Part shown: positions 1 to 64,000 of the stretch, piece after piece
Numbering within the stretch: position 1 is the stretch's first letter
How the letters are laid out: each line of letters begins with the position of its first letter
Source of the DNA: Clostridiaceae bacterium
GTDB taxonomy: Bacteria > Bacillota > Clostridia > Saccharofermentanales > DTU023
Length of the DNA stretch: 64,000 nt
Assembly: GCA_012838795.1 (NCBI GenBank)
Contig: DUOO01000056.1
Coordinates: 84,119-148,118, forward strand
Direction: 5' to 3'
The notes under the pieces: generated by a model
The model's input: the letters and a program-made list of their open reading frames with translations, nothing else
The model's database searches: none
What the model was told of the DNA's origin: nothing
Translations under genes and position numbers: made by a program

Positions 1-583
1 GGAGATCAATAATCCGATATATATTGTTGATATCTGCTTCAGGTAAAACAGCGGTAAGTTCATCAAATATGATTGTTTTAGCATCTAAAGCCAAGGCTCT
101 TGCTAATTGAATAATTTGCTTGTCCGCTGTACGTAAACTTTTTACGGGAACATTGTAATTTACATCGCTGCCTAAAAATTCGAATAATTTTTTTGCTCTT
201 GCTTCTAGAGCTTTCCAATCAACAAAAGGACCTTTTTTAGAATAATGACCTACATAGATATTCTCTATGCCGGTCATTTCCGGCATTAGTTGAAATTCCT
301 GGTGGACTATACCGATATGCCTGTTTTGGGCTTCACGTACATTATATTCTTTTAAGTTGATTTTTTCGCCCTCTACAGTAAGCTCACCTTCATTCATAAT
401 ATATTCGCCGGAAATACATTTGACCAACGTAGATTTACCTGCGCCGTTTTCACCTACTAATGCATGTACTTCTCCCGGGTAGACCGTAAAACTGACTTGA
501 TCAAGTGCAACTGTTGCAGGAAAAAGTTTTGTACAGTCTTTCAGCTCAATCAGAGGAGATCCTGATTTTGTTTCTTTTGTCAT
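1..583 (-). CDS. Sugar (CUT2, RbsA/MglA-type) ABC transporter ATP-binding protein, N-terminal part; the 3' end lies beyond the window edge
   Basis: Absent from the ORF track because it runs off the edge. My reverse translation from ATG 583..581 gives MTKETKSGSPLIELKDCTKLFPATVALDQVSFTVYPGEVHALVGENGAGKSTLVKCISGEY... with Walker A GENGAGKST. It starts 16 nt after the stop of the 599..2809 gene. Confidence 0.85.
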   Translation of the reverse strand, partial: MTKETKSGSPLIELKDCTKLFPATVALDQVSFTVYPGEVHALVGENGAGKSTLVKCISGEYIMNEGELTVEGEKINLKEYNVREAQNRHIGIVHQEFQLMPEMTGIENIYVGHYSKKGPFVDWKALEARAKKLFEFLGSDVNYNVPVKSLRTADKQIIQLARALALDAKTIIFDELTAVLPEADINNIYRIIDL

Positions 584-598
584 GTTCTCACCTTCTTG

Positions 599-2809
599 TT
601 ATTTACTGTTGTCCAGCCATAACCATCCCAGAGCTTCTATACCTGAACAAATAATTGCTTCATCTTTGTTCTCAGGGTATTTAATATTGTTAATCAGCCT
701 CTTTACTTCATGATAAGGGATCATGCAGCTTTTTACACCGGTTGCAGAAACCGGATTAATGTCAAAGAACATTTCTTTAACAATATCGAAATCTCGCTCA
801 TTGAAGAAAAGTATTTCATCCAATAAAGCTGCTTTATCTTCTTCCGGTGCATTATCATATTCGATCGAAGCAAGCATCATTTCATAAATTATACGACTTC
901 TGCGGTAGCTGTTTTCAATTTTCTTAAAATGTAAAGCATAATGTTTCAGTTTAGGATTTGAACTCAAAGCATGAATCATCTTCTGAATCTTCGCTAAAAT
1001 TGCAGGATGATCAGCTATCGCCTGTTCTATAGTCGGAATATCCGATTTGTTTACAATATTTGATTGGAACGGGAATGGGGTGGTGTAAAGTTTCATTTGA
1101 CTTTCATGAATTGTCAAAATACTTCTTAATACATTAAGAATCTCTCTGCCCAGATTTTCACCAAACTCCGCTTTACAGGCATTTTCGAAAAAGTCGTCGT
1201 TCGGCATGGTCGAACCCCAACCGTAATTGCCATGGGCCCATTGATGTAAGAAATAACCAAACCATTCAAACATATATCCGTTGATGCCATGTACTTTTTC
1301 TCTGATTGAACCTTTATGTTGTTCAATATCTCTTTCAATTACCTGAACATTAGCTTCATCTTCATAACGTAAAACATTTGATTCGAATATTCGATACAGA
1401 CGTCCCATCGTAGAGGTAATTGAATTTGATTCGGTATCTCTTGCCCAAATTCTGTCTTTGCCGAAAGCGTCTATCCATTTTGTAAATTCTGTTTCGGGAA
1501 CATATAAGCCCGGTGCCCAGAACAGCACTACATCATCTCTTACGCTGTCAACACATTCCTGTAAAAATGCGGGATCTTTTTCCAGCGGAGGTTGTCTGAA
1601 AGCTCTGATTCCGACAACAACTTCAGGATTGATTTTTCGTACTGCTTCATAAATTTGATCAAGCAACCAAAAATTCGCTTTATGTTTCGCTTCTCCCGGA
1701 GTAGAAGAAACTGAATGCCATTTTTCTTTACATTTATCACATTCACAGAACCAGAATCCCTCTTCGCTTTCTTCCAAAGCGAAACCGTCAAAACCCAGTT
1801 CTGTAATTTTTTCCATGCTTCTTACAATATAAGCGGCATTCTTCGGATCGGATAAGCATATTGAATCAAAGTCATTGAGGAAATCACTACCCGCAGGCGG
1901 AACCATCCGTTTTTCCGGATATACGATACTGTATCCGCCATTATATGAATTCAAACCAACATATGCGACAATTTTAACACCTAATTCATGTGCTAAATCA
2001 ATGAACTTCGGCAGGAAATTGTCTTCTATATTGGGATGCGTATATTTCATCTTAATAAAACGCTCATTTTCAGCATTCCAGATTTCGATCGGAATATCTT
2101 TATAAATTGTTTCAGGATATTCATCAAATTCAAATGGCCAATAACCATACATAACCATGTTAAACTGATTAATCTTTTGATCTACACATTGATAAAGGTA
2201 TTCTGCCCATTCATCATAGCCCCACAGTTGCATATCAAATCCCAAACGACCATAACCGGAATACCAGCTGAAAGTCGGAGCTACGGCTCGAACTTCTACA
2301 GACGGATAATCAATAATTTCACATGCCGGCAAAACATATTCCGCAGTATTTATATCCGCATTCAATTGTTGCAATTTTTTATAACCGGCCCGATCTATCT
2401 CAAGATCAATATATTCGTCAAAAACACCTGTTCCTGAAAGATATGCGGCAATCATTTTTTTCAGAGTAGTCAGTCCGTATAAGAAACCGACTTGAGTTTG
2501 ATAACTTAAAGTTATTTTCGTTTCTTCAATCTTCAGACGGTACCCTTGTTTTCGGTATAGTTCTGAATAATCCGGTTCTACATCTTGATCGGATAAGTCT
2601 GCAACGCAATCTACAGCCAAAACATTCGCTGGATTATCTGCCTCTAATGAAATAATTTCCGGATAATCCCAAAAACGTATTTTCGCCAATTCATCTGCTT
2701 TTGATTGGGTTAATTCATCTTGTTCATATAGATTGAGTTTTAATTTATTAAACTTAGCAGGATTGCCAGATTTATAATTAATACTTTTTACTTCTGGAAA
2801 GATATTCAT
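599..2809 (-). CDS. Cytoplasmic glycoside-hydrolase-like protein (GH20-type N-terminal domain plus TIM barrel, DUF4838-like)
   Basis: 736-aa ORF with SD AAGGAG upstream. YRLKIEETKITL...GFLYGLTTLKKMI followed by IIDYPSVEVRAV resembles the GH20b domain and barrel entry. A CECDKCKEKW motif occurs as in DUF4838-type proteins. No signal peptide. Family assignment is from memory and by eye. Confidence 0.5.
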   Translation of the reverse strand: MNIFPEVKSINYKSGNPAKFNKLKLNLYEQDELTQSKADELAKIRFWDYPEIISLEADNPANVLAVDCVADLSDQDVEPDYSELYRKQGYRLKIEETKITLSYQTQVGFLYGLTTLKKMIAAYLSGTGVFDEYIDLEIDRAGYKKLQQLNADINTAEYVLPACEIIDYPSVEVRAVAPTFSWYSGYGRLGFDMQLWGYDEWAEYLYQCVDQKINQFNMVMYGYWPFEFDEYPETIYKDIPIEIWNAENERFIKMKYTHPNIEDNFLPKFIDLAHELGVKIVAYVGLNSYNGGYSIVYPEKRMVPPAGSDFLNDFDSICLSDPKNAAYIVRSMEKITELGFDGFALEESEEGFWFCECDKCKEKWHSVSSTPGEAKHKANFWLLDQIYEAVRKINPEVVVGIRAFRQPPLEKDPAFLQECVDSVRDDVVLFWAPGLYVPETEFTKWIDAFGKDRIWARDTESNSITSTMGRLYRIFESNVLRYEDEANVQVIERDIEQHKGSIREKVHGINGYMFEWFGYFLHQWAHGNYGWGSTMPNDDFFENACKAEFGENLGREILNVLRSILTIHESQMKLYTTPFPFQSNIVNKSDIPTIEQAIADHPAILAKIQKMIHALSSNPKLKHYALHFKKIENSYRRSRIIYEMMLASIEYDNAPEEDKAALLDEILFFNERDFDIVKEMFFDINPVSATGVKSCMIPYHEVKRLINNIKYPENKDEAIICSGIEALGWLWLDNSK

Positions 2810-2827
2810 TTTTTCTCCTTAAATTTT

Positions 2828-3793
2828 TTATTCTTTTTTAGATCTAGAATCAATTAATACAACAACTATTAAAATTAAGCCTTTGACTACCCATTGCAAA
2901 TAGGTGTTTACGCCCAGGATAACCATAATATTAGATATTACTTGCAAGAATAATGTACCGATAACAACTCCTACCACACGACCTTTACCGCCTGACAGAG
3001 ATGTTCCTCCCAGTACACAAATTGTCATTACATCAAATAAAATATTATCACCTAAAGTTACATTGCCGGATAAGGTTCTTGATGTTAAACCCAAAGCACC
3101 GATTGCAGATAAAATCGCACAAATGACAAAAGCCAAAATTATTACAAATTTTATATTGATACCTGATAGCTTTGAAGCTTCGCTATTTCCGCCCACTGCA
3201 TAAAAAGATCTGCCTACCGCTGTATGCTCCGAAAATATATAAAGGATGATTGCTACTGCAACCATCAGTATTAAGGCATACGGAACCACACCTAACTTTC
3301 CTAATGCCAAATCTCCAAAACTGCTGGGCAAACCGGAAATCGGTAACCCGCCGGAATATATATAACTCAGGCCTTTCAGTATGTTCATCACAACCAGAGT
3401 TGCGATAAAAGAGGGAACTTTTCCATATACTACCAACAGCCCATTGATTATTCCGATAAAAATTGACATGAACAATACAATGAGAAAAGCCGGTCCCATC
3501 GGTATTCCGTTGTTTACCACAAAACCGGCAAAAAATATCGACACTATATTTATCGTAGAAGTAATTGACATATCCATATGTCCGACCAGAATAACAAAGA
3601 ACTCACCCATGGCAATAATAGCCACAAAAGATGCCTGTCTTAAGATATTCATTATATTTGTGGTAGTTCTGAAATTAGGATTTAAACAGGATAATGCAAA
3701 AAGAATTATAAATAGAAATACTATCATCCAATCATTCAAAAATGTTTTTAAACGTAGTCCGGAATTTATCGACTTTTGTTTAGAATTACTCAT
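2828..3793 (-). CDS. Sugar ABC transporter permease (RbsC/CUT2 family)
   Basis: 321-aa polytopic hydrophobic ORF of typical RbsC-like length and sequence style ([14 protein letters not shown] motif). SD GAGGAAAG. Confidence 0.85.
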
Positions 3794-3842
3794 ATATCTT
3801 TCCTCATCGAATTGTTATTTGCACAAATTCTTTCTTTTATTT

Positions 3843-3880
3843 ATCTGACAAGTGTGATTTTCAGATCGCACTTGTCAGAT
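3843..3880 (-). promoter_or_regulatory. Intra-operon stem-loop after the binding-protein gene (12-bp perfect stem, 14-nt loop, no T-tract)
   Basis: ATCTGACAAGTG (3843-3854) pairs with CACTTGTCAGAT (3869-3880). It lies between the stop of 3913..5073 and the start of 2828..3793. Confidence 0.5.
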
Positions 3881-3912
3881 ATAATTTAAGTTAATTAGTT
3901 TCTCATTCAGAT

Positions 3913-5073
3913 CTATCCGATCCAAACCCAATCTTGCCAGCCGGACTCATCAATGTTTTCCGGTGTAATGGCTTCCGGTTGCGGTAGTTCGTAGACTTCA
4001 GGTAACTCTTCGCCAAGAACCAATGCTCTGTACATAGCGTCTGTCGCCTGATAACCTAAAACAACGGGATCTTGCAGAACTTCTGCCAACCATTGTTCAT
4101 TACCTTCTGATAGCCAGGTTAAAACGTCTTTGTCACCGGCAATACCGATGAATTTGATTTCATCTCTGCCATTAGCTACTGATGCATTGTAAGCACCGAC
4201 AACCAAAGCATCGTTGTGTCCGCATACTACATCGATTGTATCTTCTCTTTGTAAAATGTTTTCCATCAAAGTTTGTGCTGAGTCACGGTTCGCTGCGCCT
4301 GTATCACCTTCTTCAATAATCGTTGCATTAGGATATTTTGCCAATATTGTTTCTGCAAAGCCGTTGTAACGATCTTGAGTTACTTGACCCGAAGCCGGTG
4401 ATGTAATGAACAAGCAGACAGGATCATCTTTGCCCAATGTATCAAGGTAATCTACTGCAACTTCACCTGCTTTAACACCAAGAGCCTTCATATCATGACC
4501 GACAAATGTTGACCATACGATATCTTCTTCTGATGCAGGATCTTGCATATAGTCACCGATAACAAAAGGAATACCTTGTGAAGTATATTCTTTCATTAAA
4601 GGAATTGCTGAAGATGCATCTGCCGGGAACAAGATAATTCCGTTGGAGCCTGATGCAACAAGATTTTCAATGTTATTTAACATTGTCTGTACATCTGAGC
4701 TTGAATCTTCAAATGTAAATGTGAAGTTTACACCATTCGCCTCGCCATGATCATCCATCCAATTATGGCAACCTTCAATCGCTCCTTGGAACCAGGTATA
4801 AGCTGTTAATTCAAACAATGAAACACCGATCTTATAATCTTTTGTTTCAGCTGCAGGTTCTTCCGCTTTTTCTTCATCTTCTGCAGGTTCCTCAGCTTTT
4901 TCCTCTGCTTTTTCTTCTTTTTCTTCTTTTACATCTTCTTTTTCTTCTTTTGCAGGTTCTTCTGCTGATTTATCATCTTTTTTATCAGCGTCTTCCTTCT
5001 TGTCGCCACCGCATGCTACCAGACCGAAGATCATTACAGCAACCAGCAATAGTGTCAATATTCTCTTTTTCAT
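3913..5073 (-). CDS. Sugar ABC transporter substrate-binding lipoprotein with a long acidic K/E/A-rich linker
   Basis: 386 aa. Signal peptide plus lipobox LVACGG, then about 60 aa of KE-rich low complexity, then a periplasmic-binding-protein type I fold (RbsB-like). Confidence 0.85.
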   Translation of the reverse strand: MKKRILTLLLVAVMIFGLVACGGDKKEDADKKDDKSAEEPAKEEKEDVKEEKEEKAEEKAEEPAEDEEKAEEPAAETKDYKIGVSLFELTAYTWFQGAIEGCHNWMDDHGEANGVNFTFTFEDSSSDVQTMLNNIENLVASGSNGIILFPADASSAIPLMKEYTSQGIPFVIGDYMQDPASEEDIVWSTFVGHDMKALGVKAGEVAVDYLDTLGKDDPVCLFITSPASGQVTQDRYNGFAETILAKYPNATIIEEGDTGAANRDSAQTLMENILQREDTIDVVCGHNDALVVGAYNASVANGRDEIKFIGIAGDKDVLTWLSEGNEQWLAEVLQDPVVLGYQATDAMYRALVLGEELPEVYELPQPEAITPENIDESGWQDWVWIG

Positions 5074-5135
5074 ACTATTCCTTTCTTTTAATGCTATTTC
5101 ATTTTCTAAAACAGCATCTGCAATATTTCTAAATT

Positions 5136-5157
5136 TTCCCGAAAAAGATTTCGGGAA
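5136..5157 (-). promoter_or_regulatory. Small intra-operon hairpin between the two binding-protein genes
   Basis: TTCCCGAAA (5136-5144) pairs with TTTCGGGAA (5149-5157). Only a weak T-run on the minus strand, so it is not called a terminator. Confidence 0.35.
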
Positions 5158-5200
5158 TTTTCAGCACTGATTTTTCCTGAAACAATTGATAACTATACAA

Positions 5201-6220
5201 TTAATCATAAAGTAACGGTGCTATTTCCGGATCATCCATATTGGAAGCATCATAGTAATAACAACCGGTGTCAATCATTTCCTCTACAGGTTCACCTTTG
5301 TATAGTTTGTACGCTATTTCAACTGCTAAATAACCCATGCTGACCGGGTCTTGAGTAATAGCTCCCTCTATTTCCCCATTACGTATTGCTTCTTTCATTG
5401 CTGCAGAAGAATCAAAACCGATCAATTTTACTTTGTCCAGTAAACCTGCTTCTTTCAAACCGTTGTAAGTTCCTACGCAAGCTCCTTCATTAGATGTATA
5501 GATTAACTCTATATCGGAATTTGCTTGCATCATACCTTTTGCTACATCTGCTGATTTCAAGTGATCTCCATCGCCGTATTGAATATCAACAATTTCAAGA
5601 TCCGGGTAGTCTTTTTCAACAGTTTCGACAAAACCGTCTACTCTGGCAACTGCATCAACTACAGTCTGTGAATGTCCGACAATCCCTATTTTCCCTTTTC
5701 CGTCTAAAAGACGATTCGCATTCTCTGCCGCTAAAACACCTGCAGCATAACTATCAGTAGTAGCTGTTGCATCTGCTAAATCACCAACACCTGAATCGAA
5801 ACCTACAACATGTACCCCATCTGCTTTTGCTTCATCAAGAATCGGACGTAATGCTTCAATATCAATTGCGGCAACACAAATTGCAACCGGTTTTTTAGCT
5901 AATGCCGTTTTTACCATATCTACCTGCTTATCAACCATTGTTTCTTCTTCAGGTCCTTCAAAAGTGATTGTTACACCGTATTTTTCTGCGGCTTCCTCAC
6001 TTCCTGCTCTAACTGCCTGCCAGAACTGATGACCATATCCCAACGCAACAACCGGAATATAAATCTCCTCATCAGAATCACTTTCTTCTGCTTTTTCTTC
6101 TGCTTTTTCTTCTTTACTCTCATCATCTTTGGGAGTATCTTCATCTTTCTTGCTTCCGCAACCGACAATACTGAAAACCATTGCGAAAACGACCAACAAC
6201 GAAATGATTAATCTTTTCAT
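5201..6220 (-). CDS. Sugar ABC transporter substrate-binding lipoprotein (RbsB-like) with an acidic linker
   Basis: 339 aa. Lipobox IVGCGS, a KE/D-rich linker, then a PBP type I domain. SD AGGAGGAAG. Confidence 0.85.
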   Translation of the reverse strand: MKRLIISLLVVFAMVFSIVGCGSKKDEDTPKDDESKEEKAEEKAEESDSDEEIYIPVVALGYGHQFWQAVRAGSEEAAEKYGVTITFEGPEEETMVDKQVDMVKTALAKKPVAICVAAIDIEALRPILDEAKADGVHVVGFDSGVGDLADATATTDSYAAGVLAAENANRLLDGKGKIGIVGHSQTVVDAVARVDGFVETVEKDYPDLEIVDIQYGDGDHLKSADVAKGMMQANSDIELIYTSNEGACVGTYNGLKEAGLLDKVKLIGFDSSAAMKEAIRNGEIEGAITQDPVSMGYLAVEIAYKLYKGEPVEEMIDTGCYYYDASNMDDPEIAPLLYD

Positions 6221-6308
6221 TTTTCTTCCTCCTATTTATCATTTAATATTTACAGATATTATTTAATATCTTTAGCCATAAACTGAATCTCTAAGTCTAT
6301 TATGTAAT

Positions 6309-7292
6309 CTAGCCCTGTGCTTTTTTGTTTTGTAACTGATCAATAAATAAAGCCAATGCCAAAACTATGCCAATCAATACTGTTTGCCATTCAGTAGCAA
6401 CAGCCATTGAACGCAAACCGTTCGTCAAGGTTGAAACTATAAAAGCTCCGATTACCGAACCCCATATACTTGCCAAACCGCCACTCATTGAAGTTCCTCC
6501 GATTACAGTCGCAGCAATGGCTTCTGTTTCATAACCGGCACCTAATTGAGGTTGTGCCGAATTTAATCTGGAACTCATTACTAAACCTGCAATTGCACTA
6601 AATAAACCGCAAATAATATATACGGCTATTTTCCAGCGATCTGTCCGAACCCCGGATAATCTGGTCGCATTTTCATTACTGCCGATAGATTTCGCATATC
6701 TGCCGATAATCGTTCTGTGATATATAAAAGCTGCTAAACAAGCACATAAAAAGTAAATAAATATGGCATTATAAAATCCCGGTATGCCTAAAAAGTCCCC
6801 GGTGGCAATTTTTTGATAATTTTTTGCTTCAGTGAAATAAACAGGTTTAATTCCCGGAATAATCAGATTCAAACCTTTAGTAATCATCATCATACACATT
6901 GTTGCGATAAATGGAGGCAAGTGCATTTTAGTAACTGCAAAACCATTTATCAGACCGCAAAATGCTCCCGATAATAATCCGATAATAATACAAACACCAA
7001 TCGGTAAATTGGTTTTGTTGAAAATTATACCGGAAATAATTCCGGAAAATGTCATCACTGTACCGATTGATAAATCGATGCCTCCTGTTAAAATGACAAA
7101 AGTTACTCCTAACGACAGTATTCCGTTAATACAAGTAGCTAATGTTATCGTCATAATATTTTCATAACTGGCGAAAGATGCATTTTGCAAAGTAAAAAAC
7201 AAGAAAATAATCAACAATGCTCCCAAAAGAATTATTTTCTGTCTGACTGATCTTTTTTGTAAAATATTAGCTTTCATCTTATGATTTACCAA
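6309..7292 (-). CDS. Sugar ABC transporter permease (RbsC/CUT2 family)
   Basis: 327-aa polytopic ORF with GGTSMSGG motif. The start is either TTG 7292 or ATG 7277; this is unresolved. Confidence 0.85.
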   Translation of the reverse strand: MVNHKMKANILQKRSVRQKIILLGALLIIFLFFTLQNASFASYENIMTITLATCINGILSLGVTFVILTGGIDLSIGTVMTFSGIISGIIFNKTNLPIGVCIIIGLLSGAFCGLINGFAVTKMHLPPFIATMCMMMITKGLNLIIPGIKPVYFTEAKNYQKIATGDFLGIPGFYNAIFIYFLCACLAAFIYHRTIIGRYAKSIGSNENATRLSGVRTDRWKIAVYIICGLFSAIAGLVMSSRLNSAQPQLGAGYETEAIAATVIGGTSMSGGLASIWGSVIGAFIVSTLTNGLRSMAVATEWQTVLIGIVLALALFIDQLQNKKAQG

Positions 7293-7296
7293 CTTT

Positions 7297-8799
7297 CTAA
7301 TTAGCCCTGTTGACAGCTAATGACATTATTTTTTCCTGAGAAATATCTTTGCTGTCCAATTCTCCGGTTATCCGTCCTTCAGCCATAACTAAGACTCTAT
7401 TGCATAAGCGCATTATTTCTTGCATTTCTGATGAAATCACTATTATTGCATTGCCGTCCTTCGCAAGTTCTTGCACCAAATCATAAATTTGATCTTTCGC
7501 TCCGACATCAATTCCTCTTGTCGGTTCATCAAAAATTAAGATTTTTGCCCCGCTTGACAACCATTTGGCAACAACAACTTTTTGTTGGTTTCCACCGGAT
7601 AAATATTGTAATAATTGAGAAGGCGACGGTGTTCTGACATCTAACATTTCAATCATTTTTTCAGCATTTTTTATTTCTTTTTTTTCATTCAACAGAAAAC
7701 CTAAATCTAAAAAGTCTTTCAATTTCGGCAGACTGATATTTTCATAAATTGGCAAAGTCGTTATAACTCCTTCTGTTTTCCGATCTTCTGATAAATATGC
7801 AACACCGTTATTTACAGCATCATAAGGATTATTTATTTTAACTACTTGACCATTGACTTTAATTTCCCCGGAATCTTTTTGATCTGCTCCGAAAATTACT
7901 TTCATAGTTTCAGATCTGCCTGCACCGACTAAACCGGCAAAACCTACGATTTCTCCATATCTGATAGAAAAAGTGATATCTCTGACTAAATTTCCTGAAG
8001 TTAAATTAGTAACTGCTAAAGCAGTATCACCAAACTGGCTTTCATCAAATATCGGCGGTTTAATTTTTATTTCGCGACCGACCATCTTTTGAATTATCAT
8101 ATCTTCATTTGCTTGGTCTATCGGAAATGAATCAACCATTACCCCATCGCGCATTACAGAAACTCGATCCGCGATTTGGAATAATTCCTCCAATTTATGA
8201 GAAATATAGATAATTCCTTTGTTTTGTTTACGCAATCTTTTAATTACCGTAAAAAGGTCCTTTATTTCTTCATTAGTAAGAGATGCTGTCGGTTCATCCA
8301 TAATAATTATCTTTGAATCAGTGCTTAAAGCTTTGGCTATTTCGACCATTTGTTGTTTAGCAACAGTCAATTCACTGACTAAAATTTTAGGATCAATATC
8401 AATGCCTATTTCTGAACATATTTCTTTTGCTTTTTGATTGATTTTATTATCATTAAGATAAAACGGAGAACTATATTCGGACTCTTTACCGATAAAAATA
8501 TTCTGGGCAACTGTTAAATGATTTACTAAGTTCAATTCTTGATGAATCATAGAAATCCCTGCCTGCATAGATTCTCTGACACTGTTTAGCTTTTGTTTAT
8601 GACCGTCTACAAAAACTTCGCCGGAATCTTTTTGATATATTCCTGTAAGAATCTTCATTAAAGTTGATTTGCCCGCACCATTTTCACCGACTAAAGCATG
8701 AACTTCACCGGAACTTAATTCAAAAGAAACATTATCCAGCGCTTGCACACCGAAAAATGCTTTGCTAATATTTTTCATTTCCACTAAGTTCTTATCCAA
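7297..8799 (-). CDS. Sugar ABC transporter ATP-binding protein with duplicated NBDs (RbsA/MglA-type)
   Basis: Walker A GENGAGKST, LSGGNQQK signature, second NBD present. I place the start at TTG 8799..8797 (LDKNLVEMKNISKAF...), 7 nt after SD GGGAGG. The track's longer 535-aa N-terminus looks spurious. Confidence 0.9.
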   Translation of the reverse strand: MDKNLVEMKNISKAFFGVQALDNVSFELSSGEVHALVGENGAGKSTLMKILTGIYQKDSGEVFVDGHKQKLNSVRESMQAGISMIHQELNLVNHLTVAQNIFIGKESEYSSPFYLNDNKINQKAKEICSEIGIDIDPKILVSELTVAKQQMVEIAKALSTDSKIIIMDEPTASLTNEEIKDLFTVIKRLRKQNKGIIYISHKLEELFQIADRVSVMRDGVMVDSFPIDQANEDMIIQKMVGREIKIKPPIFDESQFGDTALAVTNLTSGNLVRDITFSIRYGEIVGFAGLVGAGRSETMKVIFGADQKDSGEIKVNGQVVKINNPYDAVNNGVAYLSEDRKTEGVITTLPIYENISLPKLKDFLDLGFLLNEKKEIKNAEKMIEMLDVRTPSPSQLLQYLSGGNQQKVVVAKWLSSGAKILIFDEPTRGIDVGAKDQIYDLVQELAKDGNAIIVISSEMQEIMRLCNRVLVMAEGRITGELDSKDISQEKIMSLAVNRAN

Positions 8800-8897
8800 A
8801 TTGCAAACCTCCCGGAATTCCAATAACAGAATGTCATTAACAGGATAAATGTGGATGGAAAATATGAAAAAACCATCCACATTAGAAAAATTAGCAG

Positions 8898-10079
8898 TTA
8901 ACAATCAATTTCATATATTGTGCCAACTTCAGGAGATAAGAGTTCAATCGTGTTTTCTCTGATTACTATCGGTTTTTCCCATCTGCAACCAAAATCCGAA
9001 CCGATGCCGAATGTATCAATTTGATATGTCATGCCTGCTTCTAAATTGAATGTTGAAATAGTCTCAATCCAAGGAGCTTCCACTTCAATCATACCTGTAC
9101 TGTGACATGGACCGTATACGTATACATCTTCTCTGCCGTTGTCTTTAAAGAATTTTTCGTATTCGATTGCCAATTCACTTGCCGGTAATCCTGCACCTTG
9201 CGACATCTTATCTGTAGTCCATCTATGTGCCTCTAAGAGGAACTCAACGATTTCTCTTTTTTCACCGGTCAAGGGGCCCATAGAAATGGGTAAGCCGATT
9301 GCGGAACTATAACCGTCAATCTTTGCCGAGAAATTCAGTTGAACCAGATCGCCTTTTTGAATTTTATCATAACCTGATCGTGAAATAGCATGTTGTGTGC
9401 TCTTTTGGCTAAAGCAATAAATCGGCAGACCTTCTGCTTCTGCACCTTCACGGTAAAATACGCTATGTGCAATTCCAACTAATTGTAATTCTGTCATTCC
9501 AGGTTTAATCGCCTCAATAACTTCTTTAATTGCTATATCAGAAATTCTTGCCCCTTCTCTTAAACACGCAATTTCATTTTCTGATTTGATTTGGCGTAAT
9601 GAAACCATAATATCTGATGCATCAACAATTTCTGCATTTGGATAAGCTTTGGTCAGGCCTTCATACATAACCATCGTTGTATCAATCGGTGAAGCAAGTC
9701 CTATTTTGATTTTAGATTCATTCACTCCAAGATGTTTAAATACATCTACATAAGTTTGCATTTTGTCAGCCAGATGCGGATATTGAGGATTTGCACTTTC
9801 AATATATTCCCGCATCATAAAAATATCTTTGATTACAGCCTTATCTGCAGCAAAAATCGGAGATTCAGGTCCAACCATTAAAGCTGTATCTCCATCTTGG
9901 TTAATTGCTACACCGGATCTTTCAAATACCGGCCAAAATGCACTGAAATATCTTGGATTTGCATAATCTGATTCAGTACCGTTTACGACCAATACATCCA
10001 ATCCTTTTTCTTTAATCAACTTCCCTGCTTTAAGTGCTCTTTCCCTATACTCTGATTTTGGAATCATTACTCTTGACAT
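8898..10079 (-). CDS. M24-family (Xaa-Pro aminopeptidase/creatinase fold) protein, first gene of the operon
   Basis: 393 aa. Creatinase-type N-domain plus pita-bread C-domain (GDLVQLNFSAKIDGYSSAIG..., CHSTGMIEVEAP). SD AGGAGG. The metal ligands look incomplete (see findings). Confidence 0.75.
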   Translation of the reverse strand: MSRVMIPKSEYRERALKAGKLIKEKGLDVLVVNGTESDYANPRYFSAFWPVFERSGVAINQDGDTALMVGPESPIFAADKAVIKDIFMMREYIESANPQYPHLADKMQTYVDVFKHLGVNESKIKIGLASPIDTTMVMYEGLTKAYPNAEIVDASDIMVSLRQIKSENEIACLREGARISDIAIKEVIEAIKPGMTELQLVGIAHSVFYREGAEAEGLPIYCFSQKSTQHAISRSGYDKIQKGDLVQLNFSAKIDGYSSAIGLPISMGPLTGEKREIVEFLLEAHRWTTDKMSQGAGLPASELAIEYEKFFKDNGREDVYVYGPCHSTGMIEVEAPWIETISTFNLEAGMTYQIDTFGIGSDFGCRWEKPIVIRENTIELLSPEVGTIYEIDC

Positions 10080-10110
10080 AAAATCCTCCTATTAATCTAT
10101 TTTTATCTTT

Positions 10111-10128
10111 TGAGCAATCGTTTGCTCA
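10111..10128. promoter_or_regulatory. LacI-family operator, copy 1 (TGAGCAATCGTTTGCTCA)
   Basis: Imperfect palindrome with a central CG. Half sites GAGCAAT/GAGCAAA. Located 32 nt upstream of the M24 gene start. Confidence 0.7.
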
Positions 10129-10190
10129 AAAGGTGTCAATCTCAGTTATTTTTGTTTAATCTGCTTTTTTCTGTTTTGCATTATACTTTT

Positions 10191-10207
10191 TGAGCAATCG
10201 TTTGCTC
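10191..10207. promoter_or_regulatory. LacI-family operator, copy 2 (TGAGCAATCGTTTGCTC)
   Basis: Identical core, 80 bp from copy 1. Adjacent to a minus-strand TATAAT (complement of 10180-10185). Confidence 0.7.
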
Positions 10208-10299
10208 TTTTGAAAACTTAAAATTTGATCGTTTTGCTTTTTTGCATTACACAATACTCTTCGTGTTCCCTGTTCTATTACAATATTGTGCTAAAAATA

Positions 10300-11298
10300 T
10301 TAGAGTGTTTCTCCTTCAATAAATTCTGACTTAAGAATAATTGTTTCAGGCTGATATGTTTTTGTTCCTTGATTTAGTTTTGTTATTAATCGTTCTGCCG
10401 CTAAGCGTCCCATTTCGTGTGCCGGTTGAATCATATTGGTAAACTTCGGTTCCATAAAGCCATAGATATCAATATGATCAAAACATGCTATACCCATATC
10501 TTGTGGAACATTTATGCCTAACTTATATGCTGCTCGTAATGCTGCATATGCTGTTACATTGTTGTGTGTTAAAATTGCTTCCGGAATATTTCCTTCATCA
10601 AATTGCTCCGTTATTTTCTGCCATGCGTCATCATACATAAAACTTGTTCTTACTATCGAATCTTCATCTACAGGAATATTATATTCATTCATCGCCCGGA
10701 TAAAACCTGCAAGTCTATCTTCTGCTGTTGATTCTCGGCTCGGACCTGTCACAGTCATTATTTTGGTATAACCCTTATCCAACATTAGCTTCGTCAATTT
10801 ATAAGCTGATGATTCATTATCTACGCCGATAAAATCCACTTTTCTATTATCTGTTGCCGGAATATTGTCTATAAAAACTACTCTATTGAATATTCCGGTT
10901 TCAACTGATGACCAAATTTCGCTTCCGGTAGTAGCGACAATCATTCCGTCTACATATGAATTTTGTAACTGATTCACATATTCTGTTGCTCTTGCCGCTT
11001 CACTTTCACAATTAAATAAAATTGTTGAATAGCCTTTCTCTCTCGCAACCTCTTCTATCGCATTAAAAATTATTCCATAATATACGTTTGTAATATCAGG
11101 CACTACCAGACCGATTGATCTTGATTCCTGTAATTTCAAACTTTTAGCAATTAGATTCGGTATATAGCGAACTTCTTTAGCATAAGCTAAAACATTCTCT
11201 CTAAGTTCTTGTGTAACTCTTCCTTTTCCATTTAATATTCTGGAAACAGTCGAAACTGATATATCAAATTTATCTGCAATATCTTGTAATTTAACCAT
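10300..11298 (-). CDS. LacI/GalR family transcriptional regulator
   Basis: 332 aa. N-terminal HTH VKLQDIADKFDISVSTVSRILNG plus a periplasmic-binding-protein-like sugar-binding domain. Confidence 0.9.
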   Translation of the reverse strand: MVKLQDIADKFDISVSTVSRILNGKGRVTQELRENVLAYAKEVRYIPNLIAKSLKLQESRSIGLVVPDITNVYYGIIFNAIEEVAREKGYSTILFNCESEAARATEYVNQLQNSYVDGMIVATTGSEIWSSVETGIFNRVVFIDNIPATDNRKVDFIGVDNESSAYKLTKLMLDKGYTKIMTVTGPSRESTAEDRLAGFIRAMNEYNIPVDEDSIVRTSFMYDDAWQKITEQFDEGNIPEAILTHNNVTAYAALRAAYKLGINVPQDMGIACFDHIDIYGFMEPKFTNMIQPAHEMGRLAAERLITKLNQGTKTYQPETIILKSEFIEGETL

Positions 11299-11486
11299 AA
11301 CATATAAATATGCATAAATTGGATATTCTATTATCTTGATTCATTATGCAACTTATACATTGATAGTAATTATATTAAAATTTTCTGTCAAGAAAACCGA
11401 CAAATTTGAAATTTTTTCAACTGTTATTTGTGCTGTATGGCGAAATTAATTCAAATTATTTAGCTAAAATAACTATAAAAACAGCT

Positions 11487-11502
11487 TGAGCAATCGTTTG
11501 TC
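11487..11502. promoter_or_regulatory. LacI-family operator, copy 3 (TGAGCAATCGTTTGTC)
   Basis: Same core as copies 1 and 2 with one change. It lies in the divergent region between the lacI-like gene and the 11712 gene. Confidence 0.6.
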
Positions 11503-11711
11503 TTCTAGTTTTTTTAAAAAGTATTATACTGAAATATATTGAACAAACTGAGAAAATACAAATTAAGAATTCAGAAAATCTACAGATGTTTTCACTAAAT
11601 AATTCTTAAAAATCTCAAAATCAGAACATTTGTTAACAAATAGACAATAATGTCTACCTGGTACAAACTTCTACAGACAAGAAATTATGAATGGCAAGGA
11701 GAAAGGAAAAT

Positions 11712-12788
11712 ATGAAAGTTAAATTACAAAAACACTTCTTTGAAACCAAAGAACAAACTATTCTGGAAACAAATAGCTTTACCGCATCGATATTTAAATA
11801 CAGCAGCGGTATTGAAGCTGTGAAATTACAAAACGAAATTGGCTATATCATAGTACTTCCTTATAACGGGCAAATGATCTGGGAGGCTTTCTTTTACGGA
11901 AACTCAATAAAAATGGAAACACCATTTCCTGAACCTGTAAAAAGCGAATTATTCGGCGGAACCTACGGTTGTTATCTGATGCACTGCGGTATGAATGCAA
12001 TGGGTGTACCGAAAGAAACCGATAATCACTCTCCACACGGAGATACCCCTTATGCAAACTACAAAAATGCTGAAATTATTACGGGATCAAATTCAAAAGG
12101 CAACTATATTGCTGTTACCGGCGAATATGAACACAATATCGCTTTTGACCAGCATTATATCGCTCAACCACTGGTTAAACTATATGAAAATTCCGGAATG
12201 CTGGAAGTGTCCATGAAAACTAAAAACTTATCACGTAAAAATATGGACTTAATGTATTTATGCCATATTAATAATAAGTTTGTTCCGGACGGTAAAATAT
12301 ATCAGACATTAGATTGGGATGCCGATCACATGGCAATTCAAGAAATTGATCAAACTACTGCTGATCAAAATTTATTAGATTTGTTCAATAGAATTAAAAA
12401 GGATCCGGCATCATCAAATCCTATTTCCGAGGGCGATTACTACGATCCTGAAATAGTGTTTTTCTTAAGAAACATGAAGACAGATCAACAAGACAATGCT
12501 CATTTCCTTTATGTATTGCCTGATCAGTCAGCATATTATACGTATTTTGATACAAAAGTATTAAACCACGGAGTGCGTTGGATTGCTTATCATGAAGATT
12601 GTCATTCAATGGGATTTGTCTTGCCCGCTACTGCAGAATCTGAAGGATATACAGCAGAAAAATCAAAAGGTAATTTACTTTCTTTAGGAACCAACCAGGA
12701 ATTTGAAGCAACTGTTTTCTGTGGTGTTATTCCTCACGAAGAAGCTGATCAAATCATTAAAAAGATTGCAAAAATTAATCAAAAATAA
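11712..12788 (+). CDS. Aldose-1-epimerase-superfamily protein (DUF4432-like)
   Basis: ORF 11691..12788. I prefer ATG 11712 (MKVKLQ...), preceded by AAGGAGAAAGG. HSPHGD... and the beta-sandwich-like sequence style suggest the family. Assignment is from memory. Confidence 0.55.
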   Translation: MKVKLQKHFFETKEQTILETNSFTASIFKYSSGIEAVKLQNEIGYIIVLPYNGQMIWEAFFYGNSIKMETPFPEPVKSELFGGTYGCYLMHCGMNAMGVPKETDNHSPHGDTPYANYKNAEIITGSNSKGNYIAVTGEYEHNIAFDQHYIAQPLVKLYENSGMLEVSMKTKNLSRKNMDLMYLCHINNKFVPDGKIYQTLDWDADHMAIQEIDQTTADQNLLDLFNRIKKDPASSNPISEGDYYDPEIVFFLRNMKTDQQDNAHFLYVLPDQSAYYTYFDTKVLNHGVRWIAYHEDCHSMGFVLPATAESEGYTAEKSKGNLLSLGTNQEFEATVFCGVIPHEEADQIIKKIAKINQK

Positions 12789-12846
12789 TTGTTCATTCGT
12801 GAAATAATTAGAGGTTGTCTCAGAATTCTGAGCTGTGAAAGTTTTA

Positions 12847-13299
12847 CTCCCGGGCGTTAAAGTGTCAAAATTGACGGCTCTGCAAATCTCGGTTTGCGGG
12901 TAATCCCCACAGCCGTAATTTTTGACAGATCCGGCCTTCTCCCGAACGTTAAAGTGTCAAAATTGACGGCTCTGCAAATCTCGGATTGTCGTGAACCCCC
13001 ACAGCCGTAAATTTTGGCACCTCCGGCCTTCTCCCGAACGTTAAAGTGTCAAAATTGATGGCTCTGCAAATCTCGGTTTGCGGGCAACCCCCACAGTCGT
13101 AATTTTTGACAGATCCGGCCTTCTCCCGGGCGTTAAAGTGTCAAAATTGACGGCTCTGCAAATTCCGGATTGCGGGTAATCCCCACAGCCGTAATTTTTG
13201 ACAGATCCGGCCTTCTCCCGAACGTTAAAGTGTCAAAATTGACGGCTCTGCAAATCTCGGTTTGCGGGCAACCCCCACAGTCGCAATTTTTGACAGATC
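12847..13299 (+). repeat. Tandem array of 4.9 copies of a 92-bp structured unit
   Basis: Unit starts at 12847, 12939, 13031, 13123 and 13215. Units are near-identical, each with 20-nt inverted arms and an inner hairpin. Confidence 0.95.
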
Positions 13300-13404
13300 T
13301 GATGTGGATTTTCTTTACACCGCAGCGAAAAGAGAGCAGTTTTCTTGACCGGGAAAATCCTTTGAGATAGCTCTAATTAATAAGCTAATACATTTTGCTA
13401 TGCT

Positions 13405-15300
13405 TCAATTAATTCCATCTAAAATACCAGCAGCCCAATCAACTCCATAATCATAGATAGTCACTTTTCGCGGGCAACCGGATTCATCCCAACCCATCAT
13501 TTCATAATACAATTCGATGTTGGATTCAAATTGTTCCCGATCGAGTTTTTTGCCGGCTAAGGCTCCGGCATTGATTTCTTGTTCAAAGAATCTGTCGGGT
13601 AATTTATCATCTTCTTTGGAAAATCCCTCGCGGTAATTATAAAGGCGGAACAAATGATTCTTTAATTCACCAAGGCGCATAATTTCATATGAAGAAGTTT
13701 CAAATCCGGTAACTTGATGGAATAAATCCGCCATTTCTGCCAAACTATATACTCTGGTCGGAGCTGAAGCAAAAATACACATTCCGAGTGCATCAACTGC
13801 AGACCACAGATTATTCAGCACTTTATAATCATTAACCTTTTCCGGACCGGAATAATGCATTGGGATTCTTTCAAGAATTCCAAGTGTGCGGCTATAGTTC
13901 ATCGTATGCTCCCAGCCTACTTCGGTATCATAATCCCAATCGTGCTCACAAATATCGTAACGCGGACCGACGGCGGCAGTAGCATAACCTAAAGCCAAAT
14001 TTGTCTGCGAGCGACATTCTGTTGAAACAAGTTCATTGCCTTTTACCGTCATAGCATATTCCCGGGAATCATTTCCGATTATTTCGGCCGCCCGGGCTGC
14101 ACCCTCGGCTAAAATATCTCCAAGATCTTGTCGTTTTGCTATCATTTCAGTCAATTTTTCTATATCGACATCCGGACCGAAATTCAGATTGATTCCGCTC
14201 AACATTGATTCATCTAAGGCTTCGTTTTGTTTTGCTTCTTGAGCAAAAGAAATTGTGAAACCGAGTGAATTAGGGTCCATGCCATATTCGTTACATAAAA
14301 CATTGGCTTTAATTATTTTCGCTAAATCACTGTTGCCGATATTCGGACCCAAAGATCCCAGAGCCTCCTGATGCAGACCGCCCATGAATTCATTATCCGA
14401 AGCAGTTGCATAACGTTTAATACAATTATTAGGACAGTAAGGACATGGGGATTCCCCTTTATAAAATTCCGCAAATTTTTCCGGAGTGTATTGATCTGTA
14501 TAATCACATTCATTGGTCTGATAATTATTGACACAAAGGGCTGCATCAATACCATGTGTATGGATCCAGGCACCAAAACCGGGACGATCATATTGCCACA
14601 TCGAAAGTACATTTTCTTGCATCTTTTTTGTAAAGTTTCTCGAGATTTCTTCTAACTGATTCGGAGCATAAACCTCTGGAACATGTCCACCCGTAATGAC
14701 AACAGCTTTTAGGTTTTTTGATCCCATAACCGCGCCCATTCCTGCTCTGGAAGCTTGATGGTTTTGATCGCAAATTATATTCGCAAATCGTACTTTATTC
14801 TCACCGGCAGGTCCGATTGTTGCAATTGATGAATCGGGATAATCCGCTTTAATTTTTTCCACTGTATCACTGACTTTTTGTCCCCAAAGTTCTTCTGCCG
14901 ATATTAATTGCGGAATTTGATTTTCAATTAATAACATCACAGGTTGTTCGGATTTGCCACGAAAAATTATACCGTCATAACCTGATCTTTTTAATGCCAT
15001 GGCAAACGGACCTTCACATCTTGCCTCACCGATACCGCCTGTTGCAGGCGATTTTCCGGTGATCGTAAATCTTGCTAAGCCGGGAGCTTGATGACCGCCT
15101 AAAATACCGTTGAAAAACATCAAATATGCTTCCGGATCAAAAGCATCAATATCTGCCGGAGTTTCTTGAAGCAATTTTGTTACAGCCATTACAGATCCCG
15201 ATCCATATCGACGATATTCAATTTCAGTAGGTTTTTGCTCACTAAACTTCTTGTGCGTTAAATCCACATATAGTATTTTCCCATGGTATCCAAAGTTCAT
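13405..15300 (-). CDS. Aldehyde:ferredoxin oxidoreductase (tungstopterin AOR family)
   Basis: 631 aa. AOR N-terminal domain (GKILYVDLT...). CxxCxxxC cluster motif CPYCPNNC. SD AAGGAG. Confidence 0.9.
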   Translation of the reverse strand: MNFGYHGKILYVDLTHKKFSEQKPTEIEYRRYGSGSVMAVTKLLQETPADIDAFDPEAYLMFFNGILGGHQAPGLARFTITGKSPATGGIGEARCEGPFAMALKRSGYDGIIFRGKSEQPVMLLIENQIPQLISAEELWGQKVSDTVEKIKADYPDSSIATIGPAGENKVRFANIICDQNHQASRAGMGAVMGSKNLKAVVITGGHVPEVYAPNQLEEISRNFTKKMQENVLSMWQYDRPGFGAWIHTHGIDAALCVNNYQTNECDYTDQYTPEKFAEFYKGESPCPYCPNNCIKRYATASDNEFMGGLHQEALGSLGPNIGNSDLAKIIKANVLCNEYGMDPNSLGFTISFAQEAKQNEALDESMLSGINLNFGPDVDIEKLTEMIAKRQDLGDILAEGAARAAEIIGNDSREYAMTVKGNELVSTECRSQTNLALGYATAAVGPRYDICEHDWDYDTEVGWEHTMNYSRTLGILERIPMHYSGPEKVNDYKVLNNLWSAVDALGMCIFASAPTRVYSLAEMADLFHQVTGFETSSYEIMRLGELKNHLFRLYNYREGFSKEDDKLPDRFFEQEINAGALAGKKLDREQFESNIELYYEMMGWDESGCPRKVTIYDYGVDWAAGILDGIN

Positions 15301-15567
15301 CTGATTTCTCCTTGTCTATCTGTTTTTATTTTAAGATCTGTCAGATTTAGCTTAACATAAATCTATCTCTTAATATAAATCTTTGTCTGCAACAGGAGTT
15401 GCTGCTAAATAAATACTTATTTTGCTTTATTCGTAAAGAAAACATTAAAAACAAACTCATTCTTGTACATATATATTTGTAACAATTTAAGATATAATTT
15501 ACATATATTGAAAATTAATACGTTCTCATGCTATTATCCAAATTCTTGTTGAAATAAGGAGCAATAT

Positions 15568-16665
15568 ATGACAAAAGTATTTTTTACCGATTTTAGAACA
15601 GTCCCTGAAGAAAATATTTTAGCCAAGCTAAAAAGGCTGGTACAGACTGCAGGTATTGATACTATTAACTTTAACAAAAAATTTACTGCCATTAAACTTC
15701 ATTTTGGAGAACCGGGCAATGTAGCTTATCTGCGTCCGAATTATATTAAAGTTATTGCAGACTACATTAAAGAACTTGGAGGGGTTCCTTTTCTTACAGA
15801 TTGTAATACGCTTTATACCGGTCGACGTAAGAATGCAATAGAACATATTATTTCCGCTTACGAAAATGGATTCAGTCCTTTTTCCACCGGTTGTCATGTT
15901 TTAATCGGTGATGGCCTCAAAGGCACTGATGACGTAAATGTCCCGATTAACGGCAAGCACATCAAAGAAGCAAAAATCGGAAGAGCTATTATGGATGCGG
16001 ATGTTTTTCTGTCAGTAACACATTTCAAAGGCCATGAAATGACCGGATTCGGAGGGACTATCAAGAACATCGGTATGGGATGCGGATCACGCGGAGGCAA
16101 AATGGAAATGCACTATGCCGGTAAACCGCGAGTCAATCCCGATAAATGTGTAAGTTGCGCTTCCTGTTATCGCAATTGTGCGTTTGGCGCAATTTCTTTC
16201 GTTAATAAGAAGGCGTATATTAATACTGACATTTGCGCAGGTTGCGGAAGATGTATCGGGACTTGCAATTATGATGCAATCCATCCGATTAACGATAATA
16301 GCAATACAGTATTAAATGAAAGAATCGCTGAGTATGCTTATGCAGTTGTTAAAGATCGTCCGCATTTTCATGTTAGCTTAATCATGGATGTTTCTCCTAA
16401 CTGCGACTGTCATTCTGAAAATGATGTTCCAATTGTTCCTGACATCGGAATTCTTGCTTCTTTTGATCCCGTATCTTTAGATCAGGCATGTGCCGACTTA
16501 GTCAATGCAGCCCCCATCGTTGAAAACAGTCTGTTAGGTGAAAGAGATATTTTGTATAAGGATCACTTTACGGATCTATTTCCTACTACTGATTGGCAAA
16601 CCTGCCTAAGTCATGCCGAAGCAATCGGCCTGGGTGAAAGAAATTATGAACTGGTGAATATTTAG
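15568..16665 (+). CDS. DUF362 domain protein with an embedded 2x[4Fe-4S] ferredoxin domain
   Basis: 365 aa. KLHFGEPGN...FLTDCNTLY (DUF362-like). CVSCASCYRNC and CAGCGRCIGTC motifs. SD AAGGAG. Confidence 0.75.
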   Translation: MTKVFFTDFRTVPEENILAKLKRLVQTAGIDTINFNKKFTAIKLHFGEPGNVAYLRPNYIKVIADYIKELGGVPFLTDCNTLYTGRRKNAIEHIISAYENGFSPFSTGCHVLIGDGLKGTDDVNVPINGKHIKEAKIGRAIMDADVFLSVTHFKGHEMTGFGGTIKNIGMGCGSRGGKMEMHYAGKPRVNPDKCVSCASCYRNCAFGAISFVNKKAYINTDICAGCGRCIGTCNYDAIHPINDNSNTVLNERIAEYAYAVVKDRPHFHVSLIMDVSPNCDCHSENDVPIVPDIGILASFDPVSLDQACADLVNAAPIVENSLLGERDILYKDHFTDLFPTTDWQTCLSHAEAIGLGERNYELVNI

Positions 16666-16784
16666 AGCGACATCGTGATATTAGTAAGCCCCCTGTATCC
16701 GTATCCGGATTTTGGGGTTTGCTAACATCAGTAATTTCTTTTCTTTCATAAGCACATTAATATTCTGATCACTTAATAACTTGA

Positions 16785-16913
16785 TTATATTCTCTTCGTT
16801 TCTAAAAACTCCGCTACTTTATGGTAATTGGGTATGGAACTACTTGCTCCGGCCCCGTAAATTGCAATTGCCGATGCAGCGGATGCAATTCTCAAACACT
16901 CTCTTGGCTCTTT
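16785..16913 (-). pseudogene. C-terminal remnant of a PfkB/ribokinase-family kinase
   Basis: My minus-strand translation after an in-frame TGA gives KEPRECLRIASAASAIAIYGAGASSSIPNYHKVAEFLETKRI*. This resembles the PfkB C-terminal helix and tail. No start and no upstream body of the gene. Confidence 0.35.
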
Positions 16914-16936
16914 TCAAATCGAAGATGATTATTAAG

Positions 16937-18538
16937 CTATTTTTTAAGACTGGATTTTTTTTGTTTATTCCATTTTGAGATCAGCGAAATTATTAAAAAT
17001 GTAATTGTTAAGCCCAGATAAGTTAAGCTGAGTGCGGGATTAGCATTAATTGTAAGTTCTTTTGCATGAATTAAACCGAAAAAGGAGAAGATTGTTGCAA
17101 CTAAAAAGAAGGCAGATGTTTTGAGCCAATTGCGATCGATAATCAGATATAGGATTGACGCATATATAATTGCCATAGTCATTGCACCTTGAGCAAGTGT
17201 AATAAAACCTTCCGCATAACCTGCTTCAGCCAGTTTTGTCGCAATAAGTGAAGTTGAACTACCGATACTCGTTAAACTATCGGCAGTTTGTCCACTAACT
17301 AAATTTGAATTGTTTTCAGTAAAATTACCCAATACATTAATAATTGAAAAGACTTTATTATTAATCAACTCAAAAAGCGGGATCGCAACTCCAAACATCA
17401 TCGCACCATAATAACGCTTGCGTCCGGATGCGAATGCTCCCGCACCGGATATTATTCCTATATAAACAAGCATAACTAATGATGCACTGACCGGTATCAG
17501 CGAAGTGACCACAGCAACTAAACCGGTTAAACATAAAATCAGGTGCACCATACCGGACAACAACGGGTAACCGGCTCCGGCTTCAGCTTTTTTCCAAGCC
17601 GGGTGTCCCCAATAATAATTCAACATAAAAGGATTTCCCAGTAGTGAACCGATTAAATTGCTCAGAGCAAGACCTATCAAAGCTGTTCGTGCCGGATATA
17701 TCTCTTTGCTCTCTTCCGCCTGTGCAAAAGCTTGCATATCTGCGGTTAGTTCCGAAAGCAAATAAGCCAAAATCAACGGCAAATAATTAATTGCAACTTG
17801 TAACGATTTATTAGTAATAAGGCCAAATTGAAAACTCGGGAGATATAAATTCAGGTTCGTAAAAGATTCCCTGAGCTGATCAACTTGCATTACACCGCTT
17901 ACCCAAGCAATAATTGTGCCTATTCCGATTGCTATCAGAGCAGGAGAACCAAATCTCGGTTTTATTTCTCCGAAATAAAAAGTAAATAAAATAAATAATG
18001 TAGGAATTATTACCCAGGGAATTGTAAATGCTTCTCCCAGCGGAGAAAGAATCATCCAAGTCAAGGCTCCGCCAACTGTAGCACCCATTAATGCTTCTCG
18101 GGGAATAAATTTAAAAATTAAACTGAAAACAAATGATAAAATCAGTTGCAGGACAGAATATATCAGCGAAACTCCGAGCGTTACCGACCAAGCAAAAATT
18201 GGATCCCGGCTGACAAAATAAGTGGGTAGCATAATTGCATTTAACCAAACAAAAAGTGTTGTTCCCGAAATTCCTCCAACCAGAGCGGTTATATCCTTGT
18301 TTTGAGTTTTTTTGCCCAAACTTCTTGCCAGCAGTGTATTAAACAAAGAGAAGATGAACACCGTAATGCCGGTTGCTGCGATAATTTTCCCGAAAACCAA
18401 TTTTTCTGACATATTTAAGACACCGACCAAGATCGGGACAGCAATGATTATTTTGCCGAAACTGTCAAAAAATGTACCTAGTCCGGCGTCTATGTCTCCC
18501 TTTTTACACCAGGGGATTTTTATTTCCTTATTCATCAA
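16937..18538 (-). CDS. Polytopic permease, distantly NCS2/AzgA-like (putative nucleobase-type transporter)
   Basis: 533 aa with more than 10 predicted TM segments. N-terminal GDIDAGLGTFFDSFGKII and the later GNPF...AEAGAGYPLLSG layout recall AGZA-type permeases. By-eye assignment only. Confidence 0.45.
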   Translation of the reverse strand: MMNKEIKIPWCKKGDIDAGLGTFFDSFGKIIIAVPILVGVLNMSEKLVFGKIIAATGITVFIFSLFNTLLARSLGKKTQNKDITALVGGISGTTLFVWLNAIMLPTYFVSRDPIFAWSVTLGVSLIYSVLQLILSFVFSLIFKFIPREALMGATVGGALTWMILSPLGEAFTIPWVIIPTLFILFTFYFGEIKPRFGSPALIAIGIGTIIAWVSGVMQVDQLRESFTNLNLYLPSFQFGLITNKSLQVAINYLPLILAYLLSELTADMQAFAQAEESKEIYPARTALIGLALSNLIGSLLGNPFMLNYYWGHPAWKKAEAGAGYPLLSGMVHLILCLTGLVAVVTSLIPVSASLVMLVYIGIISGAGAFASGRKRYYGAMMFGVAIPLFELINNKVFSIINVLGNFTENNSNLVSGQTADSLTSIGSSTSLIATKLAEAGYAEGFITLAQGAMTMAIIYASILYLIIDRNWLKTSAFFLVATIFSFFGLIHAKELTINANPALSLTYLGLTITFLIISLISKWNKQKKSSLKK

Positions 18539-18824
18539 TAATTTCGTCTAAGGAAATCATTTCTTCGCCGAAGCCGCTGTTGATAGCCTCTTCAATTAAT
18601 TTTAAATCTTCAATCTCATTTGGTCCTTCGACTTGAATCAATATTTTTGATCCTTGTTTGATTCCTGCGCCCAATAACATTAATACACTTTTAGGATTTA
18701 TATCTTTGTCACCAAAAATAAATTTGATATCCGAATCCATTTTGGCACATAATTGTGATAACTCTGTTGCCGGTCTTAAGTGTAAACCTGTTTTGTTTCT
18801 TATGTAAATTGTTGATTCAACCAT
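18528..18824 (-). CDS. HPr-family phosphocarrier protein
   Basis: 98 aa. His15 context KTGLHLRPA and Ser46 context NPKSVLMLLGAG are both present. SD AGGAGA. The 3' end overlaps the permease start by 11 nt. Confidence 0.85.
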   Translation of the reverse strand: MVESTIYIRNKTGLHLRPATELSQLCAKMDSDIKFIFGDKDINPKSVLMLLGAGIKQGSKILIQVEGPNEIEDLKLIEEAINSGFGEEMISLDEIIDE

Positions 18825-19078
18825 CGTGTTTTCTCCTGCCTTGAAATAATTATTTTATTAAACAAACAATATTATACATTATTATCTGTTAACTATGTTT
18901 GAAAAATATATTATTGTGTTTGATATCTCTGACAATACATTCTGTGATAAGTTCAATAAAAAAGCATAAGTTCAATAAAAAACATAATCATAATATCAAA
19001 TCATTAATTGAGAATATTTCGTAGATGTTATAATTAAGAAGGTAAATTTGAAATTTTAATAATTATGGAGGTGTAATT

Positions 19079-19621
19079 ATGGATGTATTATCCGCTATCA
19101 AAAAAAGAAGCAGCTGTCGCGATTTCAAAAATGATCAAATTAAAAAAGAAGACTTGGATATTTTAATTGAAGCAGCATTAGCCTCACCCACGGCTATAAA
19201 TTTGCAAGATTTAAAGATCAATGTAATTCAAGATCGAAATCTGATTGATGATATTTCTCAAGAATGTTTTCGTTTGATGGATGAGAATGTAAAAAAGAGA
19301 ATGCAAGATAGAAATGCGGAAAATATTTTTTATAACGCTCCGACTATTTTTATCTTGACTTCTCCTAAAACCGTTTATTCCGATTTGAACGCAGGCATTG
19401 TTGCGCAAAGTCTCTGTCTGGCATCGGAGCATCTGGGCCTTTCTTCTTGTATTATCGGTATGGTAGCACCGGCTTTTGATGAAACCAATCCAAAAAATCT
19501 CAAAAGTCGTTTAGATATGGAAGAAAACGAATATTTCTGTGTCTCAGTAGCTGTAGGTTATGCAAATTCTAAAAAATTGCCACATGATTTTGATCGTAAT
19601 CAAATAAAAGAGTTTTATTAG
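19079..19621 (+). CDS. Nitroreductase family protein
   Basis: 180 aa. AIKKRSSCRDF... is an N-terminal nitroreductase signature. SD GGAGGTG. Confidence 0.85.
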   Translation: MDVLSAIKKRSSCRDFKNDQIKKEDLDILIEAALASPTAINLQDLKINVIQDRNLIDDISQECFRLMDENVKKRMQDRNAENIFYNAPTIFILTSPKTVYSDLNAGIVAQSLCLASEHLGLSSCIIGMVAPAFDETNPKNLKSRLDMEENEYFCVSVAVGYANSKKLPHDFDRNQIKEFY

Positions 19622-19683
19622 AATTTTCTCTGTCATTTTTAATTGAGCTTAGAAATTTCTAATTAAATAAAAGCAAAACATGA

Positions 19684-19725
19684 AAGAGATAAGCGAACGT
19701 ATGTTCTCTTATCTCTTCTGTTTTT
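19684..19725. terminator. Bidirectional hairpin terminator between the nitroreductase gene and parB
   Basis: AAGAGATAAGCGAAC-gtat-GTTCTCTTATCTCTT (14 of 15 positions pair). T-run on the plus side, TTTTGCTTTT on the minus side. The 3' arm overlaps the last parB codons. Confidence 0.6.
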
Positions 19726-20611
19726 CAGATAAAATATCTATTAGCCTGCTTAGTTCATCATTGTTACTATATGGAATGATGATTTGACCTTTTCCTGAAT
19801 TATCCTTTAGTTTTACTTTCGTGCCAAGGAATTTAGAAAGATCTGTTTCGACTTTTTTGATACTTAACAGATATTCAAGATCTTTCTTCTTTTTTGGTTT
19901 AGACTTGACCGCAGGTTCATTTATTTTTTTGACATAAGCTTCTGTTTCTCTAACACTTAAATCATTTGTAATTATCAGTTCACATGTATTAATTTGATCT
20001 TCAATCTCGGAAAGAGATAATAAACATCTGGCATGTCCTGCAGAAATTTTCCCGGCAGCTAACTCTTTCAGTACTTCTTCCGGTAAATTTTTTAATCGAA
20101 GGGTATTTGCTACGGCAGATCTGCTTTTGCCTAAAACATTTGCCAATTCTTCTTGTGTCATATTATATTGACTAATCAAATCATGAAAAGCATTTGTTTC
20201 TTCCACAGGATTTAAATCTTCTCTTTGAATGTTTTCAATAATTGAGTGCTGAAGAATTAAATGTTCTTCAACATCTCTTATGATCGCCGGCACGGTTTTT
20301 AATCCTGCTATCCTCGCAGCTCTCCAACGTCTTTCTCCGGCAATGATCATATAATGGTCCGGACTTTCCTTAAAAGTAACAATTATCGGTTGAAGAATCC
20401 CATGTTGTTTAATTGATTGAGCAAGTTCTTCCAGTTTTTCTTGATCAAATTTATTTCTTGGCTGATCTTTATTTGGACTAATATCTTCTATATCTAATTC
20501 AATGATTTTTTCTGTGCTTTGGGAAGCCTGTTGAAATTGTTTTTCAGTTTGTCCTAATAAAGCCCCCAATCCTTTACCGAGTCCTGTTTGTTTTTTGGTT
20601 TTTGCTGACAT
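19709..20611 (-). CDS. parB: Chromosome partitioning protein ParB/Spo0J
   Basis: 300 aa. ParB box GERRWRAA, HTH region, gene follows parA. Confidence 0.92.
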   Translation of the reverse strand: MSAKTKKQTGLGKGLGALLGQTEKQFQQASQSTEKIIELDIEDISPNKDQPRNKFDQEKLEELAQSIKQHGILQPIIVTFKESPDHYMIIAGERRWRAARIAGLKTVPAIIRDVEEHLILQHSIIENIQREDLNPVEETNAFHDLISQYNMTQEELANVLGKSRSAVANTLRLKNLPEEVLKELAAGKISAGHARCLLSLSEIEDQINTCELIITNDLSVRETEAYVKKINEPAVKSKPKKKKDLEYLLSIKKVETDLSKFLGTKVKLKDNSGKGQIIIPYSNNDELSRLIDILSEKQKR

Positions 20612-20702
20612 TTTTTTCTCCTATATCTGTCTTGTTCTAATATGAATATGAAGTAAAGCAAATATTTTAAACTTGCTTTTTGATAACTTAACTATTATCT
20701 TT

Positions 20703-21485
20703 TTATTCGAAAATGTTACGTGGTCTATTTATAATCCTTTTTGCCACTTCTTTTGCTAATGCCTTATAGCTTCTGGCTCCCTTAGACCATTTATCATGTT
20801 CTTGTATAGGTAACCCAAAACTTGGGGCTTCACTTAATCTGACATTTCGCGGGATTACGGTATTAAAAACTAAATCACTAAAATAATTATTGATTTCATT
20901 TGTAACTTGATGTGATAATTGAGTTCTGGTATCAAACATCGTGACTAAAACTCCCAGCACAAATAATTCAGGATTTAAATTTTCACGGATCATCCCAATT
21001 GTCTCAAGTAATTGACTCAAACCTTCCAAGGCATAATATTCAGCTTGAATTGGTATTATTACAGAATCTGATGCAGTTAGAGCATTAACTGTTAAAAGTC
21101 CTAAAGAGGGCGGACAATCAATAATGATTATTTCATATTCTTGCTTTATTGAGTCTAACGCTTGCTTAAGAATTGTTTCACGTGAAACAATTGAAACTAA
21201 CTCCACTTCAGCACCGGCTAAATCAATGTTTGAAGGTATTAAATCAAGGTTTTTTCTAACATCTTTTAATACTATTTCTTCGATTGGTTTCCGGTTGATA
21301 ATAGTATCATAAATCGTTGCTTCTTGTGCCTTTTTATCAAAACCATAACTTGAAGTTGCATTTCCTTGAGGATCAAGATCTATTAAAAGTGTCTTATTTC
21401 TAATCCTTGCCAGATTATCTGCCAGGTTTACGGCTGTAGTCGTTTTGCCTACACCACCTTTTTGATTTACTATTGAAACAATCAT
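20703..21485 (-). CDS. parA: Chromosome partitioning ATPase ParA/Soj
   Basis: 260 aa. Deviant Walker A NQKGGVGKTT. Confidence 0.92.
   Translation of the reverse strand: MIVSIVNQKGGVGKTTTAVNLADNLARIRNKTLLIDLDPQGNATSSYGFDKKAQEATIYDTIINRKPIEEIVLKDVRKNLDLIPSNIDLAGAEVELVSIVSRETILKQALDSIKQEYEIIIIDCPPSLGLLTVNALTASDSVIIPIQAEYYALEGLSQLLETIGMIRENLNPELFVLGVLVTMFDTRTQLSHQVTNEINNYFSDLVFNTVIPRNVRLSEAPSFGLPIQEHDKWSKGARSYKALAKEVAKRIINRPRNIFE
21174..21189. promoter_or_regulatory. parS site, perfect TGTTTCACGTGAAACA, inside the parA coding sequence
   Basis: Exact 16-bp match to the Bacillota parS consensus. Confidence 0.85.
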
Positions 21486-21759
21486 TAAAAATACTCCTAA
21501 GAAAGAAATTTTTGATTTAGGTAGAATGTTTTTTTCTTATTTAAAAAACATATTCCTAATTAATCTATTTAATTCTAACAGAATTATGTTTTATTATCTT
21601 TAAATTAATTTGTAAATACCGGAAAAAGAGGGAAAATATTATTAATGGTAAATTCATATAGTCAATATAAAAACGTATAATTGTTTATTCATATCATCTC
21701 ACATCTGCAGAAGAAACTAATTCACATATAAACCTGATTCTTAATCTATCCAGAAAAAT

Positions 21760-21775
21760 TGTTTCACGTGAAACA
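21760..21775. promoter_or_regulatory. parS site, perfect TGTTTCACGTGAAACA, in the gyrB-parA spacer
   Basis: Exact 16-bp consensus, abutting the gyrB terminator hairpin. Confidence 0.85.
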
Positions 21776-21778
21776 AAA

Positions 21779-21813
21779 ACCACTCGAAAGCTACATTTAT
21801 TCGAGTGGTTTTT
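21779..21813 (-). terminator. Rho-independent terminator downstream of gyrB
   Basis: ACCACTCGA (21779-21787) pairs with TCGAGTGGT (21801-21809). Flanked by an A-run and a T-run, so it can work in either direction. Confidence 0.7.
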
Positions 21814-21863
21814 AGAAATATAAGTATTAGTTATCAAAATTCGGCGTGAAATTATCAGAAATC

Positions 21864-23999
<2,136 letters not shown>

Positions 24000-24112
24000 T
24001 TATTAAACCTTTCGGTCCTTTCTTTATTCTATGTTTTTTTTATTAATTTCATGTATAAAAATATATTTAACTAATTATCTGCAAAAGTAATACTATTATA
24101 TATAAAAAGAAC

Positions 24113-24361
24113 TTATGTTTGTTTTTGTATTGAGCGTGAAACTATGGTTTTTGCAGAAACAGGTGAGAGATATACTCTATCAAGAGTCACTACAAACGAT
24201 CTTGGTAAATCCGGTGATACAATATCTAATTTGCCAAGTTCCTCTTGTTTTCTCAAAAATTTATTAGTATCCGTCCCGTAAGTCGTAGTTTGATCTATAT
24301 CAAAAATTCCCACAATCCATTTATCGGAAAGAGTATATTCGCCTCCTATATGAATGTACAA
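24113..24361 (-). CDS. remB: DUF370 protein (RemB/YaaB-like), in the conserved slot between recF and gyrB
   Basis: 82 aa. TTG start 5 nt after GGAGG. ...SFVVTLDRVYLSPVSAKTI resembles DUF370. Synteny matches B. subtilis yaaB. Confidence 0.65.
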   Translation of the reverse strand: MYIHIGGEYTLSDKWIVGIFDIDQTTTYGTDTNKFLRKQEELGKLDIVSPDLPRSFVVTLDRVYLSPVSAKTIVSRSIQKQT

Positions 24362-24460
24362 TTCAACCTCCGCTCAATAATTATGAAATTATACAATAAG
24401 ATAATTATTAAATATATTTCGTATCATTATTTAATTTTTATACGATGTTTTACCGGTATA

Positions 24461-25765
24461 TTATAGCAAATATTGACGTTTAACGGTACCTTCACGGACC
24501 TTGAAAAAGTTGATATATGAGCGGTTTAAGTTGCTTTCGAGATTATGTTCGTTTTCTTTTTCAATATTTTCCATATCGGATGAATTTTGTTTATCTGACA
24601 ATTTCTTTTTATATTCCGGATAAATTTGTCCCAAGTCGGTACAAGTAATAAAAACTTGATTGTCTTCAAATGCAGAAAGCAAATGAGTTCTTCTTTTAGC
24701 ATCTAATTCAGACATAACATCATCTAAAAGAAGAACCGGTTTTTGATTAGTTTCCTTTTCAATAATTTGTAATTCAGCTAATTTTAAAGCCAAGACAGCT
24801 GACCTTTGTTGCCCTTGTGAACCACGTTCTTTGAGCAAATTATCATCAACAATTAATTCAAGATCGTCTCGATGTGAGCCGCTTCCTGTACTTCCTCGTT
24901 CGATATCATCGTCCAGTTGGCGTTCAAAACGTTGCATTAAACTATCATAAATCTGATTTGAATCAAGTTTCGGGTCTATTCCGGAAACTGTTTTATAATT
25001 AATTTTAAATTTTTCTTTTCCGTCAGAAATTTTCTCTAAAGCTTCAATTGCATATTTCTCTATTTCTAAAATATATTTATATCTTGTACTGATAATCTGT
25101 GCTGATATTTTGGCTAAATGTTCAGTCCAAATTGTCAATTGTAATAAATTAAATTTATAGATTTCAGAATCATAAACATCACTATTCTTTTTTTTATCAA
25201 ATTTCATATTTCTCAGTGTTTTTAATAAGTTATTTCTTTGTTTGAGATATTGTTGATAAAGCTGCAAATTTCTAAAATATAACGGTTTAATTTGCGAGAT
25301 TAAAAGATCCAGAAAACGTCTTCTCCCTGCAGGACCTTCCTTAATTAACATTACGTCTTCCGGAGCAAAAATAACTGCATGAAAAAGACCGATCAGATCA
25401 CTAATTCTTTCCTGCTTGAAACCGCAATAATAAATATTTCTTTCAATCATCGGAAATTTTTTGTATTCAATTTTAATTTCTTCAATAAACGGCTTACTCT
25501 CATGAAATGATTGTTTAATGTTTTGTTCTGCATTATCCGACTCAAATTGGATTTCAACCTGATAATAATCAGCACCGTCTTTTATTAAATCATTATCTTT
25601 TCCGGTACGATGAGAACGGGCACAAGTACACAAATAAATTGCCTCAAGTATATTTGTCTTACCTTGGGCATTTTCTCCGACAAATACGTTTGTTCCTGAA
25701 GCAATTTCAATAGTTTGTTCCGTATAGTTACGAAAGTTTTTCAATTTTATTTGTTTAACTTTCAT
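24461..25765 (-). CDS. recF: DNA replication and repair protein RecF
   Basis: 434 aa. LKNFRNY and Walker A GENAQGKTN, signature region SQGQQRS, LLLDDVMSELD. Confidence 0.9.
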   Translation of the reverse strand: MKVKQIKLKNFRNYTEQTIEIASGTNVFVGENAQGKTNILEAIYLCTCARSHRTGKDNDLIKDGADYYQVEIQFESDNAEQNIKQSFHESKPFIEEIKIEYKKFPMIERNIYYCGFKQERISDLIGLFHAVIFAPEDVMLIKEGPAGRRRFLDLLISQIKPLYFRNLQLYQQYLKQRNNLLKTLRNMKFDKKKNSDVYDSEIYKFNLLQLTIWTEHLAKISAQIISTRYKYILEIEKYAIEALEKISDGKEKFKINYKTVSGIDPKLDSNQIYDSLMQRFERQLDDDIERGSTGSGSHRDDLELIVDDNLLKERGSQGQQRSAVLALKLAELQIIEKETNQKPVLLLDDVMSELDAKRRTHLLSAFEDNQVFITCTDLGQIYPEYKKKLSDKQNSSDMENIEKENEHNLESNLNRSYINFFKVREGTVKRQYLL

Positions 25766-25834
25766 CTATTATAGAAATATCTATTTTCTCAACTTAATAT
25801 AATAATATGAACGCAATTCAAAAATATAAATTTA

Positions 25835-26938
25835 TTACCTGCGTAAGGGGAGTACCAGATATAAGAATTGTTCTCCTTCCACAGGTTTAATTAAACAAGG
25901 CCCGAATGTCCCGGAAAATTCAAGGTATATATTCTCTACCGGAATATTACGCAAAGCATCCAAAAAATATTTTGGGTTATAGTCCGCATCTATATTTTCA
26001 CCCTCTAAATCGATTGAAATTTCTTCGTGTACCTCTCCTAAATCGGTTTGAGATGAAATTACCAGTGTTTCTTTATCCGTATTTTCCACAGTTACCGGGA
26101 ATCGTCTTTGTTCAACATTTATAACTAATGATGCTCGATCAATTGCATTTAACATGTCTTTTGTTCTTAATTTAATTTGACTCATCACTTCATTCGGAAC
26201 AACTTTATTATAGTCCATATATTCGCCTTGTAACAATCTGGAAACAAGTTTTACTGAACCTGTGTCAAACAATATGTGATTATGTGAAGGATATATTTTA
26301 ACCGGATTATCAGTCGGATCTAAAATTCCCGATACTTCTTGCATTGCTTTTGCCGGCACGATAAAAGACATGGCGGGTAATTCTTCTCTAAATTCTTCAC
26401 GCCTTATAGCTAAACGAAAACCGTCTATGGCAATTAATTCAAGCCTGTTATTATCAGCAACAACTTTAATTCCATTTAGAATAGGTCTGTTTTCATCTGA
26501 ACTGGCTGCAAAAATTGTTTGACCAATCATTTCTTTTAAGACTCTTTGAGAAACTTGCATTTTTTCAGCTTCTTCAACAATCGGAATTTTCGGATAATCA
26601 GTTGCTTCAATTCCTTTAATCTTAAATTGAGCTTTTCCACTGGTTATCTTAATTATATAATTCGTTTCTACTTCGATATTTACAATTTCTTCCGGCAATT
26701 TACGAACTATATCGCCGATCATTTTTGCGTTTAATACTACTTTTCCGGGAATTATTACATCTGTATCTATTTTACATTCAATTCCGGTTTCCAAATCATA
26801 TCCGGTAATCGTTAAAGTATCACTTTCTGCTTCGAATAACAAACCATCAAGAATAGACAAAGTAGAACGGGTAGCAATAGCCTTTTGCGCCATTGAAATT
26901 GCATCATTTAATAAATTTTTTGAGCAGATAAGTTTCAT
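25835..26938 (-). CDS. dnaN: DNA polymerase III beta sliding clamp
   Basis: 367 aa, typical DnaN sequence, position directly after dnaA. Confidence 0.95.
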   Translation of the reverse strand: MKLICSKNLLNDAISMAQKAIATRSTLSILDGLLFEAESDTLTITGYDLETGIECKIDTDVIIPGKVVLNAKMIGDIVRKLPEEIVNIEVETNYIIKITSGKAQFKIKGIEATDYPKIPIVEEAEKMQVSQRVLKEMIGQTIFAASSDENRPILNGIKVVADNNRLELIAIDGFRLAIRREEFREELPAMSFIVPAKAMQEVSGILDPTDNPVKIYPSHNHILFDTGSVKLVSRLLQGEYMDYNKVVPNEVMSQIKLRTKDMLNAIDRASLVINVEQRRFPVTVENTDKETLVISSQTDLGEVHEEISIDLEGENIDADYNPKYFLDALRNIPVENIYLEFSGTFGPCLIKPVEGEQFLYLVLPLRR

Positions 26939-27292
26939 ATACCTTCCTTTCTGATAAACTGTTTTTCAACAAGTTTAGTTATTGTTTAACAAAGTTGTTA
27001 ATGTTTATAAAATTTTCAAATTATAAATCGTAGTTTCTTTAATAAATAATATTATACTATTTACTTAATTAGTATTCATCCTCTTATTATATACTGTTGA
27101 TTATGTTAATAATCAACGATAAGCTCTGATATATAAAGCTATTTTGATGTAAAAAACTCTGTTAACAGTTTGCCTATAACTTTTTTGTTTTTAACATGAT
27201 TAACATTCAAATTTTTGTTAACAATTTAATGATGTTTTTTAACACCCGGTTTTTCACAATTGATAATAATTTTGTGAATTTAAAAAATAAGA
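26939..27292. other. dnaA-dnaN intergenic region: predicted second half of a bipartite oriC
   Basis: 354-bp AT-rich spacer. TGTTAATAA 27104. TGTTAAC 27160 and 27216. TGTTAATGT 26996. TTTTTAACA 27188 and 27236. One TTWTNCACA-type box, TTTTTCACA, at 27250-27258. Confidence 0.6.
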
Positions 27293-28639
27293 TTAAATAG
27301 GAGAAAGACGTAAATTAATCTCTTTAATTGAATTTTCCAATTCTGTATTATTATCTAATTCTTCTTTTACACGATCGCAAGCATGCATAACAGTAGCATG
27401 ATTTTTGTTACCGAAATCAATACCGATATCTTTGTATGTCATATTAAGTAAACTACGACAAAGATACATGGAAATTTGACGTGGTTGAACAATATCCTGA
27501 CTGCGTTTTTTGGATTTTAAATCATCCACGGTTACATTAAAATAATTGGCAGTTACATTCATAATTAATTCAGAACTTAAACTTTTAACCGAACGAGGAT
27601 CAATCTGATCTTTTAAGGCATTTCTGGTAGAAGCGAGATTGATACCGCCGCCGAGCATCGAATAAGCATAAATTGTTTTGAAAGCACCTTCAAGTTCACG
27701 AATATTGGAAGAAATGTGAGATGCAATGTAATCAAATACCTCATCCGGCCAATCAACATGATGTGCCTGAGCCAATTGAAGTAAAATAGCAATTCTCGTT
27801 TCATAATCAGGAGGATTGATATCAATTGTAATGCCACTGGAAAAACGGGTTTTCAATCTTTCTTCAAGAGTAATTAAAGATTGTGGCGGTTTATCACAAG
27901 TCATTACAATATTTTTTCCGGCTTCATATAAAGCATTAAATGTATGGAAAAATTCCTCTTGCATTCTTTCTTTATTTTCTAAAAATTGAACATCATCAAT
28001 CAGCAATAAATCCGTCATTCGATATTTATTGCGAAATGGTTCGAATTCTTTTAGCCGAATAGCCTCAATAAATTCATTAATAAAATTTTCGGAATTAACA
28101 TAAATTACATTCTTATCGGGAAAAACATCTTGGACATGGTTTCCGATTGCATGCATTAAATGAGTTTTGCCTAGACCTGAACCGCCGTAAAGGAATAAGG
28201 GATTATAGTTATTACTGTTTTGTAAAGACGCAACCGCAACACAAGCAGCATGAGCAAAGCGATTTCCTGAACCAACAACAAACGAATCAAATGTATAAGC
28301 AGGATTTAATACATCATTTGAAATATAAGATGCCTCTTCATCCTCTTTAGTTAAAATGTTTTGTTTAAGATTATTTAAATTATCTTTAGCATTAATTTCA
28401 ACTTTTACATCAAAAGTTTTTTGTGTAGCAAGTTTCAGAGCGGTACGAATCATCTCTTTGTATTGAACTACAAAATCGCGTGATATTTCATTCGGTACAG
28501 ACAAAACAAAAGTATCATCATTATATAGCATGGGAGTGATCGGTTTTAACCAAGTTGTATATGTGAGAGTAGGAACTTCTTTTTCCAGATAATCTTGACA
28601 TACATTTTGCCAAATAATATGAGCACTTTGTTCTTGCAT
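27293..28639 (-). CDS. dnaA: Chromosomal replication initiator DnaA
   Basis: 448 aa. AAA+ Walker A GGSGLGKTH, domain IV present. SD GAGGGGGG. Confidence 0.97.
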   Translation of the reverse strand: MQEQSAHIIWQNVCQDYLEKEVPTLTYTTWLKPITPMLYNDDTFVLSVPNEISRDFVVQYKEMIRTALKLATQKTFDVKVEINAKDNLNNLKQNILTKEDEEASYISNDVLNPAYTFDSFVVGSGNRFAHAACVAVASLQNSNNYNPLFLYGGSGLGKTHLMHAIGNHVQDVFPDKNVIYVNSENFINEFIEAIRLKEFEPFRNKYRMTDLLLIDDVQFLENKERMQEEFFHTFNALYEAGKNIVMTCDKPPQSLITLEERLKTRFSSGITIDINPPDYETRIAILLQLAQAHHVDWPDEVFDYIASHISSNIRELEGAFKTIYAYSMLGGGINLASTRNALKDQIDPRSVKSLSSELIMNVTANYFNVTVDDLKSKKRSQDIVQPRQISMYLCRSLLNMTYKDIGIDFGNKNHATVMHACDRVKEELDNNTELENSIKEINLRLSPI

Positions 28640-28957
28640 ATATCCCCCCTCTTTTCTTAATTGTTAAACTATACTAACAGAAAAAAACTGTAGGTAAAAG
28701 TTGTAATAATACAGAAGAAATGCAATAAATATCATTTTTTTCAACAATATGGATTATATAATCAAATGTTAATAGTGTTAATAACTTGGATAATAATTGA
28801 ATAATTCAAGTAAAAATCATGCGATAAATGTTAATAAGTATATGAAATAATGTTAATAACTTTATGAATATTATAAATATAGTTTTTTTTAATATTATAT
28901 AATTATTTTATAAATAAATTTCAATAGCAAATAGTCTATGTTAACGAGTTGAGTTTT
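28640..28957. other. dnaA-upstream region: predicted oriC box cluster plus an AT-rich candidate unwinding element
   Basis: Same-orientation 9-mers: TGTTAAACT 28662, TGTTAATAG 28767, TGTTAATAA 28776, 28829 and 28851, TGTTAACGA 28939. An almost pure A/T stretch lies at about 28861-28935. Confidence 0.65.
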
Positions 28958-29620
28958 TCATCCTTTTTCATGTTTTAATTTTGCCAAAATGTAGTTGAAT
29001 TTTTCGATCTTATTTCTAAATAATTTCAAATCAAAATTTGTTTCAACATCTTTTAATAAATTCTCAGCCTGGTCAATTTCTTTTTGTAATAAATCTTTTT
29101 GTTCCGAGGTAAGAGTATTATAATCAGTTAAATGTTTAATCAGAGCATTGATTCGTTTTCTCAGATTAATGACATGAGAAATCACTATTCTGTCTTGAAA
29201 AAGTTCGTGAATGAGTTCATTAAAAGTAAAATTATAATTATTTTCGGTAGCAACTGCTTTTAAAGGAAATCTCGGAAAATTTTCATCTCGAATATGTTCT
29301 AAGAGATGTTCGACTTGATTTCGTGAAAACCCGGAAAAAAACAAAAGATTTTCTGATTTTTGATTTTCACTGCGAGAAGTTTTTTGAAGAGGAATTAAAT
29401 TTTGATTATTACTTTTCTCTAAACGCTCTGTTACTTGAGAAATTCTTAATGAAAAATCACCACTTTTGATCAGATAAAAAGGGATTTCTTGAAGGTTTAA
29501 AAAACTTAAAAAACGATCTCTTTTATCTGAATCTGTTATTTCTTCTTCGGAAAAATAAACTATCAGTCCAAAAGGTGTTTTGAAAATAGGTTTGTCTGTC
29601 TTAACTTCTTGATCTGCCAA
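28958..29620 (-). CDS. DUF3783-like domain protein with a coiled-coil C-terminal half
   Basis: 220 aa. TTG start 9 nt after GGAAGGAG. LLFFSGFSRNQVEHLLEHIRDENFPRFPLKAVATENNYNFTFNELIHEL resembles DUF3783 (from memory). Confidence 0.5.
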   Translation of the reverse strand: MADQEVKTDKPIFKTPFGLIVYFSEEEITDSDKRDRFLSFLNLQEIPFYLIKSGDFSLRISQVTERLEKSNNQNLIPLQKTSRSENQKSENLLFFSGFSRNQVEHLLEHIRDENFPRFPLKAVATENNYNFTFNELIHELFQDRIVISHVINLRKRINALIKHLTDYNTLTSEQKDLLQKEIDQAENLLKDVETNFDLKLFRNKIEKFNYILAKLKHEKG

Positions 29621-29644
29621 AAAATAAAACTCCTTCCGGAATAA

Positions 29645-31282
29645 TTATAGAAGAGTAGAGAATATACGCATAAAAGCTTCGATTGCTTTTTGTTTCAGAG
29701 GACGTTGTTGCCAAGTTTCCAAATCCATCAGTTCGCAATCCTTAAAAATATCGAGCAAGTCAACATAAATATCTCTCAGAACGGGATTACCGCAAATATA
29801 TACTGAATTTTCAAAATGCAAATGAAAACTGCGAAAATCAAAATTTACACAACCGGTAATTGCATGAAAATCATCGGCGATTACAGTTTTGCCATGGATG
29901 AAACCGGGAGAATATTGAAAAACTTTAACTCCTCCCTCCATTAACTTGGCATAATTTGATTGTGTAACAACGTAAGCGTACCATTTGTCCGGAATACCCG
30001 GTGTAATTATCCTGACATCAACACCTGATTTTGCCGCACGACAAAGATCGGAAATCATAGAATCGTCAACAATAAAATAAGGTGTACAAATATAAAGATA
30101 GTCTTTTGCATTATTGATCATTGAACGATAAATATCTTCTGCCGGATTGTTAAGATTATTTAACGGACTGTCCCAATAAGGGATAAAATAACCTTCGGCA
30201 TTTTGGTAATATTCTGCACGCGGCATATATTTTCCATAATCATTTTCCTGAATATTGCTTTCAAATTCCCACATTATGAGAAACATCGTAGTCAAACCTC
30301 TTACAGCATCACCTTCAAGACGAATTGCCGAGTCTTTCCAATGACCGAAACGAGGATACAAATTAGCATATTCATCAGCTAAATTGGTGCCACCTGTATA
30401 AGCGAGATTTCCGTCAATAATACAGCATTTTTGATGATTGCGATAATTAATATAGAGTTTGGAAATATAACGTACAACCGGATTAAAATTATATACTTTT
30501 ACTCCATTGGAGCGGAGTTTCTTGATAACATCATTCGGTGCTTTGATAATACTTCCGAAATCATCAAATAACAAACGGACATCGACCCCTTCATGTGCTT
30601 TTTGAATCAGAATATTTTCAACTTCCTGCCAGATTACACCATCCGCCAAGATAAAATATTCCATAAAGATAAAGTCTTTTGCTTTGCGCAAATCTTCGAA
30701 CATTTGAACAAATTTGTCTTCGCCTAAGGAAAAGTATTGACAAACGGTATTTTGATAAACAGGGAATCCCGAATTGTATAAAAATGTAGCAAACAACTTG
30801 CTTTCAGGATAATCGAGTATCAAATTATTCAATAATTGAGGATTAACTACAAGATGTTTATTGATTCGATTTTCTATTTCTGAAAATTTAATTTTTTCTT
30901 TTTTAAATCTGGAGCGCCTGCCCCATAACAAAAAAATGCTTAATCCTGCAACGGGAACTGCCAGGATCAAAATTGCCCAAGCAAGAACATATGAAGAGTT
31001 GCGATCTTGATGAATTACAAAAAGTACAAAAATCAAACTGATAACCTGAAGTCCCAAATAAATCCAAAAAGCAGATTTACTCAGGTATACGGCAATTAAT
31101 ACGTTTATTATAATAATTGCAATAAGCAAGAAAAGAACAAATCCAAGTCTGATCATTCCGGGAATTTTAATTTTATACGCTCTATTATCAACTCTTGATT
31201 TTAACGATTTTAAGAAAGTGTTTTTACTTTTGTTGCTTTTTTTCTTCTTTTTTTTCTTTTTCTGATTAATGTTATCTTCCAT
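29645..31282 (-). CDS. cls: Cardiolipin synthase (PLD superfamily, two HKD motifs)
   Basis: 545 aa. HQKCCIIDG and HGKTVIADD. Two N-terminal TM helices. The lysine-rich N-terminus makes the start uncertain. Confidence 0.9.
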   Translation of the reverse strand: MEDNINQKKKKKKKKSNKSKNTFLKSLKSRVDNRAYKIKIPGMIRLGFVLFLLIAIIIINVLIAVYLSKSAFWIYLGLQVISLIFVLFVIHQDRNSSYVLAWAILILAVPVAGLSIFLLWGRRSRFKKEKIKFSEIENRINKHLVVNPQLLNNLILDYPESKLFATFLYNSGFPVYQNTVCQYFSLGEDKFVQMFEDLRKAKDFIFMEYFILADGVIWQEVENILIQKAHEGVDVRLLFDDFGSIIKAPNDVIKKLRSNGVKVYNFNPVVRYISKLYINYRNHQKCCIIDGNLAYTGGTNLADEYANLYPRFGHWKDSAIRLEGDAVRGLTTMFLIMWEFESNIQENDYGKYMPRAEYYQNAEGYFIPYWDSPLNNLNNPAEDIYRSMINNAKDYLYICTPYFIVDDSMISDLCRAAKSGVDVRIITPGIPDKWYAYVVTQSNYAKLMEGGVKVFQYSPGFIHGKTVIADDFHAITGCVNFDFRSFHLHFENSVYICGNPVLRDIYVDLLDIFKDCELMDLETWQQRPLKQKAIEAFMRIFSTLL

Positions 31283-31418
31283 TCAATATACTTTCTGATT
31301 TTCAGAATTTTATACAGCTTCCGGAGCTGTTTTATTTATTAAATCGGCTATATTTTAGCATATGTTTTAATATAATCGAATCTGATTATATAATATTATA
31401 GGTTTAGGAGGTATATTT

Positions 31419-31796
31419 ATGGATTTAGATTTAAGAATGGCACACATGAACATTAACACAATGGATTTGGAAAAAGCAGATAAATTTTATCGAGAGAATC
31501 TCGGATTAAAAGAAGTTCGGAGAAAAGAAGCAAAAGACGGAAGTTATATCATCGTATATTACTGCGATGCGAATGATTTTTTTGAGTTGGAAATAACTTG
31601 GTTGCGTGATCGTAAAGAACCATATGATTTAGACGATAATGAAATTCATCTCTGTTTTAGAACTGCAGACTATGATAATACGTTAGCTTTTCACCGAGAA
31701 CAAGGTGTAGTTGTTTTTGAAAATGAAGGCATGGGCGTATATTTCATTGAAGATCCTGACGGATACTGGATCGAAATTGCACCGTACCGGGATTAA
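31419..31796 (+). CDS. VOC/glyoxalase-family protein (lactoylglutathione-lyase-like)
   Basis: 125 aa. HMNINTMDLEKADKFY..., C-terminal FIEDPDGYWIEI. SD AGGAGG. Confidence 0.8.
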   Translation: MDLDLRMAHMNINTMDLEKADKFYRENLGLKEVRRKEAKDGSYIIVYYCDANDFFELEITWLRDRKEPYDLDDNEIHLCFRTADYDNTLAFHREQGVVVFENEGMGVYFIEDPDGYWIEIAPYRD

Positions 31797-31803
31797 TAAG
31801 AAA

Positions 31804-32655
31804 TTATTTTTGGCAGTGGGGGCAAAAATGGGTACTGCGGCCGGCAACTTTGATTTTTTCGATTGTAGTACCACAAGCAAGACAAGGATCACCATCTTTT
31901 TGATAAACGGCAAGATGTAATTGGAAAAAACCTTTATTGCCCAATCCGTCAACATAATCACGAAAAGAAGTTCCGCGATGTCCGATTGCTTCAGTAAGTA
32001 CTTCGCGGACTTTTTGATGCAATAATGTAATTTTAGCATGAGATAATTCTCCGGCTTTACGTTCGGGAAAAATTCCTGCACGAAATAAACTCTCATCGGC
32101 ATAAATATTGCCGATTCCGGCAATTGCTTTCTGATTCAATAAAACACCTTTAATCGAACTTTTTCCATATCTTTTACAAGTATTGATCAAGTAATCGATG
32201 GTGAAATCGTCTCCTAAAGGCTCAGGTCCGAGTGTTGCAAAACCGCAGTCGTTAAATTCTTGGCCCGGAGGAAATAAGGTAACTCTGCCGAAGCGTCTTG
32301 TATCATTGAAATCAAGACTTCCGCCATTACTCAAAACAAAACGCACATGAGTATGTTTTGCCGGCTCAACTATTTTTTCTTCCAGTAAAAGTTTTCCGGT
32401 CATTCTCAGATGGACCATCATGACACAATAATCTCGGGCGGCAGGCTTCGGGTTACATATTATGTCTTTTTGCAAATCGAATAACAGGTATTTTCCACGT
32501 CGACGTATGTCCTTGATTAACCAATTATCTAAAGAGATACCATCGGGATTAACTAAAACATCAGGATGATAACAAATAATTTCTTCAATGACTTGATTTT
32601 GAATTTTTTCGATAAGAGTTCTGCGTATTGTTTCTACTTCGGGCAATTCGGGCAT
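31804..32655 (-). CDS. mutM: Formamidopyrimidine-DNA glycosylase
   Basis: 283 aa. N-terminal MPELPEVE. C-terminal zinc finger CLACG...CPHCQ. Confidence 0.92.
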   Translation of the reverse strand: MPELPEVETIRRTLIEKIQNQVIEEIICYHPDVLVNPDGISLDNWLIKDIRRRGKYLLFDLQKDIICNPKPAARDYCVMMVHLRMTGKLLLEEKIVEPAKHTHVRFVLSNGGSLDFNDTRRFGRVTLFPPGQEFNDCGFATLGPEPLGDDFTIDYLINTCKRYGKSSIKGVLLNQKAIAGIGNIYADESLFRAGIFPERKAGELSHAKITLLHQKVREVLTEAIGHRGTSFRDYVDGLGNKGFFQLHLAVYQKDGDPCLACGTTIEKIKVAGRSTHFCPHCQK

Positions 32656-32656
32656 T

Positions 32657-34756
32657 TTAATTCTGTCTTTCTAAATCTTCAATCCACAATTTGACAACTG
32701 CATCACTGGGCATAACAAAGCCCTGTCGGGGAGATAATGCTATTTGGCTGATAATCGGTCCGTCCGGTGAAGCAGAACGTTTGAACTGATTCGCAAAGAA
32801 ACGTTTATAAAAGAGCTTCAGCCATTTAATGATAGTTGCCCGGTCATACTTGTTGCCAAAAGTTTGCCCGGCGATAAAAAGAATTTTGCGTGGAGCAAAT
32901 TGATAACGAATAAAATAATACAGGAATAAATCATGCAATTCATATGGTCCGATAAGATGCTCGGTTTGTTGAGCGATCTTGCCTTGCTCCGGAGGCAAAA
33001 GCTCGGGGCTGACCGGAGTTGCCAAAATATCGAATAAAATTTTGGCAAGATTTTCGCTTTGTTGTTCTTGCTTCGAACGAAAATTCTCTGCCATATAATT
33101 TTTCGCTTCATATTCTATTAAATGACGTACTAAAGTTTTTGGGATACCGGCATTGATATGGTACATGGACATGTGGTCACCGGAATAGGTGACAAAACCT
33201 AGAGCTGATTCTGACAGATCTCCGGTTCCCAGTACGATTCCGCCTCTTTGGTTCGCTAAATCCATCAAAATTTGAGTTCTCTCACGAGCTTGAGCATTTT
33301 CATAAGTAACATCATGCAAATTCGGGTCATGATTGATATCTTTGAAATGTTGTTCTGCTGCAGCGGTGATCGAAATCTCCAGATAGCTTGTATTACAGGC
33401 ATCTGCTAAATTTTTTGCGTTGTTATATGTTCTGCCGGTTGTTCCGAATCCGGGCATACTTACACAGAGAATGTTCTGATTGCTTTTTTTGAGAAATTTT
33501 TGAGTACGGACTGCAATTAACAATGCAAGCGTACTGTCCAGTCCGCCGGACAATCCCAGGATAACCTGCGGATTGTTAATATGTTCAAGTCTTTTACGCA
33601 AGCCTTGTGCAGCCATATTCAATACCGAATCAAAATACGCCTTATGCAGTTTACTGTCTTCAGGCAAAAATGGATTCTCGGAAAATTTGCGGTAGAGATC
33701 GGCATTCCTATCAGGCTCAGAAGTTAATCCGTAATGCATAGTATTTTTGTTTGGTTTGAAACTTTTATTTGCTGCCGGAGATAATCCGGTTGGCTTAGTA
33801 ATATAATCCAAATCCAAACAAATAATCGGATCGTGATTGAAGCGGGCTGAGGATTTTACGTGATTGGAGTTGATCGGATGATTTTTACTGTAAGTTACAT
33901 TTCGGTCTGTTGAATAATTTGAATTTGTTATGATTTGCAAGTCAAGATCACCGATCATTAAATCCGATTCATAAAGCTTCGTTGCTGCAAGCAGACAATC
34001 TTGTTCAAAAATATAACCTCGTCCGGCATAAATATGATCCGTTGTGGATTCACCATAGCCGGGACTTAAATAAACCAATCCGGATTGCGATAATTGAGCA
34101 AAAGCACGGAGATATTTTTCGGTACCGGTTTGATTTTCTATTAACTCAGGAGAAGACGACATAACAACATTAATATTTGGTATAAAAGCTTTATTTGAAT
34201 GGTTTTTATATAAATCTTCAATGCTTTGGTAAATCCCCAAACTGAAATTTATACCGGAAATTTTGCTTTTTAAGAAAAACACACTCTCAGATTTCATCAT
34301 AAGATATTCACCGGTTGGTTCAGTAATTAATTCGTCTCCGGAAGCAAAATATTTACTTAAAGCAGAGGATTTACCTGCAGGCACCATAATCTTAATTGCC
34401 GTATTCCGATTTAAAAAATATAAGACTTTAACTAATTTGCCGTTCAGCTTTTCCGGAATCGTCATAAGAATATTCAAATTAGATTGATTAGATTGTGCCA
34501 ACACCTCTTTAATTTTTCCCAAGGCAGATTTGGCTTTTTCAAGCAGAATGCCTTGTTTGAACAAATCTTGGCAGGTGACTCCGGTTAGAGAAAAATCCGG
34601 AAAAACCAAAAGATCAATTTGCTCCTGTTCAGCCAATCTTATCAATTGGAGGTGTTCAGTCAGATTAAAATCAACATCGGCAACCTTTATTTCCGGAGTA
34701 GCGCCTGCTACTCGAAAATAGCCTAATTTTTTAGAATTGATAATAGTATTATTCAT
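32657..34756 (-). CDS. nadE: Glutamine-dependent NAD+ synthetase (CN-hydrolase plus NAD-synthase domains)
   Basis: SGGLDS PP-loop motif, N-terminal nitrilase-like domain. I place the start at ATG 34756 (MNNTIINSKKLGYFRV...), 6 nt after GGGAG. The track's extra 60 aa are AT-rich read-through. Confidence 0.85.
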   Translation of the reverse strand: MNNTIINSKKLGYFRVAGATPEIKVADVDFNLTEHLQLIRLAEQEQIDLLVFPDFSLTGVTCQDLFKQGILLEKAKSALGKIKEVLAQSNQSNLNILMTIPEKLNGKLVKVLYFLNRNTAIKIMVPAGKSSALSKYFASGDELITEPTGEYLMMKSESVFFLKSKISGINFSLGIYQSIEDLYKNHSNKAFIPNINVVMSSSPELIENQTGTEKYLRAFAQLSQSGLVYLSPGYGESTTDHIYAGRGYIFEQDCLLAATKLYESDLMIGDLDLQIITNSNYSTDRNVTYSKNHPINSNHVKSSARFNHDPIICLDLDYITKPTGLSPAANKSFKPNKNTMHYGLTSEPDRNADLYRKFSENPFLPEDSKLHKAYFDSVLNMAAQGLRKRLEHINNPQVILGLSGGLDSTLALLIAVRTQKFLKKSNQNILCVSMPGFGTTGRTYNNAKNLADACNTSYLEISITAAAEQHFKDINHDPNLHDVTYENAQARERTQILMDLANQRGGIVLGTGDLSESALGFVTYSGDHMSMYHINAGIPKTLVRHLIEYEAKNYMAENFRSKQEQQSENLAKILFDILATPVSPELLPPEQGKIAQQTEHLIGPYELHDLFLYYFIRYQFAPRKILFIAGQTFGNKYDRATIIKWLKLFYKRFFANQFKRSASPDGPIISQIALSPRQGFVMPSDAVVKLWIEDLERQN

Positions 34757-35017
34757 GGCATACTCCCGCTTACAGTCATATAAATAGATTATAACGCATA
34801 ATGGGTTTTTGTTGTAAAACAACTCAAATAATGAATGATTGAGTGATCGATACATATAAATTATTTTGTTAAATGTTTTTAATATTGAATTGTTTGTTAT
34901 AATAAATATATATAAAACCAATGAAATATCAAGCAAGCGGCATGATATAAACTCTGTAAAGATTTACATACAACAAGAACTTAACCTGTGAATAAAACCC
35001 GAAGAGAGTGAAATAGA

Positions 35018-35455
35018 ATGAATTCAAGTAGAGAAGATTACATTATTGCAATCTATCGGTTAACAAAAAAGGCTGATTTTGTGAATAGTGTGACTATAGC
35101 AAAAAAGCTTGGAGTTTCGCGTGCTTCAGTCAGTGAGATGGTTAAAAAACTGTGTGATGATAAATTGATTAATTTCGAGCAAAATAGAATCAGTCTTACA
35201 GAGGCCGGCATGACAAAGGCCCGCAACATTATTTCTTGCCATCGCTTGTGGGAATATTTTTTAACCGAAATATTAGGCATGTCTTCCGATGAAGCACATG
35301 AACAAGCGGATCTGTTGGAACATGTCACCGGTGAAAATCTTAAAGATGCTCTTAACGAATATCTGAATTATCCTGAACAAAGCCCGCGCGGCAATGTTAT
35401 TTGGGATAATGTTGAAAATATGGAAGACGAAGATATTTCTGAAAACAACCCTTGA
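35018..35455 (+). CDS. DtxR/MntR-family metal-dependent transcriptional regulator
   Basis: 145 aa. SREDYIIAIYRL..., winged HTH, HRLWEYFL dimerisation helix. Confidence 0.85.
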   Translation: MNSSREDYIIAIYRLTKKADFVNSVTIAKKLGVSRASVSEMVKKLCDDKLINFEQNRISLTEAGMTKARNIISCHRLWEYFLTEILGMSSDEAHEQADLLEHVTGENLKDALNEYLNYPEQSPRGNVIWDNVENMEDEDISENNP

Positions 35456-35567
35456 TTAATTAATAATGATAAATTTATATAAACAAATCTTATATGCGAG
35501 AGCAAAAAGACCGGGTATAATACTTTAGTGAACAAAACAAATAATAGTTTTACGATGAGGTTTTACG

Positions 35568-36125
35568 ATGAAAGAATTACCGAAATATTATACGATTGAT
35601 ATCCATGGGCTGAAAAGACAATTAAATATAGTAAAAGTCTCAGATGATTTGGCGATCGCTGCGCTAATTATTCTGGGAGATGTTGAAGCTGTAAGCCATT
35701 GCGCAAAATTGTTAGCCGAACGCATTCCGGAAGTAGACATTTTAATCACTGCGGAAGCCAAAGGAATACCGCTAGTTCATGAGCTGTCACGTATTTTAGA
35801 CATACCTCGTTATGTCGTTGCCCGCAAAAGCAAAAAAACATATATGGAAGATCCGTTATCGGTTGATGTTGAGTCGATAACTACAATAGGACACCAAAAA
35901 CTATATTTGCCGCGTGAAGATCTGTATTTAATTCAAGGCAAGAGAGTCGGCATTGTTGATGACGTAATTTCTACCGGTGAATCTCTTAAATCGCTCGAGG
36001 AATTGATTGAACAGGCAGGCGGCAATGTCGCAGTGAAAGCCTCAATTCTAGCCGAGGGTGATGCAATCGGCCGTACCGACATCATTTATCTCCAGGAATT
36101 ACCGTTGTTCCCGATTGAAAAATAG
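35568..36125 (+). CDS. Phosphoribosyltransferase-family protein (adenine/purine PRT-like)
   Basis: 185 aa. PRPP-binding motif VGIVDDVISTGESL. Confidence 0.7.
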   Translation: MKELPKYYTIDIHGLKRQLNIVKVSDDLAIAALIILGDVEAVSHCAKLLAERIPEVDILITAEAKGIPLVHELSRILDIPRYVVARKSKKTYMEDPLSVDVESITTIGHQKLYLPREDLYLIQGKRVGIVDDVISTGESLKSLEELIEQAGGNVAVKASILAEGDAIGRTDIIYLQELPLFPIEK

Positions 36126-36159
36126 TTGAATTGCCCTTTAACGTACGTTATAATGTACG
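36126..36159 (+). promoter_or_regulatory. yefM-yoeB promoter (TTGAAT-17-TATAAT) with two GTAC-core operator repeats
   Basis: TTGAAT 36126-36131 and TATAAT 36149-36154. CGTACG is centred at 36144/45 and TGTACG at 36156/57, giving 12 bp centre to centre. Confidence 0.6.
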
Positions 36160-36203
36160 CAAAGGATTTTTATTTTTAACCCTGCTATGGAGGAGGGATT
36201 ATT

Positions 36204-36452
36204 ATGCAATATTCAAATATTACTAATTTTCGCAAAAATATTTATAAGCTTCTGGAAGAAACACTTAAATATAATGAACCTCTTCAAATCAGTACGAAAG
36301 ACGGCAATGCGATTGTTTTGAGCGAAGATGATTATAACGGTCTGATAGAAACACTATATTTAACATCTGTACCCGGAATGAAAGAAATCATAAAAGACGG
36401 TCTGACGACCTCCATTTCAGATTGTGTATCGGAAGACGAGGTCGAGTGGTAG
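36204..36452 (+). CDS. yefM: Type II antitoxin, Phd/YefM family
   Basis: 82 aa. FRKNIYKLLEET...ISTKDGNAIVLSEDDYNGLIETLYL. SD GGAGGAGGG. Confidence 0.88.
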   Translation: MQYSNITNFRKNIYKLLEETLKYNEPLQISTKDGNAIVLSEDDYNGLIETLYLTSVPGMKEIIKDGLTTSISDCVSEDEVEW

Positions 36453-36716
36453 ATGTATAAGATAATCTATACCAAAAGATCGATCAAAGATATTCCTAAA
36501 TTAAAGAGAGCAAAACTTGATACAAAAGCAAAAAATCTAATTTCTATTATTAAAAACAATCCTTATCAAAAACCTCCGTCGTATGAAAAATTAAAAGGTG
36601 ACTTACAAGGAGCTTATTCAAGACGAACCAACCACCAACATAGGCTTGTATATCAAATTTTGGAAGAAGAAAAAATCATAAAAATAATTAGCTTATGGAC
36701 TCATTATGAAATTTGA
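36453..36716 (+). CDS. yoeB: Type II toxin, Txe/YoeB family mRNA interferase
   Basis: 87 aa. The ATG abuts the yefM stop. ...LKGDLQGAYSRRTNHQHRLVYQI...ISLWTHYE. Confidence 0.88.
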   Translation: MYKIIYTKRSIKDIPKLKRAKLDTKAKNLISIIKNNPYQKPPSYEKLKGDLQGAYSRRTNHQHRLVYQILEEEKIIKIISLWTHYEI

Positions 36717-36914
36717 TGTATAGAAATCCATCTTCATGTATGAAAACTCAAAAAATTTTGGGATGAAAGACAAAAATCCTTCTGAATAAAACTTGAAAAT
36801 CTTTCTGAATGACGCTATTAAGATGCTAGTATTTAAGAGACGATCTCTTATTGATAATATCAATTAAAGAGCAGATATATACAGACACCGGTATTCTGAT
36901 ATTGTGGAGATAAT

Positions 36915-37511
36915 ATGATAAAAAACATAATTTTTGACATGGGAAATGTGCTGATTTTATTCAGACCGGAAATATTTATAAACAGACTTAACGTCAGTCA
37001 ACAAGATGCAAAACTGTTAAATGATATTATTTTTGATTCGCAAGAATGGGCAAGTCTTGATAACGGAAGTGCAAATGAAGATGAAGTAATTGAAATTTTG
37101 AAAAAGAAACTTCCAAGAAGACTGCATGATGAAATGATTGCTCTGGTTACCGAATGGGATATTCCTCTGATAGAAATAGAAGGTATGAGCCAATTAATCA
37201 AAGAATTAAAAGCGGAAGGCTATAAAATATATTTACTTTCCAATGCAAGCACACGTCAACACGAATATTGGCCTAGGATTTCCGCATCTCAATATTTTGA
37301 CGGGACAGTGATTTCGGCTGATGTCAAAATGGTAAAGCCGAATCCTGAAATTTTTGAACATCTATGCGCAAAATTCTCATTGCTACCTGCTGAATGTTTT
37401 TTTATTGACGATCTTGAACAACACATAATTGCAGCAGAAAGTATCGGCATGCAAGGATATCAGTTTACCGGGAATGTTTATGATTTAAGAAAAGTAATTG
37501 ACAGATTATAG
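36915..37511 (+). CDS. HAD-superfamily hydrolase (subfamily IA)
   Basis: 198 aa. Motif I IIFDMGNVLI, motif IV FFIDD. Confidence 0.8.
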   Translation: MIKNIIFDMGNVLILFRPEIFINRLNVSQQDAKLLNDIIFDSQEWASLDNGSANEDEVIEILKKKLPRRLHDEMIALVTEWDIPLIEIEGMSQLIKELKAEGYKIYLLSNASTRQHEYWPRISASQYFDGTVISADVKMVKPNPEIFEHLCAKFSLLPAECFFIDDLEQHIIAAESIGMQGYQFTGNVYDLRKVIDRL

Positions 37512-37554
37512 ATTAACAGTTGTTTTTTCAGTGATCTTAAAATAGAATTCCATT

Positions 37555-37587
37555 AAAAAACCAACCCTCAGCAGAGGGTCGGTTTTC
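37555..37587. terminator. Bidirectional terminator shared by the HAD gene and eno
   Basis: AAAAAA-CCAACCCTC-agca-GAGGGTCGG-TTTT (8 of 9 positions pair). Confidence 0.7.
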
Positions 37588-37622
37588 GATAATAAAGGAT
37601 CTTTTTATGGTTTCTTTTTCAA

Positions 37623-38957
<1,335 letters not shown>

Positions 38958-39203
38958 TTAATACTTATATATAATGAATACAGTTTAATCTGCATGTACA
39001 TATATTATTGATTATACATGAATGGGTACAATAATATAAGTCTTCGCAATATTTATGTTTATGTGAAAAAAATATTGACTAAATTATGTTTCAAAGATTA
39101 GACTAATATGCATAATAAAAACGTATGAGTGTTATGGATCGGATTATTATTTGTAATGATCCGTCACATATTTTTATCATTAAATATTTATATGGGGGTT
39201 AGT

Positions 39204-40463
39204 ATGAGCGAAACAAAATTATCTCAATATCAGGAAACATTACAATCCATAAAAGAGATTGCTGAAGAGTTAGGTTATGAAGAAGCCGACTATATAACAT
39301 TATTAAGTCCGGAAAGAGAAGTTACCGTATCTTTACCGGTGACTATGGATGATGGTAAGGTTCGCGTTTTTCAAGGCTATAGGATTCAAGATAATAGTGC
39401 ACGCGGACCATATAAAGGCGGTATACGCTATCATCCGGAAGTTAAAATTGAAGAAGTTCGTGATTTAGCTTTGTTAATGAGCTTGAAATGTTCTGTTGCC
39501 GACATTCCTTATGGCGGAGCCAAAGGCGGTATCACGGTAGATCCGCGTGAGTTATCCGAAACGGAATTAGAGCGTTTGACTCGAAAATATGCAGAAAAAA
39601 TTTATCCGGTCATCGGAGCAGAAATTGATATACCTGCTCCTGACGTGAATACCAATGCTAAAATCATGGGCTGGTTCAGAGATGAATATAGTAAAATAGC
39701 CGGAGTTCAAGTTCCGGGAATCGTTACCGGGAAGCCGATTGAAGTAGGCGGATCATTGGGCAGAAATGAAGCAACGGGTCTTGGTGTTTCTACAATAACT
39801 CATGTTTTTGCTCAAAATCAAAAATTTGTACCCGAAGAGACAAGGGTTGTTGTTCAGGGTACAGGCAATGTGGGCTTGATCACTGCTCAATTCCTGGCAA
39901 AAGAAGGATATAAAATTGTTGCTTTGTCCAATGTGGCGGGTGCTGTCTACAATGCAAACGGTTTTGATGTTTCAGTTCTCAATTTAACGAATGGCGATCA
40001 AAAAAATTATGACTTATTAACAGCACAAGAAGGCTCGGAAGAAATTCCGATGAATGAATTTTTATCAGTGGAATGTGATATTTTGATTCCTGCTGCCATG
40101 CAAAATCAAATCCGTGCCGATAATGCAGATCAAATAAAAGCTAAAATTGTGATTGAAGCCGCCAATGCTCCTGTTTCAGCTGAAGGAGAGGTTATACTGA
40201 TCAAAAGAGACATTAAAGTTCTGCCCGATATTCTATGTAATGCGGGCGGTGTTATTTGCTCATATTTTGAATGGGTACAAAATATGCAACATTTCAGCTG
40301 GACCCTTGAAGAAGTCAATACAAGATTGATTGCAAAAATGAAATCGGCTTTTGACGCGGTACTTGCAATGCAAGCTGAGAAAAACTGCACTTATCGTCAA
40401 GCAGCAATGTTGATTGCAGTTGACCGGATTATCAAAGCAACCAAGTCAAAAGGCAAGTATTAA
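39204..40463 (+). CDS. gdh: Glutamate dehydrogenase (Glu/Leu/Phe/Val dehydrogenase family)
   Basis: GGAKGG catalytic-Lys motif (PYGGAKGGI), Rossmann GTGNVG. I place the start at ATG 39204 (MSETKL...) after GGGGGT. The track's 25 extra residues look spurious. Confidence 0.9.
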   Translation: MSETKLSQYQETLQSIKEIAEELGYEEADYITLLSPEREVTVSLPVTMDDGKVRVFQGYRIQDNSARGPYKGGIRYHPEVKIEEVRDLALLMSLKCSVADIPYGGAKGGITVDPRELSETELERLTRKYAEKIYPVIGAEIDIPAPDVNTNAKIMGWFRDEYSKIAGVQVPGIVTGKPIEVGGSLGRNEATGLGVSTITHVFAQNQKFVPEETRVVVQGTGNVGLITAQFLAKEGYKIVALSNVAGAVYNANGFDVSVLNLTNGDQKNYDLLTAQEGSEEIPMNEFLSVECDILIPAAMQNQIRADNADQIKAKIVIEAANAPVSAEGEVILIKRDIKVLPDILCNAGGVICSYFEWVQNMQHFSWTLEEVNTRLIAKMKSAFDAVLAMQAEKNCTYRQAAMLIAVDRIIKATKSKGKY

Positions 40464-40464
40464 G

Positions 40465-40701
40465 CCTGTTTCTGCTCAGAATTCGACGCTGTGCAAATTT
40501 TCGTTTGCAGGCCTCCGAATTTTGAGCAATTTTCATATTATTACGCCCGTTTTTGCTCAGAATTCAACGCTGAGCGAATTTATTTCTGCATGTCTCCGAA
40601 AAGTGAGCAGTTTTCATGGCAGGAATCCCTGTTTCTGCTCAGAATTTTGAGCTGTGTAGATTTTTGCTTGCACAGCGATGAAAAGTGAGCAGTTTTCATG
40701 G
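40465..40701 (+). repeat. Tandem array of 3 copies of a ~82-bp structured unit, related to the 92-bp family
   Basis: The TGCTCAG anchor occurs at 40473, 40554 and 40636. Shared tail CCGAWWWWGTGAGCAGTTTTCAT. Inner hairpin TGCAAA...TTTGCA. Confidence 0.9.
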
Positions 40702-41001
40702 TTGTGGTATCGGTTCTTGCACTAACCCATTTTTTAAGATTTCAAAAAAGCAAGATGAGAACATTTAAAAAGAAGAGCAAAAAAGAAGAACAAAAAAGAA
40801 AGCAATAAGACAGAACAATATGGAAGAACAACAAGGACGAGCAATAAGGAAAAGCAATACGGGAATCTAAAAATGTAATATAAGATACCAAATAATTATT
40901 GAATACGCTCAGATGCTGAATATGATATTAAATATGCAATAATGTGTAAGAGAGCTTATGAGAATAATGAATTTTAAAATATATAAAACGGGAGGTACAC
41001 C

Positions 41002-42576
41002 ATGAAAAAATATGATTATCTGGTAATAGGTACAGGGGCAGCAAATATTACTACTGATGCGGCAATTGATGCAGGAAAAACAGTAGCTGTCATTGAAAAA
41101 GGCAAGTTCGGCGGAACTTGTTTGAATCGTGGTTGCATTCCGACCAAAACATTGGTCAATCCTGTAGATTATAAAATGGATTTTGCCAGACTCAAGAGCA
41201 AGGGTTTGATTGAAGGTGAATTCAAGCTTAATTGGACCGCAATGGGCGCGAGAATGTGGAATCATTTGAATCATCAGAGTTCGCAAGTTCTTGAAGCATA
41301 TTCTGTTGAAGAAAATGTGGATGTTTACCAAGGAACGGGATTTTTCACGGGGGAAAAAGTCGTCCGGGTTAAATTTAATGACGGAACACTTTCGGAAGAA
41401 TTGACAGCAGATACGATTTTAATTGCCAGCGGTGCCCGTACCAGAATTCCCGATAATATCAAAGGATTGGAAAAAATTGATTATATAACTTCGGAAACTT
41501 TTTTTGGAGACAAATTTCCGAAACAACCATATAGAAGTCTGGTGATTTTAGGTGGCGGCCCGATTGCAGCAGAATTTGCCCATATCTTTGCAAACATGGG
41601 GACACAGGTTACAATCGTTCAGCATAATCCGCGTTTGTTGCCGGTTTTTGATCCTGACATTACAGAAACAGTGTTGAAGGAATACGAAAAGTCAGGTATT
41701 GAAGTCTATCTCAATTCTGAGATGATCCAAGTTGAGGAAAACGACGGAGTCAAGAAATTTACGATCGAACATCGTGCAACCGGAGAAACAAAAATTATCG
41801 AAGCAGAAGATTTATTACTTGCTACGGGATTAACCGGCAACAGCGATATTTTAAAACTTGAAAATACCGGTGTTGAATTGGATAGTCGCGGCTGGATTAA
41901 GACTAATGAATTTCTGGAAACTTCAGTTGAAGGAGTTTATGCAATCGGTGATGCGAATGGCAAATTTCAATTACGTCATGTAGCAAATTATGAAGCGGAA
42001 ATATTGGCTTTTAACTTGTTCGAAAGAGAGCGAAATGATGCAGGTTTAGCTGTTACACCAAGAAGAAGAGCACGTTATGACGTCGTTCCGTCTGCGGTTT
42101 ATACTCATCCGCAAGTAGCCTCAGTCGGTTTGAATACAAAAATGGCAGAAGACCAAGGTTTTCAGATAACAACGGGTAAATTTGCATACGGATATACGAT
42201 TAAACCGTTTGCCATGGGTTACGATTTCGGAAAACCGGAAAATTTTGTTAAAATTATTGCAGATCAAAAGACCAGACGAATTTTAGGAGTTCAAATTGTC
42301 GGACCGGAAGCAGCGATTTTAGTTCAACCTTATGTAAACCTGATCAACACCGGAGAGCATAAATTCAAAATTCTCGAGCCGGAAATCGGTTCTGCTGAAA
42401 CTGAAAGAGAACGCAAAGAATTTACTGCAAGATATCTTGATCCGAGAACTCCCGATGCCGTCAACTATACAATGACGATCCATCCGGCTTTAAGCGAAGT
42501 ATCAACTTGGGCATCAAGTGCAGTTGAATTCGACGGACCGATCCTCAATGCCGAACAACCGATAGATTTGGAATAG
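41002..42576 (+). CDS. Class I FAD-dependent pyridine nucleotide-disulfide oxidoreductase (dihydrolipoamide/mycothione-reductase-like)
   Basis: 524 aa. GTGAAN FAD motif, redox-active GGTCLNRGCIPTK, second Rossmann GGGPIAAE. SD GGGAGG. Confidence 0.8.
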   Translation: MKKYDYLVIGTGAANITTDAAIDAGKTVAVIEKGKFGGTCLNRGCIPTKTLVNPVDYKMDFARLKSKGLIEGEFKLNWTAMGARMWNHLNHQSSQVLEAYSVEENVDVYQGTGFFTGEKVVRVKFNDGTLSEELTADTILIASGARTRIPDNIKGLEKIDYITSETFFGDKFPKQPYRSLVILGGGPIAAEFAHIFANMGTQVTIVQHNPRLLPVFDPDITETVLKEYEKSGIEVYLNSEMIQVEENDGVKKFTIEHRATGETKIIEAEDLLLATGLTGNSDILKLENTGVELDSRGWIKTNEFLETSVEGVYAIGDANGKFQLRHVANYEAEILAFNLFERERNDAGLAVTPRRRARYDVVPSAVYTHPQVASVGLNTKMAEDQGFQITTGKFAYGYTIKPFAMGYDFGKPENFVKIIADQKTRRILGVQIVGPEAAILVQPYVNLINTGEHKFKILEPEIGSAETERERKEFTARYLDPRTPDAVNYTMTIHPALSEVSTWASSAVEFDGPILNAEQPIDLE

Positions 42577-42647
42577 ATGAATTGTAAAAAGTAATTTCAA
42601 ATCAGTTTGATTGCTCAAGATAATATTTAATACACTGGAAAACGAAG

Positions 42648-45600
42648 ATGACGTTGAAAAACCGAGCTGAATTAATTGCTTCAACAGATCCGATACAGTT
42701 AATGGATTATTGTCTTTCTGATCTGGCAAGTCATGCCAAGGGCATGATCTCCAGGCTTAATGAAAGAGCTTTTTTAATCGTGCCGGAAGCTTTGAAAGCT
42801 GATCTGGAAAGAAGATATTTAGAAAATTATGATGTTGACGGTTTAATGTTGGCGGAGGTTTTATCGTTTAACCGTTTGGCGCATCGGATTTTTTCGATTG
42901 TCGGCGGTTTAGCTGCTGAAACAATTTCCCGTTTAGGCAAATCTTTAATTATTCAGCGCTTAATTCATGACAATTCTGCAAAATTTAAACGCTTCCAACG
43001 TTTTGCCGGAGTACCCGGTTATTCTTCTGAATTGGAAACAGTCTTAAGTGATTTCAAGCGTTTTGATCTCGACAATTCGACGTTGGTTCATTTATCTGAA
43101 TTGGCTCCTCCGTCTTTAACCAAAGATAAATTGACCGACTTTGCTGCTTTGCAGAATCTTTATCAGACCAAGATGCAAGAGCTTGAACTGATTGATCAGG
43201 ATGACAACTTGGACCGTTTAGCAGCATTGTTGCAGGATATTAAATGGAAATCGGAATTGGATTTTTTAAAGAATACCAGAATCTGGATTACCGGTTTTGC
43301 GGATATCAGGACTTTTAATCAACAAGAATTGAGAGTTATTAAATTACTGGCTGAACGAGTCAAAGAATTAAAAATTACGATTTGTACGGACTTGAGTTTT
43401 GCAGATTCAATCAGACAAGAATTGTTCGAGCCGGGCTATCAATCTTTTCTTCAGCTGCGTAAGATATTGCCTGAAGCACAATTACTTACCTTAGAAGAAA
43501 AAAACACACCGATACGTAAAGCTTTACAAGAATCTATTCTAACAGGCATGTTGCAACTTGACGGAGAGAATAATCCATTATCGTCCGGTGCAGAAAGCCT
43601 GAATACCGAATATGATCAGTTCACTTTAATCGCTGCGGAAGATAAAAGACAGGAATGGGCATTCATCGCCGGTGAAATTAAACGACTTCTGACGGAGAAT
43701 AATTATCGCAAAAAAGATATCGGAATTGTGATTTGTGATGACATTAAAGACTTAAGTCTTGAAAAATCTGTCTTTCGTGAATTCGGTTTAGAAACTTTTT
43801 TATCAGAACGCATACCTCTGCGCCAAACTGCACTTTTTCGGTATTTGTCAGGATTTTTCGAGTTATCAACTAATGATTTCAATCTAAATGATTTATTGGC
43901 GTTTCTAAGATCGGGTTTAGCAGAACCGCCGGAAGAAGAAATTGATCAATTTGAAAACATTTGTCTGGAATACGGTTTGAATACTGCTCCGAAAATTCAA
44001 AAAGTCAAGTATTATGATGTGATTAAAACTGATCAAAAAGAATGGGCATTGTCTTTCAAGCAAGAATATCTTGATCCGGTCTTTGCTGTCTTGAAAGGAA
44101 TGCGGAGTATAAGACGAGGTGCGAAAAAATCGGAGTGTCTTTTAACGTGGCTTGCCCGGGATGTTTTCCTGGATAAATTGCAAGGGATGGTTGATCAATT
44201 GCGAGACTCCGGCGAGGAAGATATATCATTGTCTCTAGCCAGATCTTGGGAATTAATTGTTCAATTACTAGAAGAGAGTGTAAGACTTTTAGGTGAGAGC
44301 CAAATTAGTCAAAAAGCTTTTAAGGAAATAATACTCGGCACTTTATCCGGACAAACTCCGACTTCGATTCCGGTCGGACTTGACCGGATCAGAGTCGGCA
44401 GTCCGCGCGAGATGATGTATTATGAGTGCAAAGTGTTATTTATAACCGGGGCAACTCGCGACAAATTTCCGCAAACAAATATAAAAGAAGGATTTTTGCA
44501 TCAGATTGAAATAGATTGGATCGAATTAAATAGTGATAAAAAGTTACCGGACTATAAGAAAAACGGAATTTTATCAAATCAAGTTACCTCTATATTAAAT
44601 TTGACTGTGGCACAAGATCGAATTTATCTTTCAGTTCCGGATTTGGATGAAGTACAATGGCCTGCAATCTTTGTTCTTTTACAGAATGAATTGACAAATA
44701 AATTGGCAAAACAAATTAATTTGAATTCGATTATTCTGGGTGATCCGAGTGAACCGGATCAGCGATGGCTGACTGCAGCAAGAGCTAAGCGCTATTTGGC
44801 GGCTCGGCAAAGAGCCAAAGAATCTGATTTACAAAACACACTGCAAAAAACGGAATTTTCTGCTGAACAGAAATCAGATTTAAGACTGCCGACAGTTGAA
44901 GCTTTTTGGCAAAAAGCTTTGGCAAAAGCAATAAACCGAGATACGATGCAAGTATCACAAACAGAATTGATAACGGATCCTTTGGACACAATCAAGCCAT
45001 ATCTGACTTTGGATCGCGAATTGCTGAAACAAGTATTTGCCCGAAATAATTACTTTTCTGCCAGCGGCTTGGAAAGATTCCAAGCTTGTCCCTATCAATA
45101 CTTTGCAGATTATACTTTGTCTCTGCGGGAAAGACCGCTCTGGGATGCAGACCCGCGTGATCGGGGTACTTTAATTCACTCAATGATGGAAATTGCTTTA
45201 CGTAATTTGGAGGAGAAATTACGTAAAGGTACGGATTCGATAACCGAAAATGAAGAATTTGCAAAATGGCTTGAGCAAATTAAGCTGGAATCTTATTATG
45301 ATGAACTATATCGAAAAAGTTTAAAAGCCACAGGGATTACGTCTTATCAAGACGGGGCAATTGTCGCAGCTCAAGGTCGGAGAATCAAACGACATGTTCG
45401 GGCGGCACTTTGGTATAATGCCACAATCATAGCTCCGGACGGATTTTTTCCGCAATTTTTTGAATGGACATTTCCGCCTTATAAACAATCAAGTGATTAT
45501 CAGGAACTTGAACTTTCTGCTGCAGACCCTCGAGTTTATTTACGAGGTGTAATAGATCGGATTGATCAGAATAATGCCGGACAATATCGATTGTATGACT

Positions 45601-46070
45601 ATAAAACCGGCAGCAAAAAAATTGATCCGCAACGGATTCGTTCAGGACTGGATCTTCAATTAGGTCTTTATCAAAAGATTTGGCAGATAAATCATCCTGA
45701 ACAAACACCGGATCGAATAGCCTATTTGAATTTCAACAACAGACCCAAGGATGTATACAATGCTAAACAATTGTTTTTTCCTCCCCGACAAGATTTGATT
45801 GAAAGATTGAATAGTAATAATCCGATTCAGGAAATTAAGACATCAAATTCAGATGAGTTGAAAGAAATAGGCGAACAAGCTTTGCAACATGCAAAATCGG
45901 CAGTGAAAAAAATATGCCAAGGACAGATTTCGCCGATTCCCAAAACTGTTATCAAAGATAATTTGCCCTGTGATTATTGTGTTTATAAAGAAATGTGCCG
46001 TTATGATCAAAGATTGATCGAAAAACGAGCTGAATACTTGCAAATATCGGAAACAGAAGAAGAGCAATGA
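42648..46070 (+). CDS. addB: Helicase-nuclease AddAB subunit B
   Basis: 1140 aa. C-terminal RecB-type nuclease with Fe-S cysteines (ACPYQYF ... CDYCVYKEMC). N-terminus is collinear with B. subtilis AddB but lacks the P-loop. Confidence 0.85.
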   Translation: MTLKNRAELIASTDPIQLMDYCLSDLASHAKGMISRLNERAFLIVPEALKADLERRYLENYDVDGLMLAEVLSFNRLAHRIFSIVGGLAAETISRLGKSLIIQRLIHDNSAKFKRFQRFAGVPGYSSELETVLSDFKRFDLDNSTLVHLSELAPPSLTKDKLTDFAALQNLYQTKMQELELIDQDDNLDRLAALLQDIKWKSELDFLKNTRIWITGFADIRTFNQQELRVIKLLAERVKELKITICTDLSFADSIRQELFEPGYQSFLQLRKILPEAQLLTLEEKNTPIRKALQESILTGMLQLDGENNPLSSGAESLNTEYDQFTLIAAEDKRQEWAFIAGEIKRLLTENNYRKKDIGIVICDDIKDLSLEKSVFREFGLETFLSERIPLRQTALFRYLSGFFELSTNDFNLNDLLAFLRSGLAEPPEEEIDQFENICLEYGLNTAPKIQKVKYYDVIKTDQKEWALSFKQEYLDPVFAVLKGMRSIRRGAKKSECLLTWLARDVFLDKLQGMVDQLRDSGEEDISLSLARSWELIVQLLEESVRLLGESQISQKAFKEIILGTLSGQTPTSIPVGLDRIRVGSPREMMYYECKVLFITGATRDKFPQTNIKEGFLHQIEIDWIELNSDKKLPDYKKNGILSNQVTSILNLTVAQDRIYLSVPDLDEVQWPAIFVLLQNELTNKLAKQINLNSIILGDPSEPDQRWLTAARAKRYLAARQRAKESDLQNTLQKTEFSAEQKSDLRLPTVEAFWQKALAKAINRDTMQVSQTELITDPLDTIKPYLTLDRELLKQVFARNNYFSASGLERFQACPYQYFADYTLSLRERPLWDADPRDRGTLIHSMMEIALRNLEEKLRKGTDSITENEEFAKWLEQIKLESYYDELYRKSLKATGITSYQDGAIVAAQGRRIKRHVRAALWYNATIIAPDGFFPQFFEWTFPPYKQSSDYQELELSAADPRVYLRGVIDRIDQNNAGQYRLYDYKTGSKKIDPQRIRSGLDLQLGLYQKIWQINHPEQTPDRIAYLNFNNRPKDVYNAKQLFFPPRQDLIERLNSNNPIQEIKTSNSDELKEIGEQALQHAKSAVKKICQGQISPIPKTVIKDNLPCDYCVYKEMCRYDQRLIEKRAEYLQISETEEEQ

Positions 46071-46164
46071 TAACGATAACAGGGAAATAAGGATGATATT
46101 AAAGTAGCAGATAGAATACGCGACACCGAAAAAAGATGGTAAAGACAAGATCAGAGAAAAAGAC

Positions 46165-49100
46165 ATGAGTGTAAGTTGGACAAAAGAACAATTACAAGCG
46201 ATAGAATATGATCAGCCAAGGCCGTTATTAGTTTCAGCTGCAGCCGGTTCAGGTAAAACGGCAGTTTTGATTGAAAGAATATTCCGTCGGGTAATGGCGA
46301 AAAAAATTGAGCCGGAGAATATTCTGGTTGCCACTTTCACCGATAAAGCCGCTACTCAAATGAGGCAGAAAATCGATGAAAAAATTTCAGCAGAACTGCA
46401 ACAAGCAACTGATCCGGAAAGTCTTAAATATCTCAGAGAACTTAAACGGCGTTTTCCGCTTGCGCAAATTTCCACGATTCATGCCTTTTGTCTCAATTTA
46501 ATTAAAGAATACGGTGCATACTTAACGGACCAAAACGGTCAGCTTATTTTACAACCCGGATTTACCACAATATCACAAACATATCGTGACATTTATCTTA
46601 ATCAGGCAATTGATGAAGTTTTGACGGAATTATATCAAAAAACATCTAATTTGAATATTTCAGATAATGCAAATAATCAGTTGAAATTCAACGATCCCGC
46701 TGACAACGACTCGATTCACAACGAAAATCAAGAAGATGTCAGCACGTCTTTCGTTGTCCAACAAATCCCGGGCACACAAAGCAAAATCGAGTTATTTAAT
46801 TTCTTGGAAAATCCGATTACGCAAGCCGAATGGCTGCAGGACTTTGATCAGTTAGTCTTGATGATAAATGATTCATTAAGTGATCAGCCGGTACGTGATC
46901 AATTGGCAAGGTCTTTAGCTCAATTGCGCAGTATGGCATATTTTGAAGATGTAATTCAACAAGCATTGAAAGATTTTAAATTACAATCTGAGGATTTCAG
47001 CAGACATCCGGTAGTTCAGGAAGCTTTAGAACAAATTGAAGCATTAATTGAACCGGCAATTGAAGGGTTGAATTATGCATTGAATAGTGAACATTTACGG
47101 ATTGTTTTAAGTAAAAAGACTCAAACCAAAGAGCATTTACAAATTGCGGAACGCTTGAATCTTGAGTTGAAAGTAATTAATGAAATAAAGCAAATTCTTT
47201 CTGCAAAACTTTCCGGCACGGAAAAATGGAATCAGATTCATGAGCAAGGTAAGCAATTAGGCGAGATTATCAATCTCAGAGCAAATAATTCCTGTACACC
47301 GCAAGCTATAGCCAAGATGGATTTTATCGCGAATTATGAACCGAAAGTTTTGCCGGTAATGGCGATGATTCATCCTGCTTTCAGACATGGTTCAGCTGTA
47401 GCTAAACGTAATCGGCTGGAAAAAGTCAAACCTTATTTTATTCGCAGTACAGATGAGATTGAGCAGGATTTACAGTCGATGCTCAGATATTTGGCACGGT
47501 TTTTTGAAACCGTGATTTTGATAGAACGACGTTTTCAGCAAATTAAAATTCAACACAATCAAATTGATTTCAACGATTATGAGCATTATGCTCTGAAGTT
47601 ACTGGATCAGTCGGAAATCGCCGAAGTAATCCATGAGAGATATCAAGAGATTTATCTGGATGAGTATCAAGACACCAATCCGATTCAGGAAACGTTAATT
47701 TCCAGAATTAAATGTCCGCGGGTATTCATGGTAGGTGATCTGAAACAAAGTATTTATAAATTTCGTTTTGCCGATCCCGGTTTATTCAGAAATAAATTGA
47801 GCAATTTCTTATTGTATGATCCGGAGGCAGATTTATCCGGCATTTCTGACGGATATACGGTTTTATTAAATCGAAATTTCCGCAGCAGCGAAACGATTTT
47901 GTCGGCAATCAATGATTTGTTCAGCTGGTTTATGCAGCGTGAAATTGCCGAAATTGAATATGATCAAACTCAGATGTTGATTCCGGGCAGGGATGATTTG
48001 AGTGAAACTGAATTGGGAGAGCGTCGGATTTCGCTTGAACATCTGGTGATTCCACATGAAATAAACGATTTTGATCTTAGTTTAATTCCTGAACTGACCC
48101 GGATAAAGATTGAATCAGCAACTGATTTGGAGTTGGCATTAGAAGCTTTACAAGCAGTCAAAATTATTAAACGTGAATTGCTCAACGGACGACAATTAAG
48201 CGATATTGCAATCCTTAGTCGTAAGCATCGTATCAGCAGTATCTATAAACAAGTTCTGGCTGCTTACGGAATACCGGTCAGCGGAGGTGAACAAGCCACA
48301 TATCTGGAAACTCCGGAATTAAGATTTTTAACTCAGCTATTCAGTTTATTGGACAATTTTCAACAAGATATCCCTCTGGCATCAGTGATGCGCTCTCAAA
48401 TTTTCGGGATTCCCTTTGACGAAAATGAATTACTTACTTTACGTTTAAGCCAACCGGAAGCTGAATATTTCTATGAAGTTGTCCAAAATGCAAGTGAATT
48501 GTCACAAACAGATTTTATTGCCCGAAGCAAGCAGGAAAATATCGATGCCGTTGCTTTATATAATAAATTATGTGAATTTATGCAGACAATAAATGCTTTA
48601 CGTAACCAGTCTAAATGGTTATCTTTGGCAGAATTGCTGGATAAAATTTTCCGAATTGCAGATTATCCTGATTATCTGATGCGGCTGCCTTTTTCCGAGC
48701 AAAGACTTTCCGATATTGAGCGTTTTCAACAATGGGCAAATCAATTTGAACAAGAACGAGGCGGCGGATTAAGGAATTTCATTGTCTATATAAAGCAAAT
48801 CACGGATCAAAAGTTAGAATTAGAAAACTTTGATATTCCACCTGTACCCGGGGATAGTGTCGCCACGATGACCATTCATGCTTCTAAAGGCCTGGAGTTT
48901 CCGGTGGTTATTCTGGCGGGTGCCAACGAATCGTTATCTGCAAGAAGAAGTACGGACATTTTAAGTTTTGATCCCGAATTCGGCTTATCAAGTTATATTG
49001 TGGATTTCGAACAACAGGCTGCATATTCATCACCGGCAAATGCCTGGCATCAGGATCAGCTGATCAGTATGGAATTAGCGGAAGAGTACCGCTTGCTCTA

Positions 49101-50451
49101 TGTAGCAATGACTCGCGCGGAAGAAAAACTATACATTCTTTCCGGTGCGCAAATGAAACCGGTTGAAAATGATTATTATGAAAAGGCTTTGGATTTAATT
49201 GAGCATAATTTTACCAGGTCGAATTTTCAAAATCTGAAAAGCTATGCAGAAATCATTGTCGGATATTTACATACTCAAGATACTCTTGTTACAGATGGTT
49301 TTCCCGGCTCAAGCATACTGGCAACGTATGATTTCATAGACATGTTTCGTGATTTTCCGCAGGATGATAATTCGAACCGGTCAATTAATAATCAAGAACA
49401 AACAATAAATCAAAAATTAATATTACCTGATTCGGATCAAAAAAAATATCAACCGCTGACGATTGGCAGGTATGACTTTTCAGCGAATTATCTTTCGGAA
49501 TTATTGGCGGAACTTAAACAAATCAATCATGAATATGCTGATTATTCAGTTCAGGCGGAAGCTGACGGGCAAATTCATAAATCAGAGATTCCGTTCAACG
49601 AATCTGAGACAGAAGTCAGTGAAGATGCTCAAACAAACAAAGCTATTGAACGTTTACAAAAACTTTTATCAGATTTGCCGAAGGATGATCCGCTCAATAC
49701 GATTCCGGCAAAATTGACAGTTTCAGAAATAAGTGCAGCCGAGCAAAGCAGAAATCCGGATAATCCGGAACAAATTATTCTGCCGTCCGGCATGGCGGAT
49801 ATGAGTTATTCTTTGCGCAAACCGGAAATTGAATCACTGATTGATGAGATAAGTATTTCGGGCAGAGAATTCGGAACTTTTATTCATGGTTTGATGCAAT
49901 TTATTAAGTTGGAGAATTTTCTTGAAAAACCTGATTCACAATGGGAGAGTATTTTTCGTGAACAAATTGAGCAGATGATTCATAAACAACAACTATTTGC
50001 CAAAAACAAGCCGCAAGCAGCTGCGGCCTATCCCTTGCTGGAAAAATTCTTTCGCTCGGAGATAGCAAAACGTCTCTATCAAGTGGAAAAAACAGGACAT
50101 CCGGTATATCGGGAAATTCCGTTTACTTTAGCAATTCCGGCAACGGAAATTCAATTACTTGATCAGAAGCAGTTTAAGCAAATTGCTCCGGCAAAAATGA
50201 AATATGATCAAGACCAAATATTAATTCAAGGCATGATAGATCTTTGGTTCATGGAAGATGATCAGGCAGTTCTTTTGGACTATAAATCAGATCATATTAC
50301 GGGAAGAGAAGACCGGGTTCAAGCAGAGTTGGAAAAAAGATATTCGGTTCAGCTTAAATATTATACTATGGCGATTGAAAAAATCATTGAAAAGCCGGTC
50401 AAAGAACGTTATATCTGGCTCTTCCGCCAAGGCAAAGCTTATAGCTTATAG
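46165..50451 (+). CDS. addA: Helicase-nuclease AddAB subunit A (UvrD/Rep-type helicase plus nuclease)
   Basis: 1428 aa. Walker A AAAGSGKT, DEYQDTN, C-terminal GMIDLWF...LLDYKSD nuclease motif. Confidence 0.92.
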   Translation: MSVSWTKEQLQAIEYDQPRPLLVSAAAGSGKTAVLIERIFRRVMAKKIEPENILVATFTDKAATQMRQKIDEKISAELQQATDPESLKYLRELKRRFPLAQISTIHAFCLNLIKEYGAYLTDQNGQLILQPGFTTISQTYRDIYLNQAIDEVLTELYQKTSNLNISDNANNQLKFNDPADNDSIHNENQEDVSTSFVVQQIPGTQSKIELFNFLENPITQAEWLQDFDQLVLMINDSLSDQPVRDQLARSLAQLRSMAYFEDVIQQALKDFKLQSEDFSRHPVVQEALEQIEALIEPAIEGLNYALNSEHLRIVLSKKTQTKEHLQIAERLNLELKVINEIKQILSAKLSGTEKWNQIHEQGKQLGEIINLRANNSCTPQAIAKMDFIANYEPKVLPVMAMIHPAFRHGSAVAKRNRLEKVKPYFIRSTDEIEQDLQSMLRYLARFFETVILIERRFQQIKIQHNQIDFNDYEHYALKLLDQSEIAEVIHERYQEIYLDEYQDTNPIQETLISRIKCPRVFMVGDLKQSIYKFRFADPGLFRNKLSNFLLYDPEADLSGISDGYTVLLNRNFRSSETILSAINDLFSWFMQREIAEIEYDQTQMLIPGRDDLSETELGERRISLEHLVIPHEINDFDLSLIPELTRIKIESATDLELALEALQAVKIIKRELLNGRQLSDIAILSRKHRISSIYKQVLAAYGIPVSGGEQATYLETPELRFLTQLFSLLDNFQQDIPLASVMRSQIFGIPFDENELLTLRLSQPEAEYFYEVVQNASELSQTDFIARSKQENIDAVALYNKLCEFMQTINALRNQSKWLSLAELLDKIFRIADYPDYLMRLPFSEQRLSDIERFQQWANQFEQERGGGLRNFIVYIKQITDQKLELENFDIPPVPGDSVATMTIHASKGLEFPVVILAGANESLSARRSTDILSFDPEFGLSSYIVDFEQQAAYSSPANAWHQDQLISMELAEEYRLLYVAMTRAEEKLYILSGAQMKPVENDYYEKALDLIEHNFTRSNFQNLKSYAEIIVGYLHTQDTLVTDGFPGSSILATYDFIDMFRDFPQDDNSNRSINNQEQTINQKLILPDSDQKKYQPLTIGRYDFSANYLSELLAELKQINHEYADYSVQAEADGQIHKSEIPFNESETEVSEDAQTNKAIERLQKLLSDLPKDDPLNTIPAKLTVSEISAAEQSRNPDNPEQIILPSGMADMSYSLRKPEIESLIDEISISGREFGTFIHGLMQFIKLENFLEKPDSQWESIFREQIEQMIHKQQLFAKNKPQAAAAYPLLEKFFRSEIAKRLYQVEKTGHPVYREIPFTLAIPATEIQLLDQKQFKQIAPAKMKYDQDQILIQGMIDLWFMEDDQAVLLDYKSDHITGREDRVQAELEKRYSVQLKYYTMAIEKIIEKPVKERYIWLFRQGKAYSL

Positions 50452-50670
50452 AGCTGTCTGATAATGAAGTACATCTTAATTTACAATCTTTTCCGGAAAA
50501 TACAGACAATAATCGGCGATTTCATTTGAATAAAATACAAATATTTTTAATTGTTTTATTTCTAACGTAGTTCTGATATTATTTAAATTCAAAATTATAC
50601 GCTAAGCAGTATAATTATTAATGTTTAGACAAGATCAGAAGATGTATTACACGAGCAGGAGGAAAATAAA

Positions 50671-51858
50671 ATGAGAGAATTATCAAATCTGGCGATGTCC
50701 CTGAAAGGTTCAATTATTCGAGAAATGCATAGTGCCGCGGCAGGCATGACTGACATTTTGAATTTCACGGTGGGTGAGCCTGACTTCGTTACTCCTAAGC
50801 CCATTATAGATAGAGCTTATCAATCAATGCTTGAAGGCAAAACTTTTTATTCACAAAACAGAGGTATTCTGCCTTTAAGGGAAGCGATTTCCGCATACCA
50901 TAAAAAAGTTGACGGAGATAAAATTGCAGTTGATCCGAACGATAATATTCTGGTGACGATCGGAGCAACCGAAGCTTTGCAAATAGCATTGCTTGCAACA
51001 ATCAATCCGGGCGATGAAGTGGTTGTATTAACACCTTGCTGGCCGAATTATCTTGGCATGATTGCGATTGCCGGCGGAATTGCAGTATGTGTTCCGGGAT
51101 ATGAAGAGAACGGTTTTGCGCCGGATCCGGCAGATATAGAAGCTGCAATCACACCCAAGACAAAAGCGATTATGGTCAATTCACCGTCAAACCCGACCGG
51201 AGCGGTAATTCCCCAAGCCACTATGGATCAAATAGCGGCTATTGTCGAAAAACATGATTTATTTGCTTTAGTTGACGAAGTATATCGGACAATCGTCTTT
51301 GACGGTCAAAAAGCGGCTTCTTTGATCGATTATCCGGCAATCAAAGATAATGTAATTTTTATTAACAGTTTTTCGAAAATGTTTGCAATGACCGGTTGGC
51401 GTGTAGGTTATCTGACAGCGGTTCCTCAATTAATCGCCAAAATGACCCTGTTGCACCAAAACTTTGCCAACAGCATTTTTGTTCCGGCTCAGGAAGCTTG
51501 CATTACGGCTTTAGAAGAATGTATTCCCGATTCTGAAAAAATGACGGAATCTTATGAGAAACGTCGCAATCTGATAATCAAAGGCTTAAATGATATTAAA
51601 GGGCTTTCCTGCATTAATCCAGGCGGTGCTTTTTATGCTTTTACCAATATCAGTGAATTCGGTATGAGTTCCCGGGATTTCTGCTTGAAAGTTCTTGACG
51701 AAACTAAAGCTGTAACAGTTCCGGGTGTCGGCTTCGGCCAATCTGCGGACGGTTTGAATTTAGACAATTACATCAGAGTTTCTTATGCAACTTCTGAAGA
51801 TAATATCAATGAATTTCTCAATCGCATGAACGATTTCAGTCAAAAATTCTTTGACTGA
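50671..51858 (+). CDS. Class I/II PLP-dependent aminotransferase (aspartate-aminotransferase-like)
   Basis: 395 aa. SFSKMFAMTGWRVGY (PLP lysine), NSPSNPTG. SD AGGAGG. Confidence 0.9.
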   Translation: MRELSNLAMSLKGSIIREMHSAAAGMTDILNFTVGEPDFVTPKPIIDRAYQSMLEGKTFYSQNRGILPLREAISAYHKKVDGDKIAVDPNDNILVTIGATEALQIALLATINPGDEVVVLTPCWPNYLGMIAIAGGIAVCVPGYEENGFAPDPADIEAAITPKTKAIMVNSPSNPTGAVIPQATMDQIAAIVEKHDLFALVDEVYRTIVFDGQKAASLIDYPAIKDNVIFINSFSKMFAMTGWRVGYLTAVPQLIAKMTLLHQNFANSIFVPAQEACITALEECIPDSEKMTESYEKRRNLIIKGLNDIKGLSCINPGGAFYAFTNISEFGMSSRDFCLKVLDETKAVTVPGVGFGQSADGLNLDNYIRVSYATSEDNINEFLNRMNDFSQKFFD

Positions 51859-53068
51859 TCTTTTGCAGAATTTCATTCAGTTTTTCATCGGATAATTTGA
51901 GCGGGGGAGAGTGAATACTGTCGATATCTTTTTTTACGTATTCACTTATTTCCCGTATCGGTAAAAATTTTGTCTGTTTAGCCGGCTGATGAGCTGTAAC
52001 GGTGCTTCGGGTTTTGCTTAGTCCGTTAATTTGCGTGATAGTTTTTTCAACATTAAAATCATTGCCGAAACGGGCGAATAAAGACGGCTTCTTATTAAGA
52101 TATACCTCAAGGATTAAAGGCAAGGTTAAACCGGCAACTATACTATAAGGCAGGTTGCAAAAGACAGTCAGAGCATTTGCAATTGCCGTTATATAGCCTG
52201 CGCCGGATCTGCCGGAAGCATTTCCTGTTTTAAAAGCTGAATTGAGCAAAGTTTCAATCATCTGATTTTTGCCGGCGATTGTCTGATTATTGTCTATAAA
52301 GGAAGCAGGATTATTAGCCATATTCTCCAAACAATTCAGTATTTCGGAAATTGCTTCCAGGGCATTTTTATTTATATAATCGGAATTATTTTTACTGAGC
52401 AGCGACTCAAAAGCTTGAGCCAGAGTTCCTAAACTTGTCTCGACCAATAATTGATTTGACAAGGTAGTGAGATATTCTGCACAATGCATGACATAATTCG
52501 GCTGAAGGGCTCTGTCATTTAAAATATATTTAATTTGATTTGTATGATCAACAATCCAGGCTGCTTTAGAGGACTCGGCAGCAGTGATTGTCGTCGGACC
52601 GGCAATCAGAACAGGTGCTGATTTGTTACTTGATCTGATTTTTCCCAAACCTCTTAACTTATGCAGACTTTTTTCGGACCTGATAATTCTGGCCTTTGTT
52701 GCTTTGGCAAGATCAATAATCGAGCCGCCGCCAATTGCTAAAATCGCTTGACAATTATTGCTGAAAAACAGATGAACACATTGTTCAACCAATGTTATCG
52801 AAGGATTTTCAACCTGCGCCGCATAGAGCGTAAGCTTTAGTCCTGCGCCGTTCATCCTTTCTTTCAGTTTAGTAAAATATATATGAGATTTGAAATCTTC
52901 TGCACAAATAACTAAAATCCGGTTTGCGTTTTGTTCGCGCAAAATATGAATCAGATGCAGTTCCGATTCTTTAGCATCTGCTTTGTTGATAACGCGAGGC
53001 TCTTTTTTATTCCACAAACCCGTGCGGAGAAAGAATATTCTTTTTATTATTTTTTGCATTAAACGCAA
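51836..53068 (-). CDS. Iron-containing alcohol dehydrogenase-family protein (possibly degenerate)
   Basis: 410 aa. AIGGGSIIDLAKA nucleotide-binding motif. TTG start. The 3' end overlaps the aminotransferase gene by 23 nt. Confidence 0.6.
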   Translation of the reverse strand: MRLMQKIIKRIFFLRTGLWNKKEPRVINKADAKESELHLIHILREQNANRILVICAEDFKSHIYFTKLKERMNGAGLKLTLYAAQVENPSITLVEQCVHLFFSNNCQAILAIGGGSIIDLAKATKARIIRSEKSLHKLRGLGKIRSSNKSAPVLIAGPTTITAAESSKAAWIVDHTNQIKYILNDRALQPNYVMHCAEYLTTLSNQLLVETSLGTLAQAFESLLSKNNSDYINKNALEAISEILNCLENMANNPASFIDNNQTIAGKNQMIETLLNSAFKTGNASGRSGAGYITAIANALTVFCNLPYSIVAGLTLPLILEVYLNKKPSLFARFGNDFNVEKTITQINGLSKTRSTVTAHQPAKQTKFLPIREISEYVKKDIDSIHSPPLKLSDEKLNEILQKISQRIFD

Positions 53069-53261
53069 AACAACTTACCTCTGCCAAATAAATATTGGCT
53101 TATTATATCAAAACGATTCAATTTATTACAGATCTGGTCTTTTTACGTTAAAATAAGGCATAATTATACCCGGTCCAATGCCGATATAAAATTATAAAAC
53201 ATTTTAAAATGCCGTTAATAATGCAAAACATATAATTGAACTTAATCCAATCAGAGTAATA

Positions 53262-54899
53262 TTGAGGTACCGTTTGAATTCAGAGGCAAAATCAAAGGAA
53301 AATCAGGATGCTAAAACAACCAAAGCGATCATTATTGTGACTTTGATTGTTTTTTTTAGTGAAACAACGGGTTTCTTGCGAGACGTGTTGATTGCTTATC
53401 GCTATGGCACCGGAATTTTGAGTGATACCTATTTTGCGGTGGCAGGGGTAACGATATTACTCTTCAATTTAATTGTAAATTCGGTCATTACAACTGTTAT
53501 TCCGGTGCTCTCACATCTGGAAGCTAAACATGGCAAAAGACAAAAGATAATCTATACGGGAAAAATATTAACAATGATCGGTCTGATATCATCGTTTGTG
53601 GCTGTTTTGGCAGAAATCTTTGCTCCGCTTTTAATCAAGTTTATTGCAACCGGGTTTGGTGTAGATCAATTTGATCTGGCGGTCAAACTATTGCGAATCG
53701 GTATTCCCGGAATTATTTTCAGCAGCATGATCGGTGTCCTCTCCGGATTTTTACAAAGTGAGGGCAAATATTATGCCAGCTCATCAACCCGGATAATTTT
53801 TAACTTAACTTGTATTCTGTATTTATTCTTTTTTTCAAGTCATTTCGGTATTTTGGGCTTAATGACTGCAGCCGTGATCGGTTCGATGATGCAATTTCTG
53901 ATTTTGATCAAAGACCTTAAATTGACAGGCTTCAGTTATCGGCTTTCTTTGAAAACAAAAATCATCAGCCGTGATCTTGCTGAAGATTCATATCTCAATC
54001 GGGTACTTAAATTGAGCTTGCCGGTATTTTCGGGAGTAGCTGTCTATGACTTAAATACCATGCTTGATCGTGCTTTTGCTTCATTCTTATCTGCGGGGAA
54101 TATTTCTCAACTTACATATGCCAACAAAATTGAAACTTTGGTAATCAGTATTTTTATATCCGGTTTAATGACAGTTGCTTATCCCCGGATTACCCGAAAA
54201 ATAGCCGAACAAGATTTAGCCGGTTTTAAGGCTGTTTTTCAACGTACGCTTAATTTAAGTCTTTTGATTACAATTCCTGCTTCGGCCGGTCTGATAATTC
54301 TCGGTCAACCGATTGTGCAGATACTTTATCAGAGAGGAGCATTTTCGTCACAAGCAACAGAGATTACCGCCCGGGTACTTGCGATGTATGCGATCGGTCT
54401 GCTTGGCAAATCAATCCGCGAGGTGACGGTGCGGGCTTTTTATGCACTGGAAAGAAACAAAGCAGTCTTGCTGAATAGCGGGATAACACTTTTTCTCAAT
54501 ATGTTGCTTAATTTGATTGTGATCAAATTTGCGCGAGTTGAATTGCTGGCATTAATGACCAGCATGACGATAATCATCACGTCTTTTATTTTGCTGGGAC
54601 AATTAAAACGTAAAACAGGTCAACTCGGCTTGAAAAATGTCTTAATATGCAGTGTGAAATCCCTTATTGCAACTATTATTATGGCATTAACGGCCGTTTT
54701 TATGTATCGGACTTTGCTCGGTAAAATTGATTCCGAATCGAACGTCCAGGTTTTTCTGATATCGGCTCTGACAATAATTACGGCAGTTATAGTCTATGTT
54801 GTGTTAATCTGTATTTTTAAAGTAAAAGAAGCAAGAGAAATCATTGACGATATTATTTATCGCTTCCTGAAAATCAAACCGCGAAAAAACAAAGAATGA
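53262..54899 (+). CDS. murJ: Lipid II flippase MurJ/MviN
   Basis: 545 aa, about 14 TM segments. SETTGFLRDVLIAYRYG... is a MurJ-like N-terminus. The start is uncertain: TTG 53262, or TTG 53274 which sits 5 nt after GAGGT. Confidence 0.85.
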   Translation: MRYRLNSEAKSKENQDAKTTKAIIIVTLIVFFSETTGFLRDVLIAYRYGTGILSDTYFAVAGVTILLFNLIVNSVITTVIPVLSHLEAKHGKRQKIIYTGKILTMIGLISSFVAVLAEIFAPLLIKFIATGFGVDQFDLAVKLLRIGIPGIIFSSMIGVLSGFLQSEGKYYASSSTRIIFNLTCILYLFFFSSHFGILGLMTAAVIGSMMQFLILIKDLKLTGFSYRLSLKTKIISRDLAEDSYLNRVLKLSLPVFSGVAVYDLNTMLDRAFASFLSAGNISQLTYANKIETLVISIFISGLMTVAYPRITRKIAEQDLAGFKAVFQRTLNLSLLITIPASAGLIILGQPIVQILYQRGAFSSQATEITARVLAMYAIGLLGKSIREVTVRAFYALERNKAVLLNSGITLFLNMLLNLIVIKFARVELLALMTSMTIIITSFILLGQLKRKTGQLGLKNVLICSVKSLIATIIMALTAVFMYRTLLGKIDSESNVQVFLISALTIITAVIVYVVLICIFKVKEAREIIDDIIYRFLKIKPRKNKE

Positions 54900-55031
54900 T
54901 GTTAATCAGATATTAGCAAATAAATTATTAATAATCGAACCGGTCTAAATCAAACACAAAACCAAAATTATCTGACAAACAAAAAATTGACATCGCTTCG
55001 CTTATTAGATAATATTATAAAGCTGTTTATT

Positions 55032-55122
55032 GGAGGGATGGTCGAGCTGGCTGAAGGCACCGGTCTTGAAAACCGGCAAGGGCGTGAGTCCTTCGTGGGT
55101 TCAAATCCCACTCCCTCCGCCA
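55032..55122 (+). tRNA. tRNA-Ser (anticodon TGA), long variable arm, encoded CCA
   Basis: GGAGGGA acceptor pairs with TCCCTCC. Anticodon loop CTTGAAA. T-arm GGGTTCAAATCCC. Ends GCCA. Confidence 0.92.
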
Positions 55123-55214
55123 TAATATAATTTGTGAATGGCTGATATTTATAAAAAGCCGAATAATGTATATAATGATTGTTAATACATGTTCTGCTTC
55201 GATATTCATTACAC

Positions 55215-55304
55215 GGAGAAATACCCAAGTGGTGAAGGGGACGGTTTGCTAAACCGTTAGCAGGGGCGACTCTGGCGTGGGTTCAAATCCCACTTTCTCC
55301 GCCA
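55215..55304 (+). tRNA. tRNA-Ser (anticodon GCT), long variable arm, encoded CCA
   Basis: GGAGAAA acceptor pairs with TTTCTCC. Anticodon loop TTGCTAA between ACGGT and ACCGT. T-arm GGGTTCAAATCCC. Confidence 0.92.
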
Positions 55305-55309
55305 AAATT

Positions 55310-55349
55310 GTCCAAAAGCTTCTGATGTCAGGGGTTTTTGGACTTTTTT
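55310..55349 (+). terminator. Rho-independent terminator after the tRNA-Ser pair
   Basis: GTCCAAAA (55310-55317) pairs with TTTTGGAC (55336-55343), followed by TTTTTT. Confidence 0.7.
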
Positions 55350-55562
55350 ATGGGTAAATACAATCCGATTTTTGCATGTAGCTCAAAATATTTAATTGAA
55401 AATTGGTGAAATTTTCTTTGAAATTAAAGTTTATTCCCTGTGTTATGCATTGTGGTATATCGATAATATAAATATATAAAAGTTTTTACATATATTAGTA
55501 ATCAAAAACACTCAAAAAACACTCGAAACTGAAATCTGAAGTAGGAAAAAGAGGAAAAAACA

Positions 55563-55828
55563 GTGAGCAAGAAAACACGAAATAAGCGGACTTCTTTTGT
55601 GCGAGTAGTACTTTTACTCATGTCAATTATTCTGTCGGTAGTATCAACAGCAAAAACAGCGGTTTATACAGAAATTGAGACCCTGAATTGTTGGACACAC
55701 CGGAAGCGACAGATAACCTCTTGATGATTCACAGAGTGGATACCACCGATCCGGTGTCCGGATTTGACCCAAGACCGGACAGCTTGGAGCTGACTTTCTA
55801 CCGCCTTTATTTATTAGTTCAAGCGTGA
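55563..55828 (+). pseudogene. Possible frameshifted small secreted or membrane protein gene
   Basis: GTG 55563 sits 7 nt after AGAGGA and gives VSKKTRNKRTSFVRVVLLLMSIILSVVSTAKTAVYTEIE..., with a stop at 55722. A second frame continues DPELLDTPEATDNLLMIHRVDTTDPVSGFDPRPDSLELTFYRLYLLVQA* to 55828. Confidence 0.25.
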
Positions 55829-55931
55829 ATAAGATGTTAGATAAAGTGTTTCTAAATTGTCAAAGTGTTTCTAAATTGTCAAACAGATATACTGTTGTTG
55901 AAATAATCGCCGGATAAATATCCGTTGTTTT

Positions 55932-56741
55932 CTAGCGATATGTGATTTTGGGCTTCTTTTTCGGAACACTTCTCTGATAGCGTACGGCAGGATGACCTAT
56001 TATGAGTGAAGCTTGGGCTGCAGCGCTTTCCTCTACTGCTAAAAACTCTTTAAGAGCAAGGGAAGCATTAACTGCTCTTGTCGTAAATCCGCTGTAAACC
56101 ATACCGAGGCCGAGAGCGTATACCATGCTTTCCATATGTGCTGCTGCAATACAGGCATTTATATTTGACGGTGAAAAAACGACAATGACGAGAGGTGCAT
56201 CAAAAAACAAAAGATCCGGGGCACCGGGAATATTGAGATTTTCGTACATCTTCTTCCATTTTTCAGCATAGCGGATCATATTTGGTATTTTTTTCTGTTC
56301 TTCACTTAGATCGCTGATCCGATACAGCGACTCAATTGCAAGTTTTCTTACATGAGAAAGATTTTCTTCAATCACTACATATGAAACATTTTGAATGTTT
56401 CCGCCCTTTGGTGAATACACACCCATATCAAGAATTTTTTGCAGATCTTGGGAAGATACTTTTTCGTCCGTAAACGAGCGGACGGTACGCCGTGTCTTCA
56501 TCAGGCGCAGTAATTTGTCGGGATCAGCCCGGTCATCATCATCCACATCTATGATGTCTGAAGAAGGAAAGCCCTCAAGTGTTATGGCGTTTTGAGGGCA
56601 AATGGCAAGACAATGGCCACATTCCATGCAGAATCTTCCCTTCGGCCGTGCAGTTCCGTCAGACAGTTCAATATCGTTTGCAAAACAGTCATTAACGCAA
56701 AGACCGCATCCGATACAGAGTTCTCTGTTAATAGTTATCAT
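55932..56741 (-). CDS. Ferredoxin-nitroreductase fusion protein (2x[4Fe-4S] plus nitroreductase domain)
   Basis: 269 aa. CIGCGLCVNDC and CMECGHCLAICP, followed by RRTVRSF... nitroreductase fold. Confidence 0.8.
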   Translation of the reverse strand: MITINRELCIGCGLCVNDCFANDIELSDGTARPKGRFCMECGHCLAICPQNAITLEGFPSSDIIDVDDDDRADPDKLLRLMKTRRTVRSFTDEKVSSQDLQKILDMGVYSPKGGNIQNVSYVVIEENLSHVRKLAIESLYRISDLSEEQKKIPNMIRYAEKWKKMYENLNIPGAPDLLFFDAPLVIVVFSPSNINACIAAAHMESMVYALGLGMVYSGFTTRAVNASLALKEFLAVEESAAAQASLIIGHPAVRYQRSVPKKKPKITYR

Positions 56742-56951
56742 ACCGTTAACTCCAATATGCTTCTGTGTTTAGTCAACTTAAAAATTTAAGAGAGAGCTGA
56801 AAAATCTCCGCAGGGTATTTGGTTCCGGCCGATTATTAATAAAAAGAAATCAGCATCTCATAATAATAAAGCGTAATCAAATCTCTTAATTATTATTGAG
56901 ATATTGACTACGCTTTTTTTAAGAATACTCAATTAGCCGACAACAGTGAGA

Positions 56952-57539
56952 TTAGCTGTTTTTGTTTTGTACTGCACCGATAATGTAGAGAATCGGGATT
57001 ACCAATCCTAACAATAAAGAAAGAACCGGGAAAGGATATCCGCCGACCGCTGTCAAGATTGAGCTGAGCACGCTGATTGCTGCGACTGCTATACCCCAAA
57101 TGAGCAGCTTACCGGCTTTAGCTTTATTGTTATTATGTTTTATTCCGGAAATTCCGGCAATCAATTGGACGATTGAGCCGACACCGCTGAGAGCAAAGGC
57201 AGCATATAATACTCCTGTAGAAATGCCCAAATAACTGGCACCAAAGCTAAAATACGGATTAGATGCAAGAGCGGCGATACCGGTAATACCGATGATTGTA
57301 GCTATAATTCCGATAGCGGCACCAATGATCATTAAGATACCGACTACTTTGAGCATAGTAGCACCTTTCAGCTTAGGAGCTTGTTGATATTGTTGTTGGT
57401 ATTGCGGCTGATACTGCTGCTGATATTGTTGCTGTTGCGGTTGATATTGTTGCTGTTGCGGTTGATATTGTTGTTGTTGCGGTTGATACTGCTGTTGTTG
57501 ATATTGTTGTTGTGGATTGTAATTATTATTTTGATCCAT
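56952..57539 (-). CDS. Membrane protein with a Q/Y-rich heptad-repeat N-terminus and about 4 TM helices
   Basis: 195 aa. SD GGAGGT. The N-terminal 55 aa are almost only Q, Y and P. No family recognised. Confidence 0.6.
   Translation of the reverse strand: MDQNNNYNPQQQYQQQQYQPQQQQYQPQQQQYQPQQQQYQQQYQPQYQQQYQQAPKLKGATMLKVVGILMIIGAAIGIIATIIGITGIAALASNPYFSFGASYLGISTGVLYAAFALSGVGSIVQLIAGISGIKHNNNKAKAGKLLIWGIAVAAISVLSSILTAVGGYPFPVLSLLLGLVIPILYIIGAVQNKNS
57398..57510 (-). repeat. About 4-5 tandem 21-bp repeats encoding QQQQYQP heptads
   Basis: GTTGATATTGTTGCTGTTGCG units occur at 57440 and 57461, with diverged flanking copies. Confidence 0.85.
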
Positions 57540-58022
57540 TTTTTACCTCCATACGTTCTGATATTTTTGATCTGTTAACATATATATATTAACAGATTCA
57601 GTTCAAATTATTAATTAAAATATTAATTCTTTGATTAATGTTTTGACCGATAGCTTTAGTCTACATGTTATTTGATTCAAAAACAATTGTCCTTTGTCAT
57701 TTTTCTGTTATTTCAAATAAAGGTTTAAGTTCATTGTTTATATTTTCATAAAGTAACCATAACAAGCCGAATACTTTGACTAAAATATCTTTTTTCTTGG
57801 GTTTTATTTTGATTTCTTCATATGCTGATTCGGGGTTTTCCTTCTGCAGTATAAAGTCAAATTTGTCATGTCGCCTTTAGGATCAATGATTAGGGCTTGA
57901 ATTTTGACAACAACTTCAAATTGTTAATGAAATTAAGATAAGTTTTGTCATATTCTTGCCAAACTTGATGTATATTATTTTTAACAGATAAAAATAATTA
58001 ATATACAGAGGTCAGAGGATAA

Positions 58023-59441
58023 ATGAATAATCAATTTGGATCAAATGATAATCAAAATAACAGTAACAGTTATAACGATCAGTTTAAATATGACAACAAC
58101 CAGAATGTTCATCATCAATTTGACTTAAATAACAGTGCTCAGCCGAATAATTACTATAATCCTGAATATCAGAATTATGATCCTAATCCGCAAATCGAAT
58201 TACAATATGCAGAAGAGGATCGAATCAGAAGAATAGTTCAGGAAGAATTGCGAAATAAGAAGCCAAAAAAAATTTGGCTGCGGGTGATAGCTTTAATTTT
58301 AGTCGGAGCTTTGCTGGGAACAGGTGTAACATACGGTGCATTGAATATCTTGAGAGCAAGCAAGAAGGTCAGTAAAGAAGAACCTAAACCTACAGAGTCC
58401 GGTGTTGTGGAAGAGGTGCCGGAATATACTCAGGAGAATCTCCAAATCGAGATAGACTTGGGTGAAACAAGTACAGTAGAAAATGTTGTTGCCGCAAAAA
58501 CGATTCCGGCAATTGTCGGTATTACTTCTAAACTCAGAGGACAGGTCCAGCAATTTTATTTTTATGAAATACCGGAATATGCGGAAGCAGTAGGCTCCGG
58601 TGTTATTGTTGATTCATCCGGTTATATTCTGACGAATTCGCATGTTGTAAACAATGGCAGTTTTGAAAGCTTAACGGTTTCTTTCTCGGATGATCAGGAA
58701 ACGGAAGCAGAGTTGATCTGGAATGATCAGACTTTAGACTTGGCAATTATCAAAGTTGAGCGGGATAATCTGCCGACTGTGGAGATGGGAGATTCCGATG
58801 ATGTCAGTGTCGGCGATAAAGCCATTGCCGTAGGCAACCCTCTCGGTTTGTCATTGCAGTCTACTCTGACATCGGGCTATATATCCGGTCTTGATCGAAC
58901 GATCAGATTGGATGACGGCAATATTATGGATGGTTTAATCCAAACCGATGCCGCGATTAATTCAGGTAATTCAGGCGGAGCGTTATTTAATGCTGAAGGA
59001 AAAATCATCGGTATCAATACTGCACGTCCGCAAACTGCTGACGGTATCGGATTTGCAATTCCGATTAATACGGCAAAGCCGATCATTGAAAAGGTAATTA
59101 CGGAAGGATCTTTTGAATCTTTATATTTGGGAATTTCCGGGATCAATGTCCAATACGTTTTTCCGGTAGACGGTGAAGAATTACCGACGGATACCGGAGT
59201 CATGGTCCAAGAAGTATTTTCCGATTCACCTGCTGCAAAAGCCGGAATTAAGCCCGGAGATATTATCACAGCTTTAGGCAGTGATCCGGTAGATTCGATG
59301 AATAGCTTGAAAACAAACTTATTGAAATACGAATTGAATGATACTGTGACGATCACTTATTTCAGAGGCGATGAAGAAAAAACAACGGAAATCACTTTTA
59401 GTTTATTTGTTTTTCCCAATGAAATGAGCAAAAAAAATTGA
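58023..59441 (+). CDS. htrA: HtrA/DegP-family serine protease (TM anchor, trypsin domain, PDZ) with an N/Q-rich N-terminus
   Basis: 472 aa. Catalytic contexts TNSHVV, DLAIIKV, GNSGGAL. C-terminal PDZ domain. SD AGAGG. Confidence 0.88.
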   Translation: MNNQFGSNDNQNNSNSYNDQFKYDNNQNVHHQFDLNNSAQPNNYYNPEYQNYDPNPQIELQYAEEDRIRRIVQEELRNKKPKKIWLRVIALILVGALLGTGVTYGALNILRASKKVSKEEPKPTESGVVEEVPEYTQENLQIEIDLGETSTVENVVAAKTIPAIVGITSKLRGQVQQFYFYEIPEYAEAVGSGVIVDSSGYILTNSHVVNNGSFESLTVSFSDDQETEAELIWNDQTLDLAIIKVERDNLPTVEMGDSDDVSVGDKAIAVGNPLGLSLQSTLTSGYISGLDRTIRLDDGNIMDGLIQTDAAINSGNSGGALFNAEGKIIGINTARPQTADGIGFAIPINTAKPIIEKVITEGSFESLYLGISGINVQYVFPVDGEELPTDTGVMVQEVFSDSPAAKAGIKPGDIITALGSDPVDSMNSLKTNLLKYELNDTVTITYFRGDEEKTTEITFSLFVFPNEMSKKN

Positions 59442-59533
59442 AGGAGGTGACTTCGATCAGTTCTCAGTTTTCCTGGTGACAACAAAAATAACGATTGTTT
59501 CTTATTTGATAGAACTGATAACCATATATTAAT

Positions 59534-60532
59534 ATGGTAAAGTATATAGAGAAACAACCGGAAAGAATATTGAAAAACCAGGGACAAAAAATGAAAACAG
59601 AATTTGAAATTGTTAAATATGAAAAAATTAACAATGCAAATATATTTATTGTCGAGATGAATTATCGAACACCTCATCTGCATAGGGACTTTGAGATTAG
59701 TTTTATTTTGGAAGGGCATTCGACTCTGGTAATCAACGGCAAGCGATATGAGGGAAATGCGGAGGATGTATTTATATTAAATCCTACCAATCCCCATGAG
59801 ATTTTTACGCATGGAGATGTGGGTGCAACAATTTTGTGTCTTCAAATCTCTCCTCGTTTTTTTAGCGATACTTTACCTGCTATGTCGAACGTGTTTTTTG
59901 ATGTTTCCAATATAAATTTGCCTGAAAATAGTGAATGGATAGCTTCATTTCGCAGGACACTAATAGAATCGGCAATTGCTTATATGAATCCGCACCAAAA
60001 CAGTCACCTATACTGTGCAGCCCGAATCAATGACATTTTTTATATGCTTTTGGAAAATGTTCCGCATCATTATTTGTCGATTGCAGATCAACAGGCTATT
60101 GGACGAAAGGTTGACCGGATTCTCCGTTTTTTTGAATTTGTTGATTTAAATTTTATGCATAAAATTAATCTTCAAGACTTTGCAGAAACCGAAGGTGTGT
60201 CATTAAATTATATGTCCTCTTTTATAAAGAAAAACTTAAATAAAACCTTCCGGGAATACGTATCGGATGTGCGCTTCAGTCAAGCTTGCAAGCTTTTAAC
60301 CATAGAAAACAAGCGATTAACAGACGTTTTTCTTGAATCCGGTTTTTCAGATTTAAGATATCTCACCAAGGCATTTTTGCAAAGAACGGGAATGCGTCCG
60401 AACGAATACAGAAGCAAACATAAAAATCTCAGGAATGAATATAAGTATAAAAGCAGCCTGCACTCATCGGAGAAATTATATTCAAATGAAGAGGCCTTAC
60501 GGATATTGGATTATTTAAAGACATGCTATTAG
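59534..60532 (+). CDS. AraC-family transcriptional regulator (cupin sensor plus HTH)
   Basis: 332 aa. C-terminal double HTH (...GFSDLRYLTKAFLQRTGMRPNEYR). The start may instead be ATG 59591. Confidence 0.85.
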   Translation: MVKYIEKQPERILKNQGQKMKTEFEIVKYEKINNANIFIVEMNYRTPHLHRDFEISFILEGHSTLVINGKRYEGNAEDVFILNPTNPHEIFTHGDVGATILCLQISPRFFSDTLPAMSNVFFDVSNINLPENSEWIASFRRTLIESAIAYMNPHQNSHLYCAARINDIFYMLLENVPHHYLSIADQQAIGRKVDRILRFFEFVDLNFMHKINLQDFAETEGVSLNYMSSFIKKNLNKTFREYVSDVRFSQACKLLTIENKRLTDVFLESGFSDLRYLTKAFLQRTGMRPNEYRSKHKNLRNEYKYKSSLHSSEKLYSNEEALRILDYLKTCY

Positions 60533-60752
60533 TGTTATATCAGCGCAATATCCACATTTGCCAATCCGGAAAAAAATATTTCAGCTAACCGATATGCCGC
60601 AATTCTGCAAAATGTTCGGATATAATTCCGACATACAACGTTCAAACTGTAAATTAATCGACTAATAATAAGTAAACCGTCATTGTGAATCCACCCTGTA
60701 CAAAGATATTATATTGATACACGTAAAATGAATTTTCTTGAAAGAGGATATT

Positions 60753-60860
60753 ATGTCTCAATTTAAATTTTCTGCAGGACCTTGGAATGTACACACCGGT
60801 CTTGACCGGTACGTGCCGGAAACCGGTCAAGATATCTTTTCCTCAAAATACGCAGTGTGA
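60753..60860 (+). pseudogene. 35-codon remnant of a xylose-isomerase-like TIM-barrel gene
   Basis: SD AGAGGA then MSQFKFSAGPWNVHTGLDRY..., resembling the F-x-x-G-x-W-x-V N-terminus of class I xylose-isomerase-like enzymes. It stops after 35 aa and contains a 10-bp perfect inverted repeat (60801-60810 with 60822-60831). Confidence 0.35.
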
Positions 60861-61053
60861 TATAAAAAATGAGTATAAAAAGGAGAGAGCCCTCTTATGA
60901 AAGTAACATACTAAATGGATATTTTCAGCGAATTATAGTATAATGTGCACTATTGCAATTACTTTACTTCTATTACTCTATCGCAACTTATGTGTAGGCT
61001 GAAGATCTTTATATAAACATTAACACAATAATTAAAGAAGGAGGTTTTTTATC

Positions 61054-62190
61054 ATGAAAAAACTGAATTACGGTATGGTGGGAGGCGGCCCCGGTTCCTT
61101 TATCGGTGACGCCCATAGACGTTCCATTAACATTGACAGTATGGCACAGTTGGTTGCAGGGTCTTTTTCCCGTACTTGGGAAAAGTGTCGCCAAACCGGT
61201 GCAGACTTGGGTATTGCGGAAGATCGCTGTTATGCAAACTTTGAAGAAATGGCAAAAGCGGAGGCTGCTCGTGCTGACGGCATTGACTTTGTTGTTGTCG
61301 TCACCCCGAACGTTTCTCACTATCCGGTCTGTAAAGCATTTCTTGAAGCCGGCATTAACGTTGCTTGTGACAAACCTTTGTGTCTGACAGTTGAACAAGC
61401 TGATGAGTTGTGTGAGTTGGCCGACAGTAAGGAGCTTCTGTTTCTCGTTACGTATACATACATGGGTCATGTAACTGCAAAGCACATCCGTCAGTTCATT
61501 AAGGAAGGCAAGCTCGGCAAAATTCGAACTGTAATGGCGGAGTATCCTCAAGGTTGGCTGGCTTATGAAGGTGAATGGGGCGGTAAGCAGGGCGAATGGC
61601 GTTGCGATCCCGAACAGTCCGGCGGCGTCAACTGTCTCGGCGATCTCGGAACTCATGTGGAAAACGCAGTTTCAACCCTCACAGGTCTCAAGATTAAACG
61701 TCTTCTGGCTAAGATGGACGTAGTTGTTCCCGGTCGTGTTCTTGACGACAATGACGTTGTGCTGGTCGAATTTGAGGATGGTGCAACCGGTTGTTACTGG
61801 GCAAGCCAGTTCGCTATCGGTCATGATAACAGTCTGAGTGTACGTATCTATGGCGAAAATGGTTCCATCATATGGAAACAGGAGGAATGCGAGAAGGTCA
61901 TTATGATTTCCCGTGACGGTACAATTGTTGAGCGCCATCGCGGCAACGCCGGTATCGAACCGAAAGCAGCTGCTTACGGAAGACTTCCTTCCGGTCATAC
62001 TGAAGGCTGGCTTGAAGCCATGGGCAACCTCTACCGTTCATTTATAACATGCATCAACGCTAAAAAAGACGGTACTTTCACTCCGGATATGATTGATTAT
62101 CCGACCGTTCATGACGGAGCAGAAGGAATTCGTTTTGTCCACGCATGCCTTAAGTCCAATGAGCAAGGCAATGTGTGGGTCGACATGTAA
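61054..62190 (+). CDS. Gfo/Idh/MocA-family NAD(P)-dependent oxidoreductase
   Basis: 378 aa. N-terminal Rossmann YGMVGGGPGSFIGDAHR. SD GAAGGAGG. Confidence 0.9.
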   Translation: MKKLNYGMVGGGPGSFIGDAHRRSINIDSMAQLVAGSFSRTWEKCRQTGADLGIAEDRCYANFEEMAKAEAARADGIDFVVVVTPNVSHYPVCKAFLEAGINVACDKPLCLTVEQADELCELADSKELLFLVTYTYMGHVTAKHIRQFIKEGKLGKIRTVMAEYPQGWLAYEGEWGGKQGEWRCDPEQSGGVNCLGDLGTHVENAVSTLTGLKIKRLLAKMDVVVPGRVLDDNDVVLVEFEDGATGCYWASQFAIGHDNSLSVRIYGENGSIIWKQEECEKVIMISRDGTIVERHRGNAGIEPKAAAYGRLPSGHTEGWLEAMGNLYRSFITCINAKKDGTFTPDMIDYPTVHDGAEGIRFVHACLKSNEQGNVWVDM

Positions 62191-62245
62191 ATTTTTGTTC
62201 TGAAAATATGACAAACTAAAAATAATAATTATAGGAGGAAATATT

Positions 62246-63244
62246 ATGTCAAGACCGATTACTCTATTCACAATCCAATGGGGCGACTTGCCTTTGGAAG
62301 AAGTTTGCAAACTTGCTCAGCAAATGGGCTTTGAGGGCTTGGAAATCTCCGCGGCACATATCGATATGAAACGTGCTGCCGAAGATTTAGCATATATTGA
62401 CGAAATTAAAGCCTTACTCAAGAAGTATAACCTGGGCTGTTGGGCTTTGAGCAATCATCTGGCCGGCCAGTGTGTCTGTGATACAGTGCCCGACACTTAT
62501 GACTCCCGTCTCGACGGCTTTGCTCCGTCAGAGTTGGCAGGCAAACCCGAAGAAATTCAAAAGTGGGCTGTTGATGAAATGATAGCAACCGCATATGCCG
62601 CTAAAAACATGGGTATCGATGTTGTTACGTTCTTTATGGGCTCTCCGATTTGGAAATTCTGGTACTCTTTCCCGCAGACCTCCGAAGAACAGGTGGAAGC
62701 CGGTTATCAGAAGGTCAAGGAACTGTGGAGCCCGATCTTCGACGAGTACGACAAGTGCGGTGTGAAACTGGCTCTTGAGGTTCATCCGACAGAGATTGCA
62801 TTCGACTATTGGACTACCAAGAAACTGCTTGAAACGTTTGATTATCGTCCGACTCTCGGGATCAATTTCGACCCGTCCCACCTGCTTTGGCAAAATGTTG
62901 ATCCTGTTGTGTTCTGCCGTGATTTTATGGATCGTATTTATCATGTCCATGCAAAAGATGTCAAATTGAACTATGACGGCCGTAACGGTGTTTTAGGCTC
63001 TCACGTAACATTCGGCGACATGAGGCGCGGTTGGAACTTTGTTTCTTTAGGCCATGGTGATGTCGATTTTGACGGCATCTGCCGTGCACTGAACGAAGGC
63101 AAATATGCAGGCCCGATTTCCATTGAATGGGAAGACTCCGGTATGGACCGTGTCTACGGTGCAACAGAAGCTTGCGCGTACATTAAGCGTTACAACTTCA
63201 CCGCTTCCGACTTCGCGTTCGACAGCGCAATCAAAACAGACTGA
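62246..63244 (+). CDS. Sugar phosphate isomerase/epimerase (xylose-isomerase-like TIM barrel)
   Basis: 332 aa. ...LALEVHPTEIAFD...INFDPSHLLWQ...HVHAKD... metal-ligand style motifs. SD AGGAGG. Confidence 0.85.
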   Translation: MSRPITLFTIQWGDLPLEEVCKLAQQMGFEGLEISAAHIDMKRAAEDLAYIDEIKALLKKYNLGCWALSNHLAGQCVCDTVPDTYDSRLDGFAPSELAGKPEEIQKWAVDEMIATAYAAKNMGIDVVTFFMGSPIWKFWYSFPQTSEEQVEAGYQKVKELWSPIFDEYDKCGVKLALEVHPTEIAFDYWTTKKLLETFDYRPTLGINFDPSHLLWQNVDPVVFCRDFMDRIYHVHAKDVKLNYDGRNGVLGSHVTFGDMRRGWNFVSLGHGDVDFDGICRALNEGKYAGPISIEWEDSGMDRVYGATEACAYIKRYNFTASDFAFDSAIKTD

Positions 63245-63290
63245 ATAAAAACGTAATATAATTCGTTTTTATTCGATTTTCCGGTTTATT

Positions 63291-63327
63291 ATTAATACTA
63301 ATTAATGTCTCATTAATTAGTATTAAT
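63291..63327. promoter_or_regulatory. Perfect 17-bp inverted repeat with a 3-nt spacer, upstream of the binding-protein gene
   Basis: ATTAATACTAATTAATG-tct-CATTAATTAGTATTAAT, about 30 nt upstream of ATG 63358. Confidence 0.5.
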
Positions 63328-63357
63328 TAAGAAATATAATTTAGGAGGAAAAAAACT

Positions 63358-64000
63358 ATGAGTATTAAAAAAATGATCGCTCTTTTACTGGTCATAGTCA
63401 TGACTTTTGCTTTGGCAGCTTGCGGCTCCAAAGATAAAGAGTCTGATGACGAAAAAGCTGATGACGTAAAGACTGATGACGTGAAGTCTGATGACGAAAA
63501 GGCTGATGACAAAAAGGCTGATGAAGAGCCCGCAGATGAAGAACCTGCAGATGAAGAGCCTGCAGATGAAACGCCCGATGAGGTTAAGAAGACCATCTAT
63601 GTTCTGGCTCCTAACCCTGACCACGGCTGGACCGGTGCTATCGGTGTTTTTGCTGAGGCTAAAGTTGACGAGTTGAACAACGAAGGAAAGTATGATGTTC
63701 GCTTCCAGACTTTTGCTTCTGCTGATGACCAAATTAAGCAGATAGAAGACATTATCGCCAACGATCCCGGTGACGGTTCCATCGGCGTTGCAATGTTGCC
63801 TGCCAGTCCCGACGTTGAGAATGCCATCCAGCAACTGGCTGATGCAAACATCCCATACACCGCAGCTGACCGTATCATTCCATCCGTTGCCGATACTGCT
63901 GTTTCCAACATCAAGTATGATAACGTTGAAATCGGTGCTGCCGCTGCTTCCTACCTGGTTGCTAACGGCATGGTTGAAGGTGACAAGGTTGTCTGTATCG
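63358..64000 (+). CDS. Sugar ABC substrate-binding lipoprotein with an acidic linker (partial, continues past the window)
   Basis: Absent from the ORF track because it runs off the edge. SD AGGAGG then MSIKKMIALLLVIVMTFALAACGSKDKESDDEKADD...EEPADEEPADEEPADETPDEVKKTIYVLAPNPDHGW... Confidence 0.85.
   Translation, partial: MSIKKMIALLLVIVMTFALAACGSKDKESDDEKADDVKTDDVKSDDEKADDKKADEEPADEEPADEEPADETPDEVKKTIYVLAPNPDHGWTGAIGVFAEAKVDELNNEGKYDVRFQTFASADDQIKQIEDIIANDPGDGSIGVAMLPASPDVENAIQQLADANIPYTAADRIIPSVADTAVSNIKYDNVEIGAAAASYLVANGMVEGDKVVCI

Follow-up and report, generated by a model that had tools for sequence, protein, structure and literature searches.

A strain-variable array of tandem 92-bp hairpin units and its related arrays in an uncultured Saccharofermentanales lineage

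Several families of intergenic repeats share features with the locus described here. In Neisseria, NIMEs are repeat units bounded by a conserved 20-bp dRS3 sequence targeted by a phage or recombinase, and the MIRU-VNTR loci of mycobacteria are not long hairpins, some of them overlapping short ORFs. The BOX elements of Streptococcus pneumoniae and S. suis are composed of boxA, a variable tandem number of boxB modules, and boxC; unequal crossover makes the number of modules differ among strains, and one element may insert into another (PMC3049150). They are intergenic, any transcript of them is predicted to fold, and they co-occur with the terminator-like SPRITE elements (PMC3049150). REP sequences form tandem clusters downstream of genes and have G.T pairs in their stems, which have been interpreted as a possible sign of function at the RNA level, and no REP superfamily was reported from the Firmicutes in the same study (PMC3733652). 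Our comparisons with the REP/BIME and REPIN/RAYT systems draw on three published accounts (PMC2817692, PMC3116915, PMC3733652).

The window, by which we mean the whole 64,000-nt stretch of DNA that was analyzed (contig DUOO01000056.1, positions 84,119 to 148,118), is chromosomal and carries dnaA and dnaN at a GC-skew minimum. Its proteins have exact matches (HHU53983.1 and others, on a 170-kb contig) in an uncultured metagenome-assembled genome labelled 'Clostridiaceae bacterium'. A rightwards-transcribed gene of the DUF4432 family ends at 12788 and a leftwards-transcribed aldehyde:ferredoxin oxidoreductase (AOR) gene ends at 13405, leaving the 616-bp gap that the original prediction had described. 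The features in and around this gap are as follows.

11712-12788, plus strand: DUF4432-family gene (Pfam PF14486), upstream of array A
12811-12846, plus strand: 36-nt leader of array A, corresponding to the 5' half of a B-type hairpin unit, now degenerate
12847-13299, plus strand: array A, with units A1 at 12847, A2 at 12939, A3 at 13031, A4 at 13123 and A5 at 13215
12863-12927, plus strand: hairpin of unit A1, recurring at +92, +184, +276 and +368
Each 92-bp unit of array A: a 65-nt imperfect hairpin preceded by 16 nt and followed by 11 nt of linker
13300-13352, plus strand: 53-nt 3' half of the same degenerate B-type unit, after array A, ending GAGAGCAGTTTTCTTG
13405-15300, minus strand: AOR gene (Pfam AFOR_N and AFOR_C), convergent

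The 358-aa product of the DUF4432-family gene has exact copies in other assemblies, and its stop codon is 22 nt ahead of the B-type leader; the exact AOR protein is present on 11 contigs. The original prediction, made from the sequence of the window, was of approximately five tandem 92-bp units, and all ten of its descriptive statements on the array proved correct when checked. Tandem Repeats Finder reports a 92-bp period at 12847-13299 (4.9 copies, 89% matches, score 743), gap-free repeat detection returns a start-to-start spacing of 92, 92 and 92 bp, the five predicted unit starts are right, and the fifth unit diverges past approximately 13299, as had been stated. The entire 92-bp unit is repeated, with no unique spacers. 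The array is GC-rich (50.3%) compared with the flanking genes (35-41%) and the window (36.8%). It was also predicted to be non-coding, and we rejected a coding repeat because the longest ORF inside the array is 38 aa or less. The longest ORF touching the array (66 aa) extends beyond it, and a protein database search with its product identified no homologue and gave no lead to other arrays.

The arms of the array A hairpin, TGTCAAAATTGACGGCTCTG and CACAGCCGTAATTTTTGACA, are 20 nt long, 25 nt apart and complementary at 17 of 20 positions (85%), the same count that had been obtained by hand alignment. In unit A1 these 20-nt arms are accompanied by an inner GCAAAU/GUUUGC stem and a small GGG/CCC stem. 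The smaller TGCAAA/TTTGCG stem proposed within the arms is part of the minimum-free-energy fold, which in the A unit consists of an 8-bp A/U stem on the outside, a GC-rich stem of 6 bp in the middle, and the inner GCAAAU/GUUUGC and GGG/CCC hairpins. The linker of the unit is 27 nt in total and GC-rich. Whole 92-nt units folded as plus-strand RNA give z-scores of -0.5 to -2.9 relative to shuffled sequences, which is moderate only; the hairpin cores folded as single-stranded DNA give -4.9 and -4.75 for the two strands, and the entire 616-nt spacer folded as RNA gives -4.8. The arms begin with TG and end with CA (TGTCAAAA...TTTTGACA), and their 5' side carries an A-tract and their 3' side a T-tract, such that a stem followed by a U-run is visible on either strand.

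Array A resembles REP/BIME-2 elements in being formed of extragenic imperfect palindromes behind genes that are repeated in tandem together with a linker and vary in copy number, and in having two inverted arms per period, a large hairpin, and a period of approximately 90-100 bp. It differs in lacking the GTAG/CGTC tag with an 8-13-bp stem and short loop, the array A hairpin being 65 nt long with a 25-nt interior; its arms are not themselves REP-like stem-loops, and no RAYT was seen on the approximately 84 kb examined. REP identity was rejected by the published definition (PMC3733652), the 92-nt consensus having no GTAG in either orientation and a sole CGTC (minus strand, CCGTCAATTTTGAC) that is not followed by a stem of 8-9 bp. 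The intergenic units of 40-150 bp, the variation among strains and the mosaics of repeat types are likenesses to NIME and MIRU-VNTR loci, but neither dRS3-like bounding nor an ORF-overlap feature is seen at array A.

Several other identities were considered and dismissed. CRISPRs are similar in that a structured unit is directly repeated in tandem within non-coding DNA, but the 92-bp unit recurs here with nothing unique between copies, and the neighbours are metabolic genes with no cas gene nearby. Type III antitoxin arrays such as ToxI and CptI are likewise tandem direct repeats of a structured non-coding unit, but the array A units are two to three times longer, and no ToxN/AbiQ-type toxin gene follows; the next gene is the convergent AOR gene and the ORFs in the gap are of 66 aa or less. 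Integron attC sites were rejected because GAACGTTAAAG is in the linker, outside the stem, and misfits RYYYAAC/GTTRRRY at Y and R positions, and because there is no integrase among the neighbours of array A. A scan for intrinsic terminators (a GC-rich stem, a loop of 3-8 nt and a U-tract) found no such short-loop site in 12789-13404 or 40464-41001. The arrays sit behind genes rather than ahead of them, so a riboswitch or leader was rejected, and an iteron or DnaA-box cluster was also dismissed for array A.

The prediction that array A matches no named RNA family is upheld by Rfam, which gave no match at gathering scores or with E allowed up to 10, the best hits in the array having E > 3. Across the window, L042, L045 and L048, the Rfam matches are two tRNAs only. 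The exact motif of unit A has a single chance match, in a GC-rich coding gene, among 185,579 GTDB species-representative genomes and none in the viral contigs of IMG/VR, and a longer A and B exact motif has none in JGI metagenome contigs. A 17-base A/B motif gave only chance coding matches in the IMG/VR viral contigs, the exact motif from the B 3' end gave 11 matches in JGI metagenomes, all of them chance, and the exact motif of the B ends gave none in the viral contigs of IMG/VR. A BLAST comparison of array A with plasmids and phages yielded no match, and we found no literature report of tandem repeats in Saccharofermentanales.

The B-type sequences flanking array A are named for a second array in the window.

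40464-40700, plus strand: array B, three 81-bp hairpin units, B1 at 40464, B2 at 40545 and B3 at 40626

Array B starts at the stop codon of the glutamate dehydrogenase gene (gdh), is reported by Tandem Repeats Finder with a period of 81 and 2.3 copies, and is identical in sequence in six other assemblies. It belongs to one repeat superfamily with the flanks of array A, as nhmmer cross-matches show. Its architecture is that of array A, with arms TGCTCAGAATTCG and CGAATTTTGAGCA enclosing an inner TGCAAAT...TTTGCA hairpin, and the 5' half of B partly shares A sequence. The B units fold well relative to shuffled sequences (B1, z = -5.7; B3, z = -3.2), and their long, bulged stems are followed at the end of the unit by UUUUC, this order of stem then U-run being a likeness to SPRITE elements.

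Both junctions of array A can be aligned to the third B unit. The leader segment CTCAGAATTCTGAGCTGTG matches B3 at 40638-40656, and local alignment of the leader with B3 at 40638-40668 scores 40 (shuffle mean 15, maximum 26). The 3' flank matches both B2 and B3 by blastn-short and nhmmer, and its local alignment with B3 at 40649-40700 scores 51 (shuffle maximum 32). When the two flanks are joined they align to B3 as a single unit (nhmmer, E 3.8e-5). With both junctions aligning to B3, array A is shown to be nested in an older, degenerate B-type hairpin unit. A stretch of approximately 20 nt of B3 (GAGCTGTGTAGATTTTTGCT) has a counterpart on either side of array A, forming an imperfect duplication, and the two B halves do not pair with one another (joined flanks, z = +0.65 versus shuffles).

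A third array is present beyond the right end of the window.

L042 20310-20627, approximately 8.5 kb right of the window end: array C, 82-bp period, 3.9 copies, 97% matches

Array C is located between a 749-aa gene and ftsH, and a reverse-complement B 5' end adjoins it just upstream. Its units share with A the arms (GGTGTCAAAAA and TTTTTGACACC), the CCCCACAGCC/CCCCACACAGCC motif, and a linker motif, GATC..CTCCCGG (GATCTCCCGG); the linkers of A and C otherwise differ, and the sister arrays have different inner hairpins. A covariance model (R1) constructed from the A and C units scores all five A units at 85-96 bits and recovers arrays A and C and nothing else in 202 kb of the lineage and its relatives, with no solo unit copies among them; B1 is a weak match on the same strand (13 bits). 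Arrays A, B and C are all within the approximately 84 kb of the lineage examined and have the same orientation, each behind a plus-strand gene, which for three arrays is suggestive but not significant. Array A is therefore not a one-off, being nested in a second repeat type and having a sister array nearby, and it is one of a family of hairpin repeats, intergenic, dispersed and specific to the lineage, in an uncultured Saccharofermentanales genome. The array had been proposed as novel unless a described REP, MITE or non-coding RNA family matched it; with its dispersed relatives, seen in the B nesting and the sister array C, it is REP/MITE-like in kind, but it has no such match in sequence, and novelty is thus retained at the level of sequence only. 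These arrays bring intergenic palindromic repeats of the REP/BIME/BOX type to an uncultured Clostridia clade in which we found none described before.

The original prediction noted that units 1 and 4 share the variants GGGCG and TAAT, and units 3 and 5 the variants GAACG and GCAAC, and proposed recent block duplication; both patterns of sharing are present, and comparison of strains supports the proposal. Among strains whose flanks are 99.3-100% identical to the window, array A has 5 units (window), 7 (L001) and at least 6 (L002), the exact counts being provisional because they come from short-read metagenome assemblies in which 92-bp repeats can collapse or mis-join. L001 contains two extra units between A2 and A3, amounting to exactly 184 bp, and A2 is duplicated in L002; the extra units in L001 are distinct variants, which argues for real length polymorphism. 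A single hairpin-plus-linker unit has thus been amplified in place, head-to-tail, including 184-bp higher-order blocks, and near-identical strains differ in array A by the gain or loss of whole units or pairs of units. The arrays are hypervariable between otherwise identical strains and are potential strain markers (VNTRs).

The possibility that array A is an assembly artefact, either a mis-join or a collapsed repeat of metagenomic short reads, has to be weighed here, as the arrays are where most contigs break, and assemblies disagree on the number of units. However, the same junctions and unit order are present in independent ENA, JGI and Logan assemblies, with A1-A2 in four assemblies, A3-A4-A5 in at least three, and identical flanks, and there are two further arrays of related units; we consider an artefact extremely improbable. 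The arrays do break short-read assemblies of this biogas-reactor lineage, with at least seven contigs ending inside array A or C (six in A, two in C), and they are best masked or handled with long reads when metagenome-assembled genomes of the lineage are binned.

The A units show the terminal inverted repeats and tight base pairing that characterize MITEs, and active MITEs with TG...CA termini, inserted repeatedly at a specific site by a transposase encoded elsewhere, would account for a number of the observations. The inverted repeats are 20 nt long (17 of 20 positions paired; z = -4.9 as single-stranded DNA) and start with TG and end with CA, elements related to these lie at two or more loci whose flanks differ, a B unit is interrupted by array A and an imperfect duplication of approximately 20 nt of B is seen on both sides, and the site behind gdh is filled in some relatives and empty in others. 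We nonetheless regard this origin as unlikely. The 27-nt linker is repeated along with the hairpin and there are 184-bp higher-order blocks, indicating that units were duplicated in place and not inserted singly, and the linkers of arrays A and C differ. The absence of solo copies in the 202 kb searched also speaks against it, as does the lack of a transposase, RAYT or partner IS among the called genes on approximately 84 kb, and the flanking duplication is imperfect, with duplication within B units explaining it equally well.

The organization of the locus has its closest parallel in BOX. A B 5' half, five, at least six or seven A units, and a B 3' half constitute a modular element with an internal count that varies among strains, and array A is likewise intergenic, shows nested insertion, and is found in a low-GC Firmicute host. 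There are nonetheless several differences. The internal module of array A, at 92 bp, forms a long hairpin by itself and exceeds boxB, which is approximately 45 bp long; the terminal halves around array A are unpaired (the z of +0.65 noted above), whereas boxA and boxC pair. Furthermore, BOX elements are present in more than 100 copies per genome (PMC3049150), compared with three arrays for array A and its kin in the approximately 84 kb examined. The REP/BIME/BOX-like behaviour, the absence of defining features and the lack of sequence similarity to anything searched together point to a new sequence family that is of the REP/BIME/BOX type in behaviour, the comparison with BOX being by description, with no sequence similarity expected.

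The reading that we favour, with moderate confidence, is that array A is a lineage-specific, REP/BIME- or BOX-like, non-coding palindromic minisatellite that changes by unequal recombination or slippage. The array would grow and shrink through unequal homologous recombination or replication slippage between units, and both processes would be favoured by the hairpin-forming arms, which are complementary between neighbouring units. The number of units is presumably free of tight selection. Transcription of the arrays probably continues from the preceding gene, so that they would form its 3' untranslated tail, where the hairpins may act at most as generic barriers to transcription (or termination) or to decay.

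The palindrome of the A and C units is maintained, and the changes in its stems are either wobble-forming or mismatch-repairing. In an alignment of A and C units, 85.6% of cells are paired compared with 34-50% when the partners are slid, two stem positions are altered on both sides between A and C units, and nearly all of the one-sided stem changes are G.U-compatible. Among eight distinct A units from three assemblies, two changes replace a mismatch with a Watson-Crick pair, and changes yielding G.U on the plus strand number five against one yielding A.C, a 5:1 ratio that reaches only p ~0.1. The original prediction had drawn attention to C>T changes in both arms of unit 3 and suggested that they reflect a plus-strand RNA; the changes are as described, each giving a G.U pair on that strand, but the RNA role that they were taken to indicate is not established and the idea has weak support for array A. 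Nearly all of the stem events are plus-strand C>T changes, and a mutational bias such as strand-biased deamination would look alike.

Folding energies do not provide a consistent strand rule. The A units sum to approximately -134 kcal/mol on the plus strand and -136 on the minus strand, the whole 616-nt spacer gives -193.2 and -192.6, respectively, and the A hairpin cores as single-stranded DNA are equally stable on both strands. The B and D hairpins fold 2-8 kcal/mol better on the plus strand, both being behind plus-strand genes, and the C units fold 6-7 kcal/mol better on the minus strand.

These observations bear on whether array A is a functional plus-strand hairpin-RNA array, its hairpin kept by selection on the RNA, which could take the form of small RNAs of unit length, a sponge for proteins, or a repeat RNA resembling type III antitoxins. 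The 5:1 ratio and the G.U-compatible changes, the two positions with double-sided change between A and C, the plus-strand preference of the B and D hairpins, and the strong structure of the whole spacer are all consistent with such a function. Yet the ratio gives only p ~0.1 and the one-strand C>T changes are also produced by a mutational bias, the strands of A do not differ in folding and C favours the minus strand, and a sequence scan found no promoter-like site before array A or within the arrays. The lack of an Rfam match, the variation in unit number between near-identical strains, the absence of a toxin-like or partner gene downstream (where the convergent AOR gene is next), and the different inner hairpins of the sister arrays are further points against it, and we think such an RNA array improbable. 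If the weak plus-strand G.U bias is genuine, the units would be candidate 3'-UTR hairpin regulators in a Gram-positive anaerobe.

The position of array A between convergent genes also recalls BIME-2 elements, for which a role with gyrase or a nucleoid protein in relieving supercoiling between convergent genes has been proposed. Array A could similarly be a DNA-level protein-binding platform of this kind, or a bidirectional terminator block: the gap has no other terminator-like hairpin, the A-tract/T-tract arms present a stem and U-run on either strand, the B units end in a stem and UUUUC, and hairpin stability is symmetric as DNA. Against this, arrays B and C are between co-directional genes, intrinsic terminators do not typically have loops of at least 25 nt and none was detected by the scan, and the variable copy number speaks against a tuned function, so that a platform or terminator block seems very unlikely.

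There is also a slim chance that the A, B and C units represent a new active mobile or RNA-level system confined to one Saccharofermentanales lineage. In one version, hairpin elements could target each other's stems by means of a putative single-strand transposase; in another, arrays transcribed from the plus strand could yield, on processing, hairpin RNAs of unit length that act in regulation or defence.

Turnover of the repeats is best seen behind gdh, in the gap between it and the Pyr_redox gene. In the window lineage this gap is 538 nt long and contains the three B units; in a relative with a 90% identical gdh it is 313 nt and contains two strong but unrelated hairpins (z = -4.3 and -6.0); and in an 81% relative (GCA_900198705.1, 1.99-Mb contig) it is a plain 158 nt with no repeat. 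Among gdh proteins that are 81-100% identical, therefore, the site is empty, holds two hairpins, or holds three others, and this very fast turnover shows the repeats to be recent, lineage-specific and fast-changing. The AOR locus of relative P0002 is rearranged, with no gap comparable to the array A site and no units in the 22 kb around it. The 81% relative also contains an 81-bp array with a B-like TTTCTGCTC motif, which has no significant hairpin and is not counted as part of the family. The samples of the lineage are biogas-fermenter metagenomes, SRR3184552/3 and ERZ27280799 among them, and its close relatives are labelled 'Saccharofermentanales bacterium'.

Two further arrays share elements with the array of 92-bp hairpin units under study (array A) or with its flanks, the second of them lying on L042, a sequence that reaches past the right end of the window:

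window 40464-40700, array B: three 81-bp hairpin units, the first starting at the glutamate dehydrogenase (gdh) stop codon
L042 20310-20627, array C: 3.9 copies of an 82-bp unit, ~8.5 kb to the right of the window end

Array B is related to the flanks of array A, and its sequence is unchanged in six other assemblies. The array C unit has its arms and a linker motif in common with unit A, and the array also has a degenerate fifth unit; upstream of it is a B-type fragment in inverted orientation. Contigs L043 and L044 both terminate within array C. Also on L042, a 749-aa gene whose product matches no Pfam family has a heptamer repeat (AAATAGC, 7.9 copies; 20050-20104) spanning its stop codon.

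The site following gdh varies among relatives. In the relative with a 90% identical gdh this site (L045 11264-11440) contains two very stable hairpins (z -4.3 and -6.0) with arms TGCACACTTTTTAAGG / CCTTAGAAAGTGTGCA and a sequence unlike that of array B, and in the relative with 81% identity (L046-L049; GCA_900198705.1) the post-gdh gap is 158 nt long and empty. Directly 3' of array B is an A/G-rich low-complexity stretch (AAAAAGAAGAGCAAAAAAGAAGAAC...; window 40720-40860), which is missing from the matching gap in both relatives. The 81% relative has a separate 81-bp tandem array beside enolase (L048 6299-6719 and L047 6205-6719), with 5.2 copies in one assembly versus 6.4 in the other; no significant hairpin was found in this array, and predicted ORFs of 145 and 169 aa span it. 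The period of 81 is a multiple of three, and the array may code for protein.

Elsewhere, the window very probably holds the chromosomal replication origin, near the following genes:

window 25835-26938, minus strand: dnaN
window 27293-28639, minus strand: dnaA

An AT-rich stretch (28-31% GC) with many small repeats at 28779-29514 adjoins these genes, and the minimum of the cumulative GC skew coincides with this region (25835-29620). E. coli-type DnaA boxes (TTATCCACA, at most one mismatch) do not form a cluster in the region.

A LacI/GalR-type operator-like palindrome, GAGCAATCGTTTGCTC, is present in two copies 50 nt apart (window 10112-10134 and 10185-10207), between two genes:

window 10300-11298, minus strand: LacI-family regulator
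window 8898-10079, minus strand: peptidase M24, then followed by sugar ABC transporter genes

Both palindromes are just beyond the regulator stop codon and directly upstream of the peptidase gene, and are likely operators of the peptidase and sugar ABC transporter gene cluster downstream.

One further ORF has neither a Pfam family nor an exact match in the protein collection:

window 16937-18538, minus strand: 533-aa ORF with a TTG start, which may be mis-set

A YefM (PhdYeFM) / YoeB toxin-antitoxin pair (window ~36204-36716) is also present in L035 and L045 and missing from strain L036, in which a 260-nt insertion separates the Fe-dependent repressor and phosphoribosyltransferase genes.

Follow-up and report, generated by a model that had tools for sequence, protein, structure and literature searches.

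In pneumococci, BOX elements are built from two end modules, boxA and boxC, which bracket a variable number of tandem boxB modules (boxB(n)), and they change by slipped-strand mispairing or unequal crossover (PMC3049150). The locus described here, in a 64-kb stretch of clostridial DNA that we call the window, resembles BOX in having two end modules around a tandem internal module whose copy number varies between strains. Both elements are intergenic and contain predicted stem-loops, and the BOX forms without the internal module (A1C1) are comparable to an intact 82-bp unit of the family found in the window (PMC3049150). Unlike in BOX, the internal 92-bp unit of the window element is a relative of the unit that brackets it and the end modules pair weakly; the two systems also differ in phylum lineage and in their sizes. 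The boxB module is shorter than the 92-bp unit, and BOX is far more abundant in the pneumococcal genome than the window family, of which 64 kb contained two loci and public data very few. By architecture we would describe the window element as an analogue of BOX and not as a BOX member, homology being unexpected in a distant lineage of Clostridia.

A further point of reference is offered by the MIRU-VNTR loci of Mycobacterium tuberculosis, tandem repeats of 46-101 bp at 41 loci (PMC3914561). They match the window family in the size class of the unit, in occupying several unlinked loci and in a copy number that varies between near-identical strains, but they are not long hairpins as the window units are. 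Several unit-length classes occur within the one MIRU family, as in the window family, and MIRUs lie within operons, where they overlap short ORFs. With its intergenic position, units of tens of bp, several loci and polymorphic copy number, the window family belongs with the VNTRs or minisatellites of MIRU-like kind, a descriptive class and not a homology family.

The REP and BIME arrays of enterobacteria and pseudomonads resemble the window units in being palindromic and extragenic, in lying in 3' regions and often between convergent genes, and in their capacity to be tandem. They are mobilised by RAYT transposases, and roles in mRNA stabilisation and termination have been proposed for them. 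Individual REPs measure 20-40 nt, carry a conserved GTAG-type head and alternate in orientation, whereas the window units are direct repeats of 82-92 bp and the window holds no RAYT gene; an assignment to REP/BIME with RAYT was rejected on these grounds. SPRITE and other stem-loop families combine a long stem with a U-rich tract, are enriched 3' of coding sequences or between convergent genes, and are confined to one lineage (PMC3049150; PMC2267715). The window family shares with SPRITE the succession of long stem and U-rich tract, the position 3' of genes and the restriction to a lineage, but its U tract is 4 nt long in the 82-bp unit and none follows the 92-bp stem. To our knowledge, neither tandem arrays nor nesting is on record for SPRITE.

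The window comes from the metagenome-assembled genome (MAG) of an uncultured member of the Clostridia from a biogas reactor, to which exact protein matches assign it under the label 'Clostridiaceae bacterium' and whose near relatives are labelled Saccharofermentanales, and represents housekeeping DNA of the oriC region, with dnaA, dnaN, recF, gyrB and parAB. The genes dnaA, dnaN, recF and gyrB are found at 21.8-28.6 kb, the window thus covering the chromosomal origin region, and two perfect canonical parS sites (TGTTTCACGTGAAACA) adjoin parAB at 21174-21189 and 21760-21775. Two adjoining long tRNA genes (87-88 nt) lie on the + strand at 55032-55119 and 55215-55301 and are the only Rfam matches of the window. 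Short tandem repeats that look in-frame (periods of 6-45 bp) occur within ORFs at 57381-57517, 63443-63571 and 4839-4961; the ORFs 56952-57539 and 63385-63834, which bear such repeats, are without Pfam match, and ORFs of this kind probably encode low-complexity linker or repeat proteins.

Between a DUF4432-family gene (11691-12788, + strand) and a convergent gene for an aldehyde:ferredoxin oxidoreductase (AFOR; 13405-15300, - strand), a gap of 616 bp is occupied by a single composite, non-coding hairpin-repeat element, which therefore lies in the 3' region of the first gene and also 3' of the second. At its centre stands a tandem array of 4.9 units of 92 bp (12847-13299, + strand; Tandem Repeats Finder (TRF), 89% matches), whose variants follow one another in the order a b c d e. 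Each unit forms a long imperfect hairpin, GTGTCAAAATTGACGGCTCTG ... CACAGCCGTAATTTTTGACA, with no U run after the stem and with fold energies that show no consistent strand bias. An ORF called at 13170-13370 was dismissed as spurious. Neither 82 nor 92 bp is a multiple of 3, so that the reading frame changes from unit to unit. Every sequence compared in this study is a short-read metagenome assembly, and the order and number of units within arrays could therefore be partly mis-assembled.

The 82-bp type is best seen in the second array of the window, where three units, A, B and C, cover 40466-40710 on the + strand in our own phasing (TRF calls an 81/82-bp repeat at 40458-40646). This array begins where the glutamate dehydrogenase gene, gdh (39204-40463, + strand), has its stop codon, and the gene that comes after it is of the pyridine-nucleotide disulfide oxidoreductase family, with Pyr_redox domains. 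On the strand of the upstream gene, the 82-bp unit reads as a stem CUGCUCA...UGAGCAG followed by UUUUCAU. For each 82-bp and each 92-bp unit the predicted fold is a single long imperfect hairpin, and the gdh locus folds at -96.5 kcal/mol on the + strand vs -75 kcal/mol on the other. All three units are 100% identical in six other contigs. From the 82-bp array to the next gene, A-rich short tandem repeats with periods of 13 and 39 bp (GAAGAGCAATAAG-like) extend over 40767-40859; this stretch is absent from the orthologous gap of the two related species introduced below, species B and the species whose gdh is 81% identical.

Several features of this neighbourhood vary between strains. A YefM/YoeB-type toxin-antitoxin pair at ~36204-36716 of the window is also present in L024, and in L025 a 136-bp remnant is found at the site, flanked on both sides by sequence 82-87% identical to the window; its presence or absence is a strain-level insertion/deletion polymorphism. 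Over 6.8 kb compared between the window and L025, 79 of 79 mismatches fall within 0.9 kb of the enolase gene (37629-38510), and L026 shows 8 mismatches in 38550-38607. These clusters look like imported recombination tracts. The idea of extra conservation of the gdh array in L025, a 98.8% strain, was dropped, because with all 79 mismatches clustered in the enolase gene an unchanged array is uninformative.

Comparison of the 92-bp array's borders with the gdh array revealed that the DUF4432-AFOR element is nested: a degenerate 82-bp-type unit is split by the 92-bp array into ~30 nt on its left and ~52 nt on its right. The left flank (12817-12846, + strand; alignment z 5.7) corresponds to the 5' part of the unit, at family positions ~10-37, starts 28 nt past the DUF4432 stop codon and contains the perfect palindrome CTCAGAATTCTGAG. 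The right flank (13299-13353, + strand; z 7.4) corresponds to the 3' part, at family positions ~27-78, and ends in GAAAAGAGAGCAGTTTTC. In local alignment against the 82-bp array, the left flank scores 19, with shuffled sequences at 9.9 +/- 1.6, and the right flank 24.5, with shuffles at 11.1 +/- 1.8; in either case 0 of 1000 shuffles reach the observed score. Tiles of the same length taken elsewhere in the window attain maxima of 14.5 and 17.5, respectively. A profile of six 82-bp units used with nhmmer placed 12819-12846 on positions 10-37 (E 3e-3) and 13303-13353 on positions 27-78 (E 5e-5). Exact-pattern searches of the window point the same way: CTCAGAATTYTGAGCTGTG occurs at 12819 and in the 40.6-kb array only (0.02 expected), and GAAAAGWGAGCAGTTTTC at 13327 and in units B and C only (0.15 expected). 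The initial annotation of this stretch had matched the left flank to unit C at 23 of 29 positions, a figure with which a position-by-position recount agrees, and had taken the right flank for the remainder of an 82-bp-type unit; both assignments stand, and a similarity no better than expected by chance for AT-rich DNA, which it had named as one outcome that would speak against its reading, is at odds with the shuffles and the tiles alike.

Since the left flank represents positions 10-37 and the right flank positions 27-78, family positions 27-37 occur to the left as well as to the right of the array, which bears out the earlier observation of a segment common to the two sides. About 11-17 family positions are common to both sides. 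The two copies of this junction segment read GAGCTG-TGAAAGTTTT and GATCTGATGTGGATTTT and are identical at ~11 of 17 positions by hand count, so they do not constitute a fresh target-site duplication. At the left junction, the alignment to the 82-bp array shows no significant extension into the first 92-bp unit; at the right junction homology appears continuous, with AATTTTTGACAGATCTG set against AATTTTGAGCTG of unit C. The split unit's own arms are poorly complementary. In the predicted fold of the whole gap, the sequences immediately beyond the two half-units are paired, so that the element is enclosed. An inverted repeat, TAATTAGAGGTTGTCTCA / TGAGATAGCTCTAATTA, can be drawn outside the element between 12805-12822 and 13363-13379, but it is weak and marginal, 105 of 2000 shuffles scoring equally (p ~0.05).

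The two unit types are themselves related. Across the best-matching stretch, the 92-bp consensus TCAAAATTGACGGCTCTGCAAATCTCGGTTTGCGGGC is identical to TCAGAATTCGACGCTGTGCAAATTTTCGTTTGCAGGC of unit A at 31 of 38 positions, with z values of 7.8-8.9, 0 of 500 shuffles reaching the score and one register in every comparison. Against the unit from the other species the register is unchanged, at a z of about 3. Both types share the 5' arm and the apical hairpin; their 3' halves differ in sequence, each being complementary to its own 5' arm. By these alignments the 92-bp unit is a diverged relative of the 82-bp unit, not a foreign type. Two readings had been put forward in the initial annotation, the insertion of one repeat type into a copy of the other and the growth of the array from one ancestral unit. 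The nesting itself is upheld, while the idea that an unrelated type inserted is weakened by the resemblance to unit A; growth of the array by slipped or unequal recombination is supported by strain comparisons.

These comparisons provide a close view of how the array changes. In L001 (ENA ERZ27280799) the locus carries 7 units vs 5 in the window, with 0 mismatches in 13,096 bp of flanking sequence and, within the array, one additional SNP relative to the window. The unit strings are a b c d e in the window and a b f g c h e in L001, where f is nearly a copy of a, and g of b, each with 3 differences from its model. A third assembly, L002, reads ..b b c d e, that is, at least 5 units. The split 82-bp flanks are identical in L001, L002 and the other contigs of this locus. 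A single unequal crossover or slippage between two b-type units would explain the window and L001 alleles, and the 5 vs 7 units between identical flanks show the 92-bp array changing length in situ, apparently by slipped-strand or unequal recombination between units. Copy number also differs at a locus behind a phosphoenolpyruvate carboxykinase (PEPCK) gene, with 2 units in L006 vs 3 in L014.

The distribution of the family was explored with a strict search for the 82-bp pattern in 185,579 species genomes and in JGI metagenomes. Among the species genomes it was found in 1 place, L006 (MAG JAAYRL01), where a GTP-dependent PEPCK gene has 2 units immediately behind its stop codon. The 3 units of L014, a JGI metagenome contig, stand at the same PEPCK locus and form the only true metagenome locus found; the pattern matches L011-L013 look like chance and were set aside. 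Altogether the repeat family is seen in two sister species only, in every case close behind a stop codon (that of gdh, PEPCK or DUF4432), and at all three loci the 82-bp units have the orientation of the upstream gene. Within the window, neither nhmmer nor a covariance model of the 82-bp unit run with filters off detected further members. For the 92-bp type, an exact 26-mer had 0 matches in JGI metagenomes and 0 in viral contigs, and the whole DUF4432-AFOR gap had no BLAST match among plasmids and phages. The DUF4432-AFOR junction is kept in no relative, whether traced through DUF4432 (59-71% aa identity; L007, L008) or through AFOR (86% nt identity; L015-L023), and family repeats are absent from all of these; L007 and L008 have plain terminator hairpins instead.

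The 3' gap of gdh, by contrast, can be compared across three species: it holds 3 x 82 bp in the window, 2 x 92 bp in species B and no array in a species with 81% gdh identity. Species B is the MAG JAAYRL01, to which L028 and L006 were assigned together by their consecutive NLJ accessions, and its gdh is 90% identical to that of the window at the amino acid level. At the gdh 3' site of L028 (5267-5450), 2 units recur at exactly 92 bp. The arms of this array form almost perfect inverted repeats, and the array as a whole has a predicted fold of nested hairpins (-67 kcal/mol, z -6.9). In species B, the units show a strong match to unit C on the opposite strand (z 8.9; nhmmer E 0.09) and, on the same strand, a match to the window's own 92-bp unit with z 5.8 by shuffling, for which nhmmer finds nothing. 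Homology between the window 92-bp unit and the array of L028 is thus suggestive, and the shared period together with the z 5.8 match hints that the 92-bp type predates the DUF4432 locus, which would favour placement from elsewhere. In L029-L034, with gdh at 81% aa identity, the gdh site is empty, and the comparison of filled with empty gdh sites shows no target-site duplication. Because the gdh site differs in this way among three species, we conclude that turnover is much quicker in the arrays than in the intergenic DNA around them, and that the arrays have been restructured or replaced at a fixed position and are dispensable. A separate tandem array of 81 bp was noticed in L029 (42-719, minus strand; also in L030-L034), ~100 nt past a canonical enolase terminator. 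It varies from 3.0 to 8.4 copies between samples, each unit consists of a long imperfect hairpin and a T6 behind it, and gene callers put ORFs without Pfam match over it; in sequence, its units do not significantly resemble either the 82- or the 92-bp type.

Other known classes of repeat or structured element were tried and rejected. A CRISPR array does not fit a whole 92-bp period repeated at 89% identity with no unique spacer. Nor does an integron attC array, as there are no cassettes and no integrase, or a type III toxin-antitoxin RNA of the ToxI kind, as no toxin lies downstream and the next genes are the convergent AFOR and the Pyr_redox gene. A consensus scan for intrinsic terminators (a GC-rich short stem-loop with at least 5 T) gave 0 in both gaps, the 82-bp unit being a long stem with UUUU only. 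The reading as a centromere-like or ParB-binding array near oriC was rejected because the two perfect canonical parS sites are at 21174 and 21760. When the window was scanned with Rfam covariance models, only the two tRNAs passed the gathering threshold; the 92-bp region gave nothing at E<=1 and the 82-bp region one chance-level miRNA match. Assigning a strand from G-U pairs and fold energies was abandoned, the signal being suggestive for the 82-bp array alone and inconsistent for the 92-bp units.

Overall, the locus is a composite, BOX-like hairpin minisatellite, resized by slippage or unequal recombination. As for the origin of the nesting, we favour, with a probability of about 0.45, a one-off illegitimate recombination or template switch between members of the family, followed by amplification in place. 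A 92-type unit would have entered an 82-type unit in one such event, mediated by hairpins or microhomology and not by cut-and-paste transposition, and once inside it would have been amplified where it lay. The element would have no essential role, and its hairpins, placed in a 3' untranslated region, might form a barrier to transcription or protect RNA 3' ends. This account has to accommodate that partial units with overlapping family positions are also expected from an insertion with a duplicated target, that the 92-bp array of L028 favours placement from elsewhere over a local origin, and that at least three unlinked loci with one empty orthologous site imply dispersal, for which some mechanism must exist. 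Dispersal of arrays at the level of the family may have taken place, given that two species carry such arrays at three unlinked loci and that a third has an empty gdh site. A purely local history is possible but rather unlikely: at least two tandem 82-bp-type units would have had their interior homogenised into a 92-bp variant by concerted evolution, and the flanks would be eroded edge units. The homology of the 92-bp unit to unit A fits this well, as do the continuous homology of the right junction to unit C, the ~11/17 identity of the junction copies, as if from two different old units, and the mosaic units, which indicate ongoing exchange. The edges, however, are partial (28 and 51 nt) instead of whole units, the left-flank alignment stops short of a significant extension into the first 92-bp unit, and a 92-bp-period array at another locus of another species suggests a non-local origin.

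Positions 27-37 on both sides of the array are also what one would expect if a MITE-like 92-bp unit had transposed into an 82-bp unit, with a target duplication of 11-17 bp that has since decayed, and had then been amplified. Small repeats inserting into one another are documented in pneumococci (PMC3049150), and the unlinked loci, the gdh site that is empty in L029-L034 and the weak outer inverted repeat agree with such a nesting. We nevertheless regard it as unlikely, since the junction copies are only ~11/17 identical, the 4.9 units are non-integral, the array boundaries of the window and of L028 fall at different unit phases, the outer inverted repeat lacks significance (p ~0.05), and empty and filled gdh sites show no target-site duplication. 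Measured against what characterises a MITE, the element offers that marginal inverted repeat and a pair of diverged junction copies. Solo 92-bp units, which the initial annotation had proposed to look for together with target-site duplications, were encountered neither in the window nor in JGI metagenomes, viral contigs, phages or plasmids, and the 64-kb window contains no transposase, recombinase or RAYT gene and no Y1_Tnp match; the mobility it had read into the short duplicated junction gains no direct support from these results. It appears very unlikely that the element is kept for a selected function, whether as structured RNAs in tandem, serving as a terminator or stabiliser module or as a processed small-RNA array, or as an array of protein-binding palindromes. 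Hairpin potential is kept despite sequence differences, several stem substitutions yield G-U pairs on the + strand, the gdh locus folds better on that strand, and at each of the three loci the 82-bp units run in the direction of the upstream gene and have UUUU behind their stem. Yet one species lacks any array at the gdh site and another has a rearranged one there, whose match to the 82-bp unit is inverted, copy number is unstable, there is no Rfam family match, a single compensatory pair is seen among five sequences, the 92-bp units lack a consistent strand bias in fold energy, the canonical parS sites are located elsewhere in the window, and no toxin or partner gene lies downstream. At most, the position at stop codons, the common orientation and the U run of the 82-bp units hint at a side effect that would resemble termination or protect 3' ends. 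That the array structure or the difference of 5 vs 7 units arose by short-read mis-assembly is hardly credible: contigs L002-L005 do break inside or at the edge of the array, but three independent assemblies agree on the flanks, the junctions and the terminal order c-d-e, L001 with a one-SNP variant of d, and the unit variants carry enough differences for long k-mers to put them in order. Quite unlikely, finally, is the more far-reaching possibility of an undescribed self-propagating family of palindromic tandem repeats in Saccharofermentanales-like Clostridia, which would seed specifically at the 3' ends of genes with high expression (gdh, PEPCK), whose modules would swap, invert and nest, driven by a hairpin-specific enzyme or by a template switch coupled to transcription or replication, and which might tune transcript 3' ends.

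As it appears so far, the element is an ordinary feature of the genome, probably neutral or selfish. It adds a clostridial member to the small interspersed hairpin repeats exemplified by BOX, REP, MIRU and SPRITE, and extends the composite A-B(n)-C architecture, known from streptococci, to a distant uncultured lineage. As the sole difference across 13 kb between co-occurring strains, the 92-bp array offers a ready strain marker for this biogas organism; short-read assemblies, moreover, break at this point. Should the units turn out to influence the 3' ends of transcripts, or to be dispersed through a process directed by hairpins, the family would provide a small, tractable system for studying how such repeats originate.

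Follow-up and report, generated by a model that had tools for sequence, protein, structure and literature searches.

A putative dnaA-linked replication origin with variant DnaA boxes in a Clostridiaceae bacterium

The intergenic region directly upstream of dnaA (positions 28640-28957 of the 64-kb stretch of DNA analysed here, referred to below as the window) is best read as the dnaA-upstream half of a bipartite, Bacillota-type replication origin built on variant DnaA boxes of the form TTATTAACA, and as a dnaA control region at the same time; we put the probability of this reading at about three in four. A first-pass annotation had proposed a dnaA-linked origin with boxes of this type. Gene context, nucleotide skew, motif enrichment and conservation all speak for that proposal, which needs amending in that the region appears to be one half of a two-part origin and to include the dnaA promoter. 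Location, enrichment, conservation and the co-occurrence of an initiator signature with the box type were computed directly from the sequences.

Gene Context and Nucleotide Skew

Pfam matches and gene context place dnaA, dnaN, a recF-like gene and gyrB side by side on the minus strand (Table 1), so that the candidate region adjoins dnaA and dnaN, indicator genes by which oriC is commonly located. Neither rpmH nor rnpA is found upstream of dnaA at this locus, and Rfam scans of the two dnaA-flanking spacers returned no match. GC skew is negative to the left of the locus and positive to its right, the change of sign expected at oriC. The cumulative GC skew, suggested earlier as a check, reaches its minimum in a flat, broad trough between 27 and 35 kb (lowest point 31.4 kb) that covers the dnaA region, with a resolution of about ±4 kb when computed on the 64-kb window. 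Counting against an origin here, five genes upstream of dnaA would be transcribed head-on to a fork leaving it.

The exact DnaA protein of the window is found in metagenome assemblies only. Its nearest named relatives are those of uncultured 'Mageeibacillus sp.' (82% identity) and of Fastidiosipila-labelled genomes (about 50%), which places the organism with the uncultured Clostridia of this group. Two sister species, L001 (82% DnaA identity) and L084 (79% identity), were used to follow individual sites. The strain copies L081-L083 are identical except for the length of one T run in L081, and therefore add no information.

Table 1. Coordinates of the genes, putative DnaA boxes and other sequence features in the window
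Feature	Position	Strand	Remarks
dnaN	25835..26938	-	Three DNA_pol3_beta domains
AT-rich stretch, alternative unwinding candidate	27000..27056		About 12% G+C; follows the conserved block
Clade-conserved block, TATAATAAGAGGATGAATACTAATTAAG...	27057..27091	-	3 nt after the tandem boxes
Tandem boxes TTATTAACA + TAATCAACA, proposed unwinding nucleation site	27095..27112	-	Layout shared with the modules published for C. tetani and C. botulinum
CTGTTAACAG, palindrome	27159..27168		L001 orthologue CTTTCCACA
Tandem TTTTTAACA + TGATTAACA	27188..27205	+	L001 orthologues: TTTTTCACA twice
TTGTTAACAA, palindrome of two overlapping opposed boxes	27215..27224		L001 orthologue TTATTCACA
TTTTTAACA box	27236..27244	+	L001 orthologue TTATCAACA
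TTTTTCACA	27250..27258	+	L001 orthologue TTATTCACA
AAATTCACA	27273..27281	-	L001 orthologue TTATTCACA
dnaA (448 aa)	27293..28639	-	Pfam DnaA_N, Bac_DnaA, Bac_DnaA_C; E = 1e-114 to B. subtilis DnaA
dnaA codons 413-416, N-H-A-T, DNA-reading helix	27392..27403	-	Equivalent to E. coli D433-H434-T435-T436
AGTTTAACA, first of the earlier 9-mers	28662..28670	-	Directly 3' of the conserved -10, near the presumed transcript start
Extended -10 TGTTAGTAT, probable dnaA promoter	28671..28679	-	Conserved in the clade
TTTTCAACA, possible opposite-orientation box	28738..28746	+	Site in L001 is not a box
Box D, CTATTAACA	28767..28775	-	Abuts box C; orthologue TTATTCACA in L001, TTATTAACA in L084
Box C, TTATTAACA, first of tandem pair	28776..28784	-	Exact; 5' flank AAG; AAGTTATTAACA identical in L001
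Box B, TTATTAACA	28829..28837	-	Exact; conserved in L001 and L084; with box A, in direct repeat D7 (20 nt)
Box A, TTATTAACA	28851..28859	-	Exact; 5' flank AAAG; identical with flanks in L001; one mismatch in L084 (AATTAACA)
AT tract, earlier unwinding candidate	28861..28935		8% G+C; 5' of the forward boxes
TCGTTAACA, sixth of the earlier 9-mers	28939..28947	-	Two mismatches to TTWTTAACA; no counterpart in L001; 11 bp past the stop of a DUF3783 gene

Variant Boxes Upstream of dnaA

The six 9-mers reported earlier lie where they had been placed (TGTTAAACT at 28662, TGTTAATAG at 28767, TGTTAATAA at 28776, 28829 and 28851, and TGTTAACGA at 28939), as does CTTGGATAA at 28785-28793, which had been singled out as the closest approach to the consensus. 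They also share one orientation, the core TGTTAA occurring six times in 28640-28957, always on the plus strand. Six occurrences in this 318-bp spacer compare with 0.65 expected, a count reached in none of 2,000 composition-matched shuffles; the dnaA-dnaN spacer (26939-27292) holds ten, again against 0.65 expected, and the window average is 1.14 per kb. The exact 9-mer TTATTAACA is present six times in the 64-kb window (1.74 expected), three times in 28640-28957 and once in the dnaA-dnaN spacer.

Enrichment is also seen with the looser pattern TTWT[N][A/C]ACA (TTWTNMACA), which is matched four times in the upstream spacer (0.28 expected in 318 bp) and six times between dnaA and dnaN (0.23 expected in 354 bp). 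The possibility raised earlier, that any AT-rich intergenic DNA would carry the motif equally often, is answered by the remaining 17 spacers with a length of 150 bp or more: each has 0-1 matches, although many are equally AT-rich. The narrower TTWTYAACA has 8 of its 19 matches in the 64-kb window within the 672 bp of the two dnaA-flanking spacers. Base composition in the upstream dnaA spacer is 19% G+C, in some of the 17 control spacers 21-27%, and in spacers of the genome about 20%.

Perfect canonical boxes are indeed missing, as had been stated: TTATCCACA, the canonical form bound with highest affinity, has no match with up to one mismatch in either dnaA-flanking spacer. Where a canonical box has C at position 6 and a CACA 3' end, the conserved sites here read TTATTAACA, and the one exact match to TTWTNCACA in the two spacers is TTTTTCACA at 27250-27258. 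The two flanks together hold 13 matches to TTWTNNACA, of which eight have TA at positions 5-6, two have CA, and one each has TT, AA and TC. Three or more DnaA boxes less than 100 bp apart, the cluster required by the Mackiewicz criterion (quoted in PMC7561715), are present when the variant TTWT[N][A/C]ACA is counted and absent when TTATCCACA is counted at up to one mismatch (none in both spacers). The repeat had been described as departing from the consensus at two central positions, which holds against TTATCCACA; against the accepted box TTWTNCACA, in which position 5 is already N (PMC5043019, PMC7561715), the departure is a single one, C to A at position 6.

Four of the six 9-mers, those at 28767, 28776, 28829 and 28851 (boxes D to A), are conserved in both sister species and stand as putative boxes; those at 28662 and 28939 do not. 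The latter two have only the TTAACA core in common and differ from TTWTTAACA at two positions each. Since L001 has AGATGAACT at the place of 28662, that site is not conserved as a box, and TCGTTAACA at 28939 is probably not a functional one. The opposite-orientation candidate TTTTCAACA is weak because its L001 counterpart is not a box. Start-to-start spacing of the four retained sites is 22/53/9 bp in the window and 22/52/9 bp in L001, with the same layout in L084, and boxes A and B are 22 bp apart in all three. When the L001 spacer is aligned to that of the window, the islands of identity are the boxes with their flanks: AGTTATTAACATTA, TTATTAACATTT and AAGTTATTAACA(C/T)TATT(A/C)ACAT.

Between the boxes and the start codon, the sequence TTTCTG(T/G)TA(G/A)nAT is kept in most members of the clade (the window, L001, L002, L085, L088, L092, L004 and L084). 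Its extended -10, TGTTAGTAT, is probably the dnaA promoter. The best sigma-70-like match of the region, TTAACA-17-TATAAT (28781..28753, 11 of 12 positions), was rejected for this role, being not conserved in L001, whereas the extended -10 is kept through most of the clade.

A Second Cluster between dnaA and dnaN

About nine further sites are found in the dnaA-dnaN spacer. The orthologous sites of L001 read TTATTCACA, TTTTTCACA, TTATCAACA or CTTTCCACA, as against TT(G/T)TTAACA/TTGTTAACA, TGATTAACA, TTTTTAACA or CTGTTAACA in the window. These canonical-type orthologues tie the variant sites of the window to canonical-type boxes, and they show C and A interchanging at position 6 between two species whose DnaA helix is the same.

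With box clusters on both sides of dnaA, the upstream one might still be an autoregulatory operator of the dnaA promoter only, the origin being the dnaA-dnaN spacer alone. In model bacteria, DnaA boxes upstream of dnaA do autoregulate the gene, and the present cluster lies about 90-180 bp upstream of the clade-conserved extended -10; box C, moreover, forms the first hexamer of the 11/12 sigma-70-like match, and the dnaA-dnaN spacer has the tandem module (see below) as well as most of the boxes. We nevertheless consider this restriction unlikely, since the 11/12 match is not conserved in L001, the roles of operator and origin are not mutually exclusive, and the upstream clusters of B. subtilis and C. 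difficile belong to bipartite origins in which melting in vitro needs both halves (PMC7561715).

Far less probable is that the repeats are sites of some other protein, or -35-like TTAACA hexamers of AT-rich DNA, and not DnaA boxes. TTAACA is one base from TTGACA and is included in several sigma-70-like matches; promoter-like matches as a whole number 16, against 15.2 in shuffles, and are thus not raised. [quoted passage not shown] The motif occurs in both orientations, is enriched only around dnaA, and turns up as the same 11-mer at the dnaA loci of unrelated PVC bacteria, where spacers have 41-54% G+C. That low-complexity AT-rich sequence produced it by chance, as the 19% G+C of the upstream spacer might suggest, is scarcely credible and is already refuted by the shuffles, by the 0-1 matches in each of the 17 other spacers (some at 21-27% G+C) and by the conservation of sequence and spacing across species.

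The DnaA Recognition Helix and Box Position 6

The predicted DNA-reading helix of the window DnaA is FGNKNHATVMHA, compared with FGGRDHTTVIHA in B. subtilis DnaA (8btg) in an ungapped alignment. In E. coli numbering, domain IV departs from the canonical form in that D433 is replaced by N and T435 by A; R399, H434 and H439 are kept. P423 is presumably replaced by K, a less certain assignment, made by aligning the protein by hand with that of E. coli. The residues known to be base-specific are R399, P423, D433, H434, T435 and H439 (PMC2533591, PMC7561715), and within the box the TnCACA part is read by the helix of residues 434-451 (PMC5742627). High conservation has been described for the D433-H434 dyad (written 'HD'), and residue 435 is mostly threonine in Proteobacteria and Actinobacteria (PMC5043019).

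The four helix residues were compared with box type in 80 genome loci (set 1), counting TTWT-NN-ACA in dnaA flanks of 450 bp (upstream) and 400 bp (downstream), and again in an independent set of 80 metagenome loci (set 2), about 150 loci overall. The fraction of A at box position 6, with A and C alone counted and loci pooled by signature, was 0.22 for D-H-T-T, 0.67 for N-H-A-T, 0.95 for T-H-A-T and 0.00 for D-H-G-T; in spacers of 38-55% G+C the corresponding values were 0.13, 0.66, 0.94 and 0.00. D-H-S-T was intermediate (0.54 in all spacers, 0.23 in those of 38-55% G+C). The association between signature and box gave Fisher p = 2e-7 in set 1, from which it was generated, and p = 4e-6 on repetition in set 2; these tests ignore shared ancestry, and the independent signature transitions number about 2-3.

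Unbiased counts of 9-mers point the same way. In nine further members of the clade, TTATTAACA was found in 9/9 and TTATCAACA in 7/9, even where spacers had 39-52% G+C. In 17 PVC loci with (N/T)-H-A-T (spacers 41-54% G+C), TTATTAACA was the top 9-mer, present in 11 of the 17, and the top words of 37 D-H-T-T loci were TTTTCCACA and TTATCCACA. In a tree of domain III only, the N-H-A-T Bacillota clade lies far from the PVC clade, a separation indicating that the signature arose separately in the two. D-H-T-T and D-H-S-T sisters (L003, L005) stand beside the Bacillota clade in this tree, and D-H-G-T is nested within the PVC clade. The best 120 homologues of the window DnaA include 44 with N-H-A-T and 73 with D-H-T-T; among the 23 closest, all full-length proteins carry N-H-A-T.

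The rule that N-H-A-T goes with A at position 6, in the Bacillota clade as in PVC bacteria, is not absolute. L002 and L165 have N-H-A-T yet mostly CC boxes, the D-H-T-T relative L164 has TTATCAACA followed by TCATTAACA at its tandem module, and D-H-S-T loci with canonical trios carry TTATTAACA or TTTTAAACA. DnaAs with H-Y-(S/T)-T keep TTATCCACA. The C. tetani and C. botulinum modules with TTATTAACA, known here from their published module sequences alone, are a possible further exception. The most cautious interpretation is that with N-H-A-T the preference at position 6 is relaxed or shifted, and that AT pressure in this genome did the rest.

Candidate Unwinding Elements

The AT tract at 28861-28935 had been put forward as the unwinding element. 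It is AT-rich as described (8% G+C), but it is a weaker candidate than the tandem-box module between dnaA and dnaN. Neither of the two AT-rich tracts near boxes (8% and about 12% G+C) stands out sufficiently, in so AT-rich a genome, to be assigned as the unwinding element on composition, and inspection of the GC-richer relatives L002, L004, L088 and L092 revealed no clear AT tract beside their boxes. Its position 5' of the forward boxes, together with this lack of a GC-richer counterpart, makes unwinding more likely at the dnaA-dnaN module than at the 28861-28935 tract. Duplex opening in B. subtilis and C. difficile takes place in the dnaA-dnaN spacer, and the stretch at 27000..27056 holds the same position relative to the tandem boxes as the corresponding stretch does in those species (PMC7561715).

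The tandem pair is found at the position of 27095..27112 in most of 16 clade loci. The block that follows, with the consensus ATAATAAGAAGA(G/T)G, is recognisable in 16/16 and is looser in the D-H-T-T relative L164. The whole arrangement, in which a box or, more often, a tandem pair is followed after 3-5 nt by a ATAATAAGAAGA(G/T)G-like block, occurs with some variation in 16/16. Two other roles considered for the block were rejected. As a dnaN promoter it would offer a -10-like CATAAT/TATAAT without a usable -35 at 16-19 bp, and as a leader mini-ORF it has ATG/GTG plus 3-6 codons in some species and lacks such a frame in L004 and L006.

By a published definition (PMC8287927), a basal unwinding system has a single forward box or two of them, no more than 16 bp of spacer and then at least three A-centred triplets, counted on the strand that points its 3' end at the box. 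The window module has the tandem boxes and a spacer of 3-4 bp, followed by two triplets (3'-TAT TAT-5') before the pattern breaks, and because at least three are required it falls short of this definition. The A-centred periodicity of the block is on the strand opposite to that expected. No canonical DnaA-trio or (CTA)n array follows the boxes on either strand of the two spacers; the outgroups L010 and L013 do have one.

A Hypothesis for Origin Function and Its Implications

From these observations we infer DnaA binding, a change of specificity and a site of unwinding, and we combine them in the following hypothesis. The upstream half of the origin would consist of four same-oriented sites of the form (AG)TTATTAACA, arranged as box-22 bp-box-53 bp-box-box. 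The second half, 26939-27292, would comprise about nine sites, the tandem TTATTAACA and TAATCAACA, the conserved block and the AT-rich stretch, and DnaA oligomers would most likely open the duplex at this tandem module. A DnaA with N-H-A-T, also without P423, may tolerate or prefer A at box position 6, and strong AT pressure (spacers of about 20% G+C) could then have driven nearly all boxes to TTWT(T/C)AACA.

A bolder version, which we hold only tentatively and rate below even odds, is that (N/T)-H-A-T marks a convergent switch of specificity with at least two origins, in the Fastidiosipila/Mageeibacillus-related Bacillota and in PVC bacteria, by which TTAT(C/T)AACA came to be preferred over TTATCCACA, and that in the Bacillota group, D-H-T-T members included, an E. 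coli-like element (top strand ATAATAAGAAGA, bound strand T-rich) has taken the place of the canonical trio array. If the switch is real, a simple residue-to-base rule would predict DnaA boxes from protein sequence; if the trio array has been replaced, the single strand may be held in a different way within the Bacillota.

Origin finders and DnaA-regulon scans based on the E. coli box would see no cluster at this dnaA, and such tools could misplace the origin or the unwinding module in genomes of the clade. A possible instance is the nominally related cultured species BVAB3, whose module a published table locates at a lone perfect TTATCCACA followed by just three triplets. Should the helix-5 signature predict the box, it would provide a cheap choice of motif for thousands of uncultured genomes and two naturally occurring variants with which to study the reading of positions 5-6 by DnaA. 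That the trio array is missing is relevant to how widely the Bacillota unwinding model applies; this absence and the co-variation are the parts worth an experiment.

Comparison with Known Origins

The origin of this clade, the N-H-A-T signature and its link to position 6 were not found in the literature searched, and the supplements of the Ori-Finder 2022 paper contain no list of box motifs. The general plan is familiar. B. subtilis (incA/B-dnaA-incC) and C. difficile (oriC1/oriC2) likewise have box clusters on both sides of dnaA with dnaN downstream (PMC7561715), and a tandem pair beside an AT-rich stretch in the dnaA-dnaN spacer. The B. subtilis module reads TTATCCACA, AATCCACA, GGCC and CTACTATTACTTCTACTA in succession in the published table of unwinding modules. 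The present locus differs from both in having A and not C at position 6, N-H-A-T and not D-H-T-T in the initiator, no rpmH/rnpA upstream, and the purine-rich block ATAATAAGAGG in place of the canonical (CTA)n trio array.

The 9-mer itself has precedents. Putative TTATTAACA boxes were called, as here, on sequence grounds upstream of dnaA in Mycoplasma hominis, M. arthritidis and M. mobile (PMC2751442); there the 9-mer occurs only once or twice per genome and is absent from the dnaA-dnaN interval, whereas this locus has four conserved sites upstream and about nine downstream. The same word appears 61 times in a published table of predicted unwinding modules (PMC8287927), where the standard box, among divergent motifs from DoriC, is TTTTCAACA on a Chlamydiae row and TTATCAACA on a Bacteroidetes row; A at position 6 is already accepted there as a lineage variant. 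The Akkermansia muciniphila module also uses TTATTAACA, and those of C. tetani and C. botulinum read TTATTAACA, AATCAACA, GCCC and CTACTACTA... (CTACTA...). The last two share the sequence and layout of the tandem pair with the window, but there long canonical trio arrays follow, and none does in this clade.

In Epsilonproteobacteria (Helicobacter pylori, Arcobacter), changes in the first part of helix 5 of domain IV (residues 432-439) have been held responsible for a lineage-specific box preference (PMC5043019), which is a precedent for helix-5 changes accompanying a changed box, as here. In that group T at position 5 is strict and C6 is kept; variation affects residues 435, 438 and 439 but spares D433-H434. 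In the window DnaA, by contrast, D433 itself is replaced, and position 6 of the box is changed.

In E. coli oriC (R1 and the R 13-mer), the strand beside the forward box reads CTAATAAGAGATC, compared with ATAATAAGAGGATG here. The likeness between the block of the window and the reverse-complemented R 13-mer of E. coli extends over about 9-10 bases only and could be coincidence. TTATT, a sequence required by E. coli DnaA to bind single strands (PMC5742627), is present in the T-rich strand of the block. The window differs from E. coli in its spacer of 3-4 bp in place of 10 bp and in having no GATC sites. Given the precedents in mycoplasmas, in the module table and in Epsilonproteobacteria, variant-box origins are an already known kind, and the locus described here is very probably an ordinary origin with a lineage-specific twist, its boxes of a known variant type and its initiator carrying co-varying substitutions.

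A recurrent module in the dnaA-dnaN spacer

A predicted DnaA box, usually part of a tandem pair, is followed in the spacer between dnaA and dnaN by a ATAATAAGAAGA(G/T)G-like block (see table). With some variation, a box, a spacer of 3-5 nt and this block were found in 16 of 16 loci from the Bacillota relatives that form the clade of the window; the module lies at the same position in the dnaA loci L001-L006, L084-L093, L164 (a relative with D-H-T-T in helix 5 of DnaA and a looser block match) and L165.

Features around dnaA in the window
Feature	Position	Strand or orientation	Remarks
Gene in recF position, 434 aa	24461-25765	minus	matches SMC_N, AAA_23, AAA_15
Box-spacer-block module	27057-27112	minus	recurs at same position in relatives
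CTGTTAACAG	27159-27168		perfect 10-bp palindrome
TTGTTAACAA	27215-27224		perfect 10-bp palindrome
DUF3783, PLD/cardiolipin-synthase-like gene, fpg, NAD-synthase-like gene	within 28958-34936	as dnaA
Gene-strand switch	34937-35017		81-bp spacer
Lone TTATTCACA	34987-34995		inside strand-switch spacer

Gene context

Neither rpmH nor rnpA was found upstream of dnaA (28958-34936). The genes present there have the same orientation as dnaA, and a replication fork departing from the dnaA locus would thus meet them head-on. The matches of the gene in the recF position are not to a RecF-specific model, and its product is longer than a typical RecF (approximately 370 aa).

Box sequence and DnaA

An A at position 6 (the A6 box) makes the box core, TGTTAACA, identical to its reverse complement, and a single predicted site could therefore be read in both directions. 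Of the 17 PVC loci, whose DnaA carries (N/T)-H-A-T, 9 likewise contain TTGTTAACA.

Four Peptostreptococcales or Family XIII-like loci (L009, L010, L013, and L029) encode DnaA with H-Y-(S/T)-T at the E. coli D-H-T-T position, yet retain TTATCCACA boxes and a textbook module of tandem box and CTACTACTATTACTACTA. Variation in helix 5 therefore does not translate simply into box sequence, and the claim that all Firmicutes conserve these residues goes too far.

Comparison with published unwinding modules

Clostridiales genomosp. BVAB3 UPII9-5 is presumably Mageeibacillus indolicus. Its published predicted module, at 96.8 kb, consists of a perfect TTATCCACA and only three triplets (PMC8287927, supplementary table); this may be a false call if the species also has A6 boxes around dnaA. 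Where the outgroups L010 and L013 have the canonical (CTA)n DnaA-trio array, the clade loci instead carry the ATAATAAGAAGA(G/T)G-like block. In strand composition this block is E. coli-like, and it is similar to the reverse complement of the E. coli R 13-mer.

Follow-up and report, generated by a model that had tools for sequence, protein, structure and literature searches.

The tandem array directly downstream of gdh in the window (the whole stretch of 64,000 nt that was analysed) probably belongs to a small new family of mosaic, palindromic repeats, selfish or neutral in character and here named F1, that resembles REP, BIME and BOX elements. F1 is an undescribed sequence family of a well-known kind, and the finding is real but fairly ordinary. 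The gdh array occupies positions 40465-40708 and consists of three direct head-to-tail units of 81/82 bp, all of them non-coding. Each F1 unit comprises an imperfect hairpin of ~60 nt and a linker of ~22 nt, giving 81-82 bp in total.

The gdh gene, encoding a Glu/Leu/Phe/Val dehydrogenase, was placed at 39204..40463 on the plus strand by its open reading frame and translation, and its exact 419-aa product is present on two ENA contigs, where it carries the Pfam domains ELFV_dehydrog_N and ELFV_dehydrog. Its TAA stop lies at 40461-40463 and the array begins at 40465, in agreement with the original prediction that the array starts 2 nt past the stop. The TGCTCAG anchors, reported earlier at 40473, 40554 and 40636 with periods of 81 and 82, were recovered at the same coordinates. 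Sequence matching placed the motif CTCAGAATT at 40475, 40556, and 40638, and GAGCARTTTTC at 40524, 40605, and 40687. TRF delimited the array at 40458-40646 with a period of 81 (76% matches, score 215), and all three units, A, B, and C, were picked up by nhmmer and cmsearch. Two ENA assemblies made independently (L001 and L002) agree letter for letter in these units, so the array is not an assembly artefact.

Unit A (40465..40545, plus strand) forms a long hairpin with a minimum free energy of -27.2 kcal/mol (z = -5.2, with 0 of 200 shuffles as good) and scored 83.9 bits with cmsearch. It folds as described earlier, with the outer arms TGCTCAGAATTCGA and CCGAATTTTGAGCA around TGCAAA-TTTTCG-TTTGCA, and its right arm is "palindromised", carrying GAATTTTGAGCA in place of the canonical GAAAAGTGAGCA. 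Unit B (40546..40626, plus strand) is a degenerate sister of A, with 72.6 bits in nhmmer and a fold z of -1.1. Unit C (40627..40708, plus strand; cmsearch 91.1 bits) is of the canonical type that is common to other species and is closest in similarity to the units of locus L044. It is laid out as GCTCAGAATTTTGAGC, the inner hairpin, and then GAAAAGTGAGCAGTTTTCATGG, and its minimum free energy is likewise -27.2 kcal/mol, with a fold z of -3.6. The TGCTCAG-type outer arms, CTGCTCA…TGAGCAG, form terminal inverted repeats such as those that mark MITEs.

The array closes with a terminal partial unit, …TCGGTTCTTG (40709..40719, plus strand), read from the sequence, which repeats GGTTTYTG. This motif precedes every unit, and the identical end motif is found on arrays and single copies in L044, L074, and L009; it may be a target, a duplication, or the mere start of a partial unit. 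The stretch CTTGCACTAACCCATTTTTTAAG…AAAAAAGCAAG (40716..40754, plus strand), delimited in a three-way alignment of the gdh-lpd spacer, is by its partial similarity a putative degenerate remnant of the unrelated family F3, and it lies where a relative at 90% identity has two intact F3 units (L079).

Other structured elements were considered for the array and rejected. A CRISPR array does not fit, as the units are homologous over their whole length and abut each other without unique spacers. Integron attC sites or a CALIN do not fit either, as neither GTTRRRY nor RYYYAAC occurs at the unit ends and no cassettes lie between the units. A K-turn in the internal loop of unit C was set aside because it is confined to unit C, the same positions being Watson-Crick paired in L012.

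The history of the array can be read in part from its linkers. The A-B linker TATTACGCC matches the gdh stop context TATTAAGCC in register at 8 of 9 positions, whereas only 2-3 positions match in the B-C linker. Units A and B are the best-scoring pair among the window units and each other's closest. With the gdh stop context reproduced between A and B, the array has grown by duplication in place, and unit B is the product of an in-place duplication of a segment beginning inside the last gdh codons.

The gdh array had been likened to the array of the 92-bp family, here F2, at 12.8 kb. The likeness holds for unit A, where it is longer than had been stated, and is not significant for units B and C. 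The local alignment of unit A with the 92-bp unit spans 38 columns (z = 8.1, 0 of 400 shuffles), lies in the left half of unit A, and pairs TCAGAATTCGAC-GCTGTGCAAATTTTCGTTTGCAGGC with TCAAAATT-GACGGCTCTGCAAATCTCGGTTTGCGGGC. Both arrays were indeed found 3' of a plus-strand gene, gdh and the DUF4432 gene, respectively.

The F2 array is itself part of a composite on the plus strand. A locus-specific inverted repeat of 9 nt, the longest perfect one between the flanks, opens it with its left half TAATTAGAG at 12805..12813. The left arm of a split F1 copy, TGTCTCAGAATTCTGAGCTGTG…, follows at 12815..12846 (MAFFT alignment; positions 12-39 of the F1 HMM in nhmmer), then the F2 array of 4.9 x 92 bp at 12847..13301 (TRF, nhmmer), and then the right arm of the same copy, …CACCGCAGCGAAAAGAGAGCAGTTTTC…CCTTTG, at 13302..13364 (alignment; positions 31-78 of the F1 HMM in nhmmer, E = 1.5e-4). 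The right half of the bracketing inverted repeat, CTCTAATTA, was found at 13371..13379 by the inverted-repeat search. When the two arms are joined, they align with units A-C over the full length in MAFFT, and the sole large gap is the central loop. Because the joined flanks align to A-C and the F1 profile matches both of them, the 92-bp array is nested within a fourth F1 copy, D, which it splits at the central loop. The composite at 12815-13364 fits an A-(B)n-C modular architecture, while the gdh array is made of tandem whole units instead. Both the nesting and the local duplication in the gdh array are absent from the original prediction.

Relatives of F1 were sought with an exact pattern of 20 bases in one genome per species across 185,579 species genomes. 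The scan returned 53 stretches, which by our own estimate is about the chance expectation, bar four stretches from two MAGs named "Clostridiaceae bacterium", AS23ysBPME_19 (L009, L020, and L044) and AS21ysBPME_111 (L012). In JGI metagenomes, the pattern added only contig L074, otherwise chance-level singletons. The exact pattern occurs in four units of the AS23 representative genome and in one of AS21, counts that are lower bounds because diverged copies are missed. All true members have GCTCAGAATT as their left box and TGAGCAGTTTTC as their right box with an interval of exactly 40 nt, and have a period of 82 bp if tandem; the two boxes are conserved between species, and the centre varies. With ~10 distinct F1 units in hand, statistics on position and orientation are thin. 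In ~84 kb of this genome that was read, hairpin-repeat loci of all families occur about once per 20 kb, and only two of these loci hold F1 units.

No match to F1 was found among viral contigs, plasmids, and phages. At the gathering threshold, Rfam gave only two tRNAs in the window; at E <= 10, the best matches within 40300-41000 were miRNA models with 12-19 bits, far under the threshold, and six related loci gave no repeat-related match, with a TPP riboswitch elsewhere. The check for a known family that accompanied the original prediction thus returned none in the Rfam, phage, or plasmid searches. The host clade is a narrow group of uncultured Clostridia of biogas reactors, all samples being biogas or anaerobic-digester metagenomes. 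The NCBI labels of the MAGs are "Clostridiaceae bacterium" or "Saccharofermentanales bacterium", and the names given to proteins of related contigs point to the order Saccharofermentanales. A literature search by MAG accessions found no publication.

Four hairpin-repeat families that are related or analogous, F1 to F4, and the variant F2' were named. In the same genome just beyond the window, a 4 x 82-bp array of F2' with an F1-arm-like flank lies at 20255-20640 of L092, and F3 and F1 arm remnants follow a canonical terminator at 15090-15250, also in L092. Three tandem F3 units occur in L009. F4 forms an 81-bp array downstream of the enolase gene in the 81% relative (L082, 6299-6719), and the ORFs called over this array, of 145-195 aa, differ in length between strains. 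The clade therefore carries several hairpin repeats that are mosaic in build and amplify in tandem.

Positions relative to genes were compared across the F1 loci, whose flanking genes were confirmed as real by Pfam. In sense orientation are the gdh array (2 nt after the gdh stop), copy D (27 nt after the stop of the DUF4432 gene), and the AS23 locus L044/L074 (a few nt after the pckG stop), so that both F1 loci of the window genome are co-oriented with the upstream gene. The L009 copy lies on the plus strand between two minus-strand genes (cobW-like and PEMT) and is antisense, as is the L012 copy, 4 nt past the stop codon of an FtsX gene on the minus strand. In L102, a reversed F1-like unit follows pckG and its canonical terminator, and in L020 the copy lies on the minus strand between two plus-strand ORFs. 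The single orientation relative to the upstream gene that the original prediction proposed as a check is contradicted by L009, L012, and L102. The predicted placement near gene ends is seen as a 3'-end bias: all 12 array loci, counted over all families, follow the 3' end of one gene or more, and none lies between divergent genes, for which P is ~0.03 under a rough 25% expectation of our own. The elements are thus biased to gene 3' ends, without an orientation rule.

The GC-skew minimum falls within the window, beside dnaA-dnaN-recF-gyrB; a search with the DnaA-box consensus found no cluster near dnaA. Orientation is not tied to the replichore, as the two F1 loci lie on opposite replichores and both on the plus strand (n = 2). 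A replication-linked orientation of the single-stranded DNA kind, as in IS200/IS605, is not supported by these two loci.

Gain and loss of the elements were followed at two sites. The gdh-lpd spacers from three species were aligned: the spacer measures 539 bp in this genome, with the three F1 units, the F3-like remnant, and an A-rich tract with a 13-bp period; 313 bp in the 90%-identity relative, with the two units of unrelated F3; and 158 bp in the 81%-identity relative (L080-L089), with no array. About 135 bp of promoter-proximal sequence next to the lpd-like gene is conserved in all three spacers. In all three species, the interval from gdh to the lpd-like gene is free of canonical terminators, so the array may sit inside an operon, like intercistronic REPs. 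After pckG, AS23 has 2-3 F1 units and L102 has a terminator, the reversed F1-like unit, and F3 units, while three other species have a canonical terminator alone. At the 12.8-kb array, the DUF4432 orthologues, at 71% and 59%, are too distant for an empty-site comparison, and plain terminators are found there.

Copy number also changes at given loci. L074 is the same locus as L044, with three F1 units versus two. The F2 array has 4.9 units in the window versus 6.9 in L098, another assembly of the same species (five versus seven hits), with flanks that are 99.6-100% identical, and three more contigs end inside this array. A mobile structured element targeting gene ends, the better of the two readings offered earlier, is supported by the presence and absence of the element at these sites, by another family at the same site, by the copy-number change, by the nesting, and by the place of the 12 array loci behind genes.

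Of seven independent F1 loci, three lie between perfect inverted repeats, each specific to its locus and within 9 nt of the element ends. These are the 9-nt repeat of composite D (null P = 0.008) and two 8-nt repeats, TAAAAGGG / CCCTTTTA at the pckG array (L044/L074) and AAGAAGGG / CCCTTCTT at the L009 copy (null P = 0.03 each). The empirical null came from pairs of 40-nt windows set equally far apart in these genomes, with a P of 0.008 at 9 nt or more and of 0.03 at 8 nt. At least three of seven loci reaching an inverted repeat of at least 8 nt at p = 0.03 has a probability of ~1e-3, in a test that was devised post hoc and in which four of the seven loci had no bracket. At L009 and L044, a T-rich tail comes after the bracketing stem when this is read in the direction of the upstream gene. 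The brackets suggest insertion into the loops of older terminator hairpins, and F2 inside F1 together with the three bracketed loci points to insertion into hairpin loops. No consistent target-site duplication was found; apart from the GGTTTYTG that belongs to the element, the junctions at L044, L009, and D have only TG or CTG in common. No transposase was found near any copy, and the Pfam families listed for the fetched loci include no Y1 transposase (PF01797, RAYT). The only IS seen, an IS3-family element in L088 (2579-3783), has ends unrelated to those of F1.

The dispersal of F1 is shown by the occurrence of copies at non-orthologous intergenic sites in different species and by their absence from the orthologous sites of close relatives. 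The copies settle downstream of genes, at three of the seven loci presumably inside hairpin loops resembling old terminators; the 92-bp family has likewise been amplified inside an F1 loop. Arrays expand and contract in place, as the unit counts at single loci exhibit, via tandem duplication, slippage, or unequal recombination. For the host, the sense gdh mRNA would gain stable 3' hairpins, each followed by UUUUC, and such hairpins could, as REP/BIME and BOX/SPRITE elements do, hold back 3'-5' decay or dampen part of the read-through that reaches the lpd-like gene. Any 3'-UTR effect would be incidental, a by-product and not the reason why the family persists.

The competing account most directly concerned with such an effect, that the units are selected cis-acting 3'-UTR structures (tandem terminators, exonuclease blocks, or insulators) for a highly expressed upstream gene, gdh here and pckG in a relative, is considered unlikely. 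It draws on placement, as both window F1 loci and the AS23 pckG locus are sense and 2-27 nt after the stop, but the elements are antisense to adjacent genes in L009, L012, L102, and probably L020, and orthologous sites in relatives lack the element and have ordinary terminators. On the plus strand alone, GTTTTC comes after each hairpin, and gdh-lpd has no other terminator-like site, yet a simple intrinsic terminator scan of 39000-42000, which asks for a G+C-rich stem with a loop of 3-8 nt and then no fewer than 5 T in 8, found no site in the array, whose tail has four T. The folds of units A and C are far more stable than those of shuffles, while unit B is degenerate. Pairing as such is well kept, with 91.7% of cells paired versus 36-47% in slid-partner controls, and on the plus strand G.U pairs exceed A.C mismatches (~18 versus 4-5 cells). 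Against this, folding energy has no steady strand preference, being better for the plus strand in five of the eight units and for the minus strand in the other three, and covariation is not above that of shuffles: two pairs have double changes, and 211 of 500 shuffles reach that number, so the compensatory changes that had been proposed as a check do not stand out from shuffles. The original prediction had also taken outer arms that differ between families, yet stay self-complementary, as the mark of a selected fold. Such arms were observed (TGCTCAG… in F1, TGTCAAAA… in F2 and F2', TGCACAC… in F3), but DNA palindromes or terminal inverted repeats would show them just as well. The selected 3'-UTR fold is thus weakly borne out, by the kept hairpin pairing and not by the covariation or the orientation. 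The hairpin potential is real and selection at the RNA level is unproven; given the G.U excess and the co-orientation in the window, a strand-specific RNA or single-stranded DNA role of the F1 hairpins is conceivable.

The insertion pattern has also been read as homing, with F1 and its sister families as a new class of non-autonomous elements that home to single-stranded hairpin loops, namely those of terminators and the loops and ends of their own relatives, which is rather unlikely. As each copy ends in the GGTTTYTG that precedes it, each would recreate its own target, and the driver would be an enzyme of single-stranded DNA (HUH-type) or some other enzyme. If true, this would explain the strict head-to-tail arrays of 81-82 bp, the nesting, and the repeated, independent colonisation of the sites after gdh and pckG. 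It is very unlikely that the units are binding sites at the DNA level for a host nucleoid protein, gyrase or IHF, which are reported to bind BIMEs, or for a recombinase, with the array as a cluster of such sites. A double-stranded feature would agree with the freedom of orientation and the equal folding of both strands, with the constant unit length of 81-82 bp, and with GCTCAGAATT and TGAGCAGTTTTC being conserved over species around a variable centre, but no candidate protein and no genomic association were found, and both the presence and absence at orthologous sites and the tolerance of degenerate copies speak against an essential site. Tandem sRNA paralogues exist in other Firmicutes, for example LhrC in Listeria, and a stable hairpin with a short U run behind it would suit a cluster of small RNA genes, one per unit, or a transcribed product with a role in trans. 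Yet an 82-bp unit is too small for a promoter and an RNA, the promoter scan found no site within 40465-40708, there is no Rfam match, and the linkers are poorly conserved, which makes this reading highly improbable. The selfish or neutral repeat family remains the preferred explanation.

The general phenomenon of such repeats is well known, and the value of F1 is mostly practical. In annotation, the arrays should be marked as repeat elements and not as small ORFs, sRNAs, or riboswitches. The arrays break metagenome assemblies, three contigs ending inside the 92-bp array, and they provide VNTR-like markers for strain typing of an abundant biogas-reactor lineage. The repeated, independent colonisation of the gdh and pckG sites by unrelated hairpin families, taken with the apparent insertion into terminator loops, makes a small, tractable case of the spread of non-coding palindromic repeats in Firmicutes. 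We know of no RAYT-like mobilisation system that has been established for these bacteria.

Several known systems share features with F1. Hairpins are targets for IS1397 and ISKpn1, which enter the loops of REPs, and for class C group II introns, which insert after terminators. The likeness to these hairpin-homing elements lies in insertion at existing stem-loops, as suggested by the brackets of three F1 loci and by F2 in F1, whereas they are autonomous and protein-coding and F1 is an 82-bp non-coding unit. MIRU minisatellites (VNTRs) of mycobacteria (Supply et al. 1997) are reportedly intergenic tandem repeats of 40-100 bp with strain-variable copies. F1 resembles them as an intergenic tandem repeat whose copy number differs by strain, but MIRUs have no long hairpins, are oriented with operons, and overlap small ORFs, while F1 is palindromic and also occurs as single dispersed copies. 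With oversized-terminator-like dispersed repeats, F1 shares a long duplex with a U-rich tail near the 3' ends of coding sequences; it differs in a tail of only four U, in occurring in both orientations, and in its tandem arrays.

REP/BIME, BOX/SPRITE, and stem-loop families are small interspersed palindromic repeats (PMC2267715, PMC3049150, PMC3116915). REP, BIME, and REPIN elements of Proteobacteria are associated with RAYT transposases (PMC3116915, PMC3337134). All F1 copies are intergenic and hairpin-capable, as expected of REP and BIME, and both groups are imperfect palindromes downstream of genes, built as mosaics of few motifs with tandem amplification as in BIME-2. The long F1 hairpin, with two conserved arms around a variable centre, recalls a REPIN; REPs are themselves insertion targets for other elements, and incidental effects of REP/BIME as mRNA 3' stabilisers or attenuators are known. 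Strict membership was rejected, as F1 has no GTAG/GTGG tetranucleotide head and its arms do not consist of a single short palindrome in two inverted copies. F1 units are also direct instead of alternating, no RAYT was found, the host is a Firmicute, and copies are far fewer, the lower-bound counts of 4 (AS23) and 1 (AS21) standing against tens to hundreds per genome.

Pneumococcal BOX elements have the structure boxA-(boxB)n-boxC (Martin et al. 1992; Croucher et al. 2011, PMC3049150). F1 differs from BOX in that its whole hairpin unit is also repeated head-to-tail, as in the gdh array, in an apparently much lower copy number per genome, and in its host clade, and the likeness is one of architecture. 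Both are small non-coding intergenic repeats in a Firmicute, have no transposase of their own, vary in array length by strain, cluster, and insert into each other. A plain 82-bp F1 unit corresponds to an A1C1 BOX, and in the composite, as in BOX, the terminal modules pair and an internal tandem module of variable number folds alone, giving F1-left / F2 x n / F1-right.

The site immediately after gdh, which in the window holds the 82-bp hairpin repeat F1, is taken at exactly the same position by a third hairpin-repeat family, F3, in the 90%-identity relative (L079 11262-11435). F3 occurs at two further loci (L009 4893-5170 and L102 12014-12263), as tandem units of about 75-100 bp each with the arms TGCACACTTTYTAAGGTT … AACCTTARAAAGTGTGCA. 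Its sequence similarity was not significant in comparison with either F1 or the 92-bp family F2. Next to the F1 array, a 13-bp-period A-rich tract with about 6.8 copies of GAAGAGCAATAAG extends over 40767-40859 of the window, with the array on one side and the conserved lpd promoter region on the other. This tract is missing in both relatives compared (L079 and the 81%-identity relative, L082) and is therefore an expansion specific to the window's lineage.

In the 81% relative, an F4 array of 5.2 copies of 81 bp was located downstream of enolase (L082 6299-6719; contig FZPS01000155.1, GCA_900198705.1), and it has an F1-like start (TTTCTGCTCCATTTCG…CGAAAAAACTTGGAG). Gene callers placed ORFs of 145-195 aa across this array, which had no Pfam matches and varied in length from strain to strain. 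They look like spurious calls over an array of variable copy number.

Beyond the window in the same genome, about 8.5 kb past its right end, four units of 81-82 bp (GTGTCAAAAATTCCGTTTCTGCGGATTGCGCCCCACACAGCCAGGTTTTTTGACACC…) form the F2' array (L092 20255-20640), which is akin to the 92-bp family (z = 6.1). The palindrome CAGCTCCGAATTCCGAGCAG, which resembles an F1 arm, comes before this array, and ftsH lies downstream of the array. The segment L092 15000-15260 contains a canonical terminator and, after it, isolated remnants of F3 (CTGCACACTTTTTAAG) and F1 (TGTTGTCTCAAAATTCTTGA) arms that look like decayed elements.

A PhdYeFM/YoeB toxin-antitoxin pair, flanked by a phosphoribosyltransferase gene and enolase, was found in the 90% relative (L079 7059-7571); the window counterpart of this site (about 36125-37623) carries a different ORF of 198 aa (36915-37511). 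IS insertions in the 81% relative are strain-specific (L088 2579-3783; L110 17664-19739): an IS3-family element sits within the PMT glycosyltransferase gene, and a Transposase_mut domain occurs in one fused call with a Mur ligase.

The chromosomal replication origin region lies within the window at 21864-29620, containing dnaA (27293-28639, minus strand), dnaN, recF, gyrB, parA, and parB. The cumulative GC-skew reaches its minimum at about 28-30 kb. The stretch at 28779-29240 is AT-rich and rich in short repeats, and no DnaA-box cluster was found in it with the E. coli-type consensus TTATCCACA at ≤1 mismatch.

Rfam identified two long plus-strand tRNA genes of 87-88 nt (55032-55119 and 55215-55301). 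In-frame short tandem repeats occur at 57381-57517 (periods 6/12/15/21) and 63443-63571 (periods 15/30/45), inside the minus-strand ORFs 56952-57539 and 63385-63834 respectively, and CTT-rich repeats at 4839-4961 inside the minus-strand ORF 3913-5073. The short repeats in all three ORFs are probably low-complexity protein segments.
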